From Eledone cirrhosa (taxonomy: Eukaryota): DNA of 64,000 nt. A model generated the notes under the pieces. It ran no database searches. It was not told the DNA's origin and worked only from the letters and a program-made list of their open reading frames with translations. Made by a program: the position numbers and the translations under genes. Positions 1 through 64,000 of the stretch are shown here, piece by piece (the stretch's first letter is position 1; the number at the start of each line of letters is the position of its first letter). The stretch covers positions 24,986,001 to 25,050,000 of the forward strand of contig OZ024764.1 of assembly GCA_964016885.1 (NCBI GenBank), read 5' to 3'.

Positions 1-3000
1 CTATCACCTCTGTGGTACAGTTACTACACCGTTATATAGATATATCTATCACCACTGTGGTACATTTACTACACTGCTATATAGACATATCTATCACCAC
101 TGTGGTACACTTACTACACTGTTATATAGACATGTCTATCACCACTGTGGTACACTTACTACACTGTTATCTAGATATGTCTATCCCCACTGTGGTACAC
201 TTACTACAATGTTATATAGAAATATCTATCAGCACTGTGGTACAATTACTACACTGTTATATAGACATGTCAATCACCACTGTGGTACACTTATTACACT
301 GTTATATAGAAATATCTATCACCACTGTGGTACACCTACTACACTGTAATATAGACATATGTATCACTGCTGTGGTACACTTACTACACTGTTATCTAGA
401 CATATATATCACCACTGGTTCACTTACTACACTGTTATATAGACATATATATCACCACTGTGGTACACTTACCTCACTGTTATATAGACATATCTATCAC
501 CACTGTGGTACACTTACTACACAGTTATATAGACATGTCTATCACCACTATGGTATACTTACTACACTGTTATATAGTAATATCTATTACCACTCTGGTA
601 AACTTACTACACTGTTATATAGACATCTATCACCACCGTGGTACACTTACTACACTGTTATATAGTCATATCTATTACCACTCTGGTACACTTACTACAC
701 TGTTATATAGACAAATCTATCACCGTTATGGTACGCTTACTACACTGTTATATAGAAATATCTATCACCATTATGGTACACTTACTACACTGTTATATAG
801 ACATGTCTATCATTACTGTGGTACACATGCTACACTGTTATCTAGACATGACTATCACCACTGTGGTACACTTACTACACTTTTCTATAGATATCACCAC
901 TCTGGTACACTTACTACACTGTTATATAGTCATATCTATTACCATTGTGGTACACTTACTACACTGTTATATAGATATATCTATCACCACTGTGGTACAC
1001 TTATTACACTGTTATATAGTCATATCTATTACCACTGTGGTACAATTACTACACTGTTATATAGACATGTCTATCACCACTGTGGTACACTTACTACACT
1101 GTTATATAGACATATCTATCACCACCGTGGTACACTTACTACACTGTTATATAGACATATCTATCACCACTGTGGTATACTTACTACACTGTTATATAGA
1201 CATGTCTATCACCACTGTGCTACACTTACTACACTGTAATATAGACATATCTATCACTGCTGTGGTACACTTACTACACTGTTCTCTAGACATATATATC
1301 ACCACTGGTACACTTACTACACTGTTATATAGATATATCTATCACCACTGTGGTACACTTACTACACTGTTATATAGACATATCTATCACCACTGTGGTA
1401 CACTTACTACTCTGTTATATAGACATATATATCACCGCTGTGGTACACTTACTACACTGTTATATAGATATCACCACTGTGGTACACTTACTACACTGTT
1501 ATATAGACATCTATCACCACTGTGGTACACCTACTACACTGTTACATAGAAATACCTATCACCACTGTGGTACACTTGCTACACTGTTATCTAGACATGT
1601 CTATCACTGCTGTTGTACACTTACTACACTTTTATATAGATATCACCACTCTGGTACACTTACTATACTGTTATATAGACATCTATCACCACTGTGGTAC
1701 ACTTACTACATTGTTATATAGTCATATCTATTACCACTGTGGTACACTTACTACACTGTTATATAGACATATCTATCACCACTGTGGTACACTTACTCCA
1801 CTGTAATATAGACATATCTATCACTGCTGTGGTACACTTACTACACTGTTATCTAGACATATATATCACCACTGGTACACTTACTACACTGTTATATACA
1901 CATATATATCACAACTGTGGTACACTTAATAAACTGCTACATAGACATGTCTATCACCACTGTGGTACACTTAATACACTGCTATATAGACATGTCTATC
2001 ACCACTGTAGTACACTTGCTACACTGTTATCTAGACATGTCTATCACTGCTGTTGTACAATTACTACACTTTTATATAGATATCACCACTCTGGTACACT
2101 TACTACACTGTTATATAGACATCTATCACCACTGTGGTTCACTTACTACATTGGTACATAGACTTATATATCACCACTCTGGTACACTTACTACACTGTT
2201 ATATAGTCATATCTATTACCACTGTGGTACAATTACTACACTGTTATATAGACATGTCTATCACCACTGTGGTACACTTACTACACTGTTATATAGACAT
2301 ATCTATCACCACTGTGGTACACTTACTACACTGTTATATAGACATATCTATCACCACTGTGGTATATTTACTACACTGTTATATAGACATGTCTATCACC
2401 ACTGTGTTACACTTACTACACTGTAATATAGACATATCTATCACTGCTGTGGTACACTTACTACACTGTTCTCTAGATATATATATCACCACTGGTACAC
2501 TTACTACACTGTTATATAGATATATCTATCACCACTGTGGTACACTTACTACACTGTTATATAGACATATCTATCACCACTGTGGTACACTTACTACTCT
2601 GTTATATAGACATATATATCACCACTGTGGTACACTTACTACACTGTTATATAGATATCACCACTCTGGTACACTTACTACACTGTTATATAGACATCTA
2701 TCACCACTGTGGTACACCTACTACACTGTTACATAAAAATGTCTATCACCACTGTGGTACACTTACTACACTGTTATATAGACATGGCTATCATCACTGT
2801 GGTACACTTGCTACACTGTTATCTAGACATGTCTATCACCACTGTAGTACACTTACTACACTTTTATATAGGAATCACCACTCTGGTACACTTACTACAC
2901 TGTTATATAGATATCACCACTCTGGTACACTTACTACACTTTTATATAGACATATCTATCATCACTGTGGTACACTTACTACACTGTTATATAGACATGT

Positions 3001-6000
3001 CTATCACCACTGTGGTACACTTACTACACTGTTATATAGACATATCTATCACCACTGTGGTACACTTACCACACTGTCATATAGTCATATCTATTACCAC
3101 TGTGGTACACGTACTACACTTTTATATAGACATGGCTATCATCACTGTGGTACACTTACTACACTGTTATCTAGACATGTCTATCACCACTGTGGTACAC
3201 TTACTACACTGTTATATAGACATCTATCACCACTGTGGTACACTTACTACACTGTTACATAGATATATCTATCACCACTGTGGTACACTTACTACACTGT
3301 TATATAGACATGTCTATCACCACCGTGGTACATTTACTACACTGTAATATGGACATATCTATCACCACTGTGGTACACTTACTACACTGTTATATAGTCA
3401 TATCGTTTACCACTGTGGTACACTTACCACACTGTTATATAGTCATATCTATCACCACTGTGGTACACTTACTACACTGTTATATAGACATATCTATCAC
3501 CATTGTGGTACACTTACTACACTGTTATATAGACATGTCTATCACCACTGTGGTACACTTACTACACTGTCATATAGACAAATCTATCACTGCTGTGGTA
3601 CACTTACTACACTGTTATATAGACATATCTATCCCCACTGTGGTACAATTACTACACAGTTATCAAGACATATATATCACCACTGGTACACTTACTACAC
3701 TATTATATAGACATATACATCACAACTGTGGTACACTTAATACACTGCTATATAGACATGTCTATCACCACTGTGGTACACTTGCTACACTGTTATCTAG
3801 ACATGTCTATCACTGCTGTTGTACACTTACTACACTTTTATATAGATATCACCACTCTGGTACACTTACTATACTGTTATATAGACATCTATCACCACTG
3901 TGGTACACTTACTACATTGTTATATAGTCATATCTATTACCACTGTGGTACACTTACTACACTGTTATATAGACATATCTAATACCACTGTGGTACACTT
4001 ACTACACTGTTATATAGACATATCTATCACCACTGTGGTACACTTACCACACTGTTATATAGTCATATCTATCACAATTGTGGTAAACTTACTACACTGT
4101 TATATAGATATATCTATCACCACTGTGGTACACTTACTACACTGTTATATAGACATATCTATCACCACTGTGGTACAGTTACTACACTGTTATATAGACA
4201 TGTCTATCACCACTGTGGTACACTTACTCCACTGTAATATAGACATATCTATCACTGCTGTGGTACACTTACTACACTGTTATCTAGACATATATATCAC
4301 CACTGGTACACTTACTACACTGTTATATACACATATATATCACAACTGTGGTACACTTAATACACTGCTATATAGACATGTCTATCACCACTGTGGTACA
4401 CTTAATACACTGCTATATAGACATGTCTATCACCACTGTAGTACACTTGCTACACTGTTATCTAGACATGTCTATCACTGCTGTTGTACAATTACTACAC
4501 TTTTATATAGATATCACCACTCTGGTACACTTACTACACTGTTATATAGACATCTATCACCACTGTGGTTCACTTACTACATTGGTACATAGACTTATCT
4601 ATCACCACTCTGGTACACTTACTACACTGTTATATAGTCATATCTATTACCACTGTGGTACACTTACTACACTGTTATATAGACATATCTATTACCACTG
4701 TGGTACACTTACTTCACTGTTATATAGACATATCTATCACCACTGTGGTACACTTACTACACTGTTATATAGAAATATCTATCACCACTGTGGTACACTT
4801 GCTACACTGTTATCTAAACATGTCTATCACCACTGTGGTACACTTACTACACTTTTATATAGATATCACTACTATGGTACACTTACTACACTGTCATATA
4901 GACATCTATCACCACTGTTGTACACTTACTACACTGTTATATAGAAATATCTATCACCACTGTGGTACAATTGCTACACTGTTATATAGAAATATCTATC
5001 ACCACTGTGGTACACTTACTACACTGTTATATAGACATGGCTATCATCACTGTGGTACACTTGCTACACTGTTATCTAGACATGTATATCACCACTGTGG
5101 TACACTTACTACACATTTATATAGATATCACCACTCTGGTACACTTACTACACTGTTATATAGATATCACCACTCTGGTAGACTTACTACACTGTAATAT
5201 GGACATATCTGTCACCACTGTGGTACACTTACTACACTGTTATATAGTCATATCTTTTACCACTGAGGTACAATTACTACACTGTTATATAGACATGTCT
5301 ATCACCACTGTGGTACACTTACTACACTGTTATATAGACATATCTATCACCACTGTGGTACACTTGCTACACTGTTATATAGATATATCTATCACCACTG
5401 TGGTACACTTACTACACTGTTATATATACATATCTATCACCACTGTGGTACACTTACCACACTGTTATATAGTCATATCTATCACCACTGTGGTACACTT
5501 ACTACACTGTTATATAGACATATCTATCACCATTGTGGTACACTTACTACACTGTTATATAGACATGTCTATCACAACTGTGGTAAACTTACTACACTGT
5601 AATATAGACATATCTATCACTGCGGTGGTACACTTACTACACTGTTATCTAGACATATATATCACCACTGGTACAGTTACTACACTGTTATATAGACATA
5701 TATATCACAACTGTGGTACACTTAATACACTGCTATATAGGCATGTCTATCAACACTGTGGTACACTTGCTACACTGTTATCTAGACATGTCTATCACTG
5801 CTGTTGTACACTTACTACACTTTTATATAAATATCACCACTCTGGTACACTTACTATACTGTTATATAGACATGTCTATCACCACCGTGGTACACTTACT
5901 ACATTGTTATATAGTCATATCTATTACCACTGTGGTACACTTACTACACTGTTATATAGACATATCTATTACCACTGTGGTACACTTACTACACTGTTAT

Positions 6001-9000
6001 ATAGACATATCTATCACCACCGTGGTACACTTACTACACTGTTATAAAGATATATCTATCACCACTGTAGTACACTTACTACACTGTTATATAGACATAT
6101 CTATTACCACTGTGGTACACTTACTACACTGTTATATAGATATATCTATCACCACTGTGGTACACTTACTACACTGTTATACTGACATATCTATCACCAC
6201 TGTGGTACAATTACTGCCCTGTTATCTAGACATGTCTATCACCACTGGTACACTTACTACACTGTTATATAGACATATATATCACTGCTGTGGTACACTT
6301 ACTACACTGTTATCTAGACATATATATCGCCACTGGTACACTTACTACACTGTTATATAGACATATATATCACAACTGTGGTACACTTAATACACTGCTA
6401 TATAGGCATGTCTATCAACACTGTGGTACACTTGCTACACTGTTATCTAGACATGTCTATCACTGCTTTTGTACACTTACTACACTTTTATATAGATATC
6501 ACCACTCTGGTGCACTTACTATACTGTTATATAGACATGTCTATCACCACTGTGGTACACTTACTACATTGTTATATAGTCATATCTATTACCACTGTGG
6601 TACACTTACTACACTGTTATATAGACATATCTATTACCACTGTGGTACACTTACTACACTGTTATATAGACATATCTATCACCACTGTGGTACACTTACT
6701 ACACAGTTATATAGAAATATCTATCACCACTGTGGTACACTTACTACACTGTTATCTAGACATGTCTGTCACCACTGTGGTACACTTACTACACTTTTAT
6801 ATAGATGTCACCACTCTGGTACACTTACTACACTGTTATATAGACATATATATCACCACTGTGGTACACTTAATACACTGTTATATAGACATATATATCA
6901 CCAATGTGGTACACTTACTACACTGTTATATAGACATGTCTATCACCACTGTGGTACACTTACTACACTGTTATATAGTCATATCTATCACCACTGTGGT
7001 ACACTTACTACACTGTTATATAGTCATATCTTTTACCACTGAGGTACAATTACTACACTGTTATATAGACATATCTATTACCACTGTGGTACACTTACTA
7101 CACTGTTATATAGACATATCTATCACCACTGTGGTACACTTACCACACTGTTATATAGTCATATCTATCACAATTGTGGTAAACTTACTACACTGTTATA
7201 TAGATATATCTATCACCACTGTGGTACACTTACTACACTGTTATATAGACATATCTATCACCACTGTGGTACAGTTACTACACTGTTATATAGACATGTC
7301 TATCACCACTGTGGTACACTTACTCCACTGTAATATAGACATATCTATCACTGCTGTGGTACACTTACTACACTGTTATCTAGACATATATATCACCACT
7401 GGTACACTTACTACACTGTTATATACACATATATATCACAACTGTGGTACACTTAATACACTGCTATATAGACATGTCTATCACCACTGTGGTACACTTA
7501 ATACACTGCTATATAGACATGTCTATCACCACTGTAGTACACTTGCTACACTGTTATCTAGACATGTCTATCACTGCTGTTGTACAATTACTACACTTTT
7601 ATATAGATATCACCACTCTGGTACACTTACTACACTGTTATATAGACATCTATCACCACTGTGGTTCACTTACTACATTGGTACATAGACTTATCTATCA
7701 CCACTCTGGTACACTTACTACACTGTTATATAGTCATATCTATTACCACTGTGGTACACTTACTACACTGTTATATAGACATATCTATTACCACTGTGGT
7801 ACACTTACTTCACTGTTATATAGACATATCTATCACCACTGTGGTACACTTACTACACTGTTATATAGAAATATCTATCACCACTGTGGTACACTTGCTA
7901 CACTGTTATCTAAACATGTCTATCACCACTGTGGTACACTTACTACACTTTTATATAGATATCACTACTATGGTACACTTACTACACTGTCATATAGACA
8001 TCTATCACCACTGTTGTACACTTACTACACTGTTATATAGAAATATCTATCACCACTGTGGTACAATTGCTACACTGTTATATAGAAATATCTATCACCA
8101 CTGTGGTACACTTACTACACTGTTATATAGACATGGCTATCATCACTGTGGTACACTTGCTACACTGTTATCTAGACATGTATATCACCACTGTGGTACA
8201 CTTACTACACTTTTATATAGATATCACCACTCTGGTACACTTACTACACTGTTATATAGATATCACCACTCTGGTAGACTTACTACACTGTAATCTACAC
8301 TGTTATATAGTCATATCTTTTACCACTGAGGTACAATTACTACACTGTTATATAGACATGTCTATCACCACTGTGGTACACTTACTACACTGTTATATAG
8401 ACATATCTATCACCACTGTGGTACACTTGCTACACTGTTATATAGATATATCTATCACCACTGTGGTACACTTACTACACTGTTATATATACATATCTAT
8501 CACCACTGTGGTACACTTACCACACTGTTATATAGTCATATCTATCACCACTGTGGTACACTTACTACACTGTTATATAGACATATCTATCACCATTGTG
8601 GTACACTTACTACACTGTTATATAGACATGTCTATCACAACTGTGGTAAACTTACTACACTGTAATATAGACATATCTATCACTGCGGTGGTACACTTAC
8701 TACACTGTTATCTAGACATATATATCACCACTGGTACAGTTACTACACTGTTATATATACATATATATCACAACTGTGGTACACTTAATACACTGCTATA
8801 TAGGCATGTCTATCAACACTGTGGTACACTTGCTACACTGTTATCTAGACATGTCTATCACTGCTGTTGTACACTTACTACACTTTTATATAAATATCAC
8901 CACTCTGGTACACTTACTATACTGTTATATAGACATGTCTATCACCACCGTGGTACACTTACTACATTGTTATATAGTCATATCTATTACCACTGTGGTA

Positions 9001-12000
9001 CACTTACTACACTGTTATATAGACATATCTATTACCACTGTGGTACACTTACTACACTGTTATATAGACATATCTATCACCACCGTGGTACACTTACTAC
9101 ACTGTTATAAAGTTATATCTATCACCACTGTAGTACACTTACTACACTGTTATATAGACATATCTATTATCACTGTGGTACACTTACTACACTGTTATAT
9201 AGATATATCTATCACCACTGTGGTACACTTACTACACTGTTATACTGACATATCTATCACCACTGTGGTACAATTACTGCCCTGTTATCTAGACATGTCT
9301 ATCACCACTGGTACACTTACTACACTGTTATATAGACATATATATCACTGCTGTGGTACACTTACTACACTGTTATCTAGACATATATATCACCACTGGT
9401 ACACTTACTACACTGTTATATAGACATATATATCACAACTGTGGTACACTTAATACACTGCTATATAGGCATGTCTATCAACACTGTGGTACACTTGCTA
9501 CACTGTTATCTAGACATGTCTATCACTGCTTTTGTACACTTACTACACTTTTATATAGATATCACCACTCTGGTGCACTTACTATACTGTTATATAGACA
9601 TGTCTATCACCACTGTGGTACACTTACTACATTGTTATATAGTCATATCTATTACCACTGTGGTACACTTACTACACTGTTATATAGACATATCTATTAC
9701 CACTGTGGTACACTTACTACACTGTTATATAGACATATCTATCACCACTGTGGTACACTTACTACACAGTTATATAGAAATATCTATCACCACTGTGGTA
9801 CACTTACTACACTGTTATCTAGACATGTCTGTCACCACTGTGGTACACTTACTACACTTTTATATAGATGTCACCACTCTGGTACACTTACTACACTGTT
9901 ATATAGACATATATATCACCACTGTGGTACACTTAATACACTGTTATATAGACATATATATCACCAATGTGGTACACTTACTACACTGTTATATAGACAT
10001 GTCTATCACCACTGTGGTACACTTACTACACTGTTATATAGTCATATCTATCACCACTGTGGTACACTTACTACACTGTTATATAGTCATATCTTTTACC
10101 ACTGAGGTACAATTACTACACTGTTATATAGACAAGTCTATCACCACTGTGGTACACTTACTACACTGTTATATAGACATATCTATCACCACTGTGGTAC
10201 ACTTACTACACTGTTATATAGACATATATATCACCACTGTGGTACACTTAATACACTGTTATATAGACATATATATCACCAATGTGGTACACTTACTACA
10301 CTGTTATATAGACATGTCTATCACCACTGTGGTACACTTACTACACTGTTATATAGTCATATCTTTTACCACTGAGGTACAATTACTACACTGTTATATA
10401 GACATGTCTATCACCACTGTGGTACACTTACTACACTGTTATATAGACATATCTATCACCACTGTGGTACACTTACTACACTGTTATATAGATATATCTA
10501 TCACCACTGTGGTACACTTACTACACTGTTATATAGACATATCTATCACCACTCTGGTACACTTACCACACTGTTATATAGTCATATCTATCACCACTGT
10601 GGTACACTTACTACACTGTTATATAGACATATCTATCACCATTGTGGTACACTTACTACACTGTTATATAGACATGTCTATCACCACTGTGGTACACTTA
10701 CTACACTGTAATATAGACATATCTATCACTGCTGTGGTACACTTACTACACTGTTATCTAGACATATATATCACCACTGGTACACTTACTACACTGTTAT
10801 ATAGACATATATATCACAACTGTGGTACACTTAATACACTGCTATATAGGCATGTCTATCACCACTGTGGTACACTTGCTACACTGTTATCTAGACATGT
10901 CTATCACTGCTTTTGTACACTTACTACACTTTTATATAGATATCACCACTCTGGTACACTTACTATACTGTTATATAGACGTGTCTATCACCACTGTGGT
11001 ACACTTACTACATTGTTATATAGTCATATCTATTACCACTGTGGTACACTTACTACACTGTTATATAGACATATCTATTACCACTGTGGTACACTTACTA
11101 CACTGTTATATAGACATATCTATCACCACTGTGGTACACTTACTACACAGTTATATAGAAATATCTATCACCACTGTGGTACACTTACTACACTGTTATC
11201 TAGACATGTCTGTCACCACTGTGGTACACTTACTACACTTTTATATAGATATCACCACTCTGGTACACTTACTACACTGTTATATAGATATCACCACTCT
11301 GGTACACTTATTACACTGTTTTATAGACATCTATCACCACTGTGGTACACTTACTACACTGTTATATAGACATATATATCACCACTGTGGTACACTTACT
11401 ACACTGTTATATAGATATATCTATCACCACTGTGGTACACATACTACACTGTTATATAGACATATCTATTACCACTGTGGTACACTTACTACACTGTTAT
11501 ATAGATATATCTATCACCACTGTGGTATACTTACTACACTGTTATACTGACATATCTATCACCACTGTGGTACAATTACTGCCCTGTTATCTAGACATGT
11601 CTATCACCACTGGTACACTTACTACACTGTTATATAGACATATATATCACCACTGTGGTACACTTACTACACTGTTATATAGACATGTCTATCACCACTG
11701 TGGTACACTTGCTACAATGTTATATAGACATATCTATCACCACTGTTGTACACTTACTACACTGTTATATAGACACATCTATCACCACTGTGGTACACTT
11801 ACTACACTGTTATATAGTCATATCTATCACCACTGTGTACACTTACTACACTGTTATATAGACATGTCTATCACCACTGTGGTACACTTGCTACAATGTT
11901 ATATAGACATATCTATCACCACTGTGGTACACTTACTACACTGTTATATAGTCATATCTATCACCACTGTGGTACACTTACTACACTGTTATATAGACAT

Positions 12001-15000
12001 GTCTATCACCACTGTGGTACACTTACTACACTGTAATATAGACATATCTATCACTGCTGTGGTACACTTACTACACTCGTCTCTAGACATATATATCACC
12101 ACTGGTACACTTACTACACTGTTATATAGACACATCTATCACCACTGTGGTACACTTACTACACTGTTATATAGACATGTCTATCACCACTGTGGTACAC
12201 TTGCTACAATGTTATATAGACATATCTATCACAACTGTTGTACACTTACTACACTGTTATATAGACATGTCTAGCACCACTGTGGTACACTTACTACACT
12301 GTTATATAGACATGTCTATCACGACTGCGGTACACTTGCCACACTGTTATATAGACATATCTATCACCACTGTGGTACACTTACTACACTGTTATATAGA
12401 CATGTCTATCACCACTGTGGTACACTTGCTACACTGTTATATAGACATATCTATCCCCACTGTTGTACACTTACTACACTGTTATATAGAAATATCTATC
12501 ACCACTGTGGTACACTTACTACACTGTTATATAGTCATATCTATCACCACTGTGGTACTCTTACTACACTGTTATATAGAAATATCTATCACCCCTGTGG
12601 TACACTTACCACACTGTTATATAGTCATATCTATCACCACTGTGGTACTCTTACTACACTGTTATCTAGACGTATATATCACCACTGTGGTACACTTACT
12701 ACACTGTTATATAGACATGGCTATCATCACTGTGGTACACTTGCTACACTGTTATCTAGACATGACTATCACCACTGTGGTACACTTACTACACTTACTA
12801 CACTTTTATATAGATATCACCAATCTGGTCCACTTACTACACTGTTATATAGACATGTCTATCACCACTGTGGTACACTTGCTACACTGTTATATAGACA
12901 TATCTATCACCACTGTGGTACACTTACTACACTGTTATATAGACATATCTATTACCACTGTGGTACACTTACTACACTCTTACATAGACATATCTATCAC
13001 CACTGTGGTAGATTTACTACACTGTTATAAAGACATGTCCATCACCACCGTGGTACACTTACTACACTGATATATAGACATATCTGTCACCACTGTTGTG
13101 CATTTACTACACTGTTATATAGTCATATCTTTTACCACTGTGGTACACTTACTACACTGTTATATAGACATGTCTATCACCACTGTGGTACACTTAAAAC
13201 ACTGTTATATAGACATATCTATCACCACTGTGGTACACATACCACACTGTTATATAGTCATATCTATCACCATTGTGGTAAACTTACTACACTGTTATAT
13301 AGATATATATCTCACCACTGTGGTACATTTACTACACTGTTATATAGACATGTCTAACCCCACTGTGGTACATTTACTACACTGTAATATAGACATATCT
13401 ATCACTTCTGTGGTACACTTACTACACTGTTATATAGACATCTATCACCACTGTGGTACACTTACTACACTGTTATATAGAAATATCTATCACCACTGTG
13501 GTACACTTACTACACTGTTATATAGACATGGCTATCATCACTGTGGTACATTTACTACACAGTTATCTAGACATATATATCACCACTGGTACACTTACTA
13601 CACTGTTATATAGACATATATATCACAACTGTGGTACACTTAATACACTGCTCTATAGACATGTCTATCACCACTGTGGTACACTTGCTACACTGATATC
13701 TAGACATGTCTATCACTGCTGTTGTACACTTACTACACTTTTATATAGATATCACCACTCTGGTACACTTACTACACTGTTATATAGACATCTATGACCA
13801 CTGTGGTACACTTACTACATTGGTACATAGACATATCTATCACCACTGTGGTACACTTACTACACTGTTATATAGACATCTATCACCACTGTGGTAAACT
13901 TACTACACTGTTATATAGACATCTATCACCACTGTGTTAAACTTACTACACTGTTATATAGACATGTCTATCACCACTGTGGTACACTTACTACACTGTT
14001 ATATAGTCACATCTATTACCACTGTGGTACCCTTACTACACTGTTATATAGATATATCTATCACCCCTGTGGTACACTTACTATAGTTATATAGACATAT
14101 CTATTACCACTGTGGTACACTTACTTCACTGTTATATAGACATATCTATCACCACTGTGGTACACTTACCACACTGTTATATAGAGATATATATTACCAC
14201 TGTGGTACACTTACTACACTGTTATATAGACATATCTATCACCACTGTGGTACACTTACTACACAGTTATATAGAAATATCTATCACCACTGTGGTACAC
14301 TTACTAAACTGTTATCTAGACATGTCTGTCACCACTGTGGTACACTTACTACACTTTTATATATATATCACCACTCTGGTACACTTACTACACTGTTATA
14401 TAGACATATATATCACCACTGTGGTACACTTAATACACTGTTATATAGACATATATATCACCAATGTGGTACACTTACTACACTGTTATATAGACATGTC
14501 TATCACCACTGTGGTACACTTACTACACTGTTATATAGACATGTCTATCACCACTGTGGTACACTTACTACACTGTTATATAGTCATATCTTTTACCACT
14601 GAGGTACAATTACTACACTGTTATATAGACATGTCTATCACCACTGTGGTACACTTACTACACTGTTATATAGACATATCTATCACCACTGTGGTACACT
14701 TACTACACTGTTATATAGATATATCTATCACCACTGTGGTACACTTACTACACTGTTATATAGACATATCTATCACCACTCTGGTACACTTACCACACTG
14801 TTATATAGTCATATCTATCACCACTGTGGTACACTTACTACACTGTTATATAGACATATCTATCACCATTGTGGTACACTTACTACACTGTTATATAGAC
14901 ATGTCTATCACCACTGTGGTACACTTACTACACTGTAATATAGACATATCTATCACTGCTGTGGTACACTTACTACACTGTTATCTAGACATATATATCA

Positions 15001-18000
15001 CCACTGGTACACTTACTACACTGTTATATAGACATATATATCACAACTGTGGTACACTTAATACACTGCTATATAGGCATGTCTATCAACACTGTGGTAC
15101 ACTTGCTACACTGTTATCTAGACATGTCTATCACTGCTTTTGTACACTTACTACACTTTTATATAGATATCACCACTCTGGTACACTTACTATACTGTTA
15201 TATAGACGTGTCTATCACCACTGTGGTACACTTACTACATTGTCATATAGTCATATCTATTACCACTGTGGTACACTTACTACACTGTTATATAGACATA
15301 TCTATTACCACTGTGGTACACTTACTACACTGTTATATAGACATATCTATCACCACTGTGGTACACTTACTACACAGTTATATAGAAATATCTATCACCA
15401 CTGTGGTACACTTACTACACTGTTATCTAGACATGTCTGTCACCACTGTGGTACACTTACTACACTGTTATATAGATATCAACACTCTGGTACACTTACT
15501 CCACTGTAATATGGACATATCTGTCACCACTGTGGTACACTTACTACACTGTTATATAGATATCACCACTCTGGTACACTTATTACACTGTTTTATAGAC
15601 ATCTATCACCACTGTGGTACACTTACTACACTGTTATATAGACATATATATCACCACTGTGGTACACTTACTACACTGTTATATAGATATATCTATCACC
15701 ACTGTGGTACACATACTACACTGTTATATAGACATATCTATTACCACTGTGGTACACTTACTACACTGTTATATAGATATATCTATCACCACTGTGGTAT
15801 ACTTACTACACTGTTATACTGACATATCTATCACCACTGTGGTACAATTACTGCCCTGTTATCTAGACATGTCTATCACCACTGGTACACTTACTACACT
15901 GTTATATAGACATATATATCACCACTGTGGTACACTTACTACACTGTTATATAGACATATATATCACCACTGTGGTACACTTACTACACTGTTATATAGA
16001 CATGTCTATCACCACTGTGGTACACTTATTACACTGTTATATAGTCATATCTATCACCACTGTGGTACACTTACTACACTGTTATATAGACATGTCTATC
16101 ACCACTGTGGTACACTTGCTACAATGTTATATAGACATATCTATCACCACTGTTGTACACTTACTACACTGTTATATAGACACATCTATCACCACTGTGG
16201 TACACTTACTACACTGTTATATAGTCATATCTATCACCACTGTGGTACACTTACTACACTGTTATATAGACATGTCTATCACCACTGTGGTACACTTGCT
16301 ACAATGTTATATAGACATATCTATCACCACTGTGGTACACTTACTACACTGTTATATAGTCATATCTATCACCACTGTGGTACACTTACTACACTGTTAT
16401 ATAGACATGTCTATCACCACTGTGGTACACTTACTACACTGTAATATAGACATATCTATCACTGCTGTGGTACACTTACTACACTCGTCTCTAGACATAT
16501 ATATCACCACTGGTACACTTACTACACTGTTATATAGACACATCTATCACCACTGTGGTACACTTACTACACTGTTATATAGACATGTCTATCACCACTG
16601 TGGTACACTTACTACGCTGTTATATAGACATGTCTATCACCACTGTGGTACACTTGCTACAATGTTATATAGACATATCTATCACAACTGTTGTACACTT
16701 ACTACACTGTTATATAGACATGTCTATCACCACTGTGGTACACTTGCTACAATGTTATATAGACATATCTATCACCACTGTGGTACACTTACTACACTGT
16801 TATATAGTCATATCTATCACCACTGTGGTACACTTACTACACTGTTATATAGACATGTCTATCACCACTGTGGTACACTTACTACACTGTAATATAGACA
16901 TATCTATCACTGCTGTGGTACACTTACTACACTCGTCTCTAGACATATATATCACCACTGGTACACTTACTACACTGTTATATAGACACATCTATCACCA
17001 CTGTGGTACACTTACTACACTGTTATATAGACATGTCTATCACCACTGTGGTACACTTGCTACAATGTTATATAGACATATCTATCACAACTGTTGTACA
17101 CTTACTACACTGTTATATAGACATGTCTAGCACCACTGTGGTACACTTACTACACTGTTATATAGACATGTCTATCACGACTGTGGTACACTTGCCACAC
17201 TGTTATATAGACATATCTATCACCACTGTGGTACACTTACTACACTGTTATATAGACATGTCTATCACCACTGTGGTACACTTGCTACACTGTTATATAG
17301 ACATATCTATCCCCACTGTTGTACACTTACTACACTGTTATATAGAAATATCTATCACCACTGTGGTACACTTACTACACTGTTATATAGTCATATCTAT
17401 CACCACTGTGGTACTCTTACTACACTGTTATATAGAAATATCTATCACCCCTGTGGTACACTTACCACACTGTTATATAGTCATATCTATCACCACTGTG
17501 GTACTCTTACTACACTGTTATCTAGACGTATATATCACCACTGTGGTACACTTACTACACTGTTATATAGACATGACTATCATCACTGTGGTACACTGGC
17601 TACACTGTTATCTAGACATGTCTATCACCACTGTGGTACACTTACTACACTTACTACACTTTTATATAGATATCACCAATCTGCTCCACTTACTACACTG
17701 TTATATAGACATGTCTATCACCACTGTGGTACACTTACTACACTGTTATATAGACATATCTATTACCACTGTGGTACACTTACTACACTCTTACATAGAC
17801 ATATCTATCACCACTGTGGTAGATTTACTACACTGTTATAAAGACATGTCCATCACCACCGTGGTACACTTACTACACTGATATATAGACATATCTGTCA
17901 CCACTGTTGTGCATTTACTACACTGTTATATAGTCATATCTTTTACCACTGTGGTACACTTACTACACTGTTATATAGACATGTCTATCACCACTGTGGT

Positions 18001-21000
18001 ACACTTAATACACTGTTATATAGACATATCTATCACCACTGTGGTACACATACCACACTGTTATATAGTCATATCTATCACCATTGTGGTAAACTTACTA
18101 CACTGTTATATAGATATATCTCTCACCACTGTGGTACATTTACTACACTGTTATATAGACATGTCTAACCCCACTGTGGTACATTTACTACACTGTAATA
18201 TAGACATATCTATCACTTCTGTGGTACAATTACTACACTGTTATATAGACATCTATCACCACTGTGGTACACTTACTACACTGTTATATAGAAATATCTA
18301 TCACCACTGTGGTACACTTACTACACTGTTATATAGACATGGCTATCATCACTGTGGTACATTTACTACACAGTTATCTAGACATATATATCACCACTGG
18401 TACACTTACTACACTGTTATATAGACATATATATCACAACTGTGGTACACTTAATACACTGCTCTATAGACATGTCTATCACCACTGTGGTACACTTGCT
18501 ACACTGATATCTAGACATGTCTATCACTGCTGTTGTACACTTACTACACTTTTATATAGATATCACCACTCTGGTACACTTACTACACTGTTATATAGAC
18601 ATCTATGACCACTGTGGTACACTTACTACATTGGTACATAGACATATCTATCACCACTGTGGTACACTTACTACACTGTTATATAGACATCTATCACCAC
18701 TGTGGTAAACTTACTACACTGTTATATAGACATCTATCACCACTGTGTTAAACTTACTACACTGTTATATAGACATGTCTATCACCACTGTGGTACACTT
18801 ACTACACTGTTATATAGTCACATCTATTACCACTGTGGTACCCTTACTACACTGTTATATAGATATATCTATCACCCCTGTGGTACACTTACTATAGTTA
18901 TATAGACATATCTATTACCACTGTGGTACACTTACTTCACTGTTATATAGACATATCTATCACCACTGTGGTACACTTACCACACTGTTATATAGAGATA
19001 TATTACCACTGTGGTACACTTACTACACTGTTATATAGACATATCTATCACCACTGTGGTACACTTACTACACAGTTATATAGAAATATCTATCACCACT
19101 GTGGTACACTTACTAAACTGTTATCTAGACATGTCTGTCACCACTGTGGTACACTTACTACACTTTTATATAGATATCACCACTCTGGTACACTTACTAC
19201 ACTGTTATATAGACATATATATCACCACTGTGGTACACTTAATACACTGTTATATAGACATATATATCACCAATGTGGTACACTTACTACACTGTTATAT
19301 AGACATGTCTATCACCACTGTGGTACACTTACTACACTGTTATATAGTCATATCTATCACCACTGTGGTACACTTACTACACTGTTATATAGTCATATCT
19401 TTTACCACTGAGGTACAATTACTACACTGTTATATAGACAAGTCTATCACCACTGTGGTACACTTACTACACTGTTATATAGACATATCTATCACCACTG
19501 TGGTACACTTACTACACTGTTATATAGATATATCTATCACCACTGTGGTACACTTACTACACTGTTATATAGACATATATATCACCACTGTGGTACACTT
19601 AATACACTGTTATATAGACATATATATCACCAATGTGGTACACTTACTACACTGTTATATAGACATGTCTATCACCACTGTGGTACACTTACTACACTGT
19701 TATATAGTCATATCTTTTACCACTGAGGTACAATTACTACACTGTTATATAGACATGTCTATCACCACTGTGGTACACTTACTACACTGTTATATAGACA
19801 TATCTATCACCACTGTGGTACACTTACTACACTGTTATATAGATATATCTATCACCACTGTGGTACACTTACTACACTGTTATATAGACATATCTATCAC
19901 CACTCTGGTACACTTACCACACTGTTATATAGTCATATCTATCACCACTGTGGTACACTTACTACACTGTTATATAGACATATCTATCACCATTGTGGTA
20001 CACTTACTACACTGTTATATAGACATGTCTATCACCACTGTGGTACACTTACTACACTGTAATATAGACATATCTATCACTGCTGTGGTACACTTACTAC
20101 ACTGTTATCTAGACATATATATCACCACTGGTACACTTACTACACTGTTATATAGACATATATATCACAACTGTGGTACACTTAATACACTGCTATATAG
20201 GCATGTCTATCAACACTGTGGTACACTTGCTACACTGTTATCTAGACATGTCTATCACTGCTTTTGTACACTTACTACACTTTTATATAGATATCACCAC
20301 TCTGGTACACTTACTATACTGTTATATAGACGTGTCTATCACCACTGTGGTACACTTACTACATTGTCATATAGTCATATCTATTACCACTGTGGTACAC
20401 TTACTACACTGTTATATAGACATATCTATTACCACTGTGGTACACTTACTACACTGTTATATAGACATATCTATCACCACTGTGGTACACTTACTACACA
20501 GTTATATAGAAATATCTATCACCACTGTGGTACACTTACTACACTGTTATCTAGACATGTCTGTCACCACTGTGGTACACTTACTACACTGTTATATAGA
20601 TATCAACACTCTGGTACACTTACTCCACTGTAATATGGACATATCTGTCACCACTGTGGTACACTTACTACACTGTTATATAGATATCACCACTCTGGTA
20701 CACTTATTACACTGTTTTATAGACATCTATCACCACTGTGGTACACTTACTACACTGTTATATAGACATATATATCACCACTGTGGTACACTTACTACAC
20801 TGTTATATAGATATATCTATCACCACTGTGGTACACATACTACACTGTTATATAGACATATCTATTACCACTGTGGTACACTTACTACACTGTTATATAG
20901 ATATATCTATCACGACTGTGGTATACTTACTACACTGTTATACTGACATATCTATCACCACTGTGGTACAATTACTGCCCTGTTATCTAGACATGTCTAT

Positions 21001-24000
21001 CACCACTGGTACACTTACTACACTGTTATATAGACATATATATCACCACTGTGGTACACTTACTACACTGTTATATAGACATATATATCACCACTGTGGT
21101 ACACTTACTACACTGTTATATAGACATGTCTATCACCACTGTGGTACACTTATTACACTGTTATATAGTCATATCTATCACCACTGTGGTACACTTACTA
21201 CACTGTTATATAGACATGTCTATCACCACTGTGGTACACTTGCTACAATGTTATATAGACATATCTATCACCACTGTTGTACACTTACTACACTGTTATA
21301 TAGACACATCTATCACCACTGTGGTACACTTACTACACTGTTATATAGTCATATCTATCACCACTGTGGTACACTTACTACACTGTTATATAGACATGTC
21401 TATCACCACTGTGGTACACTTGCTACAATGTTATATAGACATATCTATCACCACTGTGGTACACTTACTACACTGTTATATAGTCATATCTATCACCACT
21501 GTGGTACACTTACTACACTGTTATATAGACATGTCTATCACCACTGTGGTACACTTACTACACTGTAATATAGACATATCTATCACTGCTGTGGTACACT
21601 TACTACACTCGTCTCTAGACATATATATCACCACTGGTACACTTACTACACTGTTATATAGACACATCTATCACCACTGTGGTACACTTACTACACTGTT
21701 ATATAGACATGTCTATCACCACTGTGGTACACTTACTACGCTGTTATATAGACATGTCTATCACCACTGTGGTACACTTGCTACAATGTTATATAGACAT
21801 ATCTATCACAACTGTTGTACACTTACTACACTGTTATATAGACATGTCTAGCACCACTGTGGTACACTTACTACACTGTTATATAGACATGTCTATCACG
21901 ACTGTGGTACACTTGCCACACTGTTATATAGACATATCTATCACCACTGTGGTACACTTACTACACTGTTATATAGACATGTCTATCACCACTGTGGTAC
22001 ACTTGCTACACTGTTATATAGACATATCTATCCCCACTGTTGTACACTTACTACACTGTTATATAGAAATATCTATCACCACTGTGGTACACTTACTACA
22101 CTGTTATATAGTCATATCTATCACCACTGTGGTACTCTTACTACACTGTTATATAGAAATATCTATCACCCCTGTGGTACACTTACCACACTGTTATATA
22201 GTCATATCTATCACCACTGTGGTACTCTTACTACACTGTTATCTAGACGTATATATCACCACTGTGGTACACTTACTACACTGTTATATAGACATGGCTA
22301 TCATCACTGTGGTACACTTGCTACACTGTTATCTAGACATGTCTATCACCACTGTGGTACACTTACTACACTTACTACACTTTTATATAGATATCACCAA
22401 TCTGGTCCACTTACTACACTGTTATATAGACATGTCTATCACCACTGTGGTACACTTGCTACAGTGTTATATAGACATATCTATCACCACTGTGGTACAC
22501 TTACTACACTGTTATATAGACATATCTATTACCACTGTGGTACACTTACTACACTCTTACATAGACATATCTATCACCACTGTGGTAGATTTACTACACT
22601 GTTATAAAGACATGTCCATCACCACCGTGGTACACTTACTACACTGATATATAGACATATCTGTCACCACTGTTGTGCATTTACTACACTGTTATATAGT
22701 CATATCTTTTACCACTGTGGTACACTTACTACACTGTTATATAGACATGTCTATCACCACTGTGGTACACTTAATACACTGTTATATAGACATATCTTTC
22801 ACCACTGTGGTACACATACCACACTGTTATATAGTCATATCTATCACCATTGTGGTAAACTTACTACACTGTTATATAGATATATCTCTCACCACTGTGG
22901 TACATTTACTACACTGTTATATAGACATGTCTAACCCCACTGTGGTACATTTACTACACTGTAATATAGACATATCTATCACTTCTGTGGTACAATTACT
23001 ACACTGTTATATAGACATCTATCACCACTGTGGTACACTTACTGCACTGTTATATAGAAATATCTATCACCACTGTGGTACACTTACTACACTGTTATAT
23101 AGACATATCTATCACCACTCTGGTACACTTACCACACTGTTATATAGTCATATCTATCACCACTGTGGTACACTTACTACACTGTTATATAGACATATCT
23201 ATCACCATTGTGGTACACTTACTACACTGTTATATAGACATGTCTATCACCACTGTGGTACACTTACTACACTGTTATCTAGACATGTCTGTCACCACTG
23301 TGGTACACTTACTACACTTTTATATAGATATCACCACTCTGGTACACTTACTACACTGTTATATAGATATCAACACTCTGGTACACTTACTCCACTGTAA
23401 TATGGACATATCTGTCACCACTGTGGTACACTTACTACACTGTTATATAGATATATCTATCACCACTGTGGTACACTTACTACACTGTTATATAGACATA
23501 TCTATCACCATTGTGGTACACTTACTACACTGTTATACAGACATGTCTATCACCACTGTGGTACACTTACTACACTGTAATATAGAGATATCTATCACTG
23601 CTGTGGTACACTTACTACACTGTTATCTAGACATATATATCACCACTGGTACACTTACTACACTGTTATATAGACATATATATCACAACCGTGGTACACT
23701 TAATACACTGCTATATAGGCATGTCTATCAACACTGTGGTACACTTGCTACACTGTTATCTAGACATGTCTATCACTGCTTTTGTACACTTACTACACTT
23801 TTATATAGATATCACCACTCTGGTACACTTACTATACTTTTATATAGACGTGTCTATCACCACTGTGGTACACTTACTACATTGTTATATAGTCATATCT
23901 ATTACCACTGTGGTACACTTACTACACTGTTATATAGACATATCTATTACCACTGTGGTACACTTACTACACTGTTATATAGACATATCTATCACCACTG

Positions 24001-27000
24001 TGGTACACTTACTACACAGTTATATAGAAATATCTATCACCACTGTGGTACACTTACTACACTGTTATCTAGACATGTCTGTCACCACTGTGGTACACTT
24101 ACTACACTTTTATATAGATATCACCACTCTGGTACACTTACTACACTGTTATATAGATATCAACACTCTGGTACACTTACTCCACTGTAATATGGACATA
24201 TCTGTCACCACTGTGGTACACTTACTACACTGTTATATAGATATCACCACTCTGGTACACTTATTACACTGTTTTATAGACATCTATCACCACTGTGGTA
24301 CACTTACTACACTGTTATATAGACATATATATCACCACTGTGGTACACTTACTACACTGTTATATAGATATATCTATCACCACTGTGGTACACAAACTAC
24401 ACTGTTATATAGACATATCTATTACCACTGTGGTACACTTACTACACTGTTATATAGATATATCTATCACCACTGTGGTATACTTACTACACTGTTATAC
24501 TGACATATCTATCACCACTGTGGTACAATTACTGCCCTGTTATCTAGACATGTCTATCACCACTGGTACACTTACTACACTGTTATATAGACATATATAT
24601 CACCACTGTGGTACACTTACTACACTGTTATATAGACATATATATCACCACTGTGGTACACTTACTACACTGTTATATAGACATGTCTATCACCACTGTG
24701 GTACACTTATTACACTGTTATATAGTCATATCTATCACCACTGTGGTACACTTACTACACTGTTATATAGACATGTCTATCACCACTGTGGTACACTTGC
24801 TACAATGTTATATAGACATATCTATCACCACTGTTGTACACTTACTACACTGTTATATAGACACATCTATCACCACTGTGGTACACTTACTACACTGTTA
24901 TATAGTCATATCTATCACCACTGTGGTACACTTACTACACTGTTATATAGACATGTCTATCACCACTGTGGTACACTTGCTACAATGTTATATAGACATA
25001 TCTATCACCACTGTGGTACACTTACTACACTGTTATATAGTCATATCTATCACCACTGTGGTACACTTACTACACTGTTATATAGACATGTCTATCACCA
25101 CTGTGGTACACTTACTACACTGTAATATAGACATATCTATCACTGCTGTGGTACACTTACTACACTCGTCTCTAGACATATATATCACCACTGGTACACT
25201 TACTACACTGTTATATAGACACATCTATCACCACTGTGGTACACTTACTACACTGTTATATAGACATGTCTATCACCACTGTGGTACACTTACTACGCTG
25301 TTATATAGACATGTCTATCACCACTGTGGTACACTTGCTACAATGTTATATAGACATGTCTATCACCACTGTGGTACACTTGCTACAATGTTATATAGAC
25401 ATATCTATCACAACTGTTGTACACTTACTACACTGTTATATAGACATGTCTAGCACCACTGTGGTACACTTACTACACTGTTATATAGACATGTCTATCA
25501 CGACTGTGGTACACTTGCCACACTGTTATATAGACATATCTATCACCACTGTGGTACACTTACTACACTGTTATATAGACATGTCTATCACCACTGTGGT
25601 ACACTTGCTACACTGTTATATAGACATATCTATCCCCACTGTTGTACACTTACTACACTGTTATATAGTCATATCTATCACCACTGTGGTACACTTACTA
25701 CACTGTTATATAGTCATATCTATCACCACTGTGGTACTCTTACTACACTGTTATATAGAAATATCTATCACCCCTGTGGTACACTTACCACACTGTTATA
25801 TAGTCATATCTATCACCACTGTGGTACTCTTACTACACTGTTATCTAGACGTATATATCACCACTGTGGTACACTTACTACACTGTTATATAGACATGGC
25901 TATCATCACTGTGGTACACTTGCTACACTGTTATCTAGACATGTCTATCACCACTGTGGTACACTTACTACACTTACTACACTTTTATATAGATATCACC
26001 AATCTGGTCCACTTACTACACTGTTATATAGACATGTCTATCACCACTGTGGTACACTTGCTACAGTGTTATATAGACATATCTATCACCACTGTGGTAC
26101 ACTTACTACACTGTTATATAGACATATCTATTACCACTGTGGTACACTTACTACACTCTTACATAGACATATCTATCACCACTGTGGTAGATTTACTACA
26201 CTGTTATAAAGACATGTCCATCACCACCGTGGTACACTTACTACACTGATATATAGACATATCTGTCACCACTGTTGTGCATTTACTACACTGTTATATA
26301 GTCATATCTTTTACCACTGTGGTACACTTACTACACTGTTATATAGACATGTCTATCACCACTGTGGTACACTTAATACACTGTTATATAGACATATCTT
26401 TCACCACTGTGGTACACATACCACACTGTTATATAGTCATATCTATCACCATTTTGGTAAACTTACTACACTGTTATATAGATATATCTCTCACCACTGT
26501 GGTACATTTACTACACTGTTATATAGACATGTCTAACCCCACTGTGGTACATTTACTACACTGTAATATAGACATATCTATCACTTCTGTGGTACACTTA
26601 CTACACTGTTATATAGACATCTATCACCACTGTGGTACACTTACTACACTGTTATATAGAAATATCTATCACCACTGTGGTACACTTACTACACTGTTAT
26701 ATAGACATGGCTATCATCACTGTGGTACATTTACTACACAGTTATCTAGACATATATATCACCACTGGTACACTTACTACACTGTTATATAGACATATAT
26801 ATCACAACTGTGGTACACTTAATACACTGCTATATAGACATGTCTATCACCACTGTGGTACACTTGCTACACTGATATCTAGACATGTCTATCACTGCTG
26901 TTGTACACTTACTACACTTTTATATAGATATCACCACTCTGGTACACTTACTACACTGTTATATAGACATCTATGACCACTGTGGTACACTTACTACATT

Positions 27001-30000
27001 GGTACATAGACATATCTATCACCACTGTGGTACACTTACTACACTGTTATATAGACATCTATCACCACTGTGGTAAACTTACTACACTGTTATATAGACA
27101 TCTATCACCACTGTGTTAAACTTACTACACTGTTATATAGACATGTCTATCACCACTGTGGTACACTTACTACACTGTTATATAGTCACATCTATTACCA
27201 CTGTGGTACCCTTACTACACTGTTACATAGATATATCTATCACCCCTGTGGTACACTTACTATAGTTATATAGACATATCTATTACCACTGTGGTACACT
27301 TACTTCACTGTTATATAGACATATCTATCACCACTGTGGTACACTTACCACACTGTTATATAGAGATATATATTACCACTGTGGTACACTTACTACACTG
27401 TTATATAGACATATCTATCACCACTGTGGTACACTTACTACACAGTTATATAGAAATATCTATCACCACTGTGGTACACTTACTAAACTGTTATCTAGAC
27501 ATGTCTGTCACCACTGTGGTACACTTACTACACTTTTATATAGATATCACCACTCTGGTACACTTACTACACTGTTATATAGACATATATATCACCACTG
27601 TGGTACACTTAATACACTGTTATATAGACATATATATCACCAATGTGGTACACTTACTACACTGTTATATAGACATGTCTATCACCACTGTGGTACACTT
27701 ACTACACTGTTATATAGTCATATCTATCACCACTGTGGTACACTTACTACACTGTTATATAGTCATATCTTTTACCACTGAGGTACAATTACTACACTGT
27801 TATATAGACAAGTCTATCACCACTGTGGTACACTTACTACACTGTTATATAGACATATCTATCACCACTGTGGTACACTTACTACACTGTTATATAGATA
27901 TATCTATCACCACTGTGGTACACTTACTACACTGTTATATAGACATATATATCACCACTGTGGTACACTTAATACACTGTTATATAGACATATATATCAC
28001 CAATGTGGTACACTTACTACACTGTTATATAGACATGTCTATCACCACTGTGGTACACTTACTACACTGTTATATAGTCATATCTTTTACCACTGAGGTA
28101 CAATTACTACACTGTTATATAGACATGTCTATCACCACTGTGGTACACTTACTACACTGTTATATAGACATATCTATCACCACTGTGGTACACTTACTAC
28201 ACTGTTATATAGATATATCTATCACCACTGTGGTACACTTACTACACTGTTATATAGACATATCTATCACCACTCTGGTACACTTACCACACTGTTATAT
28301 AGTCATATCTATCACCACTGTGGTACACTTACTACACTGTTATATAGACATATCTATCACCATTGTGGTACACTTACTACACTGTTATATAGACATGTCT
28401 ATCACCACTGTGGTACACTTACTACACTGTAATATAGACATATCTATCACTGCTGTGGTACACTTACTACACTGTTATCTAGACATATATATCACCACTG
28501 GTACACTTACTACACTGTTATATAGACATATATATCACAACTGTGGTACACTTAATACACTGCTATATAGGCATGTCTATCAACACTGTGGTACACTTGC
28601 TACACTGTTATCTAGACATGTCTATCACTGCTTTTGTACACTTACTACACTTTTATATAGATATCACCACTCTGGTACACTTACTATACTGTTATATAGA
28701 CGTGTCTATCACCACTGTGGTACACTTACTACATTGTCATATAGTCATATCTATTACCACTGTGGTACACTTACTACACTGTTATATAGACATATCTATT
28801 ACCACTGTGGTACACTTACTACACTGTTATATAGACATATCTATCACCACTGTGGTACACTTACTACACAGTTATATAGAAATATCTATCACCACTGTGG
28901 TACACTTACTACACTGTTATCTAGACATGTCTGTCACCACTGTGGTACACTTACTACACTGTTATATAGATATCAACACTCTGGTACACTTACTCCACTG
29001 TAATATGGACATATCTGTCACCACTGTGGTACACTTACTACACTGTTATATAGATATCACCACTCTGGTACACTTATTACACTGTTTTATAGATATCTAT
29101 CACCACTGTGGTACACTTACTACACTGTTATATAGACATATATATCACCACTGTGGTACACTTACTACACTGTTATATAGATATATCTATCACCACTGTG
29201 GTACACATACTACACTGTTATATAGACATATCTATTACCACTGTGGTACACTTACTACACTGTTATATAGATATATCTATCACCACTGTGGTATACTTAC
29301 TACACTGTTATACTGACATATCTATCACCACTGTGGTACAATTACTGCCCTGTTATCTAGACATGTCTATCACCACTGGTACACTTACTACACTGTTATA
29401 TAGACATATATATCACCACTGTGGTACACTTACTACACTGCTATATAGACATATATATCACCACTGTGGTACACTTACTACACTGTTATATAGACATGTC
29501 TATCACCACTGTGGTACACTTATTACACTGTTATATAGTCATATCTATCACCACTGTGGTACACTTACTACACTGTTATATAGACATGTCTATCACCACT
29601 GTGGTACTCTTGCTACAATGTTATATAGACATATCTATCACCACTGTTGTACACTTACTACACTGTTATATAGACACATATATCACCACTGTGGTACACT
29701 TACTACACTGTTATATAGTCATATCTATCACCACTGTGGTACACTTACTACACTGTTATATAGACATGTCTATCACCACTGTGGTACACTTGCTACAATG
29801 TTATATAGACATATCTATCACCACTGTGGTACACTTACTACACTGTTATATAGTCATATCTATCACCACTGTGGTACACTTACTACACTGTTATATAGAC
29901 ATGTCTATCACCACTGTGGTACACTTACTACACTGTAATATAGACATATCTATCACTGCTGTGGTACACTTACTACACTCGTCTCTAGACATATATATCA

Positions 30001-33000
30001 CCACTGGTACACTTACTACACTGTTATATAGACACATCTATCACCACTGTGGTACACTTACTACACTGTTATATAGACATGTCTATCACCACTGTGGTAC
30101 ACTTACTACGCTGTTATATAGACATGTCTATCACCACTGTGGTACACTTGCTACAATGTTATATAGACATATCTATCACAACTGTTGTACACTTACTACA
30201 CTGTTATATAGACATGTCTAGCACCACTGTGGTACACTTACTACACTGTTATATAGACATGTCTATCACGACTGTGGTACACTTGCCACAGTTATATAGA
30301 CATATCTATCACCACTGTGGTACACTTACTACACTGTTATATAGACATGTCTATCACCACTGTGGTACACTTGCTACACTGTTATATAGACATATCTATC
30401 CCCACTGTTGTACACTTACTACACTGTTATATAGAAATATCTATCACCACTGTGGTACACTTACTACACTGTTATATAGTCATATCTATCACCACTGTGG
30501 TACTCTTACTACACTGTTATATAGAAATATCTATCACCCCTGTGGTACACTTACCACACTGTTATATAGTCATATCTATCACCACTGTGGTACTCTTACT
30601 ACACTGTTATCTAGACGTATATATCACCACTGTGGTACACTTACTACACTGTTATATAGACATGGCTATCATCACTGTGGTACACTTGCTACACTGTTAT
30701 CTAGACATGTCTATCACCACTGTGGTACACTTACTACACTTACTACACTTTTATATAGATATCACCAATCTGGTCCACTTACTACACTGTTATATAGACA
30801 TGTCTATCACCACTGTGGTACACTTGCTACAGTGTTATATAGACATATCTATCACCACTGTGGTACACTTACTACACTGTTATATAGACATATCTATTAC
30901 CACTGTGGTACACTTACTACACTCTTACATAGACATATCTATCACCACTGTGGTAGATTTACTACACTGTTATAAAGACATGTCCATCACCACCGTGGTA
31001 CACTTACTACACTGATATATAGACATATCTGTCACCACTGTTGTGCATTTACTACACTGTTATATAGTCATATCTTTTACCACTGTGGTACACTTACTAC
31101 ACTGTTATATAGACATGTCTATCACCACTGTGGTACACTTAATACACTGTTATATAGACATATCTTTCACCACTGTGGTACACATACCACACTGTTATAT
31201 AGTCATATCTATCACCATTGTGGTAAACTTACTACACTGTTATATAGATATATCTCTCACCACTGTGGTACATTTACTACACTGTTATATAGACATGTCT
31301 AACCCCACTGTGGTACATTTACTACACTGTAATATAGACATATCTATCACTTCTGTGGTACAATTACTACACTGTTATATAGACATCTATCACCACTGTG
31401 GTACACTTACTGCACTGTTATATAGAAATATCTATCACCACTGTGGTACACTTACTACACTGTTATATAGACATATCTATCACCACTCTGGTACACTTAC
31501 CACACTGTTATATAGTCATATCTATCACCACTGTGGTACACTTACTACACTGTTATATAGACATATCTATCACCATTGTGGTACACTTACTACACTGTTA
31601 TATAGACATGTCTATCACCACTGTGGTACACTTACTACACTGTTATCTAGACATGTCTGTCACCACTGTGGTACACTTACTACACTTTTATATAGATATC
31701 ACCACTCTGGTACACTTACTACACTGTTATATAGATATCAACACTCTGGTACACTTACTCCACTGTAATATGGACATATCTGTCACCACTGTGGTACACT
31801 TACTACACTGTTATATAGATATATCTATCACCACTGTGGTACACTTACTACACTGTTATATAGACATATCTATCACCACTCTGGTACACTTACCACACTG
31901 TTATATAGTCATATCTATCACCACTGTGGTACACTTACTACACTGTTATATAGACATATCTATCACCATTGTGGTACACTTACTACACTGTTATATAGAC
32001 ATGTCTATCACCACTGTGGTACACTTACTACACTGTAATATAGACATATCTATCACTGCTGTGGTACACTTACTACACTGTTATCTAGACATATATATCA
32101 CCACTGTTACACTTACTACACTGTTATATAGACATATATATCACAACTGTGGTACACATAATACACTGCTATATAGGCATGTCTATCAACACTGTGGTAC
32201 ACTTGCTACACTGTTATCTAGACATGTCTATCACTGCTTTTGTACACTTACTACACTTTTATATAGATATCACCAGTCTGGTACACTTACTATACTGTTA
32301 TATAGACGTGTCTATCACCACTGTGGTACACTTACTACATTGTTATATAGTCATATCTATTACCACTGTGGTACACTTACTACACTGTTATATAGACATA
32401 TCTATTACCACTGTGGTACACTTACTACACTGTTATATAGACATATCTATCACCACTGTGGTACACTTACTACACAGTTATATAGAAATATCTATCACCA
32501 CTGTGGTACACTTACTACACTGTTATCTAGACATGTCTGTCACCACTGTGGTACACTTACTACACTTTTATATAGATATCACCACTCTGGTACACTTACT
32601 ACACTGTTATATAGATATCAACACTCTGGTACACTTACTCCACTGTAATATGGACATATCTGTCACCACTGTGGTACACTTACTACACTGTTATATAGAT
32701 ATCACCACTCTGGTACACTTATTACACTGTTTTATAGACATCTATCACCACTGTGGTACACTTACTACACTGTTATATAGACATATATATCACCACTGTG
32801 GTACACTTACTACACTGTTATATAGATATATCTATCACCACTGTGGTACACATACTACACTGTTATATAGACATATCTATTACCACTGTGGTACACTTAC
32901 TACACTGTTATATAGATATATCTATCACCACTGTGGTATACTTACTACACTGTTATACTGACATATCTATCACCACTGTGGTACAATTACTGCCCTGTTA

Positions 33001-36000
33001 TCTAGACATGTCTATCACCACTGGTACACTTACTACACTGTTATATAGACATATATATCACCACTGTGGTACACTTACTACACTGTTATATAGACATATA
33101 TATCACCACTGTGGTACACTTACTACACTGTTATATAGACATGTCTATCACCACTGTGGTACACTTATTACACTGTTATATAGTCATATCTATCACCACT
33201 GTGGTACACTTACTACACTGTTATATAGACATGTCTATCACCACTGTGGTACACTTGCTACAATGTTATATAGACATATCTATCACCACTGTTGTACACT
33301 TACTACACTGTTATATAGACACATCTATCACCACTGTGGTACACTTACTACACTGTTATATAGTCATATCTATCACCACTGTGGTACACTTACTACACTG
33401 TTATATAGACATGTCTATCACCACTGTGGTACACTTGCTACAATGTTATATAGACATATCTATCACCACTGTGGTACACTTACTACACTGTTATATAGTC
33501 ATATCTATCACCACTGTGGTACACTTAATACACTGTTATATAGACATGTCTATCACCACTGTGGTACACTTACTACACTGTAATATAGACATATCTATCA
33601 CTGCTGTGGTACACTTACTACACTCGTCTCTAGACATATATATCACCACTGGTACACTTACTACACTGTTATATAGACACATCTATCACCACTGTGGTAC
33701 ACTTACTACACTGTTATATAGACATGTCTATCACCACTGTGGTACACTTACTACGCTGTTATATAGACATGTCTATCACCACTGTGGTACACTTGCTACA
33801 ATGTTATATAGACATATCTATCACAACTGTTGTACACTTACTACACTGTTATATAGACATGTCTAGCACCACTGTGGTACACTTACTACACTGTTATATA
33901 GACATGTCTATCACGACTGTGGTACACTTGCCACACTGTTATATAGACATATCTATCACCACTGTGGTACACTTACTACACTGTTATATAGACATGTCTA
34001 TCACCACTGTGGTACACTTGCTACACTGTTATATAGACATATCTATCCCCACTGTTGTACACTTACTACACTGTTATATAGAAATATCTATCACCACTGT
34101 GGTACACTTACTACACTGTTATATAGTTATATCTATCACCACTGTGGTACTCTTACTACACTGTTATATAGAAATATCTATCACCCCTGTGGTACACTTA
34201 CCACACTGTTATATAGTCATATCTATCACCACTGTGGTACTCTTACTACACTGTTATCTAGACGTATATATCACCACTGTGGTACACTTACTACACTGTT
34301 ATATAGACATGGCTATCATCACTGTGGTACACTTGCTACACTGTTATCTAGACATGTCTATCACCACTGTGGTACACTTACTACACTTACTACACTTTTA
34401 TATAGATATCACCAATCTGGTCCACTTACTACACTGTTATATAGACATGTCTATCACCACTGTGGTACACTTGCTACAGTGTTATATAGACATATCTATC
34501 ACCACTGTGGTACACTTACTACACTGTTATATAGACATATCTATTACCACTGTGGTACACTTACTACACTCTTACATAGACATATCTATCACCACTGTGG
34601 TAGATTTACTACACTGTTATAAAGACATGTCCATCACCACCGTGGTACACTTACTACACTGTTATATAGTCATATCTTTTACCACTGTGGTACACTTACT
34701 ACACTGTTATATAGACATGTCTATCACCACTGTGGTACACTTAATACACTGTTATATAGACATATCTTTCACCACTGTGGTACACATACCACACTGTTAT
34801 ATAGTCATATCTATCACCATTGTGGTAAACTTACTACACTGTTATATAGATATATCTCTCACCACTGTGGTACATTTACTACACTGTTATATAGACATGT
34901 CTAACCCCACTGTGGTACATTTACTACACTGTAATATAGACATATCTATCACTTCTGTGGTACACTTACTACACTGTTATATAGACATCTATCACCACTG
35001 TGGTACACTTACTACACTGTTATATAGAAATATCTATCACCACTGTGGTACAAGTACTACACTGTTATATAGACATGGCTATCATCACTGTGGTACATTT
35101 ACTACACAGTTATCTAGACATATATATCACCACTGGTACACTTACTACACTGTTATATAGACATATATATCACAACTGTGGTACACTTAATACACTGCTA
35201 TATAGACATGTCTATCACCACTGTGGTACACTTGCTACACTGATATCTAGACATGTCTATCACTGCTGTTGTACACTTACTACACTTTTATATAGATATC
35301 ACCACTCTGGTACACTTACTACACTGTTATATAGACATCTATGACCACTGTGGTACACTTACTACATTGGTACATAGACATATCTATCACCACTGTGGTA
35401 CACTTACTACACTGTTATATAGACATCTATCACCACTGTGGTAAACTTACTACACTGTTATATAGACATCTATCACCACTGTGTTAAACTTACTACACTG
35501 TTATATAGACATGTCTATCACCACTGTGGTACACTTACTACACTGTTATATAGTCACATCTATTACCACTGTGGTACCCTTACTACACTGTTATATAGAT
35601 ATATCTATCACCCCTGTGGTACACTTACTATAGTTATATAGACATATCTATTACCACTGTGGTACACTTACTTCACTGTTATATAGACATATCTATCACC
35701 ACTGTGGTACACTTACTACACTGTTATATAGAGATATATATTACCACTGTGGTACACTTACTACACTGTTATATAGACATATCTATCAGCGCTGTGGTAC
35801 ACTTACTACACTGTTATATAGACATGTCTATCACCACTGTGGTAGACTTACTACACTGTTATATAGAGATATATATTACCACTGTGGTACACTTACTACA
35901 CTGTTATATAGTCACATCTATTACCACTGTGGTACCCTTACTACACTGTTATATAGATATATCTATCACCCCTGTGGTACACTTACTATAGTTATATAGA

Positions 36001-39000
36001 CATATCTATTACCACTGTGGTACACTTACTACACTATTATATAGACATATCTATCACCACTGTGGTACACTTACTACACTGTAATATAGATATATCTATC
36101 ACCACTGTGGTACACTTACTACACTGTTATATAGAAATATCTATCACCACTGTGGTACACTTACTACACTGTTATATAGACATGGCTATCCTCACTGTGG
36201 TACACTTGCTACACTGTTATCTAGACATGTCTATCACCACTGTGGTACACTTACTACACTTTTATATAGATATCACTACTCTGGTACACTTACTACACTG
36301 TTATATAGACATCTATCACCACTGTTGTACACTTACTACACTGTTATATAGACACATCTATCACCACTGTGGTACACTGTTATATAGACATGTCTATCAC
36401 CACTGTGGTACACTTGCTACACTGTTATATAGACATATCTATAACCACTGTTGTACACTTACTACACTGTTATATAGAAATATCTATCACCACTGTGGTA
36501 CACTTGCTACACTGCTATATAGAAATATCTATCACCACTGTGGTACACTTACTACACTGTTATATAGACAGGGCTATCATCACTGTGGTACACTTGCTAC
36601 ACTGTTATCTAGACATGTCTATCACAACTGTGGTACACTTACTACACTTTATATAGATATCACTACTCTGGTACACTTACTACACTGTTATATAGACATC
36701 TATCACCACTGTTGTACACTTACTACACTTATATAGATATATCTATCACCCCTGTGGTACACTTACCACACTGTTATATAGACATATCTATCACCACTCT
36801 GGTACACTTACTACACTGTTATATAGACATCTATCACCACTGTGGTACACTTACCACACTGTTATATAGATATATCTATCACCACTGTGGTACACTTACT
36901 ACACTGTTATATAGACATATCTATCACCACTGTGGTACACTTACTACACTGTTATATAGACATATCTATCAGCACTGTGGTACACTTACTACACTGTTAT
37001 ATAGACATATCTATTACCACTGTGGTACACTTACTACACTCTTACATAGACATATCTATCACCACTGTGGTAGATTTACTACACTGTTATAAAGACATGT
37101 CCATCACCACCGTGGTACACTTACTACACTGATATATAGACATATCTGTCACCACTGTTGTGCATTTACTACACTGTTATATAGTCATATCTTTTACCAC
37201 TGTGGTACACTTACTACACTGTTATATAGACATGTCTATCACCACTGTGGTACACTTAATACACTGTTATATAGACATATCTATCACCACTGTGGTACAC
37301 ATACCGCACTGTTATATAGTCATATCTATCACCATTGTGGTAAACTTACTACACTGTTATATAGATATATCTCTCACCACTGTGGTACATTTACTACACT
37401 GTTATATAGACATGTCTAACCCCACTGTGGTACATTTACTACACTATAATATAGACATATCTATCACTTCTGTGGTACACTTACTACACTGTTATATAGA
37501 CATCTATCACCACTGTGGTACACTTACTACACTGTTATATAGAAATATCTATCACCACTGTGGTACACTTACTACACTGTTATATAGACATGGCTATCAT
37601 TACTGTGGTACATTTACTACACAGTTATCTAGACATATATATCACCACTGGTACACTTACTACACTGTTATATAGACATATATATCACAACTGTGGTACA
37701 CTTAATACACTGCTATATAGACATGTCTATCACCACTGTGGTACACTTGCTACACTGATATCTAGACATGTCTATCACTGCTGTTGTACACTTACTACAC
37801 TTTTATATAGATATCACCACTCTGGTACACTTACTACACTGTTATATAGACATCTATGACCACTGTGGTACACTTACTACATTGGTACATAGACATATCT
37901 ATCACCACTGTGGTACACTTACTACACTGTTATATAGACATCTATCACCACGGTGGTAAACTTACTACACTGTTATATAGACATCTATCACCACTGTGTT
38001 AAACTTACTACACTGTTATATAGACATGTCTATCACCACTGTGGTACACTTACTACACTGTTATATAGTCACATCTATTACCACTGTGGTACCCTTACTA
38101 CACTGTTATATAGATATATCTATCACCCCTGTGGTACACTTACTATAGTTATATAGACATATCTATTACCACTGTGGTACACTTACTTCACTGTTATATA
38201 GACATATCTATCACCACTGTGGTACACTTACTACACTGTTATATAGAGATATATATTACCACTGTGGTACACTTACTACACTGTTATATAGACATATCTA
38301 TCAGCGCTGTGGTACACTTACTACACTGTTATATAGACATGTCTATCACCACTGTGGTAGACTTACTACACTGTTATATAGAGATATATATTACCACTGT
38401 GGTACACTTACTACACTGTTATATAGTCACATCTATTACCACTGTGGTACCCTTACTACACTGTTATATAGATATATCTATCACCCCTGTGGTACACTTA
38501 CTATAGTTATATAGACATATCTATTACCACTGTGGTACACTTACTACACTATTATATAGACATATCTATCACCACTGTGGTACACTTACTACACTGTAAT
38601 ATAGATATATCTATCACCACTGTGGTACACTTACTACACTGTTATATAGAAATATCTATCACCACTGTGGTACACTTACTACACTGTTATATAGACATGG
38701 CTATCATCACTGTGGTACACTTGCTACACTGTTATCTAGACATGTCTATCACCACTGTGGTACACTTACTACACTTTTATATAGATATCACTACTCTGGT
38801 ACACTTACTACACTGTTATATAGACATCTATCACCACTGTTGTACACTTACTACACTGTTATATAGACACATCTATCACCACTGTGGTACACTGTTATAT
38901 AGACATGTCTATCACCACTGTGGTACACTTGCTACACTGTTATATAGACATATCTATAACCACTGTTGTACACTTACTACACTGTTATATAGAAATATCT

Positions 39001-40150
39001 ATCACCACTGTGGTACACTTGCTACACTGCTATATAGAAATATCTATCACCACTGTGGTACACTTACTACACTGTTATATAGACAGGGCTATCATCACTG
39101 TGGTACACTTGCTACACTGTTATCTAGACATGTCTATCACAACTGTGGTACACTTACTACACTTTATATAGATATCACTACTCTGGTACACTTACTACAC
39201 TGTTATATAGACATCTATCACCACTGTTGTACACTTACTACACTGTTATATAGATATATCTATCACCCCTGTGGTACACTTACCACACTGTTATATAGAC
39301 ATATCTATCACCACTCTGGTACACTTACTACACTGTTATATAGACATCTATCACCACTGTGGTACACTTACCACACTGTTATATAGATATATCTATCACC
39401 ACTGTGGTACACTTACTACACTGTTATATAGACATATCTATCACCACTGTGGTACACTTACTACACTGTTATATAGACATATCTATCAGCACTGTGGTAC
39501 ACTTACTACACTGTTATCTAGACATGTCTATCACCAATGTGGTACACTTACTACATGGTTATATAGACATATCTATCACCACTGTGGTACACTTACTACA
39601 CTGTTATATAGACATGTCTATCACTACTGTGGTACACTTATTACACTGTTATATAGAAATATCTATCACCACTGTGGTACACTTACTACACTGTAATATA
39701 GACATATCTATCGCTGTTGTGGTACACTTACTACACTGTTATCTAGACATATATATCACCACTGTGGTACACTTACTACACTGTTATATAGACATGTCTA
39801 TCACCACTGTGGTACAATTGCTACACTGTTATCTAGAAATGTCTATCACTGCTGTTGTACACTTACTACACTTTTATATAGATATCACCACTCTGGTACA
39901 CTTACTACACTGTTATATAGACATATCTATTACCACTGTGGTACACTTACTACACTGTTATGTAGACATATCTATCACCACTGTGGTACACTTGCTACAC
40001 TGTTATATAGTCATATCTATCACCACTGTGGTACACTTACTACACTGTTATATAGTCATATCTATTACCACTGTGGTACACTTACTACACTGTTATATAG
40101 ACATGTCTATCACCACCGTGGTACACTTACTACACTGTTATATAGACATG
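1..40150. repeat. Large tandem satellite, ~45-bp monomer (consensus ctatcaccactgtggtacacttactacactgttatatagacatat / ...gacatgt), ~890 copies, open at the window start
   Basis: Continuous head-to-tail monomers in one orientation, read directly. Recurrent length variants: 43 bp (actggtac or gacatctatc), 39 bp (gatatcaccactctgg), 54 bp (9-bp duplication, e.g. ~12785) and 36 bp (~36372). Confidence 0.98.
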
Positions 40151-41308
40151 TAAAGTGGTCATGTAGGTGTCACAACAAACAACACCCAGTCCACACTGTA
40201 AAGTGGTCATGTAGGTGCCACAACAAAAAGTACCCAGTCCACACTGTAAAGTGGTCATGTAGGTTTCACAACAAAAAGTACCCAGTCCACACTGTAAAGT
40301 GGTCATGTAGGTGTCACAACAAAAAGTACCCAGTCCACACTGTAAAGCGGTCATGTAGGTGTCACAACAAAAAGTACCCAGTCCACACTGTAAAGTGGTC
40401 ATGTAGGTGTTATGACAAAAAGTACCCAGTCCACACTGTAAAGTGGTCATGTAGGTGTCATGACAAAAAGTACCCAGTCCACACTGTAAAGTGGTCATGT
40501 AGGTGCCATGACAAAAGGTACCCAGTCCACACTATAAAGTGGTCATGTATGTGTCACAACAAAAAGTACCCAGTCCACACTGTAAAGTGGTTGTGTAGGG
40601 GCCACAACAAAATGTACCCAGTCCACACTGTAAAGTGGTCATGTAGGTCTCATGACAAAAAGTACCCAATCCACACTGTAAAGTGGTCATGTAGGTGTCA
40701 CAACAAACACACCCAGTCCACACTGTAAAATGGTCATGTAGGTGTCACAACAAAAAGTACCCAGTCCACACTGTAAAGCTGATCATGTAGGGGCCACAAC
40801 AAAAAGTACCCAGTCCACACTGTAAAGTGGTCATGTAGGTGTCATGACAAAAAGTACCCAGACGGCACTGAAAAGTGGTCATGTAGGTGCCACAACAAAA
40901 AGTACCCAGTCCACACTGTATAGTTTTTGTGTAGGGCCCACAATAAAAAGTACCCAGTCCACACTGTAAAGTGGTCATGTAGGTGTCACAACAAAAAGTA
41001 CCCAGTCCACACTGTAAAGTAGTCATGTAGGTGTCACAACAAAAAGTACCCAGTCCACACTGTAACGTAGTCATGTAGGTGTCACAACAAAAAGTACCCA
41101 GTCCACACTGTAAAGTTATCATGTAGGTGTCACAACAAACAACACCCAGTACACACTGTAAAGTGATCATGTAGGTGTCATGACAAAAAGTACTCAGTCC
41201 ACACTGTAAAGTGGTCATGTAGGTGTCTCAACAAAAAGTACCCAGTCCACACTGTAAAGTGGTCATGTAGGTGTCACAACAAACAACACCCAGTCAACAC
41301 TGTAAAGT
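40147..41308 (+). repeat. 48-bp minisatellite (catgtaggtgtcacaacaaaaagtacccagtccacactgtaaagtggt), ~24 copies, derived from an RTE-LINE 3' UTR repeat
   Basis: Period 48 (ccacactgta at 40191 and 40239). The unit matches the LINE 3' UTR unit (reverse complement of ~50373-50420; also ~44827-44876) at 40/48 positions without gaps. Confidence 0.93.
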
Positions 41309-41392
41309 GTTTGTTGTTGGGGAGGGCATCAAGCTGTAGAAACCAAGTCAGAAATATTTATGCATAGCAAGACACGGTCCTGTGACCCAACA
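41309..41392 (+). mobile_element. Continuation of the RTE-type 3' UTR downstream of the 48-bp array
   Basis: gttgttggggagggcatcaagctgtagaaacc...gacacggtc aligns with gttggtgttaggaagggcatccaaccgtagaaaacc...gacacggtc at ~44923-44991. Confidence 0.8.
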
Positions 41393-41775
41393 TAGCACAA
41401 ATTGCTAAATCATTTCCTTTAGAATATGACAAAGTGAGGACTGTCGCTGTGTTGTACTGAAGAAGAGGGAGGAGAAACTCTCTGCTTCAAAGGAAGTGAC
41501 TCAGCAATTTGTTAGTTTTTCATAGGCCTCAGGTGTGGCTGGACATACCAAATTGAATTTCTCACTTGTAAAGGTAAAATATATTTTGATAAATATAATT
41601 TATCTAAAAATACTAACATATATTTGTTGATCATATATATATATGTTTGTATATATATATATATATAAATATATATATATATATTAGTTTAACAATAATA
41701 ATAATAACGAAGGCAAGTTATTTTACATATTCATTTCATTCAGAGGCTTGATCACATATATATATATGTATATAT

Positions 41776-41935
41776 ATATTCATTTCATTTCATTTTACGT
41801 CCACTTTTCCCTGCTTGCAAGGGTGGGACGGGAACTGATTCTGGCTTGATTTCTACAGCTGGATGCCCTACCCAACGCCGAACTCATTTACAGTGAGGGC
41901 TGCGTGTTTTTTTCCGTGGCACCTCCACGACCACT
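41776..41935 (-). mobile_element. RTE-related LINE/SINE 3' end with (CATTT)n tail
   Basis: ttacgtccacttttccctgcttgcaagggt and tttctacagctggatgccct...ccaacgcc resemble the LINE 3' end at 50195-50330. A shorter tail piece with (cat)n lies at ~43520-43572. Confidence 0.7.
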
Positions 41936-42312
41936 TTGCTGTGGAATGATAGGGACCCCAGCCCTATCATCTCATTTCTACAGCTGAGTAAACTGGAGCA
42001 ATGTGAAATAAAATGTCGTCTTCAGTCTGACACTACTTTGACTGATACACTTCCTTCCCTGTATATATCAGATACATGTATTTGTGTGTGTTTATACGCG
42101 TGCTTTCATACTTGTATGTGTATATATTTCAATCCTTAGTCCCTCAGTCTGTATGTACACTAACTCTATTATCTTACAATTCCTTTTTCAACATATATTA
42201 TATACGTATTTGTGGTCACACATACACTGATATGCTTGCCCTCATGTATGTACTTACGCACACATTTTTTCACTATACACATGCATTTGTACATACACAC
42301 ATATGTACATTT

Positions 42313-42396
42313 GTTCCTGCTTGGGTTGTTATTTCACTGAGGAACTGGAATCATATGATTCCAGTTCCTCAGAGAAATAACAACCCAACCAGGAAC
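42313..42396. repeat. Loopless palindrome, 42-bp arms
   Basis: gttcctgcttgggttgttatttcactgaggaactggaatcat|atgattccagttcctcagagaaataacaacccaaccaggaac; centre 42354/42355; about 3 mismatched pairs. Confidence 0.92.
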
Positions 42397-42444
42397 TGGG
42401 CATATCAGAGTATTGACAAAATTATACACCTCAACAACATATGT

Positions 42445-42503
42445 ACTTGTCTACTGAAGAGGTCACAGCCAAAGATGGCTGTCACCGAAATATATATAGC
42501 AGT
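42445..42503 (+). ncRNA. Minimal type I hammerhead ribozyme motif
   Basis: CTGAAGA (42454-60), stem II ggt-c-acagcc/ggctgt-c-acc, GAAA (42487-90), palindromic tata stem III, TA cleavage site, stem I cta/tag. AATAAA follows at 42504. Confidence 0.75.
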
Positions 42504-42641
42504 AATAAACGAAGCTAAATTTTAAACATTGTGACTTATTTATTTTACTTATTTTACATTACTCCGGAGTAACCAAACCAACCTGCGCACTTCGTCGCGT
42601 GCTCCAGCCTGCATACTGAGGTGTTACAACCAACATATACT

Positions 42642-42690
<49 letters not shown>

Positions 42691-42720
42691 AAAGAATAGA
42701 GGTGTAACACACAAGTTATT

Positions 42721-42841
42721 ATATATTGGTAAACGGAATAGAAAATGCTGACAAATTGTTCACAGTTGAAAAATGGTTTGATTAGGAATAAAAACCATTT
42801 TTCAACTGTGAACAATTTGTCAGCATTTTCTATTCCGTTTA

Positions 42842-42850
<9 letters not shown>
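42721..42850. repeat. Perfect fold-back, 59-bp arms and 12-nt loop, between (TA)n tracts
   Basis: 42721-42779 is the reverse complement of 42792-42850. Confidence 0.95.
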
Positions 42851-42891
<41 letters not shown>

Positions 42892-42969
42892 ATAGTAAGA
42901 TGCATTATTGGTTGTGTAAAATGGTCCAATAACTTAATGTTAGCAATATTAAGTTCTCCACGCTTTTGT

Positions 42970-43361
<392 letters not shown>

Positions 43362-43437
43362 GTTTATAGTTGTAAGGCCAACAACTATAAACGTTTATAC
43401 CTCATTACACAATGCTTCAAGTGAACTACAACTTCCT

Positions 43438-43520
<83 letters not shown>

Positions 43521-43744
43521 TCACATCATCATCATCATCACCTTACGTCCACTTTTCCTTGCTTGCAAGGGTATATATATATATATAAATAAATAAATAA
43601 ATATATATATATATACAATATGTTGAAAAGGTAACACACCAGAGAGAGATATACAGTGCGTTATCAATAATACAGGGAAAAAACCCACCAGTGTATGGAA
43701 TCTATAACCTATGAAAGCGAGGGCCTATGCCTCCGTTAATTTAT

Positions 43745-43808
<64 letters not shown>

Positions 43809-43888
43809 GTTTACATATACATAAAGTTATAGATATATATGCTGCAACCGGTCACTATGAAGAATTAATAAATTAAATAATCAGAGCA

Positions 43889-44208
43889 ATATATCATAAA
43901 TCATGTCTTTAGAATTATTAGATAAAATATATACCATTTCCTCTCCCAATTAGCATAATTAACCATATAAAAAATCAATTAGACCAAGCTATAAGAATAA
44001 AGGCTCGTATGAAATGCTGTCGAAATATTGGATAAATACTCTATTGGGGCCACCGCGAAGAGGCCACTTTCGGTTATTTGTCGGAGATTTCTTCATAAGA
44101 GCCTTTATTCTTATAGCTTGGTCTAATTGATTTTTTATATGGTTAATTATGCTGATTGGGAGAGGAAATGATATATATTTTATCTAATAATTCTAAAGAC
44201 ATGATTTA

Positions 44209-44216
<8 letters not shown>
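43889..44216. repeat. Fold-back insert, ~125-bp inverted arms, ~78-nt spacer, (TA)n-flanked
   Basis: 43889-44013 is the reverse complement of 44092-44216 with a few mismatches. Confidence 0.92.
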
Positions 44217-44277
<61 letters not shown>

Positions 44278-44380
44278 TATTATTTGTGGTATAAAAACGT
44301 TGAGATTTGATGAAATAAATCACTGCCAATACTGGAATTGAATAATCAAAACTGTAGCGGTATGTCACATATCAAATCAT

Positions 44381-44445
44381 ATATTTTGTCTGATGAAAAC
44401 GTACTTAAACACCATTGTACCTTTGAAATATCTATAATAAAATAT
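44381..44445 (+). ncRNA. Minimal type I hammerhead ribozyme motif
   Basis: Stem I atattttgt/ataaaatat, CTGATGA (44390-96), stem II aaa-c-gtac...gtac-c-ttt, GAAA (44425-28), tatcta, TA cleavage site. Confidence 0.75.
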
Positions 44446-44504
44446 ATATTTTGATTATGAAAATATTCTTCATTTATTAACATTTTGAATAATATATGTA
44501 CCAG

Positions 44505-45083
44505 GGCGATCAAAATAGATGGAAGTTACGGAGTAGGTAGACCCAGAAAAACCTGGGACGATCTGATAAATTCCGACCTTACACACTTACACCTCTCTAA
44601 GACAATGTCATTGGACCGAGATCTTTGGCGCTACGCGGTAATACAGAAGACCCGTCTTGCCTAAGTACAAAGTGAAACCTACAGTCAGTAGGCACCTCTT
44701 AACCAAATATACACCCCGATCCACTACCCCTACCCTATCCTCCCACTCCCACTAACATCACCCTCTCTCTGTAAAGTTGGTAACACAACATCCAGTCCAA
44801 ATAAATGAGATAATGTGATCGAGATCGTGTAGGTGTCACGAGAAAAAAAACACACAGCCCACGCTGAAATGTGGCCGTGTAGGTTACACAGTAAAAAGTT
44901 CCCAGTCCACACTGGAAATGTCGTTGGTGTTAGGAAGGGCATCCAACCGTAGAAAACCTGCCGGATAGTCCTATACGAGAGAGACACGGTCACCAGACCA
45001 ACCTTGCCTCAAGTGGGACAACTCCCGTCTAACCCATGCTAGCGTGGAAGATGGACGTTAAACGAAGATGATGATGAGATGAT
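44505..45083 (+). mobile_element. RTE-type LINE, short 3' fragment (ORF C-terminus, 3' UTR, (GAT)n tail)
   Basis: Encodes IKIDGSYGVGRPRKTWDDLINSDL...QKTRLA* (stop 44662-64), nearly identical to the end of the 50701-51480 ORF; ends in aaacgaagatgatgatg. Confidence 0.92.
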
Positions 45084-45949
45084 TTATATATATATAAATA
45101 TATCTCTCTATATATAGATATATCTAAATATATATAAATATATGCCCTCCCCAACACCCAACATTTCTCATATGTATGGTCTGCGCATATCACTTAATAC
45201 CATGAACGCACATTATGTGGCTTTGCGTGAAGATTCCATACGCTTAAACACGTAAGATAGAAATCTGATTTTACTTTATTGCTCTCTCTCACCCTCTCTT
45301 TTTCTTGCTCTACCTCTCCTCTCTCTCTCTTAATCGCTGTCTCTCTCACCCACTTCTACTCAATGAATTCCTATACAAGGTTCTCTTATTCAATTGTTTA
45401 CTTTCAACTACTCCCAGTATGTGAGTGGCCAGAAGTAAATAAAAGTTTGAGAAACTTGTTGAAACTATAAAACGAATGAAATGGTAAACATGCATTACAT
45501 AATGGAGTTGTGAAACAAAAACTATATTTAAACGACACTTAAAACATTTTAAACATCAAAATATTAAAACTTCATAAATATATTTAATACTCATGAGTAT
45601 TTCAAAACCACACAATCTAAACATAATGAATGTGTTGATTAGCTACCTCAACTTATAAACGGGTTTTCGATTTTTGCCCATTTCTCAGGCATAAAATAGG
45701 AGTTTAGATTATATGAGTTGATATTTGAGTATATATGGTAATGTCTCTGTTATGTCTAATTTAGGGAAAAGAGAAAAGAATAGAGAGGATAACAAAATAT
45801 TATCAAATTCTGGATATCACTATATATGATTACCACATTGCTCTAGATTCAGCAACCCTAGAAAAAAGAAAAAGATGTACCATTATATTAATGACTTTCT
45901 GCTTCTATTTCAAATGACATAAACTCATTAAGCTCGAAATTATATATAT

Positions 45950-45980
<31 letters not shown>

Positions 45981-46016
45981 AGAAGAAATTAAAAGATGGT
46001 TAAAAAAAGTTCCATA

Positions 46017-46086
46017 TATTTTATTATGCGCATTTCGAAAACAACATCATCCTGGGACAAAAATTGTGTTCTCATCAGATAAAATA
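46017..46086 (-). ncRNA. Hammerhead ribozyme motif, family A, in a ~150-bp repeat (~45981-46135)
   Basis: Minus strand reads tattttat CTGATGA gaac...gttttc GAAA tgcgca TA ataaaata: 8-bp stem I and palindromic stem III. Confidence 0.82.
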
Positions 46087-46260
46087 AGGTAACATGATAT
46101 GAGGCCTAAAACACTTGTCAACAGGAAAGTGTCCAGTCTACATATGACAGAAATATAAGAGTAAGATAAAGATAGGAAAATAGAAGAAAAGGAAAGAAGG
46201 AGAAAAAGGAAAACGAAAGTGAAGAGAGGAGAAAAGGAGAAAAAAGAAAGAAGGAAGAGT

Positions 46261-46300
<40 letters not shown>

Positions 46301-46399
46301 AGAGAGAGAGAGACCTTTGATCAGGAACGCTGTCAAAATGAAACAAGCTGTAAATAACGGTTAAAAAGTAAATTGATGAGGTGTATGTGCGATAAAATA

Positions 46400-46470
46400 A
46401 AGTGGTCGATAAAATAAAGTACCAGTAATGCACTGGTTAATTGCTGGCCTTGTGCCAAAACGTAGAAACA
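46400..46470 (+). mobile_element. SINE fragment (cephalopod-type core)
   Basis: gtcgataaaataaagtaccagtaatgcactgg...ttgctggccttgtgccaaaa; also at 47936-48030 (-), ~52690-52720 and 53530-53705. Confidence 0.7.
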
Positions 46471-46998
46471 ATTATAGATGGCATTCAAATATTAGAGGTC
46501 TAAAATACAGAAACTGGGTATATTATTTTATATATACTAAAAATTGGATTAAGAAGTGTAAAAATGTATTAATAAAATAAAATTAAAAAAAATTAAATTA
46601 AATTAAAATAAGTATAAAAAAGATTTTTATAAAATAAAATAAAATAAAAAAAATAAAAATAGTCTATCTATGTGAAAATTTTAAATTTCTATTAAAAATC
46701 TATATATGTGGGGTATACTATTTAATTTTTATTTTATATCAACAAGTAAAGGAAATTGCTAGAATGATTTATAAAGGTAGAAAGACATATGACATCATAG
46801 TTTGTTTACAAAATCTACGAAGGTTTGAACGAAAATCTAAGGCTATCGAAAAAAGGTGAAAGGCTTAAAATATGCTGAGAAACTGAATTAATACATTGTA
46901 GAATATATTGAAATATGTGTAAATAATTAACCGTTATTCCTGGAATATGTTATAGGACATTAGCTATATACTTTGTGAAAGTATATATATATATATAT

Positions 46999-47261
46999 AC
47001 GATATTAAACAAATGGAAACTATATTTATAAAACCATATTTATTTCGTTATATATATTTCTGGGATATCATATTAAAAATGGTATGCCTTCCTCAGACAA
47101 AATACAATACATAAGCTGTTTTATAAATAATTATTGACATACCTTATAATAATGCAACTTCCATTTAAAAGTTGATTTGGTTTTTAATATGATATCCCAG
47201 AAATATATATAACGAAATAAATATGGTTTTATAAATATAGTTTCCATTTGTTTAATATCGT
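46999..47261. repeat. Fold-back insert with ~81-bp inverted arms carrying hammerhead family B
   Basis: 46999-47079 is the reverse complement of 47181-47261. The body is homologous to 63618-63810 in the opposite orientation. Confidence 0.92.
47041..47104 (-). ncRNA. Hammerhead ribozyme motif, family B
   Basis: Minus strand reads tattttgt CTGAGGA aggcataccat...atgatatccca GAAA tatata TA acgaaata. Confidence 0.78.
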
Positions 47262-47350
47262 AAACCTACTCCAGAAACTGTTGAGTGCTTTTATATCAGT
47301 TATAAAATATTTACTCGTTGTAACCCAACAATCTTAAATAAAACTTTTGC

Positions 47351-47381
<31 letters not shown>

Positions 47382-47416
47382 ATATAAGATCAAAAGATGG
47401 TCAAAAAAGTTCCAAG

Positions 47417-47487
47417 TATTTTATTATGCGAATTTCAAAAACAAACATCATCATGGGATGATGTCTGCGTTCTCATCAGATAAAATA
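47417..47487 (-). ncRNA. Hammerhead ribozyme motif, family A
   Basis: Minus strand reads tattttat CTGATGA gaacgcagacatcatc-ccat-gatgatgtttgttttt GAAA ttcgca TA ataaaata, with a long stem II. Confidence 0.78.
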
Positions 47488-47935
47488 AGGAGACATGATA
47501 TGAAGCTTAAAAAACACTTGTGAATAGTTAAGTTTTAAATCAACATATGAAAAATAAATTAAGATGGATGTATGAGATTGGGAAAAAAAAATTGTGAGGG
47601 TGTGGGTGGGTGGAAAAGGTGAGGAAGAGGAAGAAATAAGAGTAAAGGATGGTGAGGAAGGAGTATAAGAAGGAAGGATGAGAGAGGAGGAGAGATGGGT
47701 GATGGAGAGAGAAAAATATATATTGACTTACAGAGAGAAATTAAAAAACCGTTGGAAGATAATAGATAATTTAAAAGATTTGGAAATTAGAAGTTGATAA
47801 GGTTTATGTATGAGGAAAAGAATTAAGAAGAGTATTAAATTAAGGTTTGTATATTGAAGGGTTTAATAATGTGTGCGAAGAAAAAGAATTTATTAATATG
47901 TATTATTATAATAAAAATATTAATTGTTTCTACTT

Positions 47936-48030
47936 TTTTGGCACAAGGCCAGCAATAAACCAGTGTATTACTGGTACTTTATTTTATCGACCCCATAAGG
48001 ATGAAAGGCAAAGTGAACCTCGGCGGGATT
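47936..48030 (-). mobile_element. SINE fragment
   Basis: ttttggcacaaggccagcaa...ctggtactttattttatcgaccccataaggatgaaaggcaaagtgaacctcggcgggatt is the reverse complement of the SINE core. Confidence 0.75.
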
Positions 48031-48272
48031 ATAATAAAAATATTAAGGATATTAAGGATATAGTGTGAAAAGGAGTAGAATGAATGAGTTATGAATTTAG
48101 AGGAATTAGTTAGGGTTTGTTTTTGTGTGATGTAATGTGTGTACGTAAATATTATTTTTTAAATTAGCGTATATTTATATATATATGTAGGAGGTGAGTT
48201 TTATTGTCGAACAATAAAACAATGCATATATCGGATAAGTAGCACTCAACATTTTATTGAACTGGAGTATAT

Positions 48273-48528
48273 AAGAAATTAAAAGATGGTTAAAAATATA
48301 TTTTATTATACGCATTTCAAAAACAAATATCATCCTGGGACGATAGTTGCGTTCTCATCAGATATGTTGACTGAACACTTTCTTGTTCACAAGTGTTTTT
48401 TTAGGCATCATATCATGTTACGTTATTTTATCTGATGAGAACGTAACTATCGTCCCAGGATGATTTTTGTTTTTGAAATGCGCATAATAAAATATATGGA
48501 ACTTTTTTAACCATCTTTTAATTTCTTC
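48273..48528. mobile_element. Fold-back family-A element with a hammerhead in each arm (minus ~48298-48364; plus ~48424-48494)
   Basis: 48273-48364 is inverted relative to 48429-48528. Plus copy: CTGATGA 48432-38, GAAA 48475-78, tgcgca, TA, ataaaata. The element ends in (TA)n. Confidence 0.85.
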
Positions 48529-48534
48529 TTCTTA

Positions 48535-48587
<53 letters not shown>

Positions 48588-48679
48588 CGAAGGAAATATG
48601 ATAAGGACCAGGTGGAACTTAACGCACCAGAATTAGCCGTCGAAACGGCTTGAGCTCAGCCGTCGGGGTCTTACTCGTT

Positions 48680-48755
<76 letters not shown>

Positions 48756-48765
48756 TATTAAAACA

Positions 48766-48831
48766 ATTAAAGTTTAAGCAAAGAATCGCTGTTTCACGGT
48801 GAAAGCAGTGATTCTTTGCTTAAACTTTAAT
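48766..48831. repeat. Hairpin member of dispersed repeat family C (also ~49423-49563 and ~60829-60987)
   Basis: attaaagtttaagcaaagaatcgctgtttcac / gtgaaagcagtgattctttgcttaaactttaat. The same sequence is linear at 49529-49561 and folded differently at 60915-60987. Confidence 0.85.
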
Positions 48832-49176
48832 CTGTTAGTTTAATAAATATTATAGCATCTACTTATCCTGACAAGAATCGAAATATCTAATCGTCTGCAA
48901 GTGGCAGAAATTTGTTAACGTCTGCGCATTCCATAAAAGGGAAATAACTCGTCTCTCATCTCTATTTAGACATTTGAACTGAAAAATCAATACATTACAA
49001 ATTCGATTTTTGCACTTGGCGTGTGTCGATTTGAAAACTTTTTTGACCGATGTCTCCGCCGGACCTTCATCTATGAGTGTAGCAATTTCACGGAAATTTG
49101 AGCGTGTGTGTGAGTGCATGTAACTGCAGCTGTGTGTATGTATGGGTGGGTATATATGTATATGTATATGTATATT

Positions 49177-49211
<35 letters not shown>

Positions 49212-50170
49212 ATATATATATATGTGCATGTGTGTGTGTTTGTATATATTTATATATATGTGTGCGTGTATATTGATTTATGTGTGTGTGTATGTATAAA
49301 TGTGTGTGTGACCGAGCAGGTAGGGGTGTGTGTGTGTGTGTGTGTATGTGTATATACGTAAGTGTATAAGTATATATGATTCTTTCTTTTCCTCTCTTAG
49401 ACTTAAATAAATATATATATATAGTAATAATAATAAATGTGAAGACTAAAATCCAAAGAGGGCTCGATAAGGATAAATTTATATCAAATATATAAGAACC
49501 ATAGAGAAAATATTTATTAAAATAACAGATTAAAGTTTAAGCAAAGAATCGTTGCTTTCACCCTTAACGGGATCTTCTGGAAGTAAAAAAAATCAATCTG
49601 TGAACGCAGAAGTAAATATTTCGAAAAACGTTGCAACTGAAGGAAGACAGGAAGACGATATTTTGGTTCGTGAAGTCGTTCCCTGGCAATGAACGGAAAA
49701 AAGCGAAGACAATACGTCATTATTTGAAACGTGAGAACAATTATACGCAAAGACAAAACCACGTTTATAGTATAAATGGAGTCATTAGACTAATATTCTA
49801 TTTAAGAAACCGAATGATTCTCGGCTTCGGAGTTAAGAGTAATGTAAATAAATTAGTTGAACGACAGAGGTTATTAAAGATATAAAAGTAATAATAATTA
49901 AATATATATATATATATATATATACATCTATCATCATCATCGTCATCTATATACGTATATACATGTGTATACGCGAAAACACCCGCCATGCATGCATATA
50001 CATGTACGTACACATAAACACGCACACATACGCATATAAATACACACACATAAGTAGGTATATAACGCACGCACACACATACCTACAGCTAAATACACAT
50101 GTTCACCAAACATACGTATACCAAAACACAATGTAGACATATACACACCTTACATAAGTGCAAACACGCA

Positions 50171-51651
50171 TCATCATCATCATCATCATCATCGTTTAAC
50201 GTCCATCTTCCACGCTTGCATGGGTTTGGACGGGAGTTTCCCCACCTGAGGCAAGATTGGTTGTCCTGCTCGTATAGGACTGTCTGGCGGGTTTTCTACG
50301 GCTGGATGCCCTTCCTAACACCAACCACGTTTACAGTGTGGACTGTGAGGTTTTTACCGTGTTACCTACACGGCCACATTACAGCGTGGACTGTGTGTTT
50401 TTTGTCGTGACACCTACACGTCTGGCGGGTTTTCTACGGCTGGATGCCCTTCCCAACACCAACCACGTTTACAGTGTGTACTGGAAGGTTTTTACCGTGT
50501 TACCTACACGGCCACATTACAGCGTGGACTGTGTGTTTTTTTTTTGTCGTGACACCTACACGACCTCATTTATTTCGGACTGGATGTTGTGGTACCAACA
50601 TAACTTCACATTTAAGGGGGTGGTGTGAATGGGGTGGGGGTAGTGGGACGGGGGTGTATTTCGTTAGAGGTGCCTACTGACTGTAGGTTTCGCTTTTTAC
50701 TTAGACAAGGCGGGTCTTCTGTATAACTGTGTAGCGCCAAAGCTCTCGGTCCAGTGACATTGTCTTGAAGAGGTGTAAGTGTGTGAGGTCGGAATTTATC
50801 AAGTCGTCCCAGGTTTTTCTGGGTCTGCCTACTCCGTGGCTACCGTCTATTTTTATCGACCTGCACTTTTTTATGCAGCTGTCGTCTTTCATGCGATTCG
50901 TGTGACCGTACCAACGTAGTCTTCTCTCGAGTAAACAACATCTGATCCCTCTTATTTCTAATGTCTCCCTTAGTTCGTTTATGCTTTGCCGTTCACGTAT
51001 ATTACTATTACACATCCAGCGGAGCATGCAAGCTTCGTTCCTCTCTAGTCTGCGTATATCCTCTGCACACAATGCCCAGGTCTCACTGCCATGCAACATT
51101 GCTGTTCGTATGCAGGCATCATACAGCCTGCCTTTCATTTTTAGAGAGAACCCTTTAGCGACCAATAGTGGTATAAGCTCCCTGAACTTTTTCCATCCAG
51201 TTCTGACTCTAGCTACTGTACTTTCAGAGCAGCCTCCCCCACTGCTGATTTTGTCACCCAGGTAACGGAAGCTGTCCACTATTTCTATAGAACCATCTGT
51301 GCAATGGAATGAGTTAGTATTCTGTGGGCACTTGCTGCTACTTATTGCACCAGAGCACCGGCCACATATAAAATCTATATTCTTAGTTAGCTTACCTGTG
51401 ATCCCACTACATCTTTTATGTACCCATACTTTGCATTTGGGACATAAAAGGGAGTTTCTGCCTACTCTTTTCCTACACACTGAACATGGCCATTTCCCTG
51501 AGGGTACCTGTGCCTTATTTTACTTCCTTACAAACTAGAACTTTAGTCTTAGACAAGTTAACTTTAAGGCCTTTTGATTCTAGGCCATGCTTCCATGTTT
51601 GGAATTTCTTCTCTAGTTCAGCCATTGATTCAGCTATGAACGTTAGATCAT
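50171..51651 (-). mobile_element. 5'-truncated RTE-type LINE with (GAT)n tail; possible TSD cacgca (50165-70 / 51652-57)
   Basis: Begins at the RT catalytic DD (DDLTFIAESMAELEKKFQTWKHGLESKGLKVNLSKTKV). ORF remnant 50701-51480. The 3' UTR has a ~140-bp tandem duplication. (cat)n tail at 50171-50193. Confidence 0.93.
50701..51651 (-). pseudogene. C-terminal RTE reverse transcriptase remnant with a Cys/His-rich PHD-like insert
   Basis: CSVCRKRVGRNSLLCPKCKVWVHKRC...FICGRC, VDSFRYLGDKI, LHGSETW, RRLRWYGH, GRPRKTW; stop/frameshift near 51518. Confidence 0.9.
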
Positions 51652-52294
51652 CACGCAAAATACACATATACACATAACCATATACACATGTACCAGTATA
51701 TCTGTTAGAACACGAAAAGTGTGAAACAACAGAATGTTCACTTTTCGTGTTCTAACATATATGCCTAGCTTCTTTAAAAATTTTTCGGGGATAGCCGTGG
51801 TGGTGGTGATCGTATGTCATTGGCTAATTTTCAACCAATCAGAGTACCTCTCTCTATATCTCTTCCACTGTTACTTACGCCTGTTTCTCTCTATCTGTTC
51901 CGTCTCTATATATATCTCTTACTCTTTCGCTTTGCACTCCTCCCCTTCAATACCATCTCTCCCCCTCTCTATATATTTGTTACTCTATCGCTGCACGCTC
52001 CTCTCCTTCAATATATCAATTACACACGCTTTAAACTCCTTTATCCCCAGCGCCCCTATATATACACCCCCCTCTCCCGCATCTATATTTTAATGTACCG
52101 TTGCACCGTGAATATATGTGTCTATATATATATACATATATATTGTATATACACAATCATGTATGTGTATACACACTCATGTATGTATATACACTGGTTT
52201 TATGTGTGTATTGTAAATTTGTACTGTTAAAACACGAAACTAACATTCGATTGACACTTTGATTACCTGTACAGGCAATAGTTATTAGAATGCT

Positions 52295-52331
52295 GTTGAA
52301 GTGTGTATATATTTTGGGGGGACATCCTGTA
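52295..52331 (-). mobile_element. Possible solitary Tc1/mariner terminal inverted repeat
   Basis: Minus strand reads TA-caggatgtccccccaaaatatatacacact, resembling TA-CAGGGTGTCCC mariner termini. No partner end was found. Confidence 0.45.
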
Positions 52332-53529
52332 TATACACACATTATATATAATACAATAAACAGATAAATACACACATATATATATGAGCTTATTTAATTA
52401 TAAATATTGTGAATTTTTAACTCAGTTCAATTATATATAACTGTTTCATTCGAAAGAAATCATCATAATATTGAGAGTGGGGACTAGATAAAATATTTCA
52501 AATCAAATGTGTATAAGTTATAAGTTAAAATGTATAAATAGAGACGATAGTGGAGGTATATCTGTTTAGTGGAACAGTAGACGATAGAATTAAATACAGA
52601 CGATAATCTCCCTTTAATGAAACAGCAGACGATAGAATTAAGGCAATTTAAATTTTAAGCATTTGCATTTTTGCCTTTCATCGTTACGGGGTCGATAAAA
52701 TAAAGTACCAGTAATACACTGTCACTATAAGTAGACGACTTTCAAATTGAATTGTTGGTTCCATTTCTTTAGTATTTTCAATTGTAGTTATCTACTTAAA
52801 AAGCGTTACACGGTTAGAGACATAATTCGTAAGTTATATCTTCCCTATTAAACCATTGCATTATTTCGCCTACAATAGAACAAAAATGAAATGTTCTTTA
52901 AAGAAACAGGAATATAACTTTATAAAAAAAAAAGTTGCATCCGCTTCTTTTATCATTGATAATTTTTTCGTTTTAATATTAATTGTTTTTTGTAGTTGTT
53001 TATATTAAAAATCTTACTGTAATATTTACTTAAACGAAGGCAAACATCTAAACTTATAGATTAATCTTGAGCGAAGGACTAGATAAATCTCTCTCTCTCT
53101 CTCTCTCTCCCTCTCTCTCTTTCTCTCTCTCTCTATATATATATATATAAACGAAGAATGATAAAATTTCAAGCAAAGAGTTTAATTAGGTATATTTTGT
53201 AATATTATTAACTAATTATTATAATTAACGCGCATATTTTGCTATCCTCAAACACGTTTACACATGGCATGAAATATAACTAATCCGAGATGGCTAGGTT
53301 TCATCTTCTAACTGGATATACGAAATCCATTATGTCTTGACAACAACATGAGGTAACATTATGTTATTCACAGACACACTTTGTACACTGTTCCATATCA
53401 GAATGTATTTCCTTCGTCACATTCACAAACAGTATTGAAAATATGTTCTTCGGCAAATAAAAATGTTTTGTTCATAATATTTCAACTAGCGATTGCTCTA
53501 CTCCACGCACGACCACCATAAATTAATGA

Positions 53530-53705
53530 CCAGCTCAACACAAGTATTGGTAGAGCGTCAGACACCATGCTTTGCAGTATTGTTATGGTCCTTTGCATTC
53601 TAAGTTCAAATCCTGCCGAGGTTAACTTCGACTTTCATACTTACTAATTCGATAAAATAAAGTACCAGTAATGGACTGCCGTAATGGATTTGTGCCGAAA
53701 AATAG
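53530..53705 (+). mobile_element. tRNA-derived SINE, degenerate
   Basis: A-box-like ttggtagagcg, B-box-like gttcaaatcc, then the core gataaaataaagtaccagt and gtgccgaaa. Confidence 0.68.
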
Positions 53706-54266
53706 AAACACTATTAATGTGCAATAAGAGCAAAATATAACGACATTGCTCAATTATTTTATCTAATGTTGTAATAACACAAGGAAATGTTGTTTGTGTA
53801 TTTTTTTTTATATTTGCTCATAGGCTTTTACAATTTCGCTCAGCCAACAACTATTAAAAAGTGAGTTGCTTAAGATAACAATTTAATCACAAATTGTTGC
53901 TATCTTTTAATACACTCCAACAAGTCATCAAATTATGTACAATAAAAACAAATCTTATTAATTTGCTCAGGGAATATAAAGAAAATGTATATACACTGAT
54001 AATTGCAATTGTATGTAAATATTTTGTTTTTGTATTGTATATTTTATGTTTTCTATTATGTATAATATATTGATTTAATATTGATTGTTTTTTGTAGTTG
54101 TTTATATTAAAAGTCTGAAAATATTTTTATACATCTTACACTAATATTTATAAGATAATTTATAATAACAATTACATAATCTAATTACATTACAACGATA
54201 ATTTATTATTAATATATATCCTCTTTAACTAGAGTTATTACAAGCGTTGCCTTAAAAAAATATTAA

Positions 54267-54999
54267 ACTAGACATGAAAAATGCGCAAGCTCAAAAGTGC
54301 CACAGAATGTTATAATAAACCTTCAAAAGTGTGGGACTAGAGTTGTTGCTAAAAAATATTGTAATCATTATATATCGTACATTCTGTGGCATCCTTTATA
54401 AAAATAGCTTAAACCAACGAAGCCTTTATTTTTACGCTATTTCACTTAGTTAATTCTTAGAGTGTAACATATAAAAATAAATACATCTATGTTTAATGTA
54501 ATAACAGCTATAAATAATTACGTAATATTATTATCATATACTCATAGTAACAAAATAATTGTGTTGAAACTTAATATGATGCTTATATGAACGATCAAAT
54601 CTATAATGATAATTTCTTAAATATACTAATAGTAAAATAATTTAGTTATCTATTGTTACATTTTCATAGAACTATAATATTAACAATCGTATTGCATTAT
54701 CAAATTTTTATCACTACAAACTTTCATATTGGAATTACCTTAAGCCACTTATTATATTAATTTATTTATTTTATAGTTGTAAATCATATTTTTATATGTT
54801 ACACTCTAAGAATTAACTAAGTGAAATAGCGTAAAAATAAAGGCTTCGTTGGTTTAAGCTATTTTTATAAAGGATGCCACAGAATGTACGATATATAATG
54901 ATTACAATATTTTTTAGCAACAACTCTAGTCCCACACTTTTGAAGGTTTATTATAACATTCTGTGGCACTTTTGAGCTTGCGCATTTTTCATGTCTAGT
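54267..54999. repeat. 213-bp apparently perfect inverted repeat with ~307-bp spacer, at the 3' side of the minus-strand Penelope-like fragment
   Basis: 54267-54479 is the reverse complement of 54787-54999. Confidence 0.95.
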
Positions 55000-55175
55000 A
55001 TAATATAATATATACGCCTATAACATATACAAGCAAATATACTTACAAGAAAGTATACGTACCTTCACAAAACATACAGGTAATATATACTTACCTATAC
55101 AAATAAGTAATTGTATAAACATAACATATACTTAGCTACCACATCAAGACGTAAATTATCCGCGTATTGTTCGTA

Positions 55176-55715
55176 CTATCTGTTAGGGTATAATGTGGGG
55201 CTGTAATACAGGAAGGTTTTATGCAATTTGTGTTTACGAGCCAAAATTGCCTCAGATTTTTTGTTGTGATCATTGGTGTAGAGTATTTCCAGGGCTTCAG
55301 CAGCGCAAAGATCACATGGTCTTTTATTTCCGTTATACGATCTAGCTTTAGCTAGGATCTCCCAGTGTAACCTATATTGGGTGTGGTTGTCTTTTAGACT
55401 CCAGATATAAGCTGAAAGTGACGTCATGTCCCTTCTTAAAGGGTTAAGAAAAGAATGGGTGTGCATGTGAAGACGCTGCTTGAATCTATTGGCGGTTAAC
55501 CCTATGTAGACCCTACTAGACGTGGGTGTTTTGACCTTACTTTTGTAGACAATGTTACTGGAGAGGCATTTCCCAGATAGAGGGCAGTCAACCCGATTAC
55601 TACAATTACAGTTAGTACTAGTTACAGGGTTGCCTGTGTTCCTACGGCTAGGTAATCTGGCTAAATTTGAAGCAGTAATGTAAGGAGTCGTAGAGCAAGA
55701 TATTTTAATGGTATT
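55176..55715 (-). pseudogene. Penelope-like element fragment, GIY-YIG endonuclease C-terminus, 5'-truncated at (TA)n
   Basis: The frame is open upstream of the listed ATG: NTIKISCSTTP...CNCSNRVDCPLSGKCLSSNIVYKS...VYIGLTANRFKQR...LSAYIWSLK...CDLCAAEALEI. Homologous to the 61737-62411 ORF. Confidence 0.9.
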
Positions 55716-56207
55716 TCATATATATATATAAATTTAAAGGTATAGCACTAGGAAAAAACAAACGACTAGGCATGAAGTAGATGTTAGATGGGAAAGATTT
55801 AATTAGAGTCTGTTTTTTAACACATGTTTCAGTACAACATCAGTCTACGATACATTTAAATTTACAATTACTCCATAATTTTCTATTTAGATACATACAT
55901 TGAACTCTCAAATTGGACTATTGCTGTACTTCCTGCAAAAACCATATCGAGAAAAATGTCGACGTAAGTAATCTTACTTGTTTATTTTCTTTGTACATTG
56001 ATTCACACAAACAAATTTTAACCTTACATGTCTTTGTATATATATATATTTTAAAGTTGAAACAATAAACAGAAAACAAAAAAAAACGACGTAGAAGCAA
56101 AGAGGCAGTACAAATGTTGATATTAGTTTCACGCTTCAGAGTGGGAGATACATAGATATATATACATATATATATACATATATATATATACATATATATA
56201 TACATAC

Positions 56208-56286
<79 letters not shown>

Positions 56287-56335
56287 TGAGATTCTACAGG
56301 ACTAGAACTGTTTCATTCTTTCCCTGAATAACGTA

Positions 56336-56396
<61 letters not shown>

Positions 56397-56627
56397 GTAT
56401 ATAATAGTAACAACCACAATGGTAGAAATAACAGTAACAACAACAACAATAACGGTGAAGTAAACAACAATACATCTAGCAATCATAACAATAATAATAA
56501 TGCTAATGATAGAAACAACAACAACCACCATGATAACAATAATAGCAACGCACACAACTATGACGATAGATATAATGACAACCCCTTAGAGAAACTATTT
56601 TTCAACCCAGCTGACAAAACATATAAG

Positions 56628-58988
56628 ATGGGTAATATCTATCCTACGAGGTTACCCTTTAATAAAAGAGTTTGCATACCACAGCAAATAGATGACGAGA
56701 CGGAGGCACAGTTCACCATAGCTAGAAATAAGATTAGACAAGTAGTAGACAGGTATACTATGAGACAGAGCAGACCAGAGGCCCAACAACTTGGGAGAAA
56801 ACCTGTAGAAGGCTTGGTTAGCCTCAAGCAGCGCACAAGGGATGGTGAAGTAGTGTGTCTACCCACAGATAAGTCTGGTAGGATGTCAATAGATAGCATG
56901 CCGAACTACATCGAGGCTATGCAACCCCACATCACCAACACGAGCGAAGTTGCACAACAAACACACGATGGGAGAGAAAAAATCCTCAACGCTCACATGA
57001 TGATGTGGACTGACATCCTAAAGCCAAGCAGACGCACTGCCAACAACTTCCAGGCGTCTAACAATGGCATACCACCCTTGTATGGGCTCCGCAAAGACCA
57101 CAAGACAGTCGACGACCCAACAACAGGACTACCAACAAGACCCGTATGCGGAGCTAATATAGCTAGCAACTACAGGATCTCCTACTTCCTCTCAATGGTT
57201 ATACGCCCCATAATCAAGATGTCCCCAGATGTATGTGAAAGTACAGAGGACCTCCTCAGCAGAATCAGTGAGTGCAACAAAAACAGGAGCCTATCCAACT
57301 GCATAATAGGCAGCATGGATGTGGTGTCACTGTACCCATCCATTAACATTGATTTTGCTGTGAAAAGATGTGTGGAGATGATCATTGAGAGTGAGGTGGA
57401 GTTCTGCGACGTCGACACAGACGAACTGGGCCTCCTACTTAGACTTACCTACGACACTGACTACCTAGACAGCCATGACCTTAGATGTTTCTGCCCTAGT
57501 AGACCTATAAGAGGTAGACCCCCCACCATAACCTCAATGGCAAAAAAGACTCCCTTAGGAAGGTCGATTGGGTGGACCAAAGCTATACGGACCCCCCAAA
57601 ACACTGATCAGGTAAGAAAAATGGTCGCACATGCAATAGGGGCTAGTATCAAAACTACCCTAAAGGGCCACATATTTAAGTTCAATGAGAAAATCTACAC
57701 CCAAAATGAGGGAGCAGCCATCGGCGTCAGCATAGCTGGTGATGTTGCCAACCTTTTCATGGTATGGTGGGAAAGGAGACTTAAATATCTCCTTAATGAA
57801 AGCTCCATAGACCTCATCATGTACTCTCGTTATGTAGACGATATCAATATAGTTATAAGAACACCCCCACTAGAGAGCACTAACAAGTTTGATTTAGAAC
57901 GTAGCACGATGGAAGGCATCCAGCAGATAGCTAATTCCATACACCAGAGTATAACTGTAACTATCGACTTCCCTTCCAAACACCCTAACAATAGACTACC
58001 TGTATTAGACACAGAACTCTGGATTAATACTATAGACGAGAGAGCCCAAATTCTCCACTCACACTATGCTAAACCCATGGCCTCCAAATACCTGATACTC
58101 AAAAACTCAGCAATGTCCAGTAGTGCTAAGTTTAATATTCTGATCGCAGATTTGGTACGAGTGATGAAGAATGTGTCCAGCATGTGCGACCCAACAGAAA
58201 TGGAAAGACACATCCAACACTTCATCAACCGCATGCAGTTCTCTGGCTACAACCAAAGAGACAGAGTCAGAGTATACGAAGGAGCCATGGAAAAGTATAA
58301 GCCCCTCATAGAACTGGACATGAAAGGAATTTGCCCACTATACAGGAGCAAATCATGGAATAGCTTAGATAGGGCTAGACATAAGATAGGGAAGGCCACA
58401 TCATGGTACGACAACCAGAGATATCAGAGTGTCATGTTTGTGGACGCCACCCCTGGAGGGAAATTAGCTAACCAGTGTAGAAAGGCCCTGAGAAAGACCC
58501 ACTTAAAAATAAAGGTGGTAGAAAAGCCAGGAACCACCATAAAATCCCTGATCAGCAAAACCTACCCTTTTAAGAAAACCCACTGTACCAATAGGAAATG
58601 TATCATATGTAAGGTGAACCCCCGAATAAACTGTAAAACTAGAAACGTAGTCTATAGCATAAGATGTACAGAGGGTACTTGCAGAAACATGACAACAACA
58701 TACATAGGTGAGACAGCTCGTAGCATAGGTGAAAGGATAGACCAACACTGGGGGGAACTAAAAGGACGAAAAAACGGGTCAGTACTATACGAACATGCTA
58801 GACAACAACATGACGGTAACATAGACAGCATAGAAATTAGAATAATATCTAAACATAGGAATGACCCAGCAGATAGGAAAATCAGAGAGGCCAGTGAAAT
58901 AGAAATTAGAAGACCAAAGCTAAACAGAAAGAATGAGTGGAACAACAACAACACCCAAACAAACAACACTGACCTAAGAGAAGTATAA
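56628..58988 (+). CDS. Penelope-like reverse transcriptase / GIY-YIG endonuclease
   Basis: PTDKSG, PPLYGLRKDHK, TRPVC, GSMDVVSLYPSI, QNEGAAIG, RYVDDI, LPVLD, CTNRKCIIC linker, VVYSIRC...YIGETAR, RKIREA, LNRKNEW. The frame stays open upstream through an Asn-rich stretch to the (TA)n, so this ATG is probably internal. Confidence 0.95.
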   Translation: MGNIYPTRLPFNKRVCIPQQIDDETEAQFTIARNKIRQVVDRYTMRQSRPEAQQLGRKPVEGLVSLKQRTRDGEVVCLPTDKSGRMSIDSMPNYIEAMQPHITNTSEVAQQTHDGREKILNAHMMMWTDILKPSRRTANNFQASNNGIPPLYGLRKDHKTVDDPTTGLPTRPVCGANIASNYRISYFLSMVIRPIIKMSPDVCESTEDLLSRISECNKNRSLSNCIIGSMDVVSLYPSINIDFAVKRCVEMIIESEVEFCDVDTDELGLLLRLTYDTDYLDSHDLRCFCPSRPIRGRPPTITSMAKKTPLGRSIGWTKAIRTPQNTDQVRKMVAHAIGASIKTTLKGHIFKFNEKIYTQNEGAAIGVSIAGDVANLFMVWWERRLKYLLNESSIDLIMYSRYVDDINIVIRTPPLESTNKFDLERSTMEGIQQIANSIHQSITVTIDFPSKHPNNRLPVLDTELWINTIDERAQILHSHYAKPMASKYLILKNSAMSSSAKFNILIADLVRVMKNVSSMCDPTEMERHIQHFINRMQFSGYNQRDRVRVYEGAMEKYKPLIELDMKGICPLYRSKSWNSLDRARHKIGKATSWYDNQRYQSVMFVDATPGGKLANQCRKALRKTHLKIKVVEKPGTTIKSLISKTYPFKKTHCTNRKCIICKVNPRINCKTRNVVYSIRCTEGTCRNMTTTYIGETARSIGERIDQHWGELKGRKNGSVLYEHARQQHDGNIDSIEIRIISKHRNDPADRKIREASEIEIRRPKLNRKNEWNNNNTQTNNTDLREV

Positions 58989-59257
58989 ATAAGTAAATAA
59001 AATAAAATAAAATAAGATAAATAAATACATACACAAGCACAATAACAACAAGCACATAAACACACACTAGTCACCCAGCAGACACAACACTATACACACT
59101 AGTCACACAGCACACATAACACTATACACACACGCAAACGCATGCGCAAAGAAGACAAAATAAAATAAACAAACAAGCAAATAAATAAATAAATATATAG
59201 ACAGACTGAATAAAAAATGGCGTAGACATACAACACAACAGTAGGAAAAAAATATAA

Positions 59258-59300
59258 CACCACTGACGATGTTGCAGATGTGCAACGAAAGATTTATGTA
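59258..59300 (+). ncRNA. Hammerhead ribozyme motif in the 3' region (pLTR) of the Neptune-like element
   Basis: CTGACGA (59263-69), t, stem II gttgca-gatg-tgcaac, GAAA (59287-90), gatt, TA. Stem I is weak (ca/tg). Confidence 0.68.
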
Positions 59301-59507
59301 AATTATGTAAACTATATATATGTGTTTGTGTCTATATTGTATCTGTATTATTTTTGACCGTCGGTCAGTCAATGGCAACATTGAGGACCGAGTAAGTTAG
59401 ATCGCAGATATAATAAAAGACAGCGAGAAGCGAAAACCAACCAAACAGTGAGTGTGTTCTGTTATTAACTCTGGCAATATTACGCAAATATGACCCTCCC
59501 CAAGTAT

Positions 59508-59553
<46 letters not shown>

Positions 59554-59628
59554 CGGAGGAAATGTGGTAAGGAACCTGGTGGAACATAACGCACCAAAGT
59601 ACTCAATACTTAGGGTAGTAGAGTGGGT

Positions 59629-59935
59629 AATAGGAACGAGTAGGACCCCGACGGCTGAGCTCAAGCCGTTTCAACGGCTAATACTGGACTAAATGAACAT
59701 TTTTATCCTGGTATTTGAATAGCAGAGCTTCTCAAGGGGTAATTCCATATATGGTAAAAGTGATTGTCACAAGGATTGGTCAAAAGTTTGTTATTGAGAC
59801 ATAATAATTCTATTATGGCAATTTGTGGGGGGAAGGGGTAGCTGAACCTGCCAGTAGGAGAAAGAGGGGCAGGGGGTGGAGGAGACCAGTTGAAACGGCT
59901 TGAGCTCATCCGTCGGGGTCCTACTCGTTCCTATT
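59629..59935. repeat. 47-bp inverted arms, family D (rearranged copy at ~48597-48685)
   Basis: aataggaacgagtaggaccccgacggctgagctcaagccgtttcaac (59629-75) versus its reverse complement at 59889-935, one mismatch. Confidence 0.9.
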
Positions 59936-60012
59936 CAGCACAGCATCTCTCCACCCGTCACGGTCCTTCGTCATCTCCTCCGTGAGTTTCAGCGATCTGA
60001 GGCCTATATATA

Positions 60013-60098
60013 TAGAAATGGCAACACAACAGTTAGTTCACCATACCGAGAAGAATTGTTTCACCTTAGCGGAACTAACTGTTGTGTTACCACTTCTA
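60013..60098. repeat. Fold-back, 27-bp arms
   Basis: tagaaatggcaacacaacagttagttc / gaactaactgttgtgttaccacttcta, 2 mismatches. Confidence 0.88.
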
Positions 60099-60157
60099 CC
60101 TAACTCGTTCCATGGACTGAGTGGTCTACTACTACGGATATTACCTTCCAGTGTTCT

Positions 60158-60274
<117 letters not shown>

Positions 60275-60983
60275 TACTTATATATATGATGGTTGCCACC
60301 TCGTTATCGAGTATGGTCATTTCACGATATAACATTATCAATAATGATTAATTAATTATATCGTGCGTGAAGATATTTTTTAAAGTGAGGCAAGACTGTG
60401 CACTGAGCCAATCCCACTCTCTGAGCAACAGTAGCTATAACCCGAAAAGAAGAAAAGATCAACATCATCGGTAACTACTGAGCCGCAGGTTTTATATCGG
60501 AGTTATCCCAGTTTCCTGAGTTGCCTTCTCCAAGAAGAATGCCCTGACAAAGGCTAGGGGTCCTTCAATCCCAGTGGTTTAACCGCGCGGTACATGTGTA
60601 TATACATATATACACACTTTGGGATGGCCGTTGACTCTTATGAGTTCTTCTGCCCTTTGTCAGGTTTTGTTTTTTGACCTGAATGGTGTCTAAAATCACC
60701 CTCCTCACCAAGTAAACTTGGTGGGGTTGCCGGTTTAGTCGCCAACAACCCTACCATGCGACAGGTCGTACTAGGTTACATGTTACCAGTAGCACTCAAG
60801 AGAGACCCGACATATATATATACATATAGTAATAATAATAAATTTGAAAACTAAAATCCAAAGAGGGCTCGATAAGGATAAATATAAATCAAATATATAA
60901 GAACCGTAGAGCAAATATTTATTAAAATAACAGATTTATTAAAAGCGATTCTTTGCTTAAACTTTAATCTGTTATTTTAATAA

Positions 60984-61102
<119 letters not shown>

Positions 61103-61118
61103 TACATACATAAATATA

Positions 61119-61153
<35 letters not shown>

Positions 61154-61155
<2 letters not shown>

Positions 61156-62411
61156 GGGATCATCAGACTCAGCTCAGGTAACGGACCTTGTGGGCCTATT
61201 TATAATTAATTCGCTACATAGGAAAATACCCGGTGTTACCGGAGGTTTATATAGAGATGACATGCTTTTACTTATTGAAAATAATAACTCTGAACTTAAT
61301 AGGAAAAGAAAACAAATTATACAATTTTTTAATTACCTTAATCTAAAAATAGAAATTGAGAATAACCATAGAGTAGTCAATTTCCTAGACGTAACATTAA
61401 ATCTCAACACATGTCTTCACTATCCATTTCACAAGTTAAATGAAAACTTGAATTATGTCAATTTTAGCTCCAATCACCCCAGATCTGTCAAAAATACTAT
61501 AGTGAACTCTGTTCAAAAACGTATCTCTAGAATCTCTTCCAATAAAAATATTTTTGACGAAAAAGCCCAGTATTATAATGAAGCGTTAGCTAGAGCAGGA
61601 TATAGTGATAAAATTATGTACATCGATAATAGACAAACTAACCAAAATAACAACAATTTTAATTACAGTAACAACTTTAACAACTATAATAGAATAATTC
61701 CAAAAACCAGAAAAGAAATAGAACTAGAAATATAATATGGTTTGCCCCCCCCCCCCTTTCTCACTAAACATTAAAACCCACATCGCTAAACTATTTTTTA
61801 ATGCTCTTGACAAACGCTTCCCTAGAACACATAAGTATCACTCAATTTTCAATAGACATACTATAAAATTAACGTACTCGTCCACCAAAAATTTAGCACA
61901 AAATATTAATAGAATAAATAATAGGAATCTAAAACCTAGCCAAAATACCGAAAATAGCCTAAACAATACTCAAGTAAACAACTGTAACTGTAGAGATAGA
62001 TCTAAATGTCCGCTAAATAACAATTGCTTAGTTAAAAATATAATATACAACTGTAATGTTAAAACTGACTTAAATTCTTTTAATTATGTTGGTTCCACCT
62101 CGACAGAATTTAAACTTCGCTATAATAATCACAAAAATTCTTTCACGGATCCAAATAAAAAATCTTCAACATCACTATCAGGCTTACTCTGGCAACTTAA
62201 ACATGATAAAGTTGGATATTCGATGGTTTGGAATATAGTCTCAAAAGGGATTCCTTTTAATTCCTCTTCTGAGACATGTGACCTCTGCGCGGAGGAGATA
62301 TTCTTTATACTAAAATCTAAAAATTCCCTTAATTTACGAGCCAATTTATTCAGCTGCTGCAGACATAGATTGAACTCAACTTTTAAATATAAATATAAAT
62401 TTAAAATGTAG
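61154..62411 (+). pseudogene. 5'-truncated, frameshifted Penelope-like RT + GIY-YIG (YRDD type)
   Basis: [35 protein letters not shown], then frameshifts at ~61700-61757 ([10 protein letters not shown] in an alternative frame), then CNCRDRSKCPL...IIYNC...YVGST...FKLRYNNH...CDLCAEE...CRHR. Starts directly after (TA)n. Confidence 0.92.
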
Positions 62412-63693
62412 TATAAAATGTAATATATTTACTTAAGATATTTAATTATTTATGAAACTTGGCGATAAATCTTTCGATTCCTTCAATTTTTTTAAAAACC
62501 TTTCTGCATGAATATATAATTAATGAGATTAATTAAACTACCCTAAAATTGGCGATGTTCCCAATCTTTTGAATAAATTTTTAAGCTAGATAAACTTCTA
62601 TAATAAATATAAGAGCATTTGTAGAATAAGTTTTGAATGATTTCTGCTAATTGAGGTTTGTTGAGCAATTTTGGTTTTTGTTTGCTTTTGATTCTGATTG
62701 CTTCTAATGAACTTGACAACATTTGTCAAATAAATTGGAAGGGTGGTTTTATGTGACTGATATGCGTGGCATACTATGCTCTCTTGCGTCCCTAGATACT
62801 CTGCGGAGTGACGAAGATATTCTTGGCGTTTTTAATTTTTAATATTGATTTCTGTTGTCTATTCTATGCTTGATCGATAATCATGTAAGTGAGGCAGGAA
62901 TATTACTTTAAATGTTAATGTATATTTTATGTCTATATATATATATATGTATGTACATATATGTATGGTGGAATCTTTTGTAACACAATGAAGATTTTCA
63001 TGAAAAATAAGAATCTGTGGAGCATATCACGTAAGTTCACATGTGTGTCTATAATTATCAACCTGAATTTGAGATAACCTTCTCTTTTCTCTTTTTTCTT
63101 TTTTTTTTTTTTTCATGAGAATGCATATATACTTATGTTTGAAGTTTTATCTCAGATTTTGCTTATAGACCTAAGAATTTTTAAACTAAGCATGGGGTCA
63201 TTTTTTTTTTTTTTTCACACATTATGGATATGTGTCTCATTCATGAATACTGATATTTACATTATAATACCTAATTCATAAAAATTGATAATTCAAATGG
63301 ATGAGACATAATATATTTTTAATATATTTTAAATATATCATCTTTCTTTCTTTTTCTCCTCTACACTGGACGTGATCTATGTGTCGGCTATTTTAACTGT
63401 ATCCCTTCCCTCCTTAACCTCTCACATATACGATGATCATCTGTCCCCAAGCTGCCTACTATTTTTTCACTTCCTCAATGTATTTCTCTCTCCCATATCT
63501 CCCTCTCTCTCTATCTCGCTCTGTTGGTTTTCTTTACATACATCTCTTCATCTTCTTCTTTTCATCTTCGTTTTTCTTCGTCTTTCTTTCTATATAACTG
63601 TCCTAATAGTTTCACTACCAAATCAACTTTTTAAATGGAAGTTGCATTACTCTAAGGTATGTCAAAATTATTTATAAAACAGCTTATATATTG

Positions 63694-63768
63694 TATTTTG
63701 TCTGAGGAAGGCATACCATATTTTTAATATTTTTAATATGATATCCCAGAAATATATATAACGAAATA
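63694..63768 (+). ncRNA. Hammerhead ribozyme motif, family B (element ~63618-63810, ending at (TA)n)
   Basis: tattttgt CTGAGGA (63702-08), stem II with a 10-nt duplication, GAAA (63749-52), tatata, TA, acgaaata. Confidence 0.78.
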
Positions 63769-63809
63769 AATATGGTTTTATAAATATAGTTTCCATTTGT
63801 TTAATATCG

Positions 63810-63841
<32 letters not shown>

Positions 63842-64000
63842 GATAAATCTACCAAGAGTTTACGGTAGTGTCCAATCCGTATGAAGAACTCAATGTATTC
63901 CGGATATCATGGAAAGAAGAGATGTAATGAAAAATCACTTTCGGTGAAAGATAAACGGTATACAGAGTCAAGATAAAATATTAAACAAATAATGAATAAA

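What the first reader, a model, noticed from the sequence alone, without database searches (positions are those of the whole stretch)
40147..41392. Minisatellite born in situ from a 48-bp repeat in an RTE LINE 3' UTR
Seen: the LINE 3' UTR (44827-44920; reverse complement of 50325-50420) holds two diverged 48-bp-type units. The first, cgtgtaggtgtcacgacaaaaaacacacagtccacgctgtaatgtggc, aligns without gaps to the array unit at 40/48. After ~24 copies the array continues into the next UTR segment (gggcatc...gtagaaacc...gacacggtc). Inference: a retroelement copy expanded its internal UTR repeat from 2 to ~24 units, with parent and product visible in one window.
Basis: partly seen in the sequence, partly recalled or inferred. 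Interest (0 to 1): 0.75.

Follow-up and report, generated by a model that had tools for sequence, protein, structure and literature searches.

The report
Satellite DNA from a retrotransposon tail
This 24-copy, 48-base repeat does come from the tail of a jumping-gene family, but it is one of many near-identical arrays in the genome, including a 700-kb block on the same chromosome, that likely swap copies by DNA repair, so it is an ordinary example of a known process rather than a repeat caught being born on the spot.

Summary
The array (40149-41309, 24.2 x 48 bp) and its 40/48 match to a LINE 3' UTR unit are real; 28 of 29 measurable LINE copies carry exactly two such units. "Born in situ, parent and product in one window" is not supported. 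The same unit gives 3,367 exact 65-mer matches genome-wide and fills a ~698-kb block on the same contig. Its nearest parent is another LINE subfamily (46/48), not the window's copies. Here the 5' UTR flank is absent: an unrelated 45-bp satellite joins at a 3-bp overlap. The tail is decayed and cut short. An old duplicate of this locus also has the array and shares a private variant, while another variant is shared with the big block. Elsewhere satellite-type arrays sit inside young LINE copies, inside a LINE ORF and in unrelated repeats, with microhomology and a strong bias to chromosome ends. Most likely reading: an RTE-tail-derived satellite family that spreads and homogenises by recombination and templated repair. 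Known kind (SINE-derived satellites; Rsp-like mobility). The scan reported a 48-base satellite of the same description on other DNA (e1-9585604).

The parts
1..40149 (+). 45-bp satellite, about 900 units in the window with kb-scale higher-order repeats; starts about 6.4 kb upstream of the window with its native 5' flank; its native 3' flank is missing here
   Evidence: TRF; unit split; paralogs with both native flanks; start in L046; higher-order periods
40149..40151 (+). 3-bp overlap (TGT) at which the 45-bp satellite joins the 48-bp array, out of register with the weak likeness of the two units
   Evidence: 45 vs 48 unit homology not significant, 239 of 1000 shuffles score as high; junction not confirmed by public contigs
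40149..41309 (+). 48-bp array, 24.2 units, consensus identical to the genome-wide satellite; mosaic of a locus-private variant and a variant shared with the C25 block
41311..41392 (+). decayed, 3'-truncated RTE-type tail of an older subfamily; no (GAT)n end
41393..41632 (+). low-copy flank shared with three old duplicates on the same contig that also carry tail and a 20-unit array
   Evidence: identity 85/120 and 84/92
41769..42017 (-). SINE-type element with the same tail and about one and a half units of its own type
44491..45075 (+). 5'-truncated LINE copy A: ORF end, UTR with two units (44826-44923), tail, (GAT)n; a cousin, not the parent
50168..51655 (-). 5'-truncated LINE copy B: ORF C-terminus with PHD finger (50701-51519), UTR with a 138-bp duplication holding the two units twice, (GAT)n; 5' boundary approximate

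Best explanation
The array is one member of a genome-wide 48-bp satellite family derived from the repeat unit in the 3' tail of an RTE-type LINE/SINE family, and it likely reached its present form by recombination-based copying between loci rather than by a lone expansion of a neighbouring LINE. Steps: (1, shown) the tails carry 1-5 units whose sequence differs by subfamily. (2, shown at other loci) single copies expand their own unit in place. (3, inferred) one lineage, from unit 1 of an intermediate subfamily and decayed at its two CpG sites, became a large satellite with a ~698-kb block on this contig. (4, inferred) its units are copied into other tail copies by homology and into unrelated DNA by microhomology-guided repair, mostly near chromosome ends. 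(5, inferred) at this locus an array already sat on an old tail before an old duplication and took up satellite-type units. (6, inferred) it then lost its 5' side in a 3-bp-overlap join to an unrelated 45-bp satellite. No function is indicated.
For: Homology 40/48 vs shuffled maximum 29. 3,367 exact 65-mer matches, 0 for the reversed control; the first 100 lie on 15 other contigs. Block C25:18.427-19.124 Mb is array wherever sampled; its left end cuts a Helitron ORF (Pfam E 1.7e-15) and its right end is a fold-back with no tail. Window consensus equals block consensus; mean window unit 45.3/48 to block, 42.3 to old-family unit, 38.6 to LINE B unit. Parent-like unit 46/48 in two-unit copies of another subfamily. 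25 tail-bearing arrays: tails 76.6% identical pairwise (63-90%) but array consensus 96.8%; the tails fall in the LINE clade, the SINE group and the old family. L088 has young LINE flanks (94%, 91% to LINE A), one LINE-type unit, then about 94 satellite-type units; L206 and L212 are similar. L089 has 40 units inside a LINE ORF replacing a 19-bp stretch with 2-bp overlaps; L064 has a 10-bp overlap plus a ~190-bp flank duplication; L090 has a 5-bp overlap. 27 of 28 array loci on C1-C23 lie within 17 Mb of a contig end (28% of length) and 4 of 28 on C1-C4 (61.5% of length), while 100 of 134 LINE ORF hits are on C1-C4. At this locus a two-base variant occurs only here (2/21) and in the old duplicate (9/13), 0 of 3,522 48-bp units elsewhere; a second variant is shared with the block (29/1,716) and absent from 1,052 units on other chromosomes.
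Against: Most arrays were found by an exact match to this consensus, which inflates their likeness to each other; L002-L014 and L088-L096 came from a query holding the shared variant. The parent unit plus CpG decay gives the same consensus, so arrays on intermediate-subfamily tails (L002, L003, L211, L214) may be independent in-situ births. At this locus the duplicate is about 83% identical (237/286) and the units are 5.6% off consensus, so the units need not have been renewed after the duplication. The direction of exchange with the block is unknown. Overlap of 2 or more bases was seen at 8 of 18 junction rows; 10 had 0-1, several with poor empty-site matches. The 46/48 figure includes 20 positions fixed by the search pattern. 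The window's long branch in the tail tree is inflated by non-homologous flank. The 45/48 junction was not confirmed by reads.
Confidence: 0.7

Rival explanations
1. Independent in-situ birth: the old tail at this locus expanded its own unit, and CpG decay made it converge on the same consensus as other arrays; no exchange between loci.
For: In-situ expansions with both host flanks exist: L133 (full SINE, 54 units of its own 50-51-bp type), L134 (LINE, 16 units), L209. The old duplicate has the array and shares a private variant. Both deamination products of the ancestral CpG sites are seen in the units.
Against: The old family's native unit has C at the diagnostic site in 28 of 29 units and the duplicate's tail-proximal units are of another type, whereas 19 of 21 window units have the satellite's T. 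Zero consensus differences from a 698-kb block. A variant shared with the block but not with the duplicate. L088, L089 and L064 cannot arise this way. The 5' host flank is absent.
Confidence: 0.15
2. An SVA-like master element carrying a long internal VNTR plus tail was retrotransposed; this locus is a 5'-truncated copy inserted at the end of the 45-bp satellite.
For: 25 of 50 arrays pass the tail threshold at a fixed 3' phase, while 5' ends are scattered over 28 phases, as for 5' truncation.
Against: Tails are not one lineage: the label needs 21 changes vs 23.2 shuffled, and starred branches force at least 4. No non-microsatellite target-site duplication in 16 array+tail loci (weak test). Arrays are subtelomeric while LINE insertions are not. 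Here the tail and its 3' flank predate the join to the 45-bp satellite.
Confidence: 0.08
3. The adjacency of the 45-bp satellite and the 48-bp array is an assembly mis-join between two repeats; the array's true 5' flank is elsewhere.
For: No public contig was shown to span the junction. The native 3' flank of the 45-bp array and the 5' flank seen at the duplicates are both missing.
Against: The two units are not significantly alike, so an overlap-based mis-join is unlikely. Similar short-overlap joins occur at other loci. k-mer contigs break in repeats, so the blank is uninformative.
Confidence: 0.07

Closest known systems
SINE-derived satellites (sSats) of squamates, PMC10702118 (abstract, Background, Discussion read)
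   Same: Tandem units from part of a retroelement, a terminal unit that runs on into the element, homogeneity within and between long loci, one variant coming to dominate, subtelomeric bias.
   Different: Here the source is the LINE-derived 3' tail shared by LINE and SINE subfamilies, and one block reaches about 14,500 units against up to 1,000 per locus there. Insertion of arrays into young copies and unrelated DNA is not described in the sections read.
Rsp-like satellite spreading into 1.688 clusters in Drosophila simulans/mauritiana, PMC7403614 (passages read)
   Same: Arrays at new loci with short microhomologies, flank duplications or small deletions; joins between unrelated satellites; interlocus conversion, template switching or eccDNA proposed.
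   Different: There the landing pads are another satellite. Here they would be dispersed copies of the satellite's own parent retroelement. eccDNA not tested here.
Satellites from tandem repeats inside LTR retrotransposons in Lathyrus sativus, PMC7004042 (abstract only), and PisTR-A / HeT-A / L1 3' UTR cases reviewed in PMC9659126 (passages)
   Same: Short arrays inside a retroelement, often its 3' UTR, that occasionally expand into long satellite blocks at favoured chromosomal regions.
   Different: Non-LTR parent, animal genome, expansion biased to chromosome ends and small chromosomes rather than primary constrictions.
Octopus RTE-2_OV LINE, PMC9115989 (passages)
   Same: Single ORF of about 1,100 aa with endonuclease, RT and a zinc finger; microsatellite in the 3' UTR.
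   Different: Sequences not compared; the finger here is called PHD by Pfam; identity of the two families untested.

Membership tests
RTE-clade LINE (parent) | One long ORF with AP endonuclease and reverse transcriptase | tested here: met
   1,084-aa open frame in L148 with Exo_endo_phos, RVT_1 and PHD
RTE-clade LINE (parent) | 3' end in a short microsatellite | tested here: met
   (GAT)n ends in copies picked by ORF; PMC9115989 passage calls microsatellites common in RTE
RTE-clade LINE (parent) | RT groups with named RTE references in a tree | not tested
   Homolog search gave no named clade references; the label RTE rests on architecture and recall
Retroelement-derived satellite (sSat type) | Unit homologous to a segment of the element | tested here: met
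   40/48 vs shuffled maximum 29; 46/48 to another subfamily
Retroelement-derived satellite (sSat type) | Terminal unit continues into the element up to its end | tested here: inconclusive
   Continues for about 82 bp here but the end is lost; tail present at 25 of 50 arrays, many reaching (GAT)n
Retroelement-derived satellite (sSat type) | Homogeneity between long loci and subtelomeric bias | tested here: met
   Array consensus 96.8% pairwise, with ascertainment; 27 of 28 loci within 17 Mb of an end
Minisatellite born in situ in an intact host copy | Host sequence on both sides of the array | tested here: not met
   5' side is a 45-bp satellite; the duplicates' 5' flank is not LINE UTR by eye either
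Minisatellite born in situ in an intact host copy | Units closest to the proposed parent and confined to the locus | tested here: not met
   38.6/48 to LINE B vs 45.3/48 to the block; 3,367 exact matches
SVA-like VNTR retroelement | Array-bearing tails form one lineage | tested here: not met
SVA-like VNTR retroelement | Target-site duplications around array plus tail | tested here: inconclusive
   Only microsatellite matches in 16 loci; the LINE control mostly inserts in (TA)n, one clear case among 14
Mobile satellite of the Rsp-like kind | Insertion into unrelated sequence with microhomology and small deletion or duplication | tested here: met
   L089, L064, L090 and this junction; 8 of 18 junction rows with 2 or more bases
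Mobile satellite of the Rsp-like kind | Presence on extrachromosomal circles | not testable with these tools
   Needs circle-enriched sequencing

The most novel reading that the evidence does not exclude
A closed loop between a retrotransposon and its daughter satellite: the satellite born from the LINE's 3' UTR unit re-enters young and old copies of its own parent family, using roughly 100,000 dispersed tails as homologous landing pads, so that LINE insertions pre-seed where satellite arrays can appear near chromosome ends.
Probability: 0.45. Interest if true: 0.5.

Novelty: new member of a known kind. Interest (0 to 1): 0.3.

Why it matters
As it stands, it adds a large animal example to a known route from retroelement UTR to satellite DNA. 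The assembly holds every stage (2-unit parents, in-situ expansions, dispersed arrays, a 700-kb block). It also warns that a parent and an array in one window do not show birth in place. If the re-entry into parent copies holds up genome-wide, it would give a measurable case of how satellites reach new loci, a question still argued between interlocus conversion and eccDNA.

Tried and rejected
45-bp satellite derived from the 48-bp unit: looked plausible by eye, not significant (239 of 1000 shuffles as high); the 45-mer has its own non-LINE flanks at four paralogous loci, and the C1 hit is a different ~19-bp repeat. The GTAC site as a satellite-only marker: absent from the short tails, but native to unit 1 of an intermediate subfamily; dropped as proof of import for those tails. 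Unusual secondary structure as a cause of expansion: none (z 0.92 and 0.26 for the unit dimer). Target-site duplication test: inconclusive. Read support for the junction: contigs too short, no verdict. Expression: no RNA holder listed. tRNA scan of 40000-64000: 0 genes. Homolog search for a clade name: uninformative. Look-ups of earlier findings by sequence and near place: nothing relevant. One of 20 random regions did not exist (C16), leaving 19.

Full report
Observation. The array is real: 40149-41309, 24.2 units of 48 bp. Its consensus matches the first UTR unit of the LINE copy at 50373-50420 (-) at 40/48 without gaps; shuffled units reach at most 29. The LINE is a single-ORF element with endonuclease, RT and PHD domains. 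Of 31 copies picked by ORF, 29 were measurable and 28 have exactly two units. After the array comes a tail-like segment (41311-41392), only 69-73% identical to the two window LINEs and lacking the (GAT)n end. The RTE label and the guess that this is an octopus genome rest on architecture, recall and earlier scan notes; neither was tested.

What flanks it. The 5' side is not LINE. A 45-bp satellite fills 1-40149 and begins about 6.4 kb upstream of the window. Its paralogs at four other places on the contig have their own non-LINE flanks, and its native 3' flank is missing here. The two units are not significantly alike and join at a 3-bp overlap. Public contigs could not confirm or deny the join. 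The 3' flank has three old duplicates on the same contig, about 83% identical (237/286 for one of them), each with the same tail and a 20-unit array.

How common the unit is. A 65-mer of the consensus has 3,367 exact matches and 0 for the reversed control. On the window's contig a block runs from about 18.427 to 19.124 Mb (~698 kb, about 14,500 units if continuous) and was array in every internal sample. Its left end cuts a Helitron ORF and its right end is a fold-back with no tail. Of 50 arrays examined, 25 passed the tail threshold, 3 more have a damaged tail by eye, 2 are block interiors and about 20 end without a tail. Six of 44 with a closed 5' end have collinear LINE sequence upstream by BLAST, a lower bound because older UTRs diverge. 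Random DNA held 8 tail hits in 190 kb, roughly 100,000 genome-wide. Contigs of a second coded organism (B) also hold the 48-mer at high depth but not the 45-mer.

Who the parent is. Tail subfamilies differ in their units. An older family has 0-5 unit cores (30 copies), consensus 44/48 to the satellite. An intermediate subfamily has a unit 1 at 46/48 (10 copies; 20 positions fixed by the pattern). The satellite's differences at the two ancestral CpG sites are the expected deamination products. Window units average 45.3/48 to the block, 42.3 to the old family and 38.6 to the window LINE. So the window LINEs are cousins, not the parent.

How arrays arise and move. In-situ expansion does happen: L133 is a whole SINE with 54 units of its own type, L134 a LINE UTR with 16, L209 a 6-core case with a private mark. 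Satellite-type arrays also sit where local expansion cannot explain them. L088 has young LINE flanks, one LINE-type unit and about 94 satellite units; L206 and L212 are similar. L089 has 40 units inside a LINE ORF in place of a 19-bp stretch; L064 has a 10-bp overlap and a ~190-bp duplication; L090 has a 5-bp overlap. Overlap of 2 or more bases was found at 8 of 18 junction rows (1 in 16 expected per junction by arithmetic); 10 rows had 0-1. Among 25 tail-bearing arrays the tails are 76.6% identical and scattered across LINE, SINE and old-family groups, while array consensus sequences are 96.8% identical (inflated by how loci were chosen). On C1-C23, 27 of 28 array loci lie within 17 Mb of an end and 4 of 28 on the four giant contigs, whereas 100 of 134 LINE ORF hits are on those contigs (three C20 loci are neighbours). 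This points to recombination and repair, not retrotransposition.

This locus. A two-base variant occurs only here (2 of 21 full units) and in the old duplicate (9 of 13), in 0 of 3,522 48-bp units elsewhere, so an array predates the duplication. A second variant is here (2 of 21), in the block (29 of 1,716) and in other C25/C27/C1284 arrays, but not in the duplicate or in 1,052 units on other chromosomes, which suggests exchange; its direction is unknown. Against me: unit divergence (5.6%) is compatible with no renewal since the duplication, so a purely local history keeps about 15%.

Comparison. The pattern fits SINE-derived satellites of squamates (PMC10702118; abstract, Background and Discussion read), retrotransposon-derived satellites of Lathyrus (PMC7004042; abstract) and cases reviewed in PMC9659126 (passages). 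The junctions fit Rsp-like mobility in Drosophila (PMC7403614; passages). Seven searches listed no paper describing this 48-bp family; passages of an octopus repeat annotation (PMC13282606) did not mention it. Repeat libraries and supplements were not seen and may hold it. An earlier scan note (e1-9585604) reached the same origin for a 48-base block elsewhere in this genome.

Verdict. Observation partly confirmed, interpretation partly supported. New member of a known kind; interest 0.3. The one feature worth a follow-up is re-entry of the satellite into copies of its parent family (probability 0.45).

Noticed in passing
G000:C25:18,426,700-19,124,300 (L218, L219, L123-L132, L220-L223, L236): ~698-kb block of the same 48-bp unit; left end interrupts a Helitron ORF, right end is a fold-back inverted unit.
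   Followed up: partly
L089 (C27), array at 2948-4853 on the minus strand: 40 satellite units inserted inside a LINE ORF, replacing a 19-bp stretch, no tail, no duplication.
   Followed up: yes
L133:7051-9753 and L134:384-1105: True in-situ expansions: a complete SINE with 54 own-type units and a LINE UTR with 16 own-type units, both flanks intact.
   Followed up: partly
L052 and L055 (about 4.1-5.1 kb in L055): A separate 51-bp minisatellite built from the adjacent segment of an older tail.
   Followed up: no
window 1-40149: 45-bp satellite of about 46 kb with higher-order periods of 2.5-8.4 kb; paralogs hold only 7 to roughly 60 units.
   Followed up: partly
window 50282-50562: 138-bp tandem duplication in the UTR of LINE copy B spanning both units and the start of the tail; related 112-bp duplications in L143 and L133.
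   Followed up: no
L159 (C12): LINE whose 3' end is replaced by a SINE 3' part, switching inside unit 1: a LINE/SINE chimera.
   Followed up: no
L042-L044, about 1.2-1.55 kb in L044: In the old duplicates a ~45-bp piece of the 3' flank has itself become a tandem array of variable length; single in the window.
   Followed up: no
window 56328-58988 (+), 60968-62411 (+), 55176-55715 (-): Open frames that look like Penelope-type retroelement remains by eye (recalled); Pfam gave only a weak RT match for the first (E 0.00056) and nothing for the others.
   Followed up: partly
L047 and L054: A ~65-bp satellite upstream of the 45-bp array, shared between the paralogous segments.
   Followed up: no
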